Source: Octopus sinensis (taxonomy: Eukaryota). From it: a stretch of 64,000 bases of DNA. Shown in pieces: positions 1 through 64,000 of the stretch. The position numbers and the translations under genes are program-made. Where the stretch lies: assembly GCF_006345805.1 (NCBI RefSeq), contig NC_043016.1:30380001-30444000 (forward strand), given 5' to 3'. The notes beneath the pieces were generated by a model that worked only from the letters and a program-made list of their open reading frames with translations, ran no database searches and was not told the DNA's origin. Numbering within the stretch: the first letter of the stretch is position 1; each line of letters opens with the position of its first letter.

Positions 1-767
1 ACAAAATAAAAGTTATGGAAAAAGAAAAATCAATATTTCTCTATTTTACATCAACTTGGAGCAGCAGAGAAGCAAATAGCAAAAGAATGAAAAAAAAAAG
101 TAACATAAGGGAGAGCAATATGGAACAGGAACATTAGATTAATATTGGAACTGATCAATATAGATCAGATCAATATGTTAGTCTTTCATATGCTACGCTT
201 TTGTACATTACTAATATGTGATACAGTTCTGTGTTCTACCTTATTCTGTTCTCTGCTACCATTCTATATGATTGTTCTATGTTACTGTTTTATAACTGCT
301 CTATTCTATATTGATCTAGAAAAGTAATGCAGACCGATAATAAAAACCATATTAATATAAAACAAAACAACATCGAACAGAATGCTGCAGAAGAGCAACA
401 TAGAGCAGAGAAACATACAATAGTAACACAGGTAATCATCATCATTGCTATCATCATTTTAATGTCCATGTTTCAATGCATGCATACGCTGGACAATGTT
501 TACTGAGGTAGATTTTTCTATGGGCCAGGAGCCTTTCCTGTCACCTACCCTCACAGGTTTCCAAGTAAGACAATATTTTCACTTTGGCCAGACATGCTTA
601 CGCAGAATACCAGAAATAAATGACACTGCTTGCATGACAGAGACACTCATTTACAACTAAAACATGATGTCAAAACTAGGGGATGCACACACACACTTGC
701 ATGTGTGTATGTGTGTGTGAGAGAGTGCATGGCTTAATGGTTAGGCTGTTGCACTCAAGATTGCAAG

Positions 768-2108
768 ATCATCATCATCATCATTTAACGTCCACTTTCC
801 ATGTTGGCATGGGTTGGACAATTTGACTGAGGACTGATGAACCAGATGGCTGCACCAGGCTCCAATCTGATCTGGCAGTTTCTACAGCTGGATACCCCTC
901 CTAACACCAACCACTCTGAGAGTGTAGTGGGTGGTTTTATGTGCCACTGGCACGAGGGCCAGTCATGCGGTACTGGTAACAGCCACACTCAGATGGTGTT
1001 TTTTACATGCCACCTGCCCAGAAGCCAGTCTAGCGGCACTGGCAACGACCTCACTCAAATAATTTTTTCACATGCCACCGGCACAAGTGCTAGTAAGGCT
1101 ATGTAGGTAACAATGACAATGGTACTTTTTACGTGCCACCAGCATGGAAGCCAGTCAGCTACTTTGGCAACGATCATGCTCGGATGGTGCTCTTAGCGCG
1201 CCACTCGCACGAATGTCAATCATGCAGTGCTGTCATCGAATTTGATTTTGATTTTGTTTTCACTTACCTCAACAGGTCTTCGCAAGCAGAGTTTAGTGTC
1301 CAATGAAGGAAAGGTACATGTAAATGGGCTGGTTACACCCCTGGCATAGGCCACGGGTTATGATCTCACTTGGCTTGCCAGGTCTTCTCAAGCGAAGCAT
1401 ATTTCCAAAGGTCTCGGTCACTAGTCATTGCCTCGGTGAGGCCTAATGTTCGAAGGTCGTGCTTCACCACCTCATCACAGGTTTTCCTGGGTTTACCTCT
1501 TCCACAGGTTCCCTCAACCACTAGGGTGTGGCACTTTTCCACACAGCTATCCTCATCAATTCTCACTACATGACCATACCAGCGCAGTCGTCTCTCTTGC
1601 ACACCACATCTGATGCTTCTTAGGTTCAACTTTTCTCTCAAGGTACTTACACTCTGTTGAGTATGCCCACTGACATTACACATCTAGTGGAGCATACTAG
1701 CTTTGTTCCTTGTGAGCTTATGCATGTCCTCAGCAGTCACGGCGATGTAGCATGGATGTTCGTACACATGCATCATACAGTCTACCTTTTACTCTGAGCG
1801 AGAGGCCCTTTGTCACCAGCAAAGGTAGGAGCTCTCTGAACTTTGCCCAGGCTATTCTTATTCTTGCAGCTATACTTTCAGAGCACCCATCCCTGCAACT
1901 GACTTGGTCACCTAGGTTATGGAAGCTATCAACTACTTCTAGTTTTTTTCCCTGGGATGTGGTAGAAGTTGTTCTCTGCACATTTTCAGTATTTATTGCT
2001 CCTGAACATCTGCCACATACAAAAACTATCTTCCCAGTTAGCCTTCCTTTGATATTGCTGTACCTCTTATGTGCCCATAGCTTACACTGGGTACATCTTA
2101 TAGACATG
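768..2108 (-). mobile_element. 5'-truncated RTE-clade LINE with 3' UTR and (GAT)n tail
   Basis: Frameshifted ORFs 1730-2167 and 1366-1683 carry RTE RT C-terminal motifs (RLRWYGHVVR, GRGKPRKT, IAWAKFRELLPLL); ends GGACGTTAAATGATGATG. Confidence 0.9.
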
Positions 2109-2592
2109 GAGCTGAGCAGCTCTCCAGCTGGCCAGTACCTATCAAGCCATCCAACCCATGCGAGCATGGAAAATGGATGTTAAATGAGGATGAAAATGAT
2201 GAATCGTCAAAAATACAATATCAGATATGGTCTGGAGTTCACCATAGTAACAGTGGCCAGCAAAGCCAACCCTACTTTGAACAATAACAGTAGTGATTTA
2301 AGATAATTTTGTTGTTATTTCTAGTAGGTTGAGCAACCATACAGAGACTCCATTGCTAGAATGGAACCTAAGTTCAAGAACTCAGTTCAAAGGAAGGTGA
2401 GTGTGATTCCATAATGTCTACATATTGTTAATGTAAGGGATTAATGTTTATAAAATACTCAATTAAACAATTAACTTTCCATTCGTTAAAGTTTCAGTTT
2501 AATGAATATCATTTTTAAAATTGGAAAATGTCACCTTTTGAGAATTTTTAAGAACTAAGAAATGTTAAAGTTGTTTTTTTTTTATAACTTAC

Positions 2593-2782
2593 GCTGAAGA
2601 AGCTTCATAAACTTGTCTATAGACGTGTGGAATTTGGTCATCATCCAAATAACACCATGAAGGAAGTGTCTGGAATGGTCCCATTGGATACTGAGAAACT
2701 GTTGGTGTTGTACTTCCACTATCTGGTGTTGTACACTGAGGTTGCATGTTGGAACTAACATCTGGTGTTACAGGTGGCTGAT
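2593..2782 (-). CDS. SYNRG: Synergin gamma exon leading into the EH domain (LPSWCYLDDDQIPHVYRQVYEASS)
   Basis: Acceptor ttttacttgtatttgcag, donor GC|gtaagt; 190 nt, phase 1 to 2. Matches human MPPWIYNESLVPDAYKKILE (recalled). Later exons lie beyond the window start. Confidence 0.92.
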
Positions 2783-3026
2783 CTGCAAATACAAGTAAAA
2801 ACTAACAAAATGAAACATTTAACTGAATAATTTATATGAAATTTTAACCAAAGAAGGTAATTTCAATTAAACTTTCTTCATTTAACAATATCAGAATTAT
2901 AAAACCATGATATGGGGAGAAAAAACAGAAAAATTTTCCAAACTTGAAATCAGTTTAAACCTGCATAAAAAAAAAAACAAACCAAACCACAAAAAATATA
3001 AATTGAGAAAAATAACCATGACCTAC

Positions 3027-3224
3027 CTTCTACTTTAAAGAGGCCTGACAAACTTTCATCGCCGTCTTGCCACTTACGAGATCGCTCACTGCTTGTATAT
3101 GAGGCACTCCTCGAGGTTGTAACATTGGTTAGGTTTGTTTCCCTCAAAGTCTTTTTGTTCTGGAATGTTTTGGCTTTCTGAGAAACATTTAGGTCAGAAT
3201 ACTGTAACATCATCGCCATTAAAT
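3027..3224 (-). CDS. SYNRG: Synergin gamma exon (DLMAMMLQYSDLNVSQKAK...LFKVE)
   Basis: Acceptor tttttcag, donor AAG|gtaggt; 198 nt, phase 1 to 1, no stops. Confidence 0.88.
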
Positions 3225-3639
3225 CTGAAAAATTAATCAGCAAAATTATTGTGAGTATTTGTTTGTGAGTATTTTGAGTTCATCATTATTAATATGACTG
3301 ATAATGTGGCAAGCTGGCAAAATTGTTAGAAAACTGGAAAAAATCCTTAGTGATATCCATCCCAGGTCTTTTACATTCCAAGTTCAAATCCCAGGCGAGA
3401 TAAGCTTCGCATTTCATTCCTCAGGGATCAATAAAATAAAGTACCAGTCAAATACTGACATTATTGCAATCAACAATTAACTTCCCCTTCCCCTCAAGAG
3501 TGCTGGCTTTGTACAAACATTTGAAACCATTATTATTACAATCCATATTAATACTGTGGCTGAATGAATTTTTGCTAAAAACTCTTTCCAGAGTTATCTC
3601 CAAATGCAACTGAATCTTTCAGGAGTAAAAACCGAATTT

Positions 3640-3832
3640 CTTCTTCTTCCATGCAGTGCCACATAAAAGCAGGTGTACCGTACCATGTAAAAGCACCCAG
3701 CACACACTGTAAAGTGGCTGGCTTTTGGAAGGGCAAATCAGAAAGGAGTCTGGTGCATCCCACCAGCTTGCCAGCTCTGATCACACCATCGAACCCATGC
3801 CAGCATGGACAACACACGTTAAATGATGATGA
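3640..3832 (+). mobile_element. RTE 3'-tail fragment; similar copies at about 2110-2200, 5250-5510, 20440-20820, 26070-26270, 30410-30480(-), 30790-30960(-), 59030-59200, 59960-60130, 60370-60980
   Basis: Shared AAAAGCACC...CCAACCCATGCCAGCATGGA...GTTAAATGATGATG motif. Confidence 0.8.
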
Positions 3833-4686
3833 ACTGAGCCTTTCAGTTTCCACCCGCAAAATCTAAAATCTACTCAGAGGGCTTTGGTTGGACTGAAACT
3901 ATATCGGCAGACACTTGTCCAAGGTGCCACACAGTGAGACTGAACCCAAATAATTTCTAATGAGTAGTGCTGCAGATAACTTAGTCAAGATATTACATAA
4001 TTCAGCAACCAACTGCATTTAAAATGAATTCAAATCAGACTGGAGCCATTTTACTTATACTTGGCATTTGGAAAGGATAAGTACTAGTAATATACTAGGG
4101 CTATAAGTGAAATAAAGTAGACAGACACTGTATAGGAGCCCATCAGGTGGATCACATACACCAAGTAACACCAATTGGTGCCCATTGGCATGTGATATAC
4201 ATCTTTAAGGGCGATTACTTTAAGTTAGTTTTTAGTTTCTTTACATTGCAAAACTCACAGCTGCCAAACTTGTGTGATCTATATGCATATTTTAAATATT
4301 ATATTGTTTATTCATGATTTCTTATTTACTTAGATATAAATGGTTTTATTATTATTAAAATAATAAGAATTTTGAAAAAATCCATTTATAATGCTATGTA
4401 CTAAAGTATTTATTGTAAAAAGTCTTTAGCCAACAACTTGAGGGTTTTTAGAGATTGAAAAGTAAACTAAAAAGTAACCTAAAGTAATCGTCCTTTAAGT
4501 TGTAGATCACACGTCTACTACCTAATAATTACGTCAAGGATACACATGGAATGCTCAGCCAATTAAATGATAATTCAAGGGCAGATAATTCAGTTACTGG
4601 AACAACTGAATCCTTATCAAACAACAGAAATCCACACATTCTTTTAATAATGCATCAATAAAACAATGCTGTTCTACTGTTTTTAC

Positions 4687-4854
4687 CTTTGGTTTCTTCT
4701 TCTTCTTCTTCATTGGCAGGGGGAGGAGCTTTAGCTGGATTATTTTCTGATGAAGATGAAGAAAAGCCTAAAGAACCCATCCAAGATTTCTCAGACTGTT
4801 CAGAACTTGGTCCTTGCATAAAGTCTCCAAAACTATCAGGATCACTGTCAATTG
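4687..4854 (-). CDS. SYNRG: Synergin gamma exon with gamma-adaptin-ear binding motif (DSDPDSFGDFMQG)
   Basis: Acceptor ttttatttcag, donor AAG|gtaaaa; 168 nt, phase 1 to 1. The acidic FGDF motif is typical of AP-1 accessory proteins. Confidence 0.9.
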
Positions 4855-6393
4855 CTGAAATAAAATAAAATAAAATAAAACTACAAGAAAAGGGTTCATT
4901 AAGGTGAAAATAGATACTAAGGTTGATAACATTAATTACTGCAGCTACTTTTATCATCAACATCATTACTAATAATTCTTTCTAATTTTTTTATTGACCC
5001 CTGAAAGCCAAGCTGCAGTTAGAACTCAGAGTGCAGAGAATTGAAACAAATACTGTTAAGCAGTTTGCATGATGTTCTAACAACTTTGCCAATTAACCAT
5101 GTATGTTATCATCATTTTAATATGCACTTTTCTACGCATACTTGGATTGTAGGACAACCTGCTGTGCTTACATTGGATTGTAGGGCGACCTGCTGTGCTT
5201 GAGGAGACCTATAGAGTCAAGTACATCAACATCAAAATAAAAATCAAATGGAAATTGCAGTTGTGATACCCATGCCAGTGGCATGTAAAAAGCACCATCC
5301 GAATGTGGCCAGTGCCAGCACTGCCTTGACTGGCTTCTGTGCCGGTAGCATGTAAAAAGCAGCCACTACACTCACGGAGTGGTTAGCATTAGGAAGGGCA
5401 TTCCAGCTGTAGAAACACTGCCTCCTGGCTTCCCAGACCCCAGTCAAACCGTCCAACCCATGCTAGCATGGAAAATGGACAATAAATGATGATGATGATG
5501 ATGATGACATGCATCACATATTTAGTTTATTGAGGTAGATCTGCTACAGCAGGATACCCTTCCTGTCACCAACCCTCACCTACAAATGAGGAAATATTTC
5601 CCCCATAGCCAGGCATGTTTATACAGCATATCAGAAAAGAACAACACAACATGTATGATAGTGACACTCGTTTACAACTATCATGTGGGTTATCAAGACA
5701 AGCAGACTCAAAGATATACATATAGTTACATATCATCACACCCATCATAGATCCAACAGGTTTCTTTCAGTTTCCATCTAACAAATCCATTTACTAAGCT
5801 TTAGTCAGCCTTAGACTAGAGTAGAAAACGTGCTTAAGGTGCCACTTGGTGGGGACCAAACTCAAAACCATATGGCTGGGAAGCAAACTAACCCATAAAA
5901 CCATGCCTACACACACACACGACAAGCTTCTTTCAGTTTCTGTCTCTCAAATCCTGTCACAAAGCTTTTGGTAAACCTTGGACTATAGTAGAAGATACTT
6001 GCCCAAAATGCCATGCAGGGATACTGAACCTGGAACCATGTGGTTGGGAAGCACGCTTCTTACCATACAGTTATGCCTGCACCTATGAAACTATGCTTGT
6101 ACCTATAATTAGGTACAATACAGTAAATTGTTCCTAACACTAACAAGGTAAACTCAAACTTGGAATGTATTATTATCTGCAAGAAATAATCCAAACAAGA
6201 TATGACAGCAATAAAATACAAATGTAGCTGTCACAAGGAAAGGAAAACATACTAGAGTTTCAAAACTGAAGCCTTTATCAATAAAGAACCTATCACTGTT
6301 ATTCCTTTCCTCAATGCAGCTACAATTTCATAGCATTTACTATATCAGTATCTCTAACAGAAGGCAGTGAAATGTACAGAGGAATCTACAAAC

Positions 6394-6686
6394 CTGTTGT
6401 CGTTGTCGTATTAGTAGTTGTAACAGTTTGAGATGTTTGTGGAATGTGAACTTTAGGTTTTGATTTTGGAACTTTACCAAACATGGACTCAATCATGCGA
6501 TCGGGATCAGAAGATACCACGCCTAATCGACCAAATAGTTTCAGTTTCATTTGTTGTTCGTGAAAATGCTTCCCTTTTCTTTGGTCTTCAACAATGTGAG
6601 CATTGACAGGAACACCAGCTATCATTTGACCAGGGACTACACCGTGGACAATACCAGGAACCATTGTTGCATGAAACTGTTGGTTG
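6394..6686 (-). CDS. SYNRG: Synergin gamma exon with coiled-coil segment (IVEDQRKGKHFHEQQMKLKLFG)
   Basis: Acceptor ttatttgtcatcag, donor CAG|gtttgt; 293 nt, phase 2 to 1. Resembles human SYNRG LLEEERKRRQFEEQKQKLRLL (recalled). Confidence 0.9.
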
Positions 6687-8338
6687 CTGATGACAAATAA
6701 AAATATATAAATAAATAAAATGTTAAAAATAAAATGTACTACTAAATTTTTTCACCAATATTACCAATAAATCTAATTCTTCTACGACACCAAAAAAAAA
6801 CACAAAAAATCTGAGCATGAGTCACATGAGTAATATTCTTTCCAATTTTAGCACAAGGCCATCAATTTTGAGAAGAGACAATCAATTGACCCCAGTGCTC
6901 AATTGGTACTTCATTTTTTGATTCCGAAAGAATCAAACTCTGCAGAACTTGAGCTCAGAATGTAAAGATCAAATAAATGCCACAAAGCATTTTGTCCAGT
7001 ATTTTGACAATTCAGCTAGCATACCAACTTAATAATAATAATGACAATAAGAATAATTATTTCTACACTAGGCACAAGGCCTTGAAAATTTTGGGGGGAA
7101 GTGGGATAATCGATTACATCTACCCCAGTGTGTAACTGGTACTTGTTTCATTGAACCCGAAAGGATGTAAGGCAAAGTCAACATCTGCAGAATTTGAACT
7201 CAAAACGTAGCAGCAGATGAAATGCCAGTAAGTATTTTGCCCGTTGTACTAATGATTCTGCCACCTTGCTACCTTAATAATAATAATAATTACTGCCCAT
7301 GTGTTTTAATTTAACCTTAAAAAAAAAAAAAAATGAACGAACTATTGAGTTTGGTTTAATGGCCTACCAATGTATACTATGAGTTTCTTTGCCCTAGGAG
7401 TCGGGAAGACGCTCGGCAAGAAATGGAAGCAAATTTGAAAGAAGAAGAAAAAAAAACAATAATAATAATAATGGTTTCAAATTTTACCACAAGAGCAGCC
7501 ATTTTAGGGGAGCGGATAAGTTGATTACATCAATTCCAGTGCTCAACTGGTAATTATTTTATTGACCCCCAAAAAGGCAAGGTCAACCACAGTGGAATTT
7601 GAACTCAGAACATAAAGACAGGCAAAATGCCACTAAGCATTATGCCCGGTGTGCTAACAATTCTGCCAGCTTGCTGCCTTAATAATGATAATTTCTTTTT
7701 ATTTATGCGCCCTTTTCAAGCCTAGCCAGGCTCATGGGCCCAGTTTCTCGGTTTCTATGACGTATTTATTCCCCACAGTGTCACTCAAGAAACAGGAAGA
7801 AAGAGTGAGAGAAAGGTGGGGCAAAAGAGTATAACAGGGGTCACCACCACCCCCTGCCAGAACCTCATGGAGCTTTAGGTGTTTTCGCTTAATAAACACA
7901 CACAATGCCCAGTCCGGGAATCAAAACTGTGATCCTTCGACCTTGAGTCCACTGCCCTAACCACTGGGCCATTGCGCCTCCACTTAATGATGATGATAAT
8001 AATAATAAATAATCTCTTGTACAATAGACACAAGATTTGAAATTTTGAGGGTGAGTGCTTGTTGGTTGCATTGATCCCAGTGCTCAGCTGGTACTTATTA
8101 ATGCAAAAGGATGAAAGACAAAGTTGACCACAGTGGAATTTGACTTAACCTTTCATCCTTTCAAGGATTTAGTTTAACAATGAAAGTATTAATTAATTGA
8201 TTAAATCCCTTTGAGATTTGATTATTGTTTTCAAACCACAGACAAAGTGTTTCATTAGAAGCAAATTCATGCAAGGGTTAAATTTAAAAAAAAAAAAAAA
8301 AATTTAATTAAAATTAAAAAATGTAATGGAAAACTTAC

Positions 8339-8454
8339 GCTTGTTGAGCATGGAAACTCTGAGCCATTTGTGGTGTGTATGGTGGCGGAGGAGGAATGTT
8401 GCCAGCGCTCATCATCGTAGTAGGGATAGCCATAGGTGTGGCTATGTATGTTCC
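8339..8454 (-). CDS. SYNRG: Synergin gamma exon (GTYIATPMAIPTTMMSAGNIPPPPPYTPQMAQSFHAQQA)
   Basis: Acceptor tcttgtaaactatag, donor GC|gtaagt; 116 nt, phase 0 to 2. PPPYTPQM recalls the PGPQYTPDM segment of human SYNRG. Confidence 0.88.
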
Positions 8455-8629
8455 CTATAGTTTACAAGATAAAATTCTGATAAACACTAAAACAAAGGTA
8501 AGAGCATAAAAAAACTTCCTACATGTGTTTATGTGTTACATAATGCATCGTTGTTTGCTTGGAAAATATATCAGATGATGTAATTTTTCTGATAAGATTA
8601 GATGTTGTGATTATAAAATATTATATGTA

Positions 8630-9050
8630 ATTTCTCAGGCAATACTGCATGTTGAGATTTCTGAGGTACTACTATGTTTAGATTTCTCTTGTAATACTAC
8701 ATGTCATTTCTCTGTACAGTATGTGAATTCTATGGTGATGTATGTGCTTTCTATGGAATATTATGTGCAGTTTTTCTGGTAGAGCCACTTGTTGGGAGTT
8801 GTCTGATAACACTACATGTTGAAATTTCTTTGGTAATACTACATGTAGGTATTTCTAAAGTCATGCTACATGTGATTTCCATCGGAATTCTGCCAGTTGT
8901 TTCTCTTCTAATACATGTAGTGATTTCACTGGTAACACCATGTTATTTCTGGTGATAACTACATGTTATATTTCTGTGGAATTACTACATTTGAGTTATC
9001 CAGTCATACTACATGTGATTTCTATGGTAATAATGCATGATGCGATATCT
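8630..9050. repeat. Degenerate tandem array with a roughly 25-27-bp unit in a SYNRG intron
   Basis: Recurring (TAA)TACTACATGT..ATTTCT motif. Confidence 0.7.
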
Positions 9051-10588
9051 CCGACTTAGAATAGTCAAAATCATTAACAATCCATTCTAACTATTATAAT
9101 TATTAAAAAGCCATTCTGATACAACAGTGTGTCATCCGCAATAATTCTTATAATTGAAAAATATTTCTCTACTGCTTGTGGTAATTGTGGAATTTGCTGT
9201 ATTAACTTTTTAACTAATTAATCTGTGAAACAATGAAGTATGACATTTGCTAAAATAGAAAATATCTCTCTTACTGTAGGAGACAAAATTAATAGAAGTG
9301 AGGGGTATTCTCTTTAACAATGATTGTTAATTACCTACAGTAAATAACTTGTCTACATTTCTAGCAATAAATGACAGAAGATTTAGAGGATAAATACTCT
9401 GGACATGTAACTTGATCCCCTAGCATTTAAACTGATTGACTATATCCAGCCCAAATATTCTACCTGTTTTAGCTTTAAACTGTCCAAATCCGGCCTCTTA
9501 CACCTACTCTACAATGTCATTCTAAAAATAAACAATTACATCATCAAAATCTCAAAACTGAGATAATGCTTCATTCATTCAAAACAATGTGAATAAATAA
9601 GTATTACATTTGAGAGCAGAGTAATTTGAATGTTGAAGTGTTAAGCCAGCCATATCTAGCCCAAATATTATACCTTTTTTTATGTTCAAACTGGCTAGAA
9701 CCAGCCCCTCATACCTACCCTACAATGTCATTCTAAAAATAAACAATCACATCATTAAAATCTCAAAGCTATGAAAAATAATGTATGATTAATTCAAAAC
9801 AATGTGAATAATTAAACATTACATTTGACAGAGTAATCTGAATGCTAAAGGGTCAAAACAATGATAAATTTGAATGATAAAGGGTCAAGATATTTAAATA
9901 AGAAGCTGAAGAATGATTAGAAGTATTTTACAATTATTTCCCCCCACAGAAAAAAAAAAAAAGAACACATTTTTGTATTTATATGAATTTGATATAAAAT
10001 ATTTAAAACAAATTACATCTTTAAAAGAGGAAAAGGAGGGAAGTAACATGAATGGAAACAAAATTTGGAAGCAAAAAAAATAAATAATAAAAAAACAAGG
10101 ACAAGAAGGGAACAATGAATTGTAAACATAAAAGGGTATCACAGGGGCCTTGGAAAAACATGTCATTCAAAAATTAGTGATACTACTACTGATAATAATA
10201 ATGGTCTCCAATTTTGGCACTTCGTCAGCAATTACAGAGGGAATAAGTTGATTATATCAAATCCCAGTGTTCAAGCAGTACTTATTTTATCAACCCTGAA
10301 AGGATGAAAGGCAAAGTTGACCTTGGTGGAATTTGAACTCAGAACGTGAAGTCAGAAGAAATGTCGCTAAGTGTTTTGTCTAGCATACTCTTTTACTTGT
10401 TTCAGTCATTTGACTGTGGCCATGCTAGAACACCGCCTTTAGTTGAGCAAATCGACCCCAGGACTTATTCTTTGTAAGCCTAGTACTTATGCTATCAGTT
10501 TCTTTTGCCGAACCACTAAGTGACGGGCACATAAACACACCAGCATCGGTTGTCAAGTGATGTTGGAGGGACAAACACAGACACAGAT

Positions 10589-10639
<51 letters not shown>

Positions 10640-11530
10640 TATACGACGGGCTTCTTTCAGTTTCCGTCTACCAAATCCACTCACAAGCCTTTGGTCGACC
10701 TGAGGCCAAAAGTGACACACAGTGGGACGGAACCCGGAACCATGTGGTTGGTAAGCAAGCTACTTACCACACAGCTACTCCTGCATCTCATGCTAACAAT
10801 TCTACAAGATTGCTACCTTAGTATATATTAATGGTGCCTTAAATTCAATAGCTTTTTATTTATTTTTTTATCGTCAATAATTACACCACAGTTACATCTC
10901 ATTGTAAATTATTTAATTATTTATCATCAAATATTTTAATATCTGATTCAGTGGATTTTACTCTCATATTACAGACCCATATTTTTGTTTTTTTTATTTT
11001 GTTTCCCAATGAAACTTTTTTGAGGTAAGTTCATTTTATTATATTTGTTCATTTTTTATCATTTATTTGTTTGTCATTAGACTGTGGCCAAGCTGGAGTA
11101 CTGTCATGAAGAATTTTTAGTCGGATGTATTGACCTAAGTATTTATTTTTGCTTAACCGCTAAGTTATAGGAACATAGACAAACCAACACCAGTTGCCAA
11201 GCAGTGTTGGGGGACAAACACAGAGACACACACACATACATATATGGTAGGCTTCTTTTAATTTCCATCTACCAGATTAGATTCACTCATAAAGCTTTGG
11301 TTGACTCAAGGCTATAGTAGAAGATACTCACTCAAGGTGCCATGCAGTGGGACTGAACCCAGAACCGGTGGTTGGGAAAAGTTCTTACTACACAGCTATT
11401 CATTAAAATTTTAAATACAGGAAGAATATGGATAAAAAGTGACAGGGATTATTAATTAAGTGTAAAATCAACCAAAGGAGGAATAAAATGGTAAGCAGAA
11501 GAAAAAAAAAACCAAACATAGATGAAATAC

Positions 11531-11566
11531 CTCTTCATTATCACTAGAATCATGAGCGTCATCAGA
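11531..11566 (-). CDS. SYNRG: Candidate 36-nt cassette exon (SDDAHDSSDNEE)
   Basis: tttattccttcatctaacag|TCTGATGAC...GAAGAG|gtattt; phase 0 to 0 in the same phase-0 intron. No homology support. Confidence 0.3.
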
Positions 11567-11990
11567 CTGTTAGATGAAGGAATAAAGAAATTTTATTTCA
11601 AATCAATTATTTACAATTGTGTTTCCAGAATCATAAAAGAAGACCCCTTAAGAAATTGTTATATTTTCAGAAAGAGAGAAAAAAAATACATACATATTTA
11701 AGATTATCTTTCTTGCTATCATCATCATCATCATCATCAATACTTTACTATCAATATGTTCATTCTGTTATTGTTTGAACAGGTCAGCAGGACAATCGAT
11801 TTTTTTTTTCCCCAAAAAAAAATTTTCATCTCAACCGATTGAGTTTGTTATTGATTAAGTTTGTTCAGCTGAATGTTCAAAAAATCTAATCCATCTCATA
11901 CAGATCCATTTAATTCATATATTTTTCCTGTCACCAACTTAGAATGCATCTATCATCAGTATGTGTCATCTATTCACAACACAATGCATG

Positions 11991-12022
<32 letters not shown>

Positions 12023-12649
12023 ACATCATGTGCATGTGTGTGATTGCCCTGAACTCTCAACACCTGATGACATGTGGCATGTTTTGGGTGTATAAATTTG
12101 GTATGATCTCATGCCTTTCCCAATCTAATTGCCACCAATTCTTTCTCAAGAGAGATAAGAATAGAGAAATGTCTTTCATGTTTCCAAACATGATAATATT
12201 TCCCCATGACTGGACATGCTTTCTGGGAAAACTAAAAAAAAAAAACATTGTATGATGACGACACACATTTACAACTGTCATACATTGTCAAGACAATGAG
12301 TCACACACACACACACACTCAGACAAGCTTTTTTCAGCTTTTCTACATGAAATCCCGTCACAAGGCTTTGATTGGCCTGGAGCTATGGTAGAAGACATTT
12401 GTCTAAGGTGCAGCCATAGAGTGGGACTGAACCTGGCACCATGTGATTGCGAAACAAACTTTGTAACCATACAGCCATGACTATCCTTAATCACTGGTAA
12501 AAGTAGCACATAATATGGCAACTATTATTACTTGAAGTGAGGTAAAGTAATGGGCTCAAAAGTAAATTTCCCATCTAGAAATTACATTCAAGCATAGTTC
12601 ACTCGAACCATATGAGGTCATATTAAATATCTTGTTTGTTCAACCTTAC

Positions 12650-12670
12650 CATTTGAAGAATTCCTTTTAC
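12650..12670 (-). CDS. SYNRG: Candidate 21-nt in-frame microexon (VKGILQM)
   Basis: ccatttcTGCtattacag|GTAAAAGGAATTCTTCAAATG|gtaagg; phase 0 to 0 inside a phase-0 intron; leaves a 95-nt upstream intron. Confidence 0.55.
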
Positions 12671-12765
12671 CTGTAATAGCAGAAATGGCTTGATAAGAAT
12701 CCACAGGACAGACAAATTAAAGACAAAAATATATATATATATATATATACTTAATGATTGTTTAC

Positions 12766-12914
12766 CTGGACAGGGTATATACCCTGGGCTATCATTGGAT
12801 TTCCAGCCAACATTCCAGGAGCCATCATTCCATATTGAGCACTACTGGCAGGAACAGGATAAAACTGGGCAGCCGCTGCAGATGCTGCGGGAGGCCCCTG
12901 TAGTGGATTAAACC
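12766..12914 (-). CDS. SYNRG: Synergin gamma exon (G/P/A/Q/M-rich N-terminus: FNPLQGPPAASAAAAQFYPVP...IYPVQ)
   Basis: Acceptor ctttcttcctttttag, donor CAG|gtaaac; 149 nt, phase 1 to 0; open frame continues into the next exon. Confidence 0.85.
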
Positions 12915-14711
12915 CTAAAAAGGAAGAGAGAGTGAAAAAAGTAACAAAATAAGGATTTTGAGTTTTAGAGATCACCCAGAATAAAATACTCCCTTCGCTA
13001 TCAATGTTGTCATTACTACTACTACCATCACCCCAGCCACTGCTACTTGTGCAGAGAGTTATGAAAAACAGGCAACTCTAATAAAGAGGGTGAAGTGTAA
13101 CTTGTATAGGTTATATTTTATGCTTTAATCTAATAGTATACTAAAATAATCCTTCAAGATTTATTTCATACTTTTACTTGGTTTTCTTATCTGCTTTACA
13201 AGATTCTTTATGTGAATTTGTGCGTTGAAGCAAATTTTGTTGTGTCTGGGAAGTCATACTGCCTTAATGTCGATCACCAGTTCAATTTCCATCTATTGTT
13301 CATATCTTTTTTTTCTTCCAAAATTTTCATTGCTTTTGCAACCTTGTCAATGGATGTTTACTGTCTGTTATTGGAGCTGGATTCCTTTTGTCTGTTTGCG
13401 CATGCATGTGCACCAGTGTGCATGTGTACTTGAGTATGCATATACGTGTGTATGCATGTTTGTATGTATGCATATGTGTAAGTTTGTATGTATTCTGCAT
13501 GTTCATGTGTGTGTGTGTGTGTGTGTGCATGCTTGTGTGCAAGTGCGTGTATTTGTGTGTGTACCTCTGTCTCCTTGTGCGCGTGTGCTTAAGTGTGTCT
13601 ATGTGCATGAATTTGTGTGACTATGTACAAGTGTACATACATATATGCATAGACAAGCACACATACACACTGATGCACAAAAAGACAACAGGAACACAGC
13701 TCCAATAATGGACAGAGTCAACATCTATTGACAAGTTTGCAAAAGCAACAAAAATTTAGGAAGAAAAGAAAATAATAAACGAATGGAAATTGAAGTGGTG
13801 TGTTAGTAAGGCAGTATGACTCTCCCCCAGACACAACAAAATTCATACTTTTAGTTTTCTTGAAATTACTTGCGATATTAAAATTAATGAGCTTAATTGA
13901 TACTTTTAAAAACATTAAATCTAAAAGTATTAAAATAAAAACAAAGCACAGACCTGTTTGCATTTGGGAGAAATCCACATTTCTGAAAATAATAAGAAAA
14001 AAAATGGTAAAATAAAATTAAACTTGGTCATGTAAAATGAGATACAATTAATTAACATTAATGGTATATCAAAAAATAGTACAGTTGTGATTTCATCATT
14101 GATAATTATTAAAAACTATTTTTTTTACATAAACTGTGTATCCCTACAATCAATTACTTATCCACCACCCAACAATTAGGTACCACTACTTTTTATCATG
14201 CCTGTTTGCTTGATTGATCTGTTAGCTGCAGGACTTCACTCTGATCAATCAGAAAGTAACAAAGTTAAGAAATCCAAAGCTCCTTTTGGTAAAGATTTTT
14301 CTAAACAAAATAATTCATCTTTCTTGATGCCACTTAAAATATTTTTGATTCTGTTTTTGGTGGATTATATAATATAATTTACCCCAAATTGCTATAATAC
14401 TAAGTAATACAAAAATCTATTCACACACATAAAGAAATACACTTCCACGAACACAAGAACAAAGCAATATAATATTCTTTATTTTCTTTCTTTTTTTTAT
14501 TCGTTTCAGTCATTTTGACTGTGGCCATGCTGGAGCTCCGTTTTTAGTCGAGCAAATCAACCCCAGGACTTATTTTCTGTAAGCCTAGTTCTTATCCTAT
14601 CAGTGTCTTATGCCGAACCACTAAGTAACGGGGACGTAAACACACCAGCATCGATGTCAAGCAATGTTGGGACACACACACACACACAAACATATACACG
14701 CATATACATAC

Positions 14712-14742
<31 letters not shown>

Positions 14743-15169
14743 CACACATACATATATACGATGGGCTTCTTTCAGTTTCTGTCTATCAAATTCACTCACA
14801 AGGCTTTGGTTGGCCCGAGGCTATAGTAGAAGACACTTGCCTAAAGTCCCAAACAGTGGGACTGAACCTGGAACCATGTGGTTGGTAAGCAAGCTACTTA
14901 CTACACAGCCATGTGTTATTCTGAGAACATGTTATAAGAAAAAGACAAAAATGTATAGTAACCTTTTTCTCCCCTTACTAACTCAAAAAATGTGGAAAAT
15001 ATATTGAAAGAATTATCTTAGATTTAACACCACCCTCCTTTCTTTTTTGTTTTTCTGTTCAGTCTGGAGGAAGAGGTGAAGGTTTGCAAAGCAAATTTAT
15101 TTAACCATTCTGCTATCATGAGGATATTGGTTCAATCCTAGTGTGGGTAAATGTGATCTTCTGCAGCCA

Positions 15170-15777
15170 TTAGCTAGTGGGTTTCAACCAGGGTCCACAT
15201 GGCCCTTGTGGGTCCATGTAAGAATCTCCGGTTAAACTTTTTGAGCAATAAATTGGTTATAGTTCTACAATACACAAAATATTTCAACAATTGTTTTTTC
15301 TATACAAATCCTAATAATAGGTTAAAGGTAAAGACATCCACCGGTCATGAATGACCAAAGGATTGCATCTAGAAAGTTACCCTCTGAGGCACAAGTCTGG
15401 ACAAGGTTGTTTATGGGAGACCAGCAGTCACCCATGCATACCAGCCTCCCCTTTTTATGCCACCAATATTATCCAAAGGAAAGGCAAAGTCTGATACAGC
15501 TTGGCACCAGTGACATCACAACTCATTTCTACAGATGAGTGAACTGGAGCAACATGAAATAAAGTGTCTTGCTCAAGAACACAACACACAACCCAGTCTG
15601 GGAATAGAACTCACTACCTCATGATTGTGAGCCCGATACCCAAACAACTGAGCCAACGCCTTCACTTCTGTTCCTAATAATATTTAATTATAAAAATATA
15701 ATGGAACTTTTCTAAACATTGAATATCTATAGGAATTAAAGGGGTCCAGAGGTAGAAAAATGGTTGAGAACCACTGA
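15170..15777. mobile_element. Degenerate hAT MITE with a nested SINE (about 15346-15665, -)
   Basis: Ends TAGTGGGTTTCAACC / GGTTGAGAACCACTG. A related left end at about 61387 is interrupted by a SINE. Confidence 0.6.
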
Positions 15778-16626
15778 GTGAAAATGGGTTCGTGCCTATA
15801 GCCTTAGCAGACCTTCCAAAACCAGTGTTCCTGAATTGAAATACAAGTGGTTGAGTATTTTATACAAGTGTAATATAAAAAGGATAAAGTTCCTTTCCAA
15901 GTCATATACATTTATAGGGCTGGTTTCCAAATTCACTGTGTATATATTCTCTTTTCCCTGGACAAGACAAGATGCTGGACTGTTGCAGGATTACTCATTT
16001 TTGCCAGTTGCGATGACTGGAACAACAGGAAATGAAGTGTTTTGCTCAGGAACACAACACATCACTTGGACCAGGAATCAAAACCACAATCTTATGATCA
16101 CGAGTTCAACACTCTAACCGCTAAGCCACATGCCTCCACAGACACATGTGCCCTCAATGGAATTCTCAGGCAGAATCAGTATGACACAGCGTGTGAGAAG
16201 GCTGTATCTTTTTAAATTACAAGAACAAACCATCCAACAGGCTTCCTGTACAGTTTCCATGTGCCCAATTTCATTCACAAAGCCTTTGGGTCAACCTGTG
16301 GTTATTGAAAATTACATTCGCCCATGATTCCACATCCAGTGGAATTGAATCTGAAATCTCAGTTGCAAAACAAATTTATTGACCATTTGGCCATTTTGGT
16401 TTAATGGTCCTCTTGAACAGTTGCAAACTAATAATAATTATATCATAATTTCTGGCAATAAGACAGCATATTCTTCAAGAGTTTACTCAAGGGATATAAA
16501 AACGCCAGAAACAGTCAAAATGTGTGCGTTTATCAATACATTATTGATAATACATACACTCTGTCCATGTTGAATTATCAACTTCCAATGCAATAGTAGT
16601 TTTTCTTTCTCATTCAGCTTAAACTT

Positions 16627-16856
16627 TTAACCCTTCAGCATTTAAACCTGCCATATCTGACCCAAATATTCTGCCTGTTTTATGTTCAAACTAGTTAGAA
16701 CTAGCCTCTTACATTTATCCTACAATGTCATTCTAAAAATAAACAATCACATCATTGAAATCTCAAAACTATAAGATAGAATGCATGATTAATTCAAAAC
16801 AATGTGAATAAAGAAGCATTACATTTGACAAAATAATGTGAATGCTAAAGGGTTAA
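16627..16856. mobile_element. piggyBac-type MITE; copies also at about 9410-9860 (tandem pair), 24745-24966, 61158-61385
   Basis: TTAA|CCCTT(C/T)AGCATT ... AATGCTAAAGGG|TTAA. Confidence 0.8.
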
Positions 16857-18299
16857 GCATATATTTATCATCACCACTACCACCACCACCATCATCATCA
16901 TCATCAATAATAATCCTTTCTATTACAGACACAAGGCCTGAAATTTTGGGGGAGGGGCTAGTCAATTACACTGACCCCAGTGCATAGCTGGTACTTATTT
17001 CATCGACCCAGAAAGGATCAAAGGCAAGTTGACCTCGGCAGAATTTGAACTCAAAATATAAAGATGGATGAAATGTCACTTTAACAGTTTGCCTGGTTGA
17101 ATGAGTTCGCTGCCTTATCATCAATAATAATGGTTTCAAATTTTGGCACAAGAACAGCAACTTCAGGGGAGTGGGTAAGTCGATTACATTGACCCCCAAC
17201 ATTTCATTGGAACTTATTTTATCAACCCCAAAAGGATGAAAGGCAAAGTCGACCTCAGCGGAATTTGAACTCAGAACACGAAGATGGACAAAACACCACA
17301 AAGCATTTTGCCAGGCATGCTAACGATTCTGCCAGCTCGCTGCTTTAATCAATAATAATAACAACAAAAAAGCATTTTAAAACACCTGTCTGAACCATAA
17401 ATATGGATTAAATAATTTATACTGAAATATATCAATACAAGTCCTTTACTACTTTCAATTATTGAAATATGGCTAAGCTAGAGTACCACTTTAAATTATA
17501 TTGAGCCCTGTTGCTTGTAGACAGATACTATTTTATCAATTCCAAAAACACTCTTGTTTGCCCTATGCAAGCATAGAAAAGCAGACATTAAAACAATGAC
17601 AAGGATGATGATGATGATATGCTGTGCTACATGAATATTCATTGTTCTTTTTTACCAACTATAGAGTTTGTTCAAGCTATGTTAGGATCAATAAGTGTTA
17701 ACAGGTTATCTGTATATATGTTCCATCCACCATATCAAAAAAATAAGCATACTACTTAGGCATTGATAAAGAAATCTAGAACAAATTAGTGATCTACATC
17801 TCTAAGCACAATAAAATTGTTAATCTATTTATAAGTTCTGTTTTAGAGTAACAGCTGGCCATGTTGATTACATGGCAACAGTCTCTCATTGTCTCTCACC
17901 CATATAACACTTTACCACCAGGGTCATCTAATTGTTTACAACCCCACCCATAAAAATTTCTCACTGTGTACCAAGTGTAGAAACAATTATTTTTTATCAA
18001 AAAGAATGAAGGACTGGCAAAATACAGTAGTTAACAATGTCCCTTTATTTTCAGAATTCCAATCATACTTAGGTCAACTTTGCTTGTGGCTTTGTGCCTA
18101 CACCAATAATAACAACAAGAACACCCAGAGAGTGCAAACCTCCACCAAGGCAACACCAACATCCTCTCAACGATTAGCTGGAGATGATTTTTAAAATGAG
18201 AATATCTGAAATAAACTCGACTGCTCTCACAAATGAGAATACTAAAAATGAACCCAAACGCTTTAAAAAATTAAGTAAAATAAACTGGTAGACATGGAA

Positions 18300-18600
18300 T
18301 GTGAAGGTGGGTGTATGGGTTGAGCTTGTAATGCTGTATGTGTAATGCTGTATGTCGTCTGCAGTGGGAACAGGGACAGTTTTCTCTATGAAGGCCTTTT
18401 CTAGTCTATCCACTAATATAATATCTTTATGACCATTAAGGTCTATAGTGAAAAATTTATCCATACATGAAAGAAAACGGAAAGGACCTGCATACGGTGC
18501 TGTTAACAGAGGTTTAACAACATCATTGTACACAAAAATGTGAGTCCAAGAAGTAAAGCTTCCTTCAAGGCAGAGCTAGAAATGCAATTGTCAAGTAGGT
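18300..18600 (-). mobile_element. Ty3/Gypsy integrase C-terminal (GPY/F) fragment
   Basis: THIFVYNDVVKPLLTAPYAGPFRFLSCMDKFFTIDLNGHKDIILVDRLEKAF. Confidence 0.8.
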
Positions 18601-18949
18601 AAGAAGTTATAAACAGGAGCAATATATTCAAAATTGGTAAAACTAAAAATTGTCAAGGATAAATTAAATTTATTATTGTTACTGAATGTTATTTAATTTC
18701 TGAACAGTTTTGCTGTTGTTTGTTTATGCAGTTTGATTTCAGGATTTCTTTATCAATCAGTTTCTACTAAGATAGAGACGCGAGTAAAATTAATAATAGA
18801 GAAACGAAAATAAATCTTTAGAAACGGCAACACCATCATAACTTACATGGAAACCATGAGCGTACTTTAAAGGGAAATAATCAGTGAAAGACTTGAAAGT
18901 CAACATAAGATTGTAATACTTCATGTATAGTAAAATAAATATAACAAAT

Positions 18950-19135
18950 AATCCAGAATCCTTGTCCTGTACTGGATTGATCCCAAAATCTAATCAGTCC
19001 GTGTCAGTCACGAGGCCAAACATCCCTGAAAGTTTCATCTCAATCCATCAAGTGGTTCTTGAGATATCTTGTCCACAGACAAACAAACATGACTGAAAAT
19101 AATACCTCTACCATCACTAAGGTGGAGGTAATAAT
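18950..19135 (-). mobile_element. Non-autonomous 'ATTACCTCC..GGAGGT' element (Helentron-associated or Crypton-like; class uncertain)
   Basis: Minus: ATTACCTCCACC..GTAGAGGTATTATTTTC..GTTTGTTTGTCTGTGGACAAGATATCTCAAGAACC..GATGAAACTTTCAGG. Confidence 0.4.
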
Positions 19136-21165
19136 GATAAATACAACCCTCTTAAATATGAGATAGGTTGATTACAGAAAATGAAAGAGGTGAAGACAGT
19201 GCTAATTATTGTTGGGTCCTTGGGAACTATCACTCAATATGATTTCTTGATGTCACATAATTAGAAACTAGAAACAATTTCCTGTTGTTTAAACCATCAA
19301 ATAAACAATCTCTATTGCAGATCTCATCACACTCCTCTCATTGTCTAGTAATAAAAATACCCTTTCTACTACGGGCACAAGGCCTGAAATTTTTGGGGAG
19401 GGGACTCATCAATTACATTGACCCCAGTACATAACTGGTACTTATTTCATCGACTTCCCCACAAAAGGATGAAACAATTCTGCCAGCTCACTGCCTTAAT
19501 AATATTAATAATAATAATCCTTTCTACTAAAGGTAGAAGGCCTGAAATTTGGTGGGAGGGAACTAGTCAATTACATTGACCCTAGTGTTTCACTGGTACT
19601 TAATCTATTGACCCCAAATGAATGAAAGGCAAAGTCAACCTCGGTGGAATTTGAATTCAGAATGTGAAGATGGTCAAAATGCAGCTAAGCATTTCACCCA
19701 GTGTGCTAACGATTCTGCCAGCTCAACACCTTAATAATAATAATAATCAGTGCTACTGCTAAGCATCCCTTCCTACTTTATTTTCAACTGAACACTTTTT
19801 TCTCCTGAACTACATTTTATGAATCATACCTCATCTATAACACCCTCTCATATTTGCCATTGTCCCCATCACCACCACAACTTTGTCACTTATTACATAA
19901 CTCTGACCTTTGTATCAAATGCTAATTTTTCATCCCTCTATGGGTTTAGTTATACTGCTGCTCCCCAACTTTTATGTACTTCCACCTATCACCTCCTCCT
20001 CCCTAACCCCAATGCTGTCACCTTCATCTCCCCAAAACTGATATTTACAATCACCCACATTCTTGCCTTGGTTCTACATTCAGTACATTGACCTCTACCT
20101 TGCTCTCCAACCATCTGTCACTGTCCTTTCACATTCTTATGAACTTAACTACCCTCCCTTCCTAATACTCTGTCTTTATTCTTATTTATATCCACCTTCT
20201 TGTACCATGAGACTGTGCTCTGACACCCCATCACCATAGTCGCTGTTTCCTTTTCAGCTACTCCCACTTACCCTTATATAATGTGAGGTTACCATGCATC
20301 TCCTCTGTAGCAAAATATCTGTACCTGTCCATATTCATACTTTTACCTCTCAACAACTGGCACTAAACTACATTCTCTCTCAATCAAGGAGATTTTTTGT
20401 CTTCTGACTTATTTGGTAACCTCACTAGTGCTGGTGCTACAAAAAATGCACCCAGTATATTCCATTGAGTGGCTGGTGTTAGGAAGGGCATACAGCTGTA
20501 GAAAACAGACATTGGCCACCATGTATCTCCTTTGTAGCAAGCCACCTGCACCAATCCATAATCATATTTTCACCTCTCAACACCAGACACAAAACCACTT
20601 CAATACTATACCCTAATTCAGTGAAGGGGCCTTGTGTTGTACATTATATGCTGACCTCACTAGTACTGCTGCTACAAAAAAGCACCCAGCACACTCTCTG
20701 TAAAGTGGTTGGTGTTAGGAAGAGCATCCAGCTGTAGAAAACAGGCATTAGAGTTCAATAGTTTTCCAGCTCAAATCCTGCCAAATCATCTAACCTATGT
20801 CAGCATGGATGTTATCTGATGAACATGGTCTTCAGAGCCTTCCTTTCACAGTAGTTAAGCCAACCTCATTAAGCTGGGTGAGGAAGAGACACATTGACTG
20901 CCAAAACAAACTACAAGTAAATAATGAAGAAAGCTAACCCAAATGAAAATCCAATCTATAAAAAAATCTTTTTTTTTTCAATTAAGCTCAGAAAAATAAA
21001 TTGTTGCTGTACTTGCTGCATTCATCACTATAAAAATAGTGTGAAATTACAGAAATAAAGGCAAAGGTTAAATTGTTGTGGTTTTAAGTGAAACTATCAA
21101 AATGAAACAAATGAGGAGTAAACGTGTGTGTGTGTGTGTGTGTGTGATACTTCATATGCATATGC

Positions 21166-21219
<54 letters not shown>

Positions 21220-22129
21220 TGTGTATGAACAGTAATACATAGCAATACAATTATGTATATAAACCTGTATGTGTGTGAGAGAGAAAGAAGAGAACATCTA
21301 TGCATATTTCATGTACATAGGAAAAGGGAGGGTTAGGGTTAGGATACATGTCCACATGGTTTTTTTTTTTTTTTTGTAAAAGAATGTGATTGCAGACATA
21401 TGTGTTTTGCTGAATTACCTCAGCATCAATGCATGTGCGATGAGCTTTTAAAGGAGTGGTGGGTGGAATAAAGAAAACATCAAAGAGTGAGGAAAAAAGC
21501 CCAAAACAAGTGGGTAGGTACACTGAGGCAGGAAGAGAGAGAACAATTCAAGAATGACAAAGCATACCTACTTTCTCTCTCTCTCTTACACACACACACA
21601 GAGTACATATAGCAAAGAAATTATGAACATCAGCATGATGATGATTTCATTTAAAATAGTTTTTTTCTTTTTTGAGACAACATAGAACAATGACCTTTTC
21701 TTTATACAAAGAGAAACCAGAATAGTAGTCTTTATAAAAAAAAAGACAAAATAGTAGCCAAATTTCTCTGAAATTGCACTTTATCAACTTAAGTAAAGAT
21801 CACATTAAAATAATATAGTCCTATTACATTGTTCAGTGGGGTGGTCACTGCTGGAAGACTTGACAGATGGCCTAGAGCTAAACAGCAATGACAGTTTCTC
21901 TTGTTGCTTTCAGCTACAGGTTGTGGCCATGCTGGAGCACTACCATTGTAGTCACTTTTATTTATCAGTTCTCAATCATAGATATTAAAGAGAGTTTAAC
22001 ACTTTTGTCACCATATTTCTGCTGAGATACTCTGTCTTTGCTTCAATTAATTTTGAACATAATGAAGAATTTACTAAAATAGCTTTGTCATAATTAATTA
22101 GTGTTTGGATCATAAATTAACACTAAGTT

Positions 22130-22628
22130 CTGATAGAAGATTTCGGCATAAAGAAGTTCTGAGCTCTAATTGTAGAGGGTACCTGAGGAAGGGTAGAACC
22201 AGGCAGATGTGGGCTGAAATGATGAGAAAGGATCTTTGGATGCTGGGCCTCACTGAGGAAATGATAAGGGACCGGGAGATGTGGAAATTTGCTGTACATG
22301 ATAAGACATATCAAGCTAAGCAAAATTACTGTCTTCCACATGTACAAGCTTGTCCTTTCAGGTGCTGGTGCCACTTAAGAAGTGCCCATGCTGGTGCTGC
22401 GTTAATGCACCTCTGCTGGTGCTGCATAGACACACCCGTAACAGTGTCACATAAAAAACAGCCAGCACACTCTCTTAAGGGGTCGGTGTTAGGAAGGCCA
22501 TCCGGCCATAGAAACCATGAAACAACAGACAGTTGGAGTCTAGGCAGCTCCCTGCTAACCAGCTATGTTAAACCATCCAACCCACGCCAGCATGGAGAGC
22601 AGATGTCAAATGATGATGATGATGACTC
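22130..22628 (+). mobile_element. RTE LINE 3' fragment (same family as 768-2108)
   Basis: GYLRKGRTRQMWAEMMRKDLWMLGLTEEMIRDREMW plus the same 3' UTR motifs and (GAT)n tail. Confidence 0.8.
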
Positions 22629-25600
22629 TTGAAAACAAAATGCTTGTACAACAGAGCCAAGGGCAGTCTCAGATAGGTTGATATCAAAAGGGTTAATCTT
22701 GTAACAAAGAAAGGTAGTCTGTTGTCTGATGGGCCATAATGTTACCAACATAAATCCCACAGATGTCCATTATTATTTCAACCTTGGTTGACATCAATAG
22801 CACAATGTCCAGCAGTGAGAAGGAAAACATTGATTAAATGACATTTTTCTTACAGTTAATAAAAAATCTGAAAACAATAAGGAGAGATAACAACAATATA
22901 GATGTATCGGTATCAGTTCCTCCCATGCTCTCAAGCATATTGAGCAGCAAGTTGATGCCAGTGTCTTCTGTTGTCTGTGGTCTTCTCTATACAAGCCATC
23001 ATATATGTACATATATCTCATCATGCCAGTCCTTAGCCCAGAAAAATGGAGGAAGGTTGAGCATTGGGCAAGCGATCCAATCCAACCTCATAAAACAGGA
23101 ACCGCTACAGAAATGGCAAAAGAAAGCCAATCACAAAACAATATCAGTGGCGGAGAATATTGGACAATGTTGATCATGTGTCTGCAGAAGCATCTTTTAC
23201 CTCTTTTATTTGTTTCAGTCATTTGACTGTGACCATTCTGGGGCAGTGTCTTGAAGGGTTTTAGTGGAAAAAATTGACCCCAGGACTTATTTCTATAATG
23301 CCTAGTACTCATTCTATTGGTCTATTTTGCCGAACTGTTAAGTTATGGGGACACAAACACAACATTGCCTGTCAAGCAGTGATGGTGACAGTGGGGGGGA
23401 ACAGACACAACGACACACACACACACACACACACATACATATATATATATATGACAGGCTTCTTTCAGTTCCCATTTACCAAATCCACTCACAGGGCTTT
23501 GGTCAGCCCGAGGCTATAGTAGAAAAAACATTCAACCAAGGTGTCAAGCAGTGGGACTGAACCCAGAACCATGTGGTTGGGAACCAAACTTTCTTATTTC
23601 TTTATTACCCACAGGGGGCTAAACATAGAGGGGACAAGCAAGGACAGACAAAGTGATTATGTTGATCAGATCAACCCCCAATGCATACTTAATTTATCGA
23701 CCCCGAAAGGATGAAAGGCAAAGTCGACCTCGGCGGAATTTGAACTCAGAATGTAGTGGCAGATGAAATACCGCTAGGCATTTCGACCAGCGTGCTAATG
23801 TTTCTGCCAGCTTGCCACCTTCAAACTTCTTACCACACAGCTACACCTGTGCCTACACACAGTCATGTCTAGGCTATACCGGCAAGGCTCCTGTCAACAT
23901 GATGTTAGTGTAACTATGGGAAGGCTGCTGACTTTGAGCTGATACACATTGATATTGGAGTCATAAGAAGATGAAATGCTTGAACAGGTACCAAATGTCT
24001 TTTTACCCAACCTTCTATCAGTTCAGCCAATCCACTACCTTGGAATGGAAACTTGTTATTTTATCAACAGGAAGGAAAGTAAAGTAAACTTCAGTGGAAT
24101 TTCAACTCAGAACACAAACAATCAGAACAAATATTCTACAGATAAATTTTGGACCCAATGCTTTTATTAACTCTTTGCCTGTCTAAAGCATTTTCATGTG
24201 AATTTGTGCTAAACGTTTGTGACTGTTTTCAGACTTAGTGATTCCTTGCTTCTTACATTCTGAGCAATGTAAACTCTCCCTGTCATCAGTCCCAAGTTAC
24301 TCTTCTGGCTGAAAAAACACAGGGAATGTATATCATATATGATGCATGGACACCAGGGAAATTTGTCCTGTGTCTCAAATGTGATACAGAGGAGCGGCAG
24401 AAGGAGTGATGTAACAGATATCTGTAGATATCTTACATTTAATTTCAATCCTGCTATCATCTGAGTTCAAATGTTGCTGAGATCAATTTTTACCCATCAT
24501 CTTTTTGGAGCTCATAAAATAAGTACACAGTTGTGATCATTGTCGTTTAGCTCTGAGTCAACCCCAACTGAATAGTCTGACCAGATGTTCTAGCAATGAA
24601 TATTATTTATTTATTTATTTTTATATATATATATATATAATATAATATATATATATATATATATATCTAAAACTACACTATCTTATGTGTCTTTTTCTTA
24701 TTTTAAGCACTAGAGGATAATTTAAGGGTAACTTTAACTGCTATTGAACCTTTTAGCACATTTAAACTGGTAATATCCAGTCCAAATATTCAATCTGTTT
24801 TATATTCAAACCAGCCATATCCAGCCTCTCACACCTTTCTTTACAATGCCATTCTAAAAAATAAACAATCACATCATTGAAGTCTCACGCTATGAGATAA
24901 CCTCAAAACAACATGAATAAATAAGCATTATATTTGATAAGAGTTATCTGAATGCTAAAGGGTTAAGACAACTAAAATATTATTAAAAATTAGATAAAAA
25001 GAAAATGAAAATATTTCACTGCACATAAATTTTAACAAAATTTTATATGGATCTCTCCTGCCCTCAAGGACCACTTTTTGGTTGAGAGCCACTGCTATAG
25101 ATATTCTTTTATAGGCCTGATAAGCACTAAGGTGTGCCCTTCTAGAATTGTGATTAAGTTAAAAGTCATCAAAAAAAATCCCTAACACTTTCTGAAGCAA
25201 AATTATTTTTCCCCTTCTTCCCGTTCTGGAAAATGAGAGCAACTACAATTTTTTTGTATCTTTGTCATTCAATAAAGTAGATACACCGCACCCACTGCAC
25301 ATTTTTATAGTGAGTCAATGTATTCTTGTCATAATGAAGCTTATGTAAGTACATCAACATATGTAAATGAAACACTCCTATCACCTATCACATTCTCCTT
25401 AAGTAACTCATGCCTCACATCACCTCCTAGACTAACTACTTCTTGGAAGGAGGGAGAGAGAGAGAGAGAGAGCTATTTCTGGTAAACGAGACTTGTTGTC
25501 CTACTGCATTAATGACTAATAATAAATACTTTACCCATGTAAAGTATCATCAAAGTATGCCAACTGCTCTAGACATTCAATAAGGAAGCTTCAACTTAGT

Positions 25601-27147
25601 TTATTTATCTTGTTGAAAACAATCACCAAATTTCCTTCAATTACATACACTACTGCCTTAAATAAAGGATATATTAGAAAACATAGTTTCTTAAGTGTAA
25701 AAATAGATGTGATGGTCATAGCAGCACAAGCATAGCTAGAGCACGTGCTGCCCTTCAGTTTGCCACCCCTGGGCCTCTACAAGAAGTAGATATTGCTGAC
25801 AGAAGACCCAAAAATGGTGCTACCCCATAAAAGTGTCACCTGGGAAAGATCCCACTGCCTCCACTACCACATCCAACACTAGTGCATAACAGAAACAGTT
25901 TCCCCCCACAGATATGTTCAAACAGGCCTGACCTAAAGAACAATCATCTTAACTTTGAGCCAACATTGGAAGGCCACTGTTTCCAGCTCAATGAGCTAGA
26001 AACAGCAGTCAAATTTCCCTCAAATCATACCTACTACCCAAATTAAATTAGGAAAGGCCATAATGGCTAATACAGCCATATACAAGCACCTGTGCAGTGC
26101 CATGTAAAAGACTCTGTAAAGTGATTGGCATTAGGAAAGGCATCCAGCTGTAGAAACCATGCCAAAGAAGACTGGAGTTTGGTGCAGTACCCCAGCTTGC
26201 CAGTTCTGGTCAAACCATCCAACCCATGCATGCATAGACAACAGACGTTAAATGATGATGATGATGGTGGTGGTGGTGTATGTGGGTGCATGTATGTATG
26301 TATCATCATCATCTGTAAACATAACCATAACATCTCACACTGTCTGCTTCTGACTGTTTTTGTCCCCTGCCATCAAGACTTTGATTTCAGAATCAGAGTT
26401 TATATTAGTATTCACTCTGAGTATTCATAGAAACAACTTCATTTCTATTCCTCTACACCATCTATATTATGATGGTGACCAAAATTAAAGCTTAGAAACC
26501 AGTTGGTTCCCAGCTGTGACAATGAAAAGCAAAATGTAAGCATCTCTGCCAAACGGTGTCTGACAGCCATGACAGGCCTTGAAGTAGCACTCTGTTGATA
26601 TTGATGATCTCTCCAGCTGATGGTAAAGTTCTTCTCATTAGCTTATTATATATTCCATTCATTTCTATTTCTAGGTTTCATGGTAAGGTCCAAAATTTCT
26701 AAGATAGATAGCAGAATAATTCCACATGTCTTGAAAAATCCAAGTTTCAGTTTTCTGTCCATGTTAGACTTACATATCTTGTCTACATTATTTACTGCAG
26801 CTCATGGCAATCCTTTCCTTACGTTAAAATCATTCCAGCTTTCTGGGATATAACTGTATAAATATTTAAATTGTACCATCTATTTTATGATTTGACTAGT
26901 TAACGATTCTATATTCTTTTATCCTTTTTCTTTTACTTGTTTCAGTCAACTGACTGTGGCTATGCTGGAGCACTGCCTTGGAGGGTTTTAGTCAAACAAA
27001 TCAACACCGGGACTTTTATTTTAAAGCCTAGTACTTATTCTATTGGTCTCTTTTGCTGAACTGCTAAGTTATGAGGATGTAAACACACCAACACCGATTG
27101 TTAAGTAATATACTGGGCCAAACACAAAGACAAGTATGTGTGGGTGC

Positions 27148-27179
<32 letters not shown>

Positions 27180-27371
27180 ATATAAATATATATATATATA
27201 TAATATATATATATACATACACACACACACAATGGTCTTCTTTCAGTTTTCTACCAAATCACTCGTCAGCCTGAAGCCTTAGTAGAAGGCACTTGCCTAA
27301 GGTGCCGTGAAGTAGGAGTGAACCTGGAATCATGTGGCTGGGAACTGAGCTTCTTACAACACAGTCACACA

Positions 27372-27420
<49 letters not shown>

Positions 27421-27783
27421 GGCTTCTTCCAGTTCCCATCTATCAAATTCATTCATAAGGCTTTGGGACTATAGAAGACCTTTGCCCAAAGTGTGTGTGA
27501 GTATCAGGGGCATATACTCCAGGTGTGCTAGGTGTGTGCTGCATACCATCAAAAATGGCAAATTCATTATAAATATTAACCTTACTCAATAATTTAATTG
27601 CAAATTTAATGAAACCCAATACGGCATACTCACCATATGCCACTGGTGAGTATGTATGTTTGTATGCATACACATATACACAGAATAATGTGCAGACACA
27701 GCTGTGTGGTTAAGAAGTCGGCCTCCCAGCCACACAGTTTAGAGTTCTGTCCCATTGCATGGCACCATAGACAAGTACCTTCC

Positions 27784-28969
27784 ACTGAGTTGTCAGATAA
27801 ATTCTTTCATTTCTTTCCAAAGTTATTTGAAATAAGAAAAATATTTTTGTCATAGTGTTTTCTACATCTTTTGTTTATCATTTTTGAAACTTGAATAAAT
27901 TTTACCTCCTTTCAGACAAATGATGATAAAGTGCCAAGTAGAAAAAAAATGTAACATTTTTGACATTTGCTTTCAATCAAGGCATTTTAAAAAAGCAGTC
28001 AAAAGCTGCTTGAGACGTTTGTGCTGTGTGTAGAGAAAGTGCCATTACTGAAAGAACTGCACAGAAATAGTTTTCAGACTTCAAGCAGGGGAATTCAACC
28101 TCACAGACTCAACATTTTTTGGTCAACCAGTTCAGTTAAGTGAGGATAGATTGAACCAGCTTATTCGTAATCCATAGGGAAACTGACACAACAGATGAAG
28201 TGCTCTCACGATACCATCAATCTGACACCATCACTCTATGGGTCAGGTCCAAAAAACTCAGTTCATTGATTCCATACATTCTGAATGAAAGAGATGAACT
28301 CTGGCACTCCTCCATGGCCACCAGTTTGCTCTCTCGACAACAGTCTACTTGGACACAAATGGAGATTTCTTTACTGTATCATTACAGGTGATGAAAGATG
28401 GTGTCTTTGCATCAGTATGAAACAGAAAAAAGAATGGATAAATCTAAACAAGCAAATAATACCTCCAGCCAAACCAGAGATGCATCTTCGTAAAACTATG
28501 ATTTGCATTTGGTGGCTAATCCACTACAAAATCCTTAAAAACAATGAGATATTTAATTTAGAGATTTACATTCAGTGATTGCATTAGATTAAGTGGTAAT
28601 CTATTTGAAACTCAACCAGTGACATTGATGTGCTTCTTCAACATGGTAATGCTTACCCATATGTTGCTAATTTGACCAAGAATGTCATTCAAGAGCTCAG
28701 GTTGGGAAGTTCTACACACTCACCATATTCTCCTCATATAACACTTTCTGATTATCACCTTTTTCAGTATTTTTCCAACAGTCTGCAAAGCATTTTATTC
28801 GACAACATAGAATGGAAAATGTGGTTTGACCTAATTCTACCATCAAGGCATTGACAAGAAGTGAACAATGAAAGAGAATACATTATTGACTGATTTGTAA
28901 ATTTGTTGATGAAAAATAGGCATTAAAATAAATGGAAAAAAACAAAAGAATTTATCTGACAACCAAATA
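27784..28969 (+). mobile_element. Dead mariner (DD34D-type) transposon inserted into a SINE
   Basis: TIRs GTTGTCAGATAAATTCTTT at both ends; IITGDERW, LLQHGNAYP (D changed to G), PYSPHITLSDYHLF; stops and frameshifts. Confidence 0.9.
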
Positions 28970-29275
28970 GTGTAGCGTTGAGCCAACAAAAGCCTTGTGA
29001 GTGGATTTGGTAGACAGAAACTTTAAGAGACCGATAGAATAAGTACTAGGCTTACAAAGAATAAGTCCTGGGATCAATTTGTTCAACTAAAGGCAGTACT
29101 CCAGCATGGCCACAATCAAACGACTGAAACAAGTAAGAGAATAAAAGAATATATTTAAATGTACATTTACATGTGTTCATGCATTTTCCTGTTTATAATC
29201 TCATTTACATACCTCTCCCATATATATATATATATATATATACACATACATAAAGAAGTATTATACACAAACATA

Positions 29276-29682
29276 TAAGCTGTGAGAACAGCTTAGAGCA
29301 GTGCTACTCAAAGTGGTGGCCCACGGACCGGTGCCGGTCTGTGAGCCATCAGCTGCCAGTGTGTGGTAAGTTTCCAGAAAAGAAAGAAACATAAAATGCT
29401 TATGTAATATTGTATTATTTGTTTACAAAATAAATATTTAAAAAAAGTTGTCAACTTTTATTATATTCATTATATATATTGTTTCCGGTATAAATTGATA
29501 TTACTAATATTACCGGTCCCTGGCACATTGGAGAAAAAAAACTGCCGGTACACCACATCAGATAGTTTGAGAAGCACTAGCTTAGAGAATCAGATAAATA
29601 CTCTTTAGACGATGGAAATGGATCCCTTTTCCATCATCTAAAGGGTATTTACCCTATTCTTTAAGCTATCCTCACAGTCTTA
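29276..29682. mobile_element. Small palindromic MITE (about 115 bp without insert) split by the hAT MITE
   Basis: With the hAT insert removed, CTGTGAGAACAGCTTAGAGAAT...GATGGAAA pairs with TTTCCATC...ATTCTTTAAGCTATCCTCACAG. Confidence 0.65.
29299..29579. mobile_element. hAT (MER5/Charlie-like) MITE, 281 bp
   Basis: TIRs CAGTGCTACTCAAA / TTTGAGAAGCACTA; perfect 8-bp TSD GCTTAGAG. Confidence 0.9.
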
Positions 29683-30022
29683 CTGCATTCACGAATTCTT
29701 TTATTTTCTGTATATGTATATATACAGCATAGGCTTGAAACATCAAAGACTTTTCCATTCTTCCTGAGCATCAAGCTAATACACCTGCTTGTTGTTCCAT
29801 CACCTGCCTTCATCTTTTATTTTCTATAAATTTGAACTATATATATATATATATACCCACACACACACACACACACATATTTGCAGCTGTACAGGCATTG
29901 TCAATTTGAAGGAGTGAGCTAATGTACATCACATACATTTGATCACTATAAACAAATCATTTGTGCAGGATGTTCAGCAAAAAAGCTGAACACTCACAAG
30001 ATATATATATATATATATATAA

Positions 30023-30053
<31 letters not shown>

Positions 30054-30099
30054 TATATAATACATACATCAAAATAAGCAACAAGGATATCCAGAGGTA

Positions 30100-30187
30100 A
30101 TGCAGTACAATCGTTTTGAGCAACTCCATTTAATTGAACAATGCAACCATTACATCAATTTAAATGCAGAGCAATCCTCAGCTGCAT
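30100..30187 (-). ncRNA. Degenerate hammerhead ribozyme relic (probably inactive)
   Basis: AUGCAG-CUGAGGA-[long stem II]-AAAA-CGAUUG-UA^CUGCAU: perfect 6-bp stem I, but G12 is changed to A and the base of stem II does not pair. Confidence 0.5.
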
Positions 30188-30493
30188 GAAGACATAGAAT
30201 TTAATTAAATTAAAACAGACGAACACATTAGTATAATTTTACCTAAAATTTCCAAGAAGGTAAGGAGATAGACAAAGAACATGCTGTCTTCACTTCAGCT
30301 TACTTTGAAATTGTATGGATAATACCATACTAAATTCTGGTGCCTCAACTTAAGTACCATATTCATCTGAATCTATCTATCTATCTATATATATATCATC
30401 ATCATCATCATCGTTTAACGTCCGCTTTCCATGCTAGCATGGGTGGGACGGTTCAACTGGGGTCTGGGGAGCCCGAAGGCTGCACCAGGCAAA

Positions 30494-30524
<31 letters not shown>

Positions 30525-30996
30525 TGTGTGTGTGTGGTAAGATAGTATCTCCTTGTCTTGACATCACATGATAGTTGTAAATAAGAGTCACTATCATACA
30601 AGTAATATCATTCATTTCTGGTATTCTGGGAAAATATGTCTGGCTATAGGAAAATATTACTTTGCTTGGAAACAGGTGAAGGTTGACAACAGGAAGGGCA
30701 TCTGGTTGTAGAAAGTCTACCCCCAATAAATTTTGTCCGACTAATGCAAGCATGGTAAGTTGGACATTAAAACAATAACACTCATGATCATCATTATTTA
30801 ATATCTGTTCTCCATGCTGGCATGGCTTGGATGGTTTCACAGGAGCCGGCCAGCTGGAGAGCTGCCCAGGCTTCATGTGTATGTTTTGGCAATGGTTTCT
30901 ATACTTGAATATCCTTCCCAATGCCTACAACATCACAGTGTGTGCTGGCTGCTTTTAAGCAGCAAGCTGGCAAAATGTTAGCATGTTAAACAATAT

Positions 30997-31029
<33 letters not shown>

Positions 31030-32443
31030 AAAATAAAAGGAAGGCACAGTAAAGTGTGATACACAACCAAAATTGGGTTCAGTAGAGGGCGCCACAATCC
31101 ACTACAGTAAGATGTGGGGCATTTTGCTGAAACACATGTATGTTCTATAAAGCTTTGAATACCACACCTGTTTTCTACTTATATATATATATCTATCTAT
31201 ATATATATATATATATATAACATCATCATCATTTAACATTATTTTTTCTATGCTGGCAGGTTTTATGTCAGAGCCCTCTGGTTCTTCTCTGTTCTTGCCA
31301 AACCATCCAACCCATGCTAGGATGGAAAATAAATGCAATGATGATTATATATATATATAATTAATAATTATATATATATGTATATATTTATATTAAGGGA
31401 GCAGACACATGAAGAAACACAAAAAGAAATGCAATGTTTTTCCTAGTATGTATCATGTTTTGATATTATCATTATCACCATCATTTAACTTCCACTTTCC
31501 ATGCTGGCCCGACATCTGTGTCTGTTTTAAGTTATATGTATGTATGTATATATACATATATATCTATATAGTACACATACTTCACGTCACATTTATTAGA
31601 AACTATAAAGTGGCAAAGTAGCGGAGTTGTTGGAGCATCAAACAGAATGCATTGTGGCAATCATTCCCACCCTCTGTACTCCAAGATCAACTTTACCTTT
31701 CATCTTTTCGGGTAATTCAATAAATAAAACACCAAACAAAGTGGTAGGTTGGTGGCATTGTTAGGCTACTGAATAAGATATCTTATGCTATTCATTCTGA
31801 ATCCAAATTCTCCCTGCTATCACAAACTTATGTATAGCAGGAAATGTGCCCTTCAATACCCAGAATATAATGATAGACTCCTACACTGGGACTATATAGT
31901 TGAATGTGCCCCTCCTATTTCTAGAGTTGTTTACTAGGCCAGAGATTCAAAGTAATGCTGTTGCTACTCAAAGGTCAGCACTCAATGAATTGACCAATGA
32001 TAAACAGTATTCCAGCCACGACATTCTCATCTTATTGTATATCAGAAAGATCATTATCAGATATTTCTTTCTTTTCTGTAATGTAGTAAGATGTTTATCG
32101 TAAACCTAGCCTTCTATTATAAGATCATTTTTACTGCTAATTCTAACAGGTCAAGTAATCATTTATAAGTACCTTCGTTAAACAATAACATTTAATTAAT
32201 GCTATAGTATAGCACTAATATCAATGCTTATTTCTCTAATCATAATTAATATTCTTTATATTCTCAGTATTCAATTATGAGGTTCTGGTACGCTGTTATA
32301 CTTTATTCCACCTTGTAGTCATACTATGGTCAGAAGAGGCCATCAGTAAAATGTTTTTTCTTTGCTGGATGCCCTTCCAAATGCCAACCACTTCAGGGTG
32401 GACTGGATGCTTTTTATGTGGTACGATCATATACATATATAGA

Positions 32444-32836
32444 TAGGTTTAAGAGACAGAATCACCCTCAAGCAATGCAATCATCATTGAATGACATTAT
32501 CCATGATAGGTAGATATAGGACTAAATATTAAAAAAATCATCAAAATTAATACCTTTAATTCTTATTCCAAATCATATACTTTACATTTTATAGACTATG
32601 AGCGTTTCATGACAACATATTCCTTGATATTGCTTTCAGAAATATTAAAATTATCAAATTTAATACCTTCAATTCTTATTCCAATTTGTAGTCTATATAA
32701 CGTAAAGTATATGATTTGGAATAAGAGTTGAAGGTATTAATTTTGATAATTTTTAATATTTAGTCCTATATGTACCTATCATGGATAAAGTCGTTCAAAG
32801 ATTGAGTTGCTAGAGGGTTATTCTGTCTTAAACCTA
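32444..32836. mobile_element. Foldback/long-TIR MITE (arms of about 150 bp)
   Basis: 32444-32598 is an imperfect reverse complement of about 32685-32836; partial arm duplication at 32641-32685. Confidence 0.75.
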
Positions 32837-32926
32837 TCTATCTATCTATATATATATATGTATATAATACAGTAATTCATTTTAGTACCACTAAATTGAT
32901 ATTTCTCTCCCCTTTGGACTGGAATA

Positions 32927-33026
32927 NNNNNNNNNNNNNNNNNNNNNNNNNNNNNNNNNNNNNNNNNNNNNNNNNNNNNNNNNNNNNNNNNNNNNNNNNN
33001 NNNNNNNNNNNNNNNNNNNNNNNNNN
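32927..33026. other. Assembly gap (100 N, true size unknown)
   Basis: Direct reading. Confidence 1.
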
Positions 33027-33605
33027 AGTTGAAGTTTGCAGATGTCCTTCATGTTAACATCAATATTGTGTTGTCAAATAAGGTGGCGAGCTGACGGAAT
33101 CGTTACCACGCCGGACAAAATGCTTAGCGGCATTTCTCCCAACTGTATGTTCTGTGTTAAAATGCCACTGGGGTCCACTTTGGCTTTCGGGATCGATAAA
33201 ATAAGTACCAGTTGAACACTGGAGTTCATGAAATCGACTTAATCCCTCCCACGAAATGGTTGGTCTTGTGCCAAAATTTGAAATCAATATTGTTATCAAA
33301 GGTATTCCGAACGATATTTCTTGTTTTTTTTTTTTTTTTTGATTGGTGGTGGAGGTGGGGAGCAAATGTAGTTACGCAGATATGAAAACAAAATACGCAA
33401 AAACGGTTTACTTCATCCTTTAGACACAATATATTCTAATATAACCCTAGGTCAATTGTAATATGATCAAAGACGTTCGATCCAGGATCTTCCCGTCTTT
33501 TCCTTTACATTTTTTCATTTAAATATCTACGATTGACAATAAGGTATTATTTCTAGCAGGTAAAAAAAAATGAAACCAGTGGTTCTCAATTTTTGACATT
33601 ACAGT

Positions 33606-33649
33606 ACAGAGGAATATCCATAGGGAAATCCCTATGGATATTCCTCTGT
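33606..33649. repeat. Perfect 20-bp inverted repeat with 4-nt loop
   Basis: ACAGAGGAATATCCATAGGG-AAAT-CCCTATGGATATTCCTCTGT. Confidence 0.95.
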
Positions 33650-34125
33650 TCACTTCTATGTCTGTTTTTTTTTTTTGGCGTTTTGCTTTACTCAGAGTAC
33701 TATGTATGTACTTTCGGTTATCATCGTTGTCTTCCTCTACTTCACTTAAGTGTTGCTTGTTGCACCACCGCACCACCATTGTGAACCATTTTCGAGGTGT
33801 TGTAATGCACCTGTATGCAATAAGCTCATTATTTAAAACACTGGCGCACTTTGTAAATTAAAAACCTTCCCGACTCTCTACGCATAGGATTTTTTTTTTT
33901 AAATAACCTATTTTATGTGAAGTTTTTTTTTTAAGAATCTATTTTAAAATCAAAAATTTAGGAAAAAATATTTTTTTAAAGTATTGCTTACCTTGTATTA
34001 TTAATCATATTTGTATACAACAAAACTAAGAACAATACATTTTTCAAAACGCTCAACCATTTAGTACATAGATATTCTTAAATCATAAATTACATTTTTG
34101 AAATCCGCGGCGCATGTAGATACAC

Positions 34126-34198
34126 CTTGCAGGGCATCAGTGTGCCGCTCAGCACTGTTTGTGAACCTCTGGCGAAGGTCGCCTCCCCCGTAAATTCA
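34126..34198 (-). CDS. SYNRG: Probable first coding exon of synergin gamma (MNLRGGDLRQRFTNSAERHTDALQG)
   Basis: ATG at 34198 with an upstream in-frame TAA; 73 nt ending in phase 1 at CAAG|GTGTAT, matching the phase-1 acceptor at 12914. Lies just downstream of an NRF1-like CpG cluster. The donor is weak and the join crosses an assembly gap. Confidence 0.55.
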
Positions 34199-34294
34199 TA
34201 CAAACTGCTGCTTTTACAGAGTCGTTCCGAGGTATCCTGTAGTACGGGCTTCTGAATTAGGAAGAGTTTTAAAATTGAAAATAAAAGGTCTGAT

Positions 34295-34362
34295 TCCTTT
34301 ACGCATGCGTGGATTTGCGCGCGCAGGCGCACACCTGTGTAGTGCGGATGCGCGAAAACGTG
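34295..34362 (-). promoter_or_regulatory. CpG-rich promoter with NRF1-like sites, probably the SYNRG promoter
   Basis: ACGCATGCGT (34301-34310), TGCGCGCGCA and GCGCAGGCGCA (34316-34331) in a GC-rich island about 100 bp upstream of the ATG at 34198. Confidence 0.65.
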
Positions 34363-34372
34363 CAACTTTCTA

Positions 34373-34545
34373 AAGGTGTTCCAACCGTGACCAATCCGCA
34401 TTAGAAAAGCATTCTGAACGTAATCATCCCGCCTTTCAAAAGTGTTCCGATCGTAACCATCCCGTTTTTTTAAGGTGTTCCAAACGCGACCATTCTCTAT
34501 TTTTAAAAGTGTTCCATCCATGACCACCCGTCTTTTTTTAAAATG
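34373..34545. repeat. Degenerate 33-34-bp tandem array (5 units) upstream of the SYNRG promoter
   Basis: Consensus about AAAGTGTTCC..CCGTGACCATCCCG.TTTTT. Confidence 0.75.
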
Positions 34546-34745
34546 TACTTCGGGAAAAAAATAGTCGAAAAAAAACAAAACAACGAAGAATGCTCATCTG
34601 TAGAATTCCTTCAATGACAAGTCTGCTAAATCAGAGCCGTCCTGGGGCTAAAGCAACTAACATCGGAGCGCGTGTGTGCGCGTGCATCTGTGTACAGCTG
34701 TCACCCAGTGTGCAGCTCCATTTCTCGTCAATACATATAATTCAT

Positions 34746-34981
34746 ATGAAGGCGGCGAGCTGGCAGAACCGTTAGCACGCCGGGCGAAATGCGTAGCCGT
34801 ATTTCGTCTGCCGTTACGTTCTGAGTTCAAATTCCGCCGAGGTCGACTTTGCCTTTCATCCTTTCGGGGTCGATAAATAAAGTACCAGTTACGCACTGGG
34901 GTCGATATAATCGACTTAATCCGTTTGTCTGTCCCTGTTTGTCCTCTCTGTGTTTAGCCCCTTGAGGGTAGTAAAGAAATA
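34746..34981 (+). mobile_element. MetaSINE-type SINE (family B) with 16-bp TSD; other copies at about 6830-7685(-, x3), 10200-10385, 16915-17347, 19365-19735, 23600-23822, 33065-33300, 35140-35870, 41425-41630, 48463-48680, 60682-60912, 63366-63602
   Basis: tRNA-like head; core GCCTTTCATCCTTTCGGGGTCGATAAA..AGTACCAG resembles the Meta domain; TSD AATACATATAATTCAT. Confidence 0.88.
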
Positions 34982-35036
34982 AATACATATAATTCATTGT
35001 TAAATTTACATACCTACACAAGTGTGCCTACCCTAT

Positions 35037-36252
35037 CGACTTTGTTTCTTCATAACTTTTGAGGAAAAATGAATAATTTTTTTAAAAATACGCTGCGAAT
35101 AGTACCGATTACGATTATATCGAAATATGTTGTGTAAAAGGCAGCGATCTGGCAGAAACATTAACACGCCGAGGTCGACTTTGCCTTTCATCCTTTCGGA
35201 GTCGATAAATTAAGTACCAGTTACGCACTGGGGTTGAAGTAATTGACTTAATCCCTTTGTCTGTCCTTGTTTGTCCCTTCTATGTTTAGCCCTTTGTGGC
35301 AATAAAGAAATAAGAAATGTTAACACGCCGGGCGAAATGTTTAGCGGTATTTCGTCTACCGTTACGTTCTGAGTTCAAATTCCGCCGAGGTTGACTTTAC
35401 CTTTCATCCTTTCGGGGTCGATAAATTAAGTCCCAGTTACGCACTGGGGTCGATATAATCGACTTAATCCGTTTGTCTGTCCTTGTTTGTCCACTCTGTG
35501 TGTAGCCCCTTGTGGGTAGTAAAGAAATAGGTATTTCGTCTGTCTTTATGTTCTAAGTTCAAATTCTGCCGTGGTCGACTTTACCTTTCAGGGTCGTGGG
35601 GTCATGGAGTCAATCTATTCGACTGGCCCCCTCCAAAAAAATTTCGGGCCTTGTGCATAGAGTAGAAAAGATTATTAAAGGCGGTGAGCTGGCAGAAACG
35701 TTAACACACCGGGCGAAATGCATAACAGTATTTCATCTGTCTTTATGTTCTAAGTTCAAATTCTGCCGAGATCGACTTTACCTTTCGGGGTCGCAGGGTG
35801 GGGGTCGATCTAATCGTCTGCCCACCCCCCACTTCCCCCAAATTTCGGGCCTTATGCCTAGAGTAGAAAAGGAATATGTGGCGTAAAAAGTTTTCTGAGA
35901 GTAGGGAAAAGAGTTTCAGAAAATTCACACGAATCGGCTTTTAGGAAAATGGATAGTTTTTTGGTTTTTTTTTAGCGAAATGTTTTACAAATAACTTTCA
36001 GGATGTGTAGATTACAATTATATCGGAAGTTAATATGAAAAAAAAAAAAAAAAGTAGATTTGTACGCACACTTTCTTTCGAAATTTCAAGTTTTACTTTG
36101 TGGATATATAAGTGTGTCAGTACGTTTTTTTTTTTTTTTTCCTTGTCATTATATATTCCGATTTAATCCTAATCTATACACTCTGAAAGGTATTTGTAAG
36201 AAATTTCATAAAAATTTATCCACTTCGTGAAAGTTATGAGGAAACAAAGTCG
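35037..36252. mobile_element. Composite inverted-repeat element containing a cluster of MetaSINE-type copies
   Basis: CGACTTTGTTTCTTCATAACTTT (35037) versus AAAGTTATGAGGAAACAAAGTCG (36230); second IR 35990-36028 versus 36156-36195. Confidence 0.5.
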
Positions 36253-36417
36253 ACGCGTAAAAATTTTCCGAAATTCCTCTGACCACCCACAAAAAAAAAA
36301 GAAAAAAAACTTATCGCAAATTCCGGGCAAGTGTCTTTTACTATAGCCCTATAGCATCGGACCGAGCAAAGCCTTGTAAGTGGATTTGGCAGATGGAAAA
36401 TGAATGAAACCCGTCGA

Positions 36418-36491
36418 ATAATATATTATATATATATAAAGTTTATATTATATATATATATATATATTATATATATATCTATTATATATAT

Positions 36492-36571
<80 letters not shown>

Positions 36572-36600
36572 TATATATAATATATATATATATATTACTA
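36418..36600. repeat. (TA)n microsatellite (other long tracts at about 40060-40183, 30000-30060, 27375-27416, 56530-56610)
   Basis: Direct reading; these tracts generate many spurious Y/I/V/C/M-rich ORFs in the track. Confidence 0.95.
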
Positions 36601-36613
36601 TATAATACACATA

Positions 36614-37856
36614 CACAGGCATGACAGAAGTAGACACACTTATAATCATTAAAATTCATTTAAATCTGAAATTATACATTCAATTATTTATTGACTGTTA
36701 AAATGTGAATATTTAATATTTAATAGACATGCCCTTTGCATTTTTTAATGCAAGGGCCCTGTTAGGCATGCTACTGATCAGATGATGAATATTCTCTTGC
36801 GAAATTTCTTGCCAAGTTTCATGCAGTAATCTCAAAAGATCTGGCTTTGAAGATGAGTTCTTGTACTTTTATGAAGTGTCCTGCCCAATATGTCCTAAAA
36901 ATTTTCCATAGGGTTCATATCTGATGACTGGCTTGGCCATGGAAGCTTTTTAATGTCATTCTTATCCAACAAATTTTGGGTCATTTTAGCCGTGTAATAA
37001 GGAACCACGTCTTCCATAAGTAAAGAGTCTTTTTTAATCATTTCACTACTGGAGAAGATTTGAAGGAGTCCTTTCTGCAATCTGAACACATATTTATCTG
37101 AGATAATATTTCTCTCACACTCTATCAGCTCTGATCAACCATTGCTGCAAATTGCTCCCCAGTCAATCACAGAATAGATGCCGTGTTTCATTGTTGGCTG
37201 CAATCTTTCCATTTCAGGTTCTTGATCACAGTGTCTCCAGAGCCACACTCAACCACTGTTAGGAAATACAGCAAATATGGACTCATCAGAGAATAAGACA
37301 GTCTCAAAATGCTGGTGGCCTCTCCACCATCTCACTGGCCCGATCTTTTCTCCGCTTGATGTTGGCTGGTTGAAGAAGTGGCTTCCTTCTTGCTGCTCTG
37401 CCATAGTAACCAAATTTGTGGAGATACCTGACAGCTGTTCTGGGACTAACATCAACTTGTTCTGCTATGTCAGAGGCACTGTAACGAGGATTATACTCCA
37501 CACTTCTCTTAACCAAGAGAAGGGTCCTGTCAGAGGATCCTGGTTGATCTGGGCAAGGTGATGTGGACTCTTTTCCTTCTCGGGTGAATTCCACAATTAT
37601 TCTGTTAACAGTAGAAAGCGGGATCCCAAGGTTTTCTGCGATTTTACGTTATGTTCACTTTCAGAATGACCCACAATGTGGCCTCTTTGAAATCCAGACA
37701 GTTTCAAGGCTTCTTTTGCACTTGGCATGATTAACCAGTCACATATAGAACCTGAAACATAAAAATGTCAATTAATAAAAGATATAAACCTTTACAAGAT
37801 AGAATAAACATAAAAAGACGTTTTATGGGGTGTCTATTTACTTCTGTCATGTGTGT
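36614..37856 (-). mobile_element. Dead Tc1-like transposon
   Basis: TIRs CA..CATGACAGAAGTA..GACAC; GYYGRAARRKPLL, VLFSDES, LPWPSQSSDMNPMEN fragments. Confidence 0.9.
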
Positions 37857-37878
37857 GTGGGTGTGTGTGTGTGTGTAA

Positions 37879-37921
<43 letters not shown>

Positions 37922-37924
<3 letters not shown>

Positions 37925-38762
37925 AGTTGATCTTGCAGGCATGAAGTGGATTCGATCCACCATGGCCAAATTTAAATTAACTGTTCAACTGGACTTTTCT
38001 CACAGTAAAATAATAGTTTTTGTGACAGCAGTTTTACATTTGCCAGATTGCCTTAGCTAGGCAGAAATAATGTCTTCATCACTTGACCTTTCTAACCTCT
38101 TCTATTTCACCAAAGGCTAGAATTAAGATAACAAGACCACCAACTAAATCTATTGTCCCCAACGATGTGTCTATCCTTCTGGATAGTTATAAAAGCAAGA
38201 ACCCCAAGCAAAATCAGTTAGTCACTTGGTGATAGCTGAGTTAGTCGGCTTGCGACAACTCAATCAGTTAGTTAATGAATGACAACTCGAGTTAGAGATA
38301 GCTACCATCAGTTAGGGAGCGGAACGCTAGAATCATGACCACAAGCAAGACAGCTACTAAAGAAAATGGTCAAAGGCGGAAATGAAATTTACTCTCAACA
38401 GCTATGAGACATCTTCCCACGACCGTACAACTTACACTAGCTCTAATTCTGTTCCCTTACAATATCATTCTATCGCTATCTGTGGGTTACTACAAAGAAA
38501 ATGTGTACACAAAACTATACAAGGATTATCTACCACATCTAACTTTACTTCGCATACTCTAGGATTTTATCACCTGCCAGTCGAGGCAAGGTATATTCGA
38601 TGTGACGGTAAATAAATATTTTCTTCACAACTTCAATCACTGTTGTTTCATCTTTACATAATGGTAATCAACGAAGGATTACAAGCAGATTACATCCATC
38701 CTGCTGTGTATCAACTATCGTTTATCATATTATCGTTATACAACTTAATATCTTCCGTTACA
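37922..38762. mobile_element. Possible solo LTR (about 840 bp)
   Basis: TGTA...TACA termini, AATAAA about 150 bp before the end, iterated (C/G)AGTTAG motifs at 38215-38325. TSD hidden by flanking microsatellites. Confidence 0.4.
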
Positions 38763-38894
38763 CACACACATATATAATTATGTGCTTACTCCAGTGAAAC
38801 TCTGAGTAACTGGTTTTATGATATTTCTGCTGCTTTTAATAAAGTGTGTATGGTGTGTGTGTGTGTAGATGGTTGAAAAAGAACACACGAGTTG

Positions 38895-38983
38895 ATACAT
38901 ACATACATACATACATACATACATACATACATACATACATACATACATACATACATACATACGTACGTACGTACATACATACA

Positions 38984-39017
<34 letters not shown>

Positions 39018-39065
39018 CATACATACATACATACATACATACATACATACATACATACATACATA
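38895..39065. repeat. (TACA)n microsatellite
   Basis: Direct reading. Confidence 0.95.
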
Positions 39066-39880
39066 CAGGGTGCAGTGGATAAACTGTCGTCTAAATTATG
39101 CAAAGATGAAAATAACACTGACATTTCATTTTAACAGATGTATTTACCAAAATTACATAAAAATATCTTGAAATACTAAAAAGTAAATCTATTCAATAAT
39201 ATCGCCATTGGTTTCAACCTCGGCCTCCAGCTGACTTTGAAATCTCCTGCAACTCTTCTGGACGGTCTCTTTGTTTAGGTGAATGCTGCCTTAATCCTTG
39301 CCTTCAGTTCATCTTTTGTGTTACAAGGAGTTTTGTTGGTCTCTTGCTCAACTGTGCCCCACGCATAATAAGCAAGCGGGTTGCAGTCTGGGAAGTTAAG
39401 TCGTAGAAATTGTCTGATGGCCATTGTTATGTAATCATCACAACAAACATGAACAATCAACGTTGCCCATTGTCTCCCTTGATACAAGGACATTCAGTAA
39501 GTTTCCCGCCACAACAAATACCTTGTACAACAACGGCAGTCTAATAAAGTATCTCGTATCGTTAACACGTTTTTTCAGTCTCTCTCATTTTCTTAATCTT
39601 TCATACCAAGTACTCACTACTTCCTTTAATACTCAATACATTATATATATATAACAATAACAGCCATGACTGGGTTCTCCTGCTTGTGTGGCATGGTGCA
39701 GAGTCCTCTTGACAGACAAGGTCTTCCAGTAGCCATTCTCTTGACTCAGGGCAACGCTACCTTCTCTAGGCACTTTATGTAGGCCTTCGCGCTGAGTTTG
39801 AAGCCGTGTGAGATGAATGGAGACATAGCTACTCAAGTGGACATAGGGCTTTTGTTGAGTGTGGATGTGAAGAAACATGT
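39066..39880 (-). mobile_element. maT/DD37D-like transposon 3' fragment interrupted by a solo LTR
   Basis: Terminus TA|CAGGGTG; FISHGFKLSAKAYIKCLEKVALP and NFPDCNPLAYYAWGTVEQETNKTPCNTKDELKARI. Confidence 0.8.
39425..39662. mobile_element. 238-bp solo LTR nested in a maT element
   Basis: TGTTAT...ATAACA termini, 5-bp TSD GCCAT (39420-39424 and 39663-39667), AATAAA at 39543. Confidence 0.7.
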
Positions 39881-40065
39881 CTTAAAAGAATGGCTTTAGT
39901 CAACACATAGGCTACGAGGAGTAATGGAATAAAACTGGTTGAACTCTGACAAATTAGATGACCTGAAGTGTCATAGGATCTAGAGGAAGGGGTGCAGTTT
40001 TTCCCTCATTTGTTTACGTATTGACGCCCTGTACCCATATGTGTATGTGTGTGTGCGTGTATATA

Positions 40066-40165
<100 letters not shown>

Positions 40166-40478
40166 CAAAGGGCCAACCTTGTCACACTCTGTGTCATGCT
40201 GGACCTCCCCGAGTACTACGTTAAGGGTACACGTGTCTGTGGAGTGCTCAGCCACTTACAAGTTAATAAATGAGCTGCGACATCACTGGTGCCAAGCTGT
40301 ATCGTTCTTTGCCTTTCTCTTGGATAACATCGGTGACGTAGAGAGGGGAGGCCAGTATGCATGGGCGATTACTGGCCTTCCATAAACAACCTTGCCCGGA
40401 CTTGTGCCTTGGAGAGTAACTTTCTAGGTGCAATCCCATGGTTATTCATGACCGAAGGGGGTCACAACAATATATATA

Positions 40479-40519
<41 letters not shown>

Positions 40520-40522
<3 letters not shown>

Positions 40523-40800
40523 CAGAATGAGATAAAAATCAAGGCTGTGAAAGATATCAGAACATTTATAAGTAGGTCTTACAGCTGTTTCGGGATATTT
40601 TATATATCCCTTCATCAGAGACGGTGTGAGAAAATGGTTAAGCAATAGTTATTCTGGATAAGATATGAATAGAGAGGGAAGTGGGGAATGTAAATAGATG
40701 TAAGATATGCAGGGATATTGTATCTTCAGTTCCATTATTTAAGCAGAATAGTATACGATTCCTGTACCTTGTGATTAAGTTCCAATAGTATATATACATA
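40520..40800 (-). mobile_element. Penelope-like element 3' end / pseudo-LTR remnant carrying the hammerhead
   Basis: Upstream peptide WNLITRYRNRILF resembles the C-terminal 'CRHRNKF' region of PLE ORFs; followed by the hammerhead; bounded by microsatellites. Confidence 0.55.
40576..40622 (-). ncRNA. Minimal type I hammerhead ribozyme (Penelope-associated type)
   Basis: Minus strand reads GUCU-CUGAUGA-A-GGGAUAU(AUAAA)AUAUCCC-GAAA-C(AGCU)G-UA^AGAC: intact core, 7-bp stem II, palindromic CAGCUG stem III, 4-bp stem I. Confidence 0.85.
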
Positions 40801-40805
40801 CATAC

Positions 40806-40811
<6 letters not shown>

Positions 40812-40840
<29 letters not shown>

Positions 40841-41140
40841 TGTATGTATGTATGTATGTATGTATGTATGTATGTATGTATGTATGTATGTATGTTTGTA
40901 TGTATGTATGTATGTATGTATGTATGTATGTATGTATGTATGTATGTATGTATGTATGTATGTATGAATGTATGTATGTATGTATGTATGTATGTATGTA
41001 TGTATGTATGTATGTGCATGTATGTATGTATGTATGTATGTATGTATGTATGTATGTATGTATGTTTGTATGTATGTATGTATGCATGCACGTATGTATG
41101 TGCATGTATGTATGTATGTGTGTATGTATGTATTTATGTA
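40812..41140. repeat. (TATG)n microsatellite
   Basis: Direct reading. Confidence 0.95.
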
Positions 41141-41787
41141 TGTATTTATGTGTTTGTTCCCACCACCACCTTCACCACCGTCGTTTGACAATCGATGTTG
41201 GTGTGTTTACGTCCCCGTCACATAGCAGTATGGCAATAGAAACCGATACAATAAGTACTAGGCTTACAAAGAATAAGTCCTGGGTTCAATTTGTTCCACT
41301 AAAGGCGGTGCTCCAGCATGGCGGCTGCAGTCAAATGACAGAAACAAGTAAAAAAAAAAAATATGGTATGCACTATTTATTCAGCTTATTTCAGGACAGT
41401 TATTTTACAATCAAATTGTAGAATTTCAAGTTTTGGCACAAGGCCAGCAATTTCGAGCGAAATTCATTACATTGACATCAGTACTCAACTGCTACTCATT
41501 TTTATTGACTCCGAAAGGATGAAAGGCAAAGTTGACCACGACGGAATTTGAATTCAGAACGTATAGACGAACGAAATGCCGCTAAGCATTTTACTCGGAG
41601 TGCTCACGATTCTGCCAGCAAGCCGCCTTATTTTAAAATCAAATATTAATGTGTTTTTGATAAAGTGTATGATCAGTGATTGTTGAGAAAGGGATGTAGC
41701 CGGTTTAATTTATTTCCAGTTAATGTCACTTATTCTAATTCTTTTCATGTAGGGTTGAAACTAATCAGTTGAAATTAAAACCATAAA

Positions 41788-42177
41788 TTTATAAATAATA
41801 AAAGCAGAATTTTGTGTGTCTGACTGGGACGCCTGCATCTCCGTCTACATTTGCTTTATATATAGACATATAACTTTATGGAATCAGGATGACCCTAGGA
41901 TTGAAACTCTGGCCTTTATTTGGTTCTTGAACATCCAACATTGGGATCAGGTCTGGATGAGGATTCGTTATATGCAAATTCAAATTTTAAAAGAACTCCA
42001 AAAGTTTGTGAACTTAAAATGTCTTTCATTTAAACTAAATCTAAAGTAATACCATATTGGCAGGTACCAATAAATGCTTATTATTATTGCTGTATTTAGA
42101 TTCTGAGCCGCAAGTCTAATTAGTCCTCCACAGGAGCTAGCTCAAAAGTCCGCAACGGAGTGCGGCTTTTAAACTAG
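41788..42177 (+). mobile_element. Non-autonomous Helitron (about 390 bp)
   Basis: 5' end A|TTTATAAATAATAAAAGCAGAATTTTGTGTGTCTG (TC changed to TT); 3' hairpin CCGCA-acggag-TGCGG followed by CTAG|T. Confidence 0.7.
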
Positions 42178-42343
42178 TTCAGTAATAAATTCTAGCTTTC
42201 CCTCTTGTCTGTCTCGTCAAATCAAATGTCATTTGAAACAACTGTAGCAGATCTCTGTCTAAAATTTGAAACCAGGGTTCGTTATTTCCAATAAATTTTT
42301 GATATATAAAAAAAAGAACACAAACAAGAAAAAATCGAGCTGA

Positions 42344-42408
42344 TGACCTCGTCAGGAAACAAACACGCATAAGATTCATTGACTGACGTCAGCAAAATGA
42401 CGCTGACG
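42344..42408. promoter_or_regulatory. Cluster of CRE/ATF-like sites
   Basis: TGACGTCA (42384-42391), TGACG half-sites (42398, 42404), TGACCTCGTCA (42344-42354). Confidence 0.35.
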
Positions 42409-42674
42409 AAGGTTGTTGATTGCCTAACATAAACTAGGTGGCTCAGCGAGATTTAAGACGGAAGAGAATAGAGCAAGTTTAAGTGTAGATCAGCTGGAAG
42501 AAAGGATTGAAAGTAGCAATTGTCACATGTTCGTGTCAGCTGCTACCAGGCATTCACTTGTTAACTGACAGTCAGTCTTGTCAAATACGAACAATTGAAC
42601 TGCTGCTAGTTTAAGGGTTACAAATTTTAACTGCTGCTAGCAGTTACAAAATAGCAGACGACACTCGCATTCCA

Positions 42675-42675
<1 letters not shown>

Positions 42676-42706
<31 letters not shown>

Positions 42707-42778
42707 ATTTATCTCTCTCTCTCTCTCCCCGAGACAACATTTTTCTCTTTCTTCCTTAGACAACGCTATCTTTCTCTT

Positions 42779-42844
<66 letters not shown>

Positions 42845-42845
42845 A
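42676..42845. repeat. (CT)n/GAGA tract
   Basis: Direct reading. Confidence 0.9.
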
Positions 42846-44798
42846 CCTTTCTCTTTCTATTTATCTCATACATACAAAACGAGTTCACAACCACACAACT
42901 GTACGAAAAGAATTTTCCCTTTGTAGCTCTCTTTGAACGATTGTGTCCGATTAAAACTTAATAAATACAGGATGAATCGGAAACAACTACTCTTCTCATT
43001 CATAGAACTTTCTAGTTTCTATTCATTTTATTGTTATACTAGTGAAAACACCATTTCATTGTTACACTTTTCTTAAAAGCAGATTCACCGACAAGATAAA
43101 TATGTATAAATAAAATTCATAATTTTCTTTATTAAAAAAAAAAGGTTCTCCTCACTTCATCTATTTGATGTCACTGACATTGTATTGAGATGACATGAAA
43201 CAAATTTCGTCTCAATTCTTGCATCAATTTATTCCAGTTTTCCCAGCGCTAGTACTTCTCCGTTCTATAGTTTAAAATTATTAGCTAGCAGGCAAAAAAA
43301 TTGTCATTCAATTAGTATCAGAAGGACAGATGAACACCGTCACAAACTACTTATAACTCTACAACACAAAACCATACTAAACACTTAACATTTTCTTCCC
43401 AATGCTTGTTACCACCTAAAAACCTTTCACTTCTAAATGTTTTAGTCTCCAGATTTCAAAGTAAACATTAACCTGTTTGGAAGGTACGTTGCTTCGTGGT
43501 TAGACAACTGTGTTCTCGATCAGATATTCGACCCTCATTTTGGGAAGTACGTTGTGTCATTACTTAAAGCACTTCGTTTCACTTTATGTCACATTGCTCC
43601 AGTTTACTCAGATCGGCAAAAATAGATATTAGGAGCACCAGAGCGTTCGGTCAGCGTCAAATTAGCGTCGCCATGTTAACAAATTAGCAGTATTTTTTTT
43701 TTCATCTTTTACTTTTTTCAGTCATCGGACTGCAGCTATACTGGGCCACTGCTTTGAAGAGTTTTAGTAGAACAAATCAACCACAAGACAGATTTTTTTT
43801 TTAGCCTGGCATTTATTCTATCGATCTCTTATGCCGAGCCGCTAAGTTACAGGGACAAACATACCAAGCGGCGTGGTGAGGGAGAAACACACGCGCACAC
43901 ACATTATATAAATATATATATATATATTACTTTCCGCACGAAAACTGCGAACGGGCTTCTTTCAGTTTCTGTCAATCAGATCCATTCAGAAGACCTTAGT
44001 CGGCCTGAGACTATAGTAGAAGACAGTTGTCCAAGGTATCACGCACTGGGACTGAACCCGGAACTAAGTGGTTGGGAAGCAAGCTTATTACCACATAACC
44101 AGGACTTCTTTCAGTTTCCGTCTACCAAATCCACTCACAAAGCTTTACTCGGCCCGAGACTATTGCAGAAGATACTTGCCCAAGGTGCCACAAAGTGAGA
44201 CTGAACTCAGAACCATGTGACTACGAAGCAAATTTTTTACCATACAGCCATGCCTGTTCCTATAATCCAAAGACATTCGGACATGAACAAGGATATGTTT
44301 AACAGTGGACTTTTATATCATATCTTTATCTTTATCTTTAACTCTTTTTTGATATTACTAAGCTCACCCAGTTATCAATAATTCCAGGTTATGCTCTTAA
44401 TATAATCAGAATAATATAAAAGCCTAGCCCAACGAAAGCACTTCTATGTGGTTATTAGAAATAACGGCTCAATCCAAAAAAAGAACCCATTGGATGTGAT
44501 CTTGAGTGCTCTGTGGTAGGCAAAATTATTACATGGTCACGACTGGAATACTTTGATCATAAGTCTTCTCTTTGAGAAGATTTATGATCAAATAGAATGC
44601 AAAATGAAAACAATTGAATTTATAATAATTGCTTGCAGTGTTTACCGTTTTACAAAATCAAACTGGAAAATTGGACAAAACAGAGAACACAACTGAAAAA
44701 ATTAAAAAGAAAAAAAAAAAGAAGAAAAAAAATAGAAAAAAAAAACGAACAAAAGTCGAAGACAATTCACCACCTTGAGTTGAAAAGTTGGGGACGCT

Positions 44799-45325
44799 CT
44801 AATGGCTATTGAGACACATCAGCATACTTGCAGCGTTGCTGCGGGTGATGGCGAGGCTGATGCGCTGGAACAGCCAAGCGCCCTCACAATCCTCTGCAAG
44901 GCGAGTTGCCAGTGAAGACAGGAATCTCGAAGTTAGTGGTCCGACCTCACCAAATGTCTCGAACGCCACAGGATGGAAAATGTAGTTGGCCAACAGATCG
45001 CAGTATTTCAGGATTTTGTTCCGCTCGGCCGCAGAAGCTGTGGGTCTCGTCCTGACCGTAGCATCCAGGATGTGAGAAGAAGCAAAGGAGTCGCTAACTG
45101 TGACATCCCAGACAAGGCATCTTGCCTTGCGACCAGGGGCACAGGGTGAGGCCGTCAGGTCTCTTACCATCACATCTAGACAATCCAGATGATTTCAAGG
45201 TGGGGGGGGGGATGTTTGCCCGAGGCCAAGCTCCTCTTGAGTATCACGTTCAACTCCGTATGACGCGCGAATCAACCAGCATTCAAGCGGCGAGAAAGGC
45301 CATGGAGGCCATTGGAGTCGAATAG
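44799..45325 (-). mobile_element. CRE-like non-LTR retrotransposon fragment with restriction-like endonuclease domain
   Basis: Frameshifted HGLSRR..ARHTELNVILKRSL..DGKRPDGLTLCPW, then CLVWDVTVSDS..AERNKILKY..PVAFETFG..FQRISLAITRSNAASM (PD..D..E/K RLE pattern). Confidence 0.8.
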
Positions 45326-45833
45326 CCTGCCACAACGACGGATCAAACTCGATTGTTAAAATTGCGTTTTCATAAATTACAGTAAACGCATTTGGGAATT
45401 GGAAAAAAATTTCAAGATAAACAACGAGCTATCAAAACGAGACAGGGAACTTCATCGTCGCTCGACCTTCCGAGAAACAGGAGCTACACCTTCTTTATAT
45501 TACAGCTAACATCTTTAAAAAAGGAAGAAAGAAAGAAAAAAAAAAAACGAAAGCGCAGGGCACGTTAGATAATGTATTAGAGATACTGTCTGGAAAAACG
45601 ATGAGATTGTCGCTAGTAGTGACTTTGATCATATACCGCTGAACCTGAACCTAAACAGTATTAACAACAAACTGATAAGTGGAAAAGGAAGAAACTTTAC
45701 AAGTAAAATTAATAAAAATTAGAATAAATTTCAAAGGGACATAATTCTTATCAGAAACTACCAACGAACTATTTTGCTGGGTGGCATTAGAATTGAAAAG
45801 ATAAAGAAAACCTCGCCAGTTATTAGTCTAAAG

Positions 45834-46046
45834 CAGGGTGGGCAAACTACGGCCGCGGGCCGCATGCGGCCCGCCATAGGTTTTCATGCGGCCCCGCCGA
45901 GGCTTTTATGAATCCCAACTTCTATGCAGATACTTCGTAACTGGACGGTAATTCACAATATTTTCACTTGATTTTTATAAATGAGGCCCGCCAAGGTTCC
46001 AAAGACGCACTGTGCGGCCCGCGATCAAAAAGTTTGCCCACCCCTG
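45834..46046. mobile_element. hAT (Charlie-type) MITE, 213 bp
   Basis: TIR CAGG(G)GTGGGCAAACT; perfect 8-bp TSD GTCTAAAG. Confidence 0.92.
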
Positions 46047-46389
46047 GTCTAAAGTAATCCTATATTTGCGAAGGGATCATTGACTGAAAAGGAGTGCTCA
46101 AACGTGCACTACATACTCGAATATTTCTTTTATATTAATGGTCTCTTAAATTGCAAAAATTCAGCATTAATATCTTTTTTTTTTTATTACTCAAAGCTAT
46201 ACATTTTATTTCAGGATCTATCATTTATCCTTTACTTGTTTCAATCATTGGGCTGCAGACAAATTATACTTGAACTCCACTGTCTTCTAGTCATACTTGA
46301 AAATTCGGCAAAGAGTTTGACCAGAACATACACAAACGCACACGCCCTAATGCGGAGGACATCCACCCAATGGACCCTTTCCCACCCCT

Positions 46390-47240
46390 GAATATACAGT
46401 AGATTTCCTTGATGTGACCTTGAACTTGGTGTCCAGTACGTATAGACACTTTAGGAAACCAAACGAGAGGTTATCCTATATTAACACTGGTTCCTGTCAT
46501 TCAGCCAAGAACTGGTAAAGGATGTCAGCAGAAGAATCCCCAACCTATCTTTAAGCAAAGGAATTTTTGTCAAACCCGTCCCATACTATAATGAGGTTCT
46601 GGCCGCCATCGGTTTTTAAGAAAAGGATTAGTTATACACCAGACCCTAACCCCTCCAAGAGAAAACACCTCCGGAAAATGTTGCAGTTCACATCATCCTT
46701 CTCTTTAAGTGTTAAAACCCGTGTAGGAAAGATTTTCCTTAATAGACAAACATTTCCCTCGTACAAGTAGATTCAGTAAAATATTTAATAGGCGCACACT
46801 ATGGGTTTCCTTTAGCTATGCACCCAGTGTGAAAAAGAAAAGCATACTAGTATGTTGACCCACACACTAAATCAGTCACTAACTTCATGATTAGGGATCA
46901 CAAATACTAATTTTGTCTCCTTTACCAGTTCGAAGATCCAATTACTGTATATATCTCACCTCACCCCACTCACTCTAAACACGAACGGGTCAAAACAAAT
47001 ATGAAGTCTCGCCTAAGGCAGGGTTTCTCCTGTTGAGTAAACATTTACATAACCAAGACTGCATCACAAAAATTGGCCTATCCCTTTAGAATCAGAAAAT
47101 ACTTCACACCCTCTAAAAATAACATGGCCATCTACAAGGTTTAGTTAGGATCACAACGGAACACTGCTCACAAAACTGGAACAAAGCTGCTAGTGTATAT
47201 TGCTTATCCACACCCAATGAGAGTGCATCCGACTTATTGG
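46390..47240 (+). mobile_element. Degenerate Penelope-like element (RT C-terminus to GIY-YIG region)
   Basis: TVDFLDVTLNLVSSTYRHFRKPNERLSYINTGSCH; SFSLSVKTRVGKIFL; KIFNRRTLWVSFSY; many stops. Confidence 0.8.
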
Positions 47241-47833
47241 AATAAAGTTATTCACCAACATCCTAACCATTATCCCACAGGTGTGCTGTCTCTTCTCTCT
47301 GACTTTTCTACTGCTACAATAGTGGTTGCTGACCCTGGAAGCTAGTTGCTGGCCTACATCACTCAAGCACTCCTAACTTAGCGTTTTCCTTTTATCACAA
47401 CTTTTGTATCGTTGATTATTAAGCTACCCAAACTTTGGGCCACTCGAGTTCCATTTGTGCATATGTTTCTACTACTGCAATCAATTTGCAATTATTTTGA
47501 TCAGCTCAAATATGTTTGGGACATATTTAACCTATAAAAAGCCCATTTTCACCCGGTTTGCGTTAGAGGAAGGTTCTCTCTTTAGGCATCACCCATTGAG
47601 GACTAACATACATTTTAAGCTACTTCTCCTCTCATCAGTATTAAATGGCTTTATATTTTTACGCCATTTGCTAAAGCAAGAATATTCTTCTGTGACAAAT
47701 CCCAGTGAAAATTATCTATGCCAATATGAACTGTTAACATGTTTATGCAGTCAAATGCATTAGAAGCAGTGCCGTCTTAAAGCATAAGCACACTGATCTA
47801 TGAATGTTAAAGCTAGTAGTCAATGAATAAATG

Positions 47834-48305
47834 TGGTGCTACTTTGGCATGTGATCTACAAGGGAGATTACTTTAGCTTACTTTTTGGTTTACTTTTTAA
47901 TTTCTAAAAACCCGTAAGATGTTGGCTAGAGATTTTTACAATGTGATCAGCGACGAGACGAAGGTAGTTGCATTTTTACATGAAACCAGCACTAAATTCA
48001 CATCATTTCTTTAAAAAAATAGAAAGGTGCCACTTTGGCGTGCGATCTACAATTTAAAGGGAGATTACTTTAGGTTACGTTTTAGTTTACTTTGTGTTGG
48101 TGCTACTTTCCGTGTGATCCACGTGAGAAAATTTACTTGGGTGGGTGGGTGATCTACGCGCTTATTTTAATTATTATATAGTTTTCTTACTATTAAAATA
48201 GTAAGATTTTTAAAAACTACATTTGTAATGCTATATATATACAAAATAATTTAAAAAGTAAACTTAATTAATCGCCCTTGTAGATCACACGCCAACGTAG
48301 CACCG
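47834..48305. mobile_element. Unclassified MITE with about 35-bp TIRs and 6-bp TSD; older copy at about 4176-4522
   Basis: TIR GGTGCTAC(T/G)TTGGC(A/G)TGTGATCTACAAGGG(A/C)GATT; TSD TAAATG (47828-47833 and 48306-48311). Confidence 0.8.
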
Positions 48306-48829
48306 TAAATGCTGTAGGGTCCAGTACAGTGGTTTTCCCAGGGGTCTCGCATGCTGTTAAGACGATCCTGATTAGAAGTGTGCAAAAAAGTTACAAGATG
48401 GTGTTTTCTTGACAATAGTTTTAAGTAAAGTGTTGACTCAATAACATTTCTATTTAAACTTAAGGTAGCGAGCTGGCAGAACCGCTAGCACACTGTGGAA
48501 AATACTTATCGACATTTCGTCCGTCTTACGTTCTGAGTTCAAATTCCACTGAGTACGACTTTGCCTTTCATTCTTTCGGGGTCGGTAAAAAAAAGTACCA
48601 GTTGAGCACTGGGGTCGATATAATCGATTTAATCTCTCACCCCGAACTTGCTGGCCTTGTGCCAAAATTTGATGCCAATATTTTTATCTAACCTTACGGC
48701 AGATTAAAAACCTAGAATTGTTTCCACTCTTATGAGTGACGTTCGATTAAAGAGTCGTGCACTCGTACACGTGAATGATGATCATTGATTTGGAGGTAGG
48801 AAGGAGGAGAACAGTTTATTTACTAACAA

Positions 48830-49400
48830 AGGTGATGATAGCAGAATGAGAAGTCGTGATCTCACAGATCTTTTCCAGTCATCAATGGGAATGTAATATG
48901 TTCTGAGATTGGATTTCAAGATGCTGTTGTACATTTTATGCTGGCCTTCTTTTAAATGTTAGCTTTTCGCTAGTTCCCTGTAAAAGAGAATTTTTGGTAT
49001 AAGGTTGTCTTCCAATCTAACAACAACGTCCAATCCAACAGAGATGGTCTTTGATGGAAAGAGCTTCAAACCTTTCAATTTTGCATTACTTTAGTAAAAT
49101 TGTGTTAAGTACTGTGTCTTTCCCTCAAGATGCTACAAATTTTGAAATGTCTTAGGTGAAGCTGGTCTAGTTTTTATCACATCGTTGGTTCCGTGTTCAT
49201 GTCTAACAACCAATTAAAGCAAAGGCAGAATTCCATGTTCTGTGATGCATTCTGAGACCAGAATCTGAGAGGCATTTTTCCAAAAGTAACACTTGCTTCC
49301 TCCGTGCGTTTATCTTCTTGCTTCTGCGGGCATTCTGTGAGCAGAAGACCTCACCGGTTAACAAAATATCGTAAAGTTGGCAATAGTAAACACAATGTAG
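48830..49400 (-). mobile_element. Degenerate RTE/BovB-like LINE fragment
   Basis: Minus-strand pieces with stops and frameshifts such as LEDNLIPKILFYREL and SILKSNLRTYYIPIDDW resemble the RTE RT C-terminus. Confidence 0.65.
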
Positions 49401-49569
49401 TAAAACACGACATTTTAATTGATTAAAATTTTAGAGATGCGAACAAATATTTATCTAAATTAAGTGACAATCCTGAAGAAAGAAAACACAAAATTTCAAA
49501 AATATCAAAAAATTTGTCACTCGCCGCAATGCATGCAAAAACTATTCGTTCATTTGTTCTATTCAATTC

Positions 49570-50186
49570 TTCTTATTCTTCTTTTCTTCTTCTTCTCTTC
49601 TTTCTTCTTCTTCTTCTTCTTCTTCTTCTTCTTTTCTTCTTTCTTCTTCTTCTTCTTCTTCTTCTTCTTCTTCTTCTTCTTCTTCTTCTTCTTCTTCTAC
49701 TTCTCCTTCTTCTTAGGCCTCTTGATTCCTTGGGCGCGGTTCTGGGGGATCCTCTTCAGCTCGGCCCATGTCATTCCGGTTGCCCTCACCTCTGCGTCGA
49801 CACTGCTGCGCCAAGGCTGTTTTGGTCGGCCCACTTTTCGCTTTCCCTGTGAGTTACATTCAAGAGCCTGCTTGGTGACATTTGGTGCGGGCTTTCGTAG
49901 CATGTGGCGTTTCATCCCCATTTTCGTTTCTTGATATCTGTCTCGATTGGGGCTGTCTTGTCCTGTCCCACAGTTGTTCATCTGAGGCGTCCTCTGGTCA
50001 CCTGATGTTAAGGATGTTTCTGAGGCATCTGCTAGTGAATGTCTGGAGAAGATCCGGATCTTCAACACAAATGTTAAGTAAGTTTTACTTTATGGTTCAG
50101 AAACCTTGGCGAGTGACCAAGACTAGTACCCAGAAGCTCCAGACGTTCACTAATAGGTGTCTCGGGATCATCCTTAACATCAGGTT
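49570..50186 (-). mobile_element. RTE (SR2-like) LINE 3' fragment with (GAA)n tail and inverted 5' segment
   Basis: Minus: HMLRKPAPNVTKQALECNSQGKRKVGRPKQPW. Plus 50040-50186: KIRIFNTNVK*VLLYGSE...QKLQTFTNRCLGIILNIR. Confidence 0.85.
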
Positions 50187-50399
50187 CACATCACTAAAAA
50201 CGTAATAAATATTTTTAGAATTACTGCATCAAATATATTAACATCCACTTTATTTATTAAATTTTCATGCAGTAGGTTTCCCTTGATATTTTCTTCAATC
50301 ATTCAATATTTTGATGCCTTTAACAATTATGGACACTCTACAAAGCTCAGGTGAAACCACAATGGAACATAGCGCACACATCTGGGGCAATGTCTACTG

Positions 50400-50787
50400 G
50401 TGGATGGAAGCACTCCGTCGGTTACGACGACGAGGGTTCCGGTTGATCCGAATCGACGGAACAGCCTGCTCGTGAAATTAATGCGTAAGTGGCCGAGCAC
50501 TTCACAGACTCGTGAACCCTTAACGTAGTTCTCGGGGATATTCAGCGTGACACAGAGGGTGACAAGGCCGGCCCTTTGAAATACAGGTACAACAGAAACA
50601 GGAAGTAAGAGTGAGAGAAAGTTGTGGTGAAAGAGTACAGCAGGGATCACCACCATCCCCTGCCGGAGCCTCGTGGAGCTTTAGGTGATTTCGCTCAATA
50701 AACACTCACAATGCCCGGTTTGGGAATCGAAACCGCGATCCTACGACCGCGAGTCCGCTGCCCTAACCACTGGGCCATTGCGCCTCC
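50400..50787 (-). mobile_element. tRNA-derived SINE family C (OK-like), full length; partial copies at about 7690-7985(-) and 40160-40270(+)
   Basis: Head GGAGGCGCAATGGCCCAGTGGTTAGGGC..GGTTTCGATTCCC; perfect 13-bp TSD GCAATGTCTACTG. Confidence 0.9.
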
Positions 50788-52321
50788 GCAATGTCTACTG
50801 CTGCTGTACACACGACACACAGACCAAAAAAGACTACCTAATGAGCATAAAGTCCCTCACAAACACACCAGTTTCTAACACATGGACGCACTATCTCTTC
50901 TCTGAACTCCGAATGGCCTCTTTTCAGAAGATCTAGCTAAACTCATTCTATCTCTTCTGTTCAAGAATTCCCAACCCACTGGTATCTTTTCCTCTTATCA
51001 TCCTTGTTGTGTCCAACCCTGCTGTCCGGTTCTGCATTAATTTCTACACTAGATCCGGTCCTTCCTCCCCCAGAATAACGACTGTCACTGTAACTCCTTC
51101 TTTGTTTATGCACTATATTTTTCTGTATGTTTTGAATTCCAGAGGTTCAAGAGGAACCTAAATAACATCAGTCTCGTTAGCCTAGGAGGGCTTATGAAGG
51201 CCGCAGACACTGCTCCTTTCTTTAAACCCAGCAAGTTAAAAAAATGAAAATATGATTTTCCAACTTTGTGAAACGAATTCCTGAGTGAAATCAGATGGGG
51301 AGGCGGGGGTTATAGTATGTTTTTTAAATGTAATTTTTAATGCCACAAACTAACGCCAGAAAGCCGGAAAAAGAAATAGGTATTGAAACAATTATCCGGA
51401 GAAATAATACAATACCATAATAGTTGTTAATATGTCTGGTGTGGCGGAACAGTCTTCTTTTAGGTATATGGCTGTTCAATTTATTTCTCTCTGTCAGTCT
51501 TTCTGTCTCTTTCTCTCTCTGCCTCCCTCTCTCTCTCTCTCTCTCAGTAGAGAGAGACGGAAGAGAAAGATTAAGGTGTGATTTGCAGGAGATTTGGCAG
51601 CTATTTCTACCAGAATTAGCGATCAGATAAAACCCCAGCCGTTGCTTGTTCAGCCTTGATGTTCTGATCAAGTAGACCTATGATAAAAGTATTCCATCCA
51701 TGGCTATCTCAACTTATTTTCTGAAAGTACGTATCCAGTACTACATCATCCAAATGTGTCCTTCCCTCTCAAAACAGTTGTTTGAAGTTTGAGGGGAGTT
51801 TGACAGCTATTTCTTGTAGATCGATTGGTCACGTAGAGGCTCTTTGGCAAGATTATTGATTGTTGTTTGGCTAGATTATTGATTGTTGTTTTGGCTCAGA
51901 TAAACAGATCTTTGATCAAGAACATTCATACATTAAAGCCATGAATATTCCCTCTTTCTCTTTTCTTCGAGTTTTGGTGTAGCTGTCCCTCGAAACCCCA
52001 AATGTCGTTGGAAAAGAGAGGAGAAAAAGAACGGAATTGAGAGGCAAAAAAAAGTTGAAATTCTTAGTATGCTTGTATGAAACACAAGTATACTAAAAGG
52101 GAAGAAAATAACTTTTTTTTTCATTTTCTCATGAGGTACCAGACTTCGAGGACAACTATACCGAAACTCCACATTTCTTTCTTTATTTATTTTTAGCAAT
52201 AGAACTACATTGTGACATATCGTTTTCGAAGACGATCAGGTATGACCCGCCAAGAAGATTTAGCTGCTGTTTCCAGCAGCAATAACAAGACCACAGGTTC
52301 TCCAGTTGTCTTGTTGTTCGT

Positions 52322-52501
52322 ATGGGAGATAACTCTGGCAGAAGTAGAATTAACGAAAACAAAATCCCATCGGTTTTTAAAACGAGGCATTTTTCACAAA
52401 AGTACTTAAGAACTGCGATGGAGACGATGGCAAATAGCCTTAAAAATTCCCCCAAAGGACAATTAATATATAAAAGAACTACAGATGTTAAGCGATTACT
52501 G
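52322..52501 (+). CDS. Unidentified gene, first coding exon (MGDNSGRSRINENKIPSVFKTRHFSQKYLRTAMETMANSLKNSPKGQLIYKRTTDVKRLL)
   Basis: ATG with upstream in-frame TAA; 60 codons; donor CTG|gtatat in phase 0, matching the exon at 57026. Possible 5' UTR acceptor near 52196. Confidence 0.65.
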
Positions 52502-53959
52502 GTATATATACAATTTTAATTATGATTATATGTACTACAATTTAATTTTTTCCCTTTCTCTTCGGTGAAATACGTTTGAATGGTAGGCAAATTGAATGAT
52601 CAGGGCGAAATGAATAACTTCTAATTTCTTATTTTCTCCCTACCTGTTTGAAACCTTTACAGTGCAAGTATTGCATCATTATTTTGTGCATTTGAATCAT
52701 CTTTAGGAGTAAAATTGGTCAGCCTAGTTGTTGTTGAAGTTGAGAGAGTTTGAAACAAGTTAGGTGGCCGGTCCTCTGTTGCCAAGAAATCTTTCCTCAA
52801 CTTTGAACCTATAGTAATTGAGGTTGCTAATAAAATGTCTTAGATTATATTTCGTGTTTAACAATCAATATTCTTTTCTCTGTTGGATTCCAACTTAATA
52901 TTTTTCCCACGCTAGTGTCTAGTTTGATAATTTTCGAGTTTCAAAAAAATGAGGTCTAAAATAATTTGTTTCTTGCATAGAGCGTAAATATGTCACAAAG
53001 AGAGATACTCCAGATTTTGAAGAATCCACAGAATATTTCCTGTAACGTTTTTTTTTTTTTTTTTTACTTTTTCAATTTCATTGATTTCATATCCTCTTTC
53101 ATTTGATATTTATTTATTTATTTATTGCATTTCTGATCTTTCTGATGTCTAAGTATAGACATTGATGTGTATGAGTTTGTTTTCTGGAGAACTGAAGCAA
53201 CAAATTTTACCTTAGCATGGTTTACTCATTTTACCCCAGCCAAATTTGTTGCTTATGTGTTTGAAATAGTGGTCGGATTATGTTATAATGATTTTAATGT
53301 ATTTAGGGAAGACCATTTGCGAAGCTGATATAGATAGTTTTTTCTAAGGTAGTGAAACATTTGTAAAAAGTATTAGTCTCAAAAATCAAAAATTCAGTTT
53401 TAAAATCTCGTTTTGCAATCCACTCCTTCCTCATTTGTATATGTCACTAATGATGTTTTGGTTTCATAATATATTGCTGGTATTCATTAATGAGGATCCT
53501 CTCTACTTGAATTATAGCTATCCGACGATATTTCCTTGATCGAAAGGCTGTCTCTTAATTTCTGTGAATTTTTGTTTTTCGCTAAAGATTGCCATGTATT
53601 TCGAATTTGGCGGTATAATCATTGGAGCCTTTTGTCTCTGAGTTGAGATGTGCTTTGTTAAGTTTATGGATTTAATCAATATAGTGTACGTAATCATATA
53701 TATATATATGTGTGTGTGTGTTTATATGGCTCAAAATGGTGCAAAAACAAAAGAGAGACAGGTGAGGGAACTACAAACGGCGTATTAGTTTAGTTTGGCG
53801 CTCAGGAAAATAAGAAGCCTGGCGTTTTGAGTTTATGTAGTGGTTAAAGGTGTATCGGAATGTGTCAAGGTAAACAGATGCGATAGGCATGTGGATGACT
53901 TCGAAGTAAATAATTGAATGACATCGATTTATATAGTTTAAATCATTTATATATATATA

Positions 53960-54345
53960 GGCGCAGGAGTGGCTGTGTGGTTAGTAGCTTGCTAACCAAC
54001 CACATGGTTCCGGCCCACTGCGTGGCATCTTGGGCAAATGTCTTCTGCTATAGCCCCAGGCCGACCAATGCCTTGTGAGTGAATTTGGTAGACGGAAACT
54101 GAAAGAAGCCTGTCGTATATATGTATGTATATGTGTGTGTGTGTCTGTGTTTGGCCCCCTAGCATTGCTTGACAACCGATGCTGGTGTGTTTACGTCCCC
54201 GTAACTTAGTGGTTCGGCAAAAGAGACCGATAGAATAAGTACTGGGCTTACAAAGAATAAGTCCCGGGGTCGATTTGCTCGACTAAAGGCGGTGCTCCAG
54301 CATGGCTGCAGTCAAATGACTGAAACAAGTAAAAGATAAAAGAAG
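53960..54345 (+). mobile_element. tRNA-derived SINE family A, full length; copies also at about 10387-10787(-), 11060-11395(-), 14490-14912(-), 23195-23860(-), 26925-27372(-), 43700-44250(-), 61542-61918(+), 63780-64000(+) and fragments
   Basis: tRNA-like head GGCGCAGGAGTGGCTGTGTGG..GGTTCC with A/B-box-like motifs, internal (TA/TG)n, (AAAAGA)n tail. Confidence 0.9.
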
Positions 54346-55238
54346 ATATGTTCCGAGCCCACAATCTCAGATGAAGTCACTTATATGCAAGTACATCTCT
54401 GTAAATAGAAAGAATATCTCTATGAAATGTTATATTGTTTTAGTCAAACTGAAAATAAAATTTCGTATTGACACTGACCAGTCCTTACATACATACAGTG
54501 TGTTTAATACCTAACTCAGAAAGACACACTCACTGTGAGACTTATACACACTCATACACTCACTCACATACATTCATAGACAAATACACAATATACAAAA
54601 TGAGACAGTCATCATCGTGGTTAAAATTAAAAGTATAAAAGTGAAACAATATATCACATTACAATATACATGTTTCATTTTAGCTTTTTGGAAAGTGGGG
54701 AAGTTTCTTCATAAATAATGTCATTTACCTGTTGTTTCTAGCATGTCGAGTTTTCTGGTGTTGCTCCAATATTCTTTGTGTCTGCTATTTCAGTACAATT
54801 CTATGCATACATGAAAAATCAGATGATAGTGAAACATTGGGAGCTTTTATTTTTTTGAAAGCAGGTAGGTGATGGATGGGCGAGGTGGGAGAACTGGTAT
54901 TCAGTGTTTCTTTAAGAAAAATTAAACTTTATAAAAAACATATATATTTCCCAGATTTGTAATCTATGTATTTTTCTGCATGGATAAAAAAAAAAAATCA
55001 AAAAGGAGTTACAAATTAAGAAACTGTGATGGGGAGGAAATAAAAATTTTGAAAACATGATTTCTAAGCAAATTCGTATTAACCCTTTTTTATACAATGA
55101 AACAATACATAGTTTATGATCCTTCTTAGGAACAGAAAGCATTTTCATGCAAACCCATGTCAACTGTACCATCCCCTCCATCTTCACTTTTAAACAAACA
55201 ATAACTTCCATTATGCCAGTATTCCAGTTCACTATAAC

Positions 55239-56435
55239 CAGGAGTTGGACAAGATAATGGAAACACCTAGCGTCATAGCATCATAATTTTAAAATATCTA
55301 TAAAACCATCAAAAGCTTGGTTATTTTTACGTTTTTTGATTTATTAGAAAAAGGTAATTAAAATGACAGATCTGTTGGACTTTCAAAGAGGTCAAATAGT
55401 TGGTGCTCGTATGGCAGGAGCTAGCGTAATGAAGACAGCCGAAATGTTTGGTGTATCAAGAAGTACTGTCTCGAAAGTAATAACAGCCTTTGAGAAAGAG
55501 GTAAAAACCTCTTCATAGAAACAAAACTCCAGAAGAAAACCAAAACTTTCAGATAGGGATTGTCAGACTCTTATGCGAATTGTTAGAAAGGATCACAAAA
55601 GTACAGCTCCTAAAATTACTGCAGACCACCTCGAGAACACAGTTTCCACAAAACTGTTCACTGGGAGCTGCACAAAGCTAGATTTCACAGGAGGGCTGCA
55701 ATCAGAAAACCACTACTTTCAAAAACAAATGTTGCAAAGCTTTTAGAGTGGAGTAAAAACCTACAGAATTGGCCTCTAGAGCAGTGGAAGAATGTCATTT
55801 TCTCATACAAGTCATCCTTTACCTTATTTCCAACCACCAGCCGAGTATACGTGTGGAGATAGCCAAAAGAAGCATTTGACCCAGACTGCTTTCTTCCAAC
55901 TGTTCGACATGGAGGAGGATCTGTGATGATGTGGGGGCTATATCTTGCAAATCCGCCAGCCCAATGGTTTCCCTTCATAGCAGAATTAATAGTGAAGACT
56001 ATTTAAGCATGTTATCTAATCAAATTCATCATATGGTTGCAGAACTGTTTCCAGAGGAGAATGCAATCTTTCAGGATGATAATACACCAATTCACACAGC
56101 TAAAGTTGTTACTGAATGGCACGAGGAACATTCTAGTGAAGTTGAACATCTTATCTGGCCACTACAGTCCTCAGATCTCAATATTATTGAACATTTATGG
56201 TGCATTTTAGAAAAACAAGTAAGGAGTTGATATCCTCCACCATCATCACTACAAGAAATGGAGACTGTTTTAGCTGAAGAATGGACAAAAATTCCTTTGG
56301 AAACAATTCAAACTTTGTACAAGTGCATACCTCATAGAATTCAATCTGTAATTGCTGCCAATGGCAGTCCTACCCCATATTAAAATTAATTTATTTGAAA
56401 TTTTAAGGTGTTTCCATCATTTTGTCCAACCCCTG
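55239..56435 (+). mobile_element. Dead Tc1-like transposon in intron of the + gene
   Basis: About 30-bp TIRs CAGG(A/G)GTTGGACAA..T.ATGGAAACACCT; MTDLLDFQRGQIVGARMAGAS, FQDDNTPIH, WPLQSSDLNIIEHLW; internal stops. Confidence 0.92.
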
Positions 56436-56531
56436 TATATCAGCTGTGCTGATTCTGCCCTTAAGAAAGGAACAAATAATACAATATGGCTGTAGGTCAT
56501 TACACCCAGGCTACGCCAGGATGCATTGCTA

Positions 56532-56581
<50 letters not shown>

Positions 56582-57025
56582 ATATATGTGTGTGTGTGTA
56601 TATATATATATATATACACACATACAAGCTCATTGGCTAATCACAACACTAGCATGTGTTGTGGAAGTTTTTCTATATATTGCAGGCAGGGAGATGAGTC
56701 GCTGCTATCTCTAGCAGTAGAGTGTCCATCATTGATAAGACCAAGGAAGGTTGAAATAACATGATCTGGTTGTCTCAATACTGGAGGTAGCGGGAATTTA
56801 TCTCCTTGATAGCCTTATAAACAAGCTTACATTTTGCACCAAAAGATCGCTATGAGAGTTTCTCTCGTGATATCTACTGCAGTGTAGTCTATTCTAATAG
56901 AACATCCACATTTAAGTGGGCATAAACATTACCTTTCAGTCTTATTACTGCCTCTGTTGCTAATATACATCATCACATGTATATTATTCAAATTTTACGA
57001 GTTAAAATATTTTTCTCTTATATAG

Positions 57026-57129
57026 GTTGATGTACAGAACTGCACAGTTCCTTCACTTGGTGTTAAAAAACAAAATTCACCACCACCTTCATCATTTCAG
57101 CAAGAAGAATATGAAGAGCAAACACAAAG
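57026..57129 (+). CDS. Unidentified gene, coding exon (VDVQNCTVPSLGVKKQNSPPPSSFQQEEYEEQTQ)
   Basis: Acceptor ttttctcttatatag, donor AAG|gtaaga; 104 nt, phase 0 to 2. Confidence 0.8.
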
Positions 57130-58434
57130 GTAAGAATTCTTTTTCATATGTTAATATGTGGGGCTTTAATTTTGATGATCTTCAATCACTTTGAAATGTA
57201 ACTCTCTCTAGTAAGATTTAAAAAAAAAATAAAACTTCCTTTTTAACTTAGAAAATATCAATTATTAAATTGTTTATTGCAATTAAGTAAAGATACTGTA
57301 AAATATTGTATGCACAAGCATGACTGTATGGTAAGACGTTTGTTTTTCAACCACATGGTTCCATGTTCAATCCCACTGCATGGCACCTTGGGCTTCTAAC
57401 ACAATGCATGGCTTACCAAAGCCTTGTGAGTTGATTTGGTAGAAAGAAACTGAATGAAGCCTGATGTATACACACAAGCATGCACACACACACACACAAG
57501 AAAGGGTCTTCAGACATTGGGAATGACAAGGGACCTAGGTTTCTGGCAGTTTGCTGTGCTTGAGAAGACATGTCTAGCTAATGGGTATTGGTGCCATATA
57601 CAAAAGCACCCATGCCACCATCAATAAAGCATCCATGCCAATGCTGCATAAAAGCACCCAGTACACTCTGTAAAAAGTGCTGACTTTGTCTAAGCTGTTA
57701 TGAGTTGAGAACATTGGTGATAGTGACAATGGCAATAACATATTTCAATAATTAAAAATGATTTTTAATATATTTTTTGTTTAATGTATTTATTTGTAAA
57801 CTTACTGGCAGTTAATTAGTCTCGTTGTCTATTGCCAAACTTGTTTTTTTAAATGGCCTTGAAATTGGATGAAATAGACATTAGGTTTGTCCTAACATTA
57901 TGTTCTGTAAACGTTTGACTGTTTTTTGTTTTTTGGTTTTTTTTCCCACCTACCTTTATATGATACAGGATAGCTATATGTCCCCTTTATTGCGTGACAC
58001 CTGTGGCATTTCTTCCAATTCCTCGTGTTCTGGATTCAAGTTCTGCTGAAATCAACTTTGCCTTTCGTCCTTTCAAAGTCAGTAAGACAAGTTCCAGTTG
58101 AGCACTGGGGGTGGAGGGGGTCAATGAAATCAATATCCCACTAAAATTGTTGGCCTTGTACCAAAATTTGAAATCATTATTATTATTATTGTTATTATGG
58201 TGGTGTTGGTAGTGGAGAGGAGGAGGACAAGGCTAATATTTTTTATGAAAGCAAACCAAAGCCTTCGAGCTTAATTTAAACGTGAGCCGTATCCTGTGAC
58301 TGAGTTTCAATTTCATTGCCTTTACATTGATAACCTTCTTCAAAGAACCAACACATAAGTGTTGCACAATTACCTTTTCGTAAATGAATCTGTGGTTTTT
58401 ATGTCAATAACAAAATTATTGTCTACAATTTCAG

Positions 58435-58600
58435 CAACAAGTCCTTTAGTCACGTCCTTCCCGTGAATGAGGAGAGGGAGAAAAATGTCAGAAACAAAAC
58501 CAATGTTAAGGAAAAACAGTCCTCTCCCAGAACCCCAGAATATTTACGGACAAAGCTCATCATAGAAGAGTATAAAGACATATGTGAAAACCAAAGTAAG
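58435..58600 (+). CDS. Unidentified gene, coding exon (NKSFSHVLPVNEEREKNVRNK...RTPEYLRTKLIIEEYKDICENQ)
   Basis: Acceptor gtctacaatttcag; phase-2 start fits the previous exon; open frame. Two overlapping donors: after 58595 (gtaagg) or after 58600 (gttagt). Confidence 0.8.
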
Positions 58601-59331
58601 GTTAGTCACACTCTTAAGTTTTGGATCTTTACCTTTTGACCTACAGATTTAAAAAATGATTTTTTGTAACTAAACACATTCAAACTTCGGACACTGGTAG
58701 AATGTGTCATATAAAACATCTTTCACTCTTAGCATTTTTGAGAAAAACTTATATTTACGAAGTAATTTCACATCAAAGTAGGCCTATTTTGGTAATTTCA
58801 ACCAATCAATGATGTGTATTCAGCTGAATAAAATTACTGCCGATGTTTGTCAACAAGAACTTCCGGCGGTGTATATTTCGTTTGTCGCTGTTATTTATGA
58901 CAACCCTAACCCTAAACCCAGTACAAACGCACGAACGATGTCATAGAATCATTTCCCATACTTTCTCTCTCTCTGCTGTTCCCTGTCAGTTATAGGGGCC
59001 CTTTTTGGCCCCTAGTCTTACAACTTACAAAGCAACCTCAGTGGTGCTAGTGGCATGAAAAAGCACCCAGTTCACTCTGCAAAATGGTTGGCTGTAGGAA
59101 GGGCATCCAGCTGTTGAAAACCAAGCCAAAAACAGACAATAGAGCATGATGTAGTCCTCCAACTCATCAGCTCCTGGAAAATGGATATTTAATGATGATG
59201 ATGATGTATACAGGATGCAGCAAAAAAAACTTTTCATTCATCAACTTTGATAAATATTTTGAAGACTCATCAAACCAAGTGATATCATAGTTGTGGACGT
59301 TTTTGATGCCATGTAACTGGCACCCTTGCCA

Positions 59332-59790
59332 GTGGCACATAAAAAGCACCTTTCAAGTGTTGAAGCTTCACGGAGGCAGCATGGCCAATGTTGATGTTGT
59401 GGAACTAGCAACTGTGTTAGTGGCACGTAAAAAAGCACCTTTCAAGTGTTGAGCTTCACGGAGGCAGCATGGCCAATGTTGATGTTGTGGAACTAGCAAC
59501 TGTGTTAGTGGCACGTAAAAAAGCACCTTTCAAGTGTTGAGCTTCACGGAGGCAGCATGGCCAATGTTGATGTTGTGGAACTAGCAACTGTGTTAGTGGC
59601 ACGTAAAAAGCACCTTTCAAGTGTTGAGCTTCACGGAGGCAGCATGGCCAATGTTGATGTGGAACTAGCAACTGTGTTAGTGGCACGTAAAAAGCACCTT
59701 TCAAGTGTTGAGCTTCACGGAGGCAGCATGGCCAATGTTGATGTTGTGGAACTAGCAACTGTGTTAGTGGCACGCAAAAAGCACCTTTCA
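59332..59790 (+). repeat. About 88-bp tandem minisatellite (5 full units plus a partial) inside an RTE 3' UTR
   Basis: GTGGCAC unit starts at 59332, 59420, 59508, 59596, 59680 and 59767; near-identical units. Confidence 0.92.
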
Positions 59791-62700
59791 AGCACTGGGC
59801 CTCACAGAGGCAATGACAAATGACAAGAACTTTGGCAGTATGCTATTGCTTGAGAAGGAAAATCCATCAAGCCGAGCGAAATTATAGTTGTGGTAGATAC
59901 TGGTGACATTCAACTGGCACATGAAATTACCTATTACAATATCAGAGTATAATAGGTGTTTTTATTACACTCTCAGAGTATAATAGTTGTGTAATAGGCA
60001 TTAGAAAGAACATCCAGCTGTAGAAAGCATGCCAAATCAGAGTGGAATCTGGTGCAACCCGTCAGCTTACCAGCCCTGGTAAAAACCATCCAACCCATGC
60101 CAGCATGGACAATGGACATTAAATGATGATGAGGATTTCAACAACAAACACTTGATGTGCACTAGTCCTAACCATGATGGTAGCAGGAAAAAAAAATCCC
60201 TGTAAAACATTAGCTACATGATGAGGTCATTACTCTCTGCCTAACTTCACTTGTGCCTCACCAATGGCCATATAAAATATGGGAGGTTTTTTTTCAGTTG
60301 CAGAGAGAGAGAGTGATGTGTGCATGAATATTTACATTGCATAAGCACTCTTCGAACATTGGGCGATATGCTGTGTTGAGGGATCTGTCAAACTAAATGA
60401 AATTGTAGTCATGGTCAATGGCAGTGCCATCTGATTGACACCTGTGCTTTGGACCTCATGAAGGCAATGACAGGTGACTGAGACCTTTGCCAATATACTG
60501 TGCTTGTGCAGACCTGTCAAGCCAAGTGAGTTTGTAGTCATGGCCAATGCCGGTGTCATGTCAGTGGCATATAAAAAGCACTCACTACACTCTTGGAGTG
60601 GTTGGTGTTAGGAAGGGCATCAAGCTGTAGAAACCATGCCAAATCAGATTGGAACCTGGTGCAGCCCACTGGCTTACCAGTCGGCGAGCTGGCAGAAACG
60701 TTAGCACACCGGGTGAAATGCCTAGCGGTGTTTCGTGTGTCTTTATGTTCTGAGTTCAAATTCCGCCAAGTTTGACTTTGCCTTTCATCCTTTCGGGGGT
60801 CGATAAATTGAGTACCGGTTACGCACTGGGTTCGATGAAATCGACTTAATCCCTTTGTCTGTCCTTGTTTGTCCCCCCTATGTTTAACCCCTTATGGGCA
60901 ATAAAGAAATAAGTTTGCAGTCAAACTGTCCAACCTATGCCAGCATGGAAAGTGGACATTAAACAATGATGATGATGATGATCATGTCATTATGTTTACA
61001 TTCATTGTTAACAATAAGTTCTGTATCTTTACACATTCGAAGTCCAGTGAAATAAAAACAAAAAGCAAAACAAAACAATTTCTGTACTTGAAAAATAGAT
61101 AAGAGTTGAGAAAAGAAAGGCATTCAGCCAAAAAATACTGTGTCAATGAGTGTTTGTTTAACTCTTTAGCATTTATACTGGCCACATCCGACACAAATAT
61201 TCTTGTTTTATGCTCAAACCAGCCAAATTTGGCTTCTCACACCTACCCTACAATATATCATTCTCAAAATAAACAATTACATCATCAAAATCTCAAAGCT
61301 ACAAGATAATGCAGCATTAATTCAAAACAAAGTAAATGAATAAGTCTTACATTTGACAGAAAAATTTGAATACTAAACAGTTAACTCAGTAGTTCTCAAC
61401 CCTGACCATATGGCCCTCACAGGTCCATATAAGATTTTGCTGGCTGAAGTTTATGTGCTATAAATTGATTTTACTTGTACAATATACAAAATATTTTATC
61501 AATTTTTTTTTTAATGCAATTTCTATTAATAGTTAATTATAGGCGCAGGAGTGGCTGCGTGTTAAGTAGCTTGCTTATGAACCACATGGTTCCGGGTTCA
61601 TTCCCACTGTGTGGCACCTTGGGCAAGCGTCTTCTACTATAGCCTCGGGTTGACCAAAGCCTTGTGAATGGATTTGGTAGACGGAAACTAAAAGAAGCCC
61701 GTTGTATATATGTGTATGTGTTTCCCCCCCCCCCCCAACATCGCTTGACAACCAATGGTGGTGTGTTTACGTCCCTGTAACTTAGCAGTTCGGCAAAAGA
61801 GGCCGATAGAATAAGTACTAGGCTTCCAAAGAATAAGTCCTGGGGTCGATTTGCTCGACTAAAGGCAGTGCTCCAGCATGGCTGCAGTCAAATGACTGAA
61901 ACAAATAAAAGAATAAAACTATATAATGGGGTTTTTTCAAGCATCAAATGGCTTTGATGGCCCACCCTAATAAAATAGGTGCCAAAGGGGTCCATAAGTA
62001 AAAAAAAGGTAATCAAAAAATGAATATAAAACAAACAACTCTTAATAAACATTCTAAAAAGATTTCTTGTATATACAGAACCTGTAAAACACAAATTAAT
62101 TTCAACCAATTAATTGCCCCTAATTTCATTTAACCCTCTTGCGACACCCTAGCCAATTGATTGGCCCAAATGATACAAGCTGAAAGGACTTTGAGGCAGA
62201 TTCATTGGCAATGGAACAAACGTTTAGAAGTGTAATAACCTGCCAGGAATTGTCTTTCAGTCCATGTAATATAAAACTATAATATATATATATATATAGC
62301 TTTACATACTAATGAAATAGTTTTAGGCACTTTATTCTTTGTTTTCTACATGCACCACCCATCAATTTCAATTTTAACAGAAAAAAAATTTTGGTCTTTT
62401 TGGCTACACATACCAAAACAATGTGATAAGATTCCAATTATAAATCCACTTTCTTAATTATTACCTAGTCATTATGTCATCTAAATTCTTAGTTTTCAAT
62501 TTACTGTTTAAAATCTTTCCTTTTATTTGCTTATTATTTGACATGTCTTTGCTTTCCCCCCCCCCCTTAATGACGTTTTCACTGTTCCCTGGTTAATCCT
62601 TAGACTGATCTATTAAATCTTAGATTATCTATTAAATACATATTCTAAACAGCATGGGATGATTTAAATATTGTTACAAGGGCATAAACACACATATACA

Positions 62701-64000
62701 CAATGGGCTACCAAATCTACTCACAAGGTTTTGGTCATGCAATGTGAAATATTCATGCACACACATCACTCTCTCTGAAAAAGACCTGTGTTGTTTTGGG
62801 TTTTTTTTTTGTTTTTTTCTTTGATTATCTCAATTCACAAATCATCATCATGTCCGCTTTTCCATGTTTGCATGTGTCAGACGAAGTTTATCAAGACAGA
62901 TTTTTTTTCTATGGCCTGTTGCCCTATATTCTGCAAATACTTCTGTTAATTTGTGAACTTTTACACTGACGGCATTGATTGGATTTGTTGATTTACCCCA
63001 CAGCAAAAGTAAATTGAAGAAGATATAACTACCTAATTAAACATTACACTGAATAAACTAATTACAGTGCTAGTTAGATGCACTGACAGGCATTCCTTAT
63101 CTCACCTGCATTCCAGAGAATTCACCTTAGCACATGTCTTTGGAATTGTAAAATTAAACAAACAACCTCCCACCCCACCACACCCCATTCTTTCTCTGTC
63201 CCTTAAAAGGTTAAATAAACACATCAACACAAGATCATTAATCAATTAGATAACATTATTGGAAAAAAGTATATATTGGGGAGCTACAGTGTACAACCAT
63301 CCAAAGACTTCCAAGAGATCGTCATCGTGACTGTCGCTACTACCACTACTATCATCATCATCATCACCTATTTCTTTACTACCCACAAGGGGCTAAACAC
63401 ATGGGGGCCAAACAAGGACAGACAAACGGATCAGGTCGATTACATCAACCCCAGTGTGTAACTGGTACTTAATTTATCGACCCTGAAAGGATGAAAGGCA
63501 AAGTCGACCTCGGTGGAATTTGAACTCAGAACGTAACGGCAGACGAAATACGGCTACCCTTTTCACCCGGCGTGCTAACGTTTCTGCCAGCTTGCCACCT
63601 TTATCATCAACATCATCATCACCACCATCACCATTTTTTTTTTTGATGCCCATTTTCCTTGTTTGCATGGGTCAAACAGAATTTGTTGAAATAGATTTCC
63701 TATGCATGCATATGTATAGAAAAATTTGTTTACTAATATTTGTGTAACAGAAACAAAAAAGAAAGTAAATAAATAATATAGGTGCAAACATGGCTGTGTG
63801 GTAAGAAGCTTGCTTCCCACTGCATGACACCTTGGACAAATGTCTTCTACTATAGCCTTGGGCCTCCCAAAGCCTTGTGAGTGGATTTAGTAGATGGAAA
63901 CTGAAAGAAGTCCATTGTGTGTGTGTGTCTGTGTGTGATTAGGCCCCCTTAACTTAGCTTGGCATAAGGGACTGACAGAAGTATCAGGGCTTACAAAAAA

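What the first reader, a model, noticed from the sequence alone, without database searches (positions are those of the whole stretch)
12650..12670. Candidate 21-nt neural-type microexon in synergin gamma with an upstream UGC motif
Seen: near-consensus donor (ATG|GTAAGG), acceptor TTACAG, symmetric phase 0, no stop (VKGILQM), and a TGC about 10 nt upstream of the AG within the pyrimidine tract. Established: eMIC/SRRM4-dependent neural microexons carry UGC at this position and are enriched in vesicle-trafficking genes. Inference: this is a neural-regulated microexon in a cephalopod AP-1 accessory protein that gene predictors would likely miss.
Basis: partly seen in the sequence, partly recalled or inferred. 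Interest (0 to 1): 0.72.

Follow-up and report, generated by a model that had tools for sequence, protein, structure and literature searches.

The report
Annotated 21-nt octopus synergin microexon
The 21-base segment is a real alternative mini-exon of the Octopus sinensis synergin gamma gene, but public gene models already include it, it was not detected in the one other octopod genus whose DNA could be read, and its supposed nerve-specific use is still untested.

Summary
On the minus strand, 12670-12650 (GTAAAAGGAATTCTTCAAATG = VKGILQM) lies 95 nt downstream of an exon that ends in phase 0. It has acceptor ctattacag|, donor ATG|gtaagg, no stop codon, and a TGC at -11..-9.

The window is 100% identical to the Octopus sinensis synergin gamma locus (GCA_006345805.1, CM016878.1). 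RefSeq isoforms X1, X3, X4, X5 and X6 contain VKGILQM at exactly this junction. X2 equals X1 minus those 7 residues. Three O. vulgaris models include the exon and four skip it.

So the exon is real, alternative and already annotated. The claim that predictors would miss it is refuted.

Neural or eMIC regulation could not be tested.
- The UGC is weak evidence, because 11-35% of AGs in this window have one nearby.
- The 3' splice site is compact and strong, with a 16-nt AG-exclusion zone. That is unlike typical SRRM4-type microexons.

I found no orthologue in the same intron of Argonauta hians. A second mini-exon in that intron (11566-11531, 36 nt, acidic) is conserved there with its splice sites. 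It is annotated in O. bimaculoides but is in none of the O. sinensis or O. vulgaris models retrieved.

The parts
12650..12670 (-). The 21-nt cassette microexon, GTAAAAGGAATTCTTCAAATG = VKGILQM, phase 0-0
   Evidence: It is the only place in the 69-kb O. sinensis locus that encodes VKGILQM (L002:22468 = window 12670). It is present in XP_036367516.1 and others, and absent from XP_036367517.1.
12644..12649 (-). 5' splice site of the microexon, ATG|gtaagg. Positions -1..+5 match the U1 consensus.
   Evidence: PWM 5.24, the second-highest donor score among the exons of this gene in the window.
12671..12765 (-). Upstream 95-nt intron. It holds (TA)n at about 12749-12729, yUnAy motifs with A at 12717 and 12694, an AG at 12690-12689, a UGC at 12681-12679 and the acceptor AG at 12672-12671.
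   Evidence: In O. vulgaris it is one TA unit shorter with one substitution.
12766..12914 (-). Upstream constitutive exon E2 (…FNPLQGPP…GIYPVQ), donor CAG|gtaaac
   Evidence: Matches all public models.
8339..8454 (-). Downstream exon E3 (GTYIATPMAIP…HAQQ)
11531..11566 (-). Second alternative mini-exon in the same intron, 36 nt, SDDAHDSSDNEE, with acceptor ...catctaacag| and donor GAG|gtattt
   Evidence: candidate list. O. bimaculoides XP_014768319.1 and XP_052829451.1 carry SDDAHDSGDDEE at this junction. The exon and its flanks align to A. hians L001:42104-42151 with conserved AG, GT and reading frame.
13954..13982 (-). 29-nt exon E1b (…NVDFSQMQT…). It holds the ATG used as the start in isoform X5.
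33992..34137 (-). Alternative first coding exons: MPCKVYLHAPRISK at 34137-34094 and MINNTR at 34008-33992
2593..6686 (-). Downstream exons E4 6686-6394, E5 4854-4687 (DSFGDF motif), E6 3224-3027 and E7 2782-2593 (start of the EH domain)
   Evidence: Identical to the public O. sinensis and O. vulgaris proteins.

Best explanation
Window 12670-12650 (minus strand) is a genuine 21-nt, phase-0 cassette exon of the Octopus sinensis synergin gamma gene, and it is already annotated.

Inclusion inserts VKGILQM between ...GIYPVQ and GTYIATP... in the N-terminal Met/Pro/Gln-rich low-complexity region. That site is about 80 residues before the conserved EDQRKGKHFHEQQMKLKLFG stretch and well before the EH domain. 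Skipping joins 12766 directly to 8454.

Shown:
- The exon and both junctions are in public models.
- Isoform pairs differ by exactly these 7 residues.
- The DNA is single copy in the window and not repeat-derived.
- The exon and its splice sites are identical in O. vulgaris.
- No detectable counterpart exists in the same intron of Argonauta hians.

Inferred:
- Recognition probably goes by intron definition across the 95-nt upstream intron. The likely branch site is CUUAU, with its A at -24. The proximal tract is 82% pyrimidine, and a strong 5' splice site follows.
- The exon is probably evolutionarily young, or was lost in Argonauta.
- The insert could tune the self-association or partner binding of a prion-like low-complexity region.

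The tissue pattern is unknown. I put neural enrichment at roughly 0.35-0.4 and eMIC dependence lower.
For: - Sequence anatomy.
- Source: the window equals the O. sinensis locus L002 at 100% identity over 35 kb.
- Uniqueness: VKGILQM is encoded once in that locus, at the candidate's position.
- O. sinensis models: RefSeq X1, X3, X4, X5 and X6 include it and X2 skips it. X1 minus VKGILQM equals X2 exactly.
- O. vulgaris models: CAI9734479, CAI9734485 and CAI9734482 include it. CAI9734480, CAI9734481, CAI9734483 and CAI9734484 skip it. Two include/skip pairs differ only by these 7 residues.
- Gene identity: the sources' names plus precomputed Pfam PF12763 (EH) and PF25999 (SYNRG_C).
- Repeats: the exon is single copy, while the nearby SINE-like repeat and (TA)n are separate from it.
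- Splice-site strength and rarity.
- Context: human synergin gamma is a top-ranking Met-rich prion-like-domain protein (PMC9312190). eIF4G microexons in prion-like domains alter phase separation (PMC10551640).
Against: - RefSeq XP_ and ENA models are computed annotations. I could not see the transcript reads behind them, so inclusion level and tissue are unknown.
- The exon is absent from the single A. hians model and from both O. bimaculoides models. No orthologous sequence was found in the A. hians intron, so there is no evidence of long-term selective constraint.
- Comparable splice-site decoys occur on the antisense strand. Sequence features alone would therefore not prove use.
Confidence: 0.85

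Rival explanations
1. This is a neural-specific microexon whose inclusion depends on the eMIC domain of the octopus SRRM2/3/4 orthologue binding the UGC at -11..-9. It would be skipped outside neurons.
For: - It is a 21-nt, in-frame, alternative exon.
- A UGC sits between a candidate branch site and the AG. UGC is found there in 74-79% of SRRM3/4-dependent human microexons (10.1101/2024.09.17.613571).
- The 5' splice site is strong.
- In Drosophila, eMIC exons have short flanking introns and are spliced by intron definition (PMC8797185).
- Neural exons recur in the same gene families across bilaterians (10.64898/2026.09.05.749416).
Against: - No expression data were available.
- The UGC base rate here is 11-35%, and 2 of 6 constitutive neighbours have one.
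- The 3' splice site is strong and compact, not weak. Its PWM score is second of 7 exons. Pyrimidines peak at -15..-5. The nearest yUnAy is at -24. The AG-exclusion zone is only 16 nt. There is no UCUC or CUC and no GCAUG within 300 nt downstream. This contrasts with the features described.
- It is not conserved in Argonauta, whereas neural microexons are typically the most conserved class.
- Five of six RefSeq isoforms include it.
Confidence: 0.3
2. This is a broadly included exon, the default form in most tissues, with minor or tissue-independent skipping. It would have no dedicated neural regulator.
For: - Both splice sites are strong and the 95-nt intron is short, which favours efficient recognition.
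- It is included in 5 of 6 O. sinensis isoforms and 3 of 7 informative O. vulgaris isoforms.
Against: - Isoform counts are not abundances.
- Skipped forms are modelled in both species, and the exon is absent from the O. bimaculoides and A. hians models.
Confidence: 0.4
3. This is splicing noise or an annotation artefact. A chance pseudo-exon is used at very low level, and evidence-driven pipelines have propagated it into models.
For: - Decoys of similar PWM quality exist by chance at about 1-3 per 64-kb strand.
- There is no conservation beyond the O. sinensis/O. vulgaris pair.
Against: - Two different genome records, a RefSeq one for O. sinensis and an ENA-deposited one for O. vulgaris, both model the exon as included and as skipped.
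- One O. vulgaris model (CAI9734486.1) starts at the exon's own ATG.
- It is the best candidate in its intron, P about 0.006.
Confidence: 0.08
4. This is a recursive-splicing site. The acceptor is directly followed by GTAAAA, so ligating E2 to 12670 recreates a 5' splice site (CAG|GTAAAAGG). That site could remove the 21 nt together with the downstream intron, which would make the exon a transient recursive-splicing exon.
For: The regenerated site scores 2.40 on the same PWM, inside the range of real donors of this gene (1.46-5.87).
Against: - The exon's own donor is much stronger (5.24).
- The exon is retained in most annotated mRNAs.
- From my own knowledge, known recursive sites lie deep in very long introns, not 95 nt into a 4.3-kb intron.
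Confidence: 0.05

Closest known systems
SRRM3/SRRM4 (eMIC)-dependent neural microexons of bilaterians
   Same: It is 21 nt, in frame and a cassette. It has a UGC just upstream of the AG, a strong 5' splice site and a short upstream intron as in Drosophila. The host gene is a membrane-trafficking adaptor.
   Different: The 3' splice site is strong and compact. The AG-exclusion zone is short (16 nt). There is no UCUC tract. The branch site is not displaced. No deep conservation was found. Neural inclusion and eMIC dependence are untested.
Alternative exons of mammalian SYNRG (gamma-synergin)
   Same: It is the same gene family (EH domain plus SYNRG_C). [quoted passage not shown]
   Different: No orthology between the octopus 21-nt exon and any mammalian exon was shown. 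The surrounding region is low-complexity and barely alignable: 23% identity over 168 residues to my recalled human sequence.
eIF4G1/eIF4G3 microexons inside prion-like domains
   Same: It is a few-residue insert in a prion-like low-complexity region. Human synergin gamma ranks among the top Met-rich prion-like-domain proteins (PMC9312190).
   Different: The functional effect, a change in phase separation, has been shown for eIF4G1 only. Here it is purely an analogy.
Recursive-splicing exons (a 3' splice site juxtaposed to a 5' splice site)
   Same: The motif cag|GTAAAA recreates a usable donor after the first ligation.
   Different: It lies 95 nt from the upstream exon in a 4.3-kb intron, and the exon is retained in annotated mRNAs.

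Membership tests
Synergin gamma (SYNRG) gene | The encoded protein has an EH domain and the SYNRG C-terminal domain, and sources name it synergin gamma | tested here: met
   The proteins encoded by this locus (P0013 and others) carry PF12763 and PF25999 and are named synergin gamma. The window is 100% identical to that locus. Pfam on the N-terminal part encoded in the window alone gave nothing.
Alternative cassette microexon | Length of 27 nt or less (3n), with both inclusion and skipping isoforms | tested here: met
   It is 21 nt. X1 minus VKGILQM equals X2. Two O. vulgaris pairs differ only by it. This rests on computed gene models, not on reads.
eMIC/SRRM4-dependent neural microexon | Higher inclusion in neural than in non-neural tissue | not testable with these tools
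   No RNA-seq or tissue-resolved transcript data are reachable.
eMIC/SRRM4-dependent neural microexon | Inclusion depends on SRRM3/4 or the eMIC domain | not testable with these tools
   This needs knock-down or co-expression experiments.
eMIC/SRRM4-dependent neural microexon | A UGC motif between the branch point and the AG | tested here: met
   TGC at 12681-12679 (-11..-9), downstream of CTTAT (A at -24). Its weight is low because the base rate in this window is 11-35%.
eMIC/SRRM4-dependent neural microexon | A weak 3' splice-site context: branch point and pyrimidine tract displaced upstream, a long AG-exclusion zone and a UCUC-rich tract | tested here: not met
   The acceptor PWM is 5.51, second of 7 exons. 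Pyrimidine content is 0.82 at -15..-5 against 0.60 at -30..-16. The AG-exclusion zone is 16 nt. There are four UCU, but no CUC or UCUC. The expected features are those.
eMIC/SRRM4-dependent neural microexon | A strong 5' splice site (the vertebrate pattern) | tested here: met
   ATG|GTAAGG scores PWM 5.24. Note that Drosophila eMIC exons have weak 5' splice sites.
eMIC/SRRM4-dependent neural microexon | High conservation of the exon and its flanking intron across related lineages | tested here: not met
   It is identical in O. vulgaris, but that is uninformative at 98.1% background identity. No orthologue was found in the A. hians intron by blastn, fuzzy pattern or PWM scan, while the neighbouring 36-nt exon is conserved there. 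O. bimaculoides DNA could not be fetched.
Recursive-splicing exon | A 3' splice site directly followed by a sequence that recreates a 5' splice site, in a long intron, with the exon normally removed | tested here: inconclusive
   The motif is present and the regenerated donor scores PWM 2.40. The intron is short, and the exon is kept in most models.

The most novel reading that the evidence does not exclude
The 21-nt exon is a recently evolved, eMIC-dependent neural microexon of the Octopus lineage. It sits in the Met-rich prion-like region of synergin gamma. Together with the older, conserved acidic 36-nt exon in the same intron, it would form a small splicing switch that retunes an AP-1/clathrin accessory protein in neurons. 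That would be an independent cephalopod case of the recurrent evolution of neural exons seen in the same gene family in mammals.
Probability: 0.2. Interest if true: 0.5.

Novelty: already known. Interest (0 to 1): 0.2.

Why it matters
As an exon it adds nothing new, because it is already in the RefSeq and ENA gene models of two Octopus species.

What remains open is its regulation. If inclusion proved to be neural and eMIC-dependent, it would be a concrete, experimentally tractable example of a young neural microexon in a cephalopod. It would sit in a gene that also carries cell-type-specific brain exons in mammals, which bears on how such programmes are assembled repeatedly in evolution.

The more useful by-product is the 36-nt acidic exon at 11566-11531. 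It is conserved with its splice sites in Argonauta and annotated in O. bimaculoides, yet it is missing from all the O. sinensis and O. vulgaris models retrieved.

Tried and rejected
1. The search for homologous proteins with my 249-aa spliced model, microexon included, returned nothing. Identical proteins are nevertheless in the collection. That was a false negative of the word index, so I nearly concluded that no cephalopod data were available.
The single contiguous exon E4 worked and opened the way.
3. Scans of metagenome and prokaryote genome contigs, with the E2 peptide and with a degenerate microexon pattern, found nothing, as expected.
4. Pfam and PDB searches on the part of the protein encoded in the window gave no identification. 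A BLASTP against my recalled human SYNRG N-terminus gave E = 2e-6. That is a lead only.
5. RNA folding of 12790-12600 showed no unusual structure (z = 0.10).
6. O. bimaculoides genomic DNA could not be fetched. The gene range is 268 kb, and the older protein is not on record.
7. Literature searches linking microexons with SYNRG or cephalopods found no paper on this exon. The one preprint with Octopus bimaculoides tissue-specific splicing holds no supplementary tables here.
8. A TE-exonisation origin was rejected. The exon is single copy in the window, whereas the SINE-like repeat at 12300-12492 has at least 13 copies.

Full report
**Observation.** The gene lies on the minus strand. Exon E2 (12914-12766) reads ...AGNPMIAQGIYPVQ and ends in phase 0 at CAG|gtaaac. 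Ninety-five nucleotides downstream, after ...gccatttctgctattacag, lies GTAAAAGGAATTCTTCAAATG (12670-12650; VKGILQM), followed by gtaagg. The next exon starts at 8454 (GGAACATAC... = GTYIATP) in phase 0.

**Is it more than chance?** I scored splice sites with a rough position weight matrix. Its frequencies are recalled from memory, so it is only a yardstick.
- The candidate scores 5.51 (acceptor) and 5.24 (donor), better than most of the six neighbouring real exons.
- Among 98 in-frame, stop-free AG..GT pairs of 30 nt or less in the 4.3-kb E2-E3 intron it is the clear best (sum 10.74, next 7.18). Only 6 of 1000 dinucleotide shuffles of the intron reach it.
- It is the only such pair in the whole window, on either strand, whose two sites both score at least as high as its own. 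Shuffles give 0.07-0.08 per 64-kb strand.
- After allowing for the whole strand, the probability of so high a sum is 0.18. The antisense strand carries decoys of 11.18, 10.0 and 9.74.

So the sequence alone was suggestive but could not settle the matter. The TGC adds little. 11-19% of all AGs here, and 13-36% of pyrimidine-rich ones (PWM >=0 or >=3), have a TGC at -15..-5 or -20..-3. Two of the six constitutive neighbours do as well. The exon itself is single copy in the window. A SINE-like repeat (12300-12492, at least 13 copies) and a (TA)n tract flank it but do not include it.

**What it is.** My first protein search with a spliced model returned nothing. An exhaustive search with the contiguous exon E4 then found a 1475-residue protein 95% identical to it. 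Using that protein as the query retrieved the octopod synergin gamma models, and I listed their cluster members.

The O. sinensis locus fetched with isoform X1 (L002; GCA_006345805.1, CM016878.1) is 100% identical to window 35137..1. The window is therefore Octopus sinensis. The annotated gene runs on the minus strand from about 34137 off the low end of the window. The proteins carry EH (PF12763) and SYNRG_C (PF25999) domains and are named synergin gamma by the sources.

At the E2/E3 junction the models read as follows.
- VKGILQM is present in O. sinensis X1 (XP_036367516.1), X3, X4, X5 and X6, and in O. vulgaris CAI9734479.1, CAI9734485.1 and CAI9734482.1.
- It is absent from O. sinensis X2 (XP_036367517.1) and from O. 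vulgaris CAI9734480.1, CAI9734481.1, CAI9734483.1 and CAI9734484.1.
- X1 minus VKGILQM equals X2 residue for residue. Two O. vulgaris pairs likewise differ only by these seven residues.
- The heptapeptide is encoded once in the 69-kb locus, at L002:22468, which is window 12670.
- One O. vulgaris model (CAI9734486.1) starts at the exon's own ATG.

The segment is thus a real alternative cassette exon that is already annotated. The inference that predictors would miss it is wrong.

**Conservation.** O. vulgaris (L003) is 98.1% identical over 4.9 kb. The exon and both splice sites are unchanged, and the upstream intron differs by one TA unit and one substitution. At that divergence this says nothing about constraint.

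In Argonauta hians (L001), E2 and E3 are clearly found (39710-39856 and 45255-45368). The 5.4-kb intron between them shows no counterpart of the 21-nt exon by blastn, by short-word blastn with 60-nt flanks, by a fuzzy degenerate pattern, or by the same PWM scan, whose best sum was 4.95. A triplet repeat and a SINE-like insert follow E2 there. The A. hians model and both O. bimaculoides models also lack VKGILQM. O. bimaculoides DNA could not be fetched.

The exon is therefore either young, confined to the Octopus lineage, or lost in Argonauta. No outgroup was available to decide between these.

**A second exon.** The only part of the O. sinensis intron that aligns to Argonauta is 11595-11520. 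It contains a 36-nt open segment (11566-11531, SDDAHDSSDNEE) that had appeared in my candidate list with weak sites.
- Both O. bimaculoides models carry SDDAHDSGDDEE at exactly this junction.
- In Argonauta the orthologous segment is 48 nt (SENENDQLDSNDVEEE), in frame and stop-free.
- The acceptor, the donor and about 25 nt upstream and 13 nt downstream of flanking intron are conserved there.
- None of the sixteen O. sinensis and O. vulgaris models retrieved contains it.

If anything in this intron has been missed by annotation in this species, it is this exon.

**How it probably works.** This paragraph is inference. A 21-nt exon is too short for comfortable exon definition. Here the upstream intron is only 95 nt, so E2's donor and the microexon's acceptor can be paired by intron definition. 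A CUUAU branch motif lies at -24, the tract at -15..-5 is 82% pyrimidine, and the exon's donor matches U1 over six consecutive positions. Skipping uses E2's donor with E3's rather weak acceptor. Because the exon begins GTAAAA, ligation of E2 to it recreates a moderate donor (PWM 2.40). That gives a second, recursive route to the skipped product, but I rate it unlikely.

**Is it a neural eMIC exon?** This cannot be tested here. Three papers describe SRRM3/4-type microexons (PMC8797185; bioRxiv 10.1101/2024.09.17.613571; PMC12871342). The described features are a UGC between branch point and AG, a weak 3' site with branch point and pyrimidine tract pushed upstream, a long AG-exclusion zone, UCUC tracts and, in vertebrates, a strong 5' site.
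- The candidate has the UGC and the strong 5' site.
- It also has a strong compact 3' site, a 16-nt AG-exclusion zone, no UCUC, and no GCAUG within 300 nt downstream.
- RNA folding shows nothing unusual.
[quoted passage not shown] Its tables are not held here.

I put neural enrichment at about 0.35-0.4 and eMIC dependence at about 0.3.

**Possible function.** The insert falls in the Met/Pro/Gln-rich N-terminal region. Human synergin gamma is among the top-ranked Met-rich prion-like-domain proteins (PMC9312190). eIF4G microexons in prion-like domains change phase separation (PMC10551640). By analogy only, VKGILQM, and the acidic 12-residue alternative, might tune self-association or partner binding.

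**Verdict.** 'Missed by predictors' is refuted, neural regulation is untested, and conservation beyond the sister species is not seen. The exon is already known in public annotation, so interest is low.

Noticed in passing
window 11531-11566 (minus); L001:42104-42151: A second mini-exon lies in the same intron. It is 36 nt and encodes the acidic SDDAHDSSDNEE. It is annotated in both O. bimaculoides models and conserved with its splice sites and flanking intron in Argonauta hians, where it is 48 nt. It is absent from all 16 O. sinensis and O. vulgaris models retrieved, so it is probably an unannotated conserved alternative exon in this species.
   Followed up: partly
window 13954-13982 (minus): A 29-nt exon (…NVDFSQMQT…) is shared by every model that reaches the 5' part of the gene. 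Its internal ATG is the start codon of isoform X5. The gene therefore has several very small exons in its 5' part.
   Followed up: partly
window 33992-34137 and about 34138-34521 (minus): There are alternative first coding exons (MPCKVYLHAPRISK and MINNTR). Some O. vulgaris models extend the ORF a further 128 residues upstream (MDGTLLKIENG...), which looks like read-through of a 5' UTR rather than real coding sequence.
   Followed up: no
window 12300-12492 and at least 13 other places (e.g. 14765-14913, 5909-6078, 44105-44267): A SINE-like interspersed repeat, 65-77% identical between copies, is scattered on both strands. One copy sits 160 nt downstream of the microexon.
   Followed up: partly
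window 55348-56380 (plus): A run of broken ORFs has translations that look like a Tc1/mariner-type transposase (…DDNTPIHTAKVVTEWH…LIWPLQSSDLNIIEHLW…). It is probably a decayed transposon. No search was done to check this.
   Followed up: no
window 1369-2180 (minus): ORFs here resemble the C-terminal part of a LINE-type reverse transcriptase, inside the intron downstream of E7. This was not checked.
   Followed up: no
window 32927-33026: A 100-N assembly gap lies inside the roughly 20-kb intron between the first coding exons and the 29-nt exon.
   Followed up: no
window 59459-59842 (minus-frame ORF): There is a tandemly repeated unit of about 90 nt. The ORF repeats ...AFYVPLTQLLVPQHQHWPCCLREAQHLKG... 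It lies upstream of the gene.
   Followed up: no
window 1508-1525, 9280-9297, 45137-45145 (plus): The antisense strand holds microexon-like decoys whose summed splice-site scores equal or nearly equal the real exon's. This shows how weak splice-site scores alone are as evidence.
   Followed up: yes
O. bimaculoides locus: The current O. bimaculoides synergin gamma model spans 268 kb and encloses three other genes (ATG8-like, GLE1-like and one more). Its first exon is probably mis-joined.
   Followed up: no
The word-indexed protein search missed proteins that are 100% identical to a 249-residue low-complexity query. A negative result from that tool on such sequence should not be trusted.
   Followed up: yes
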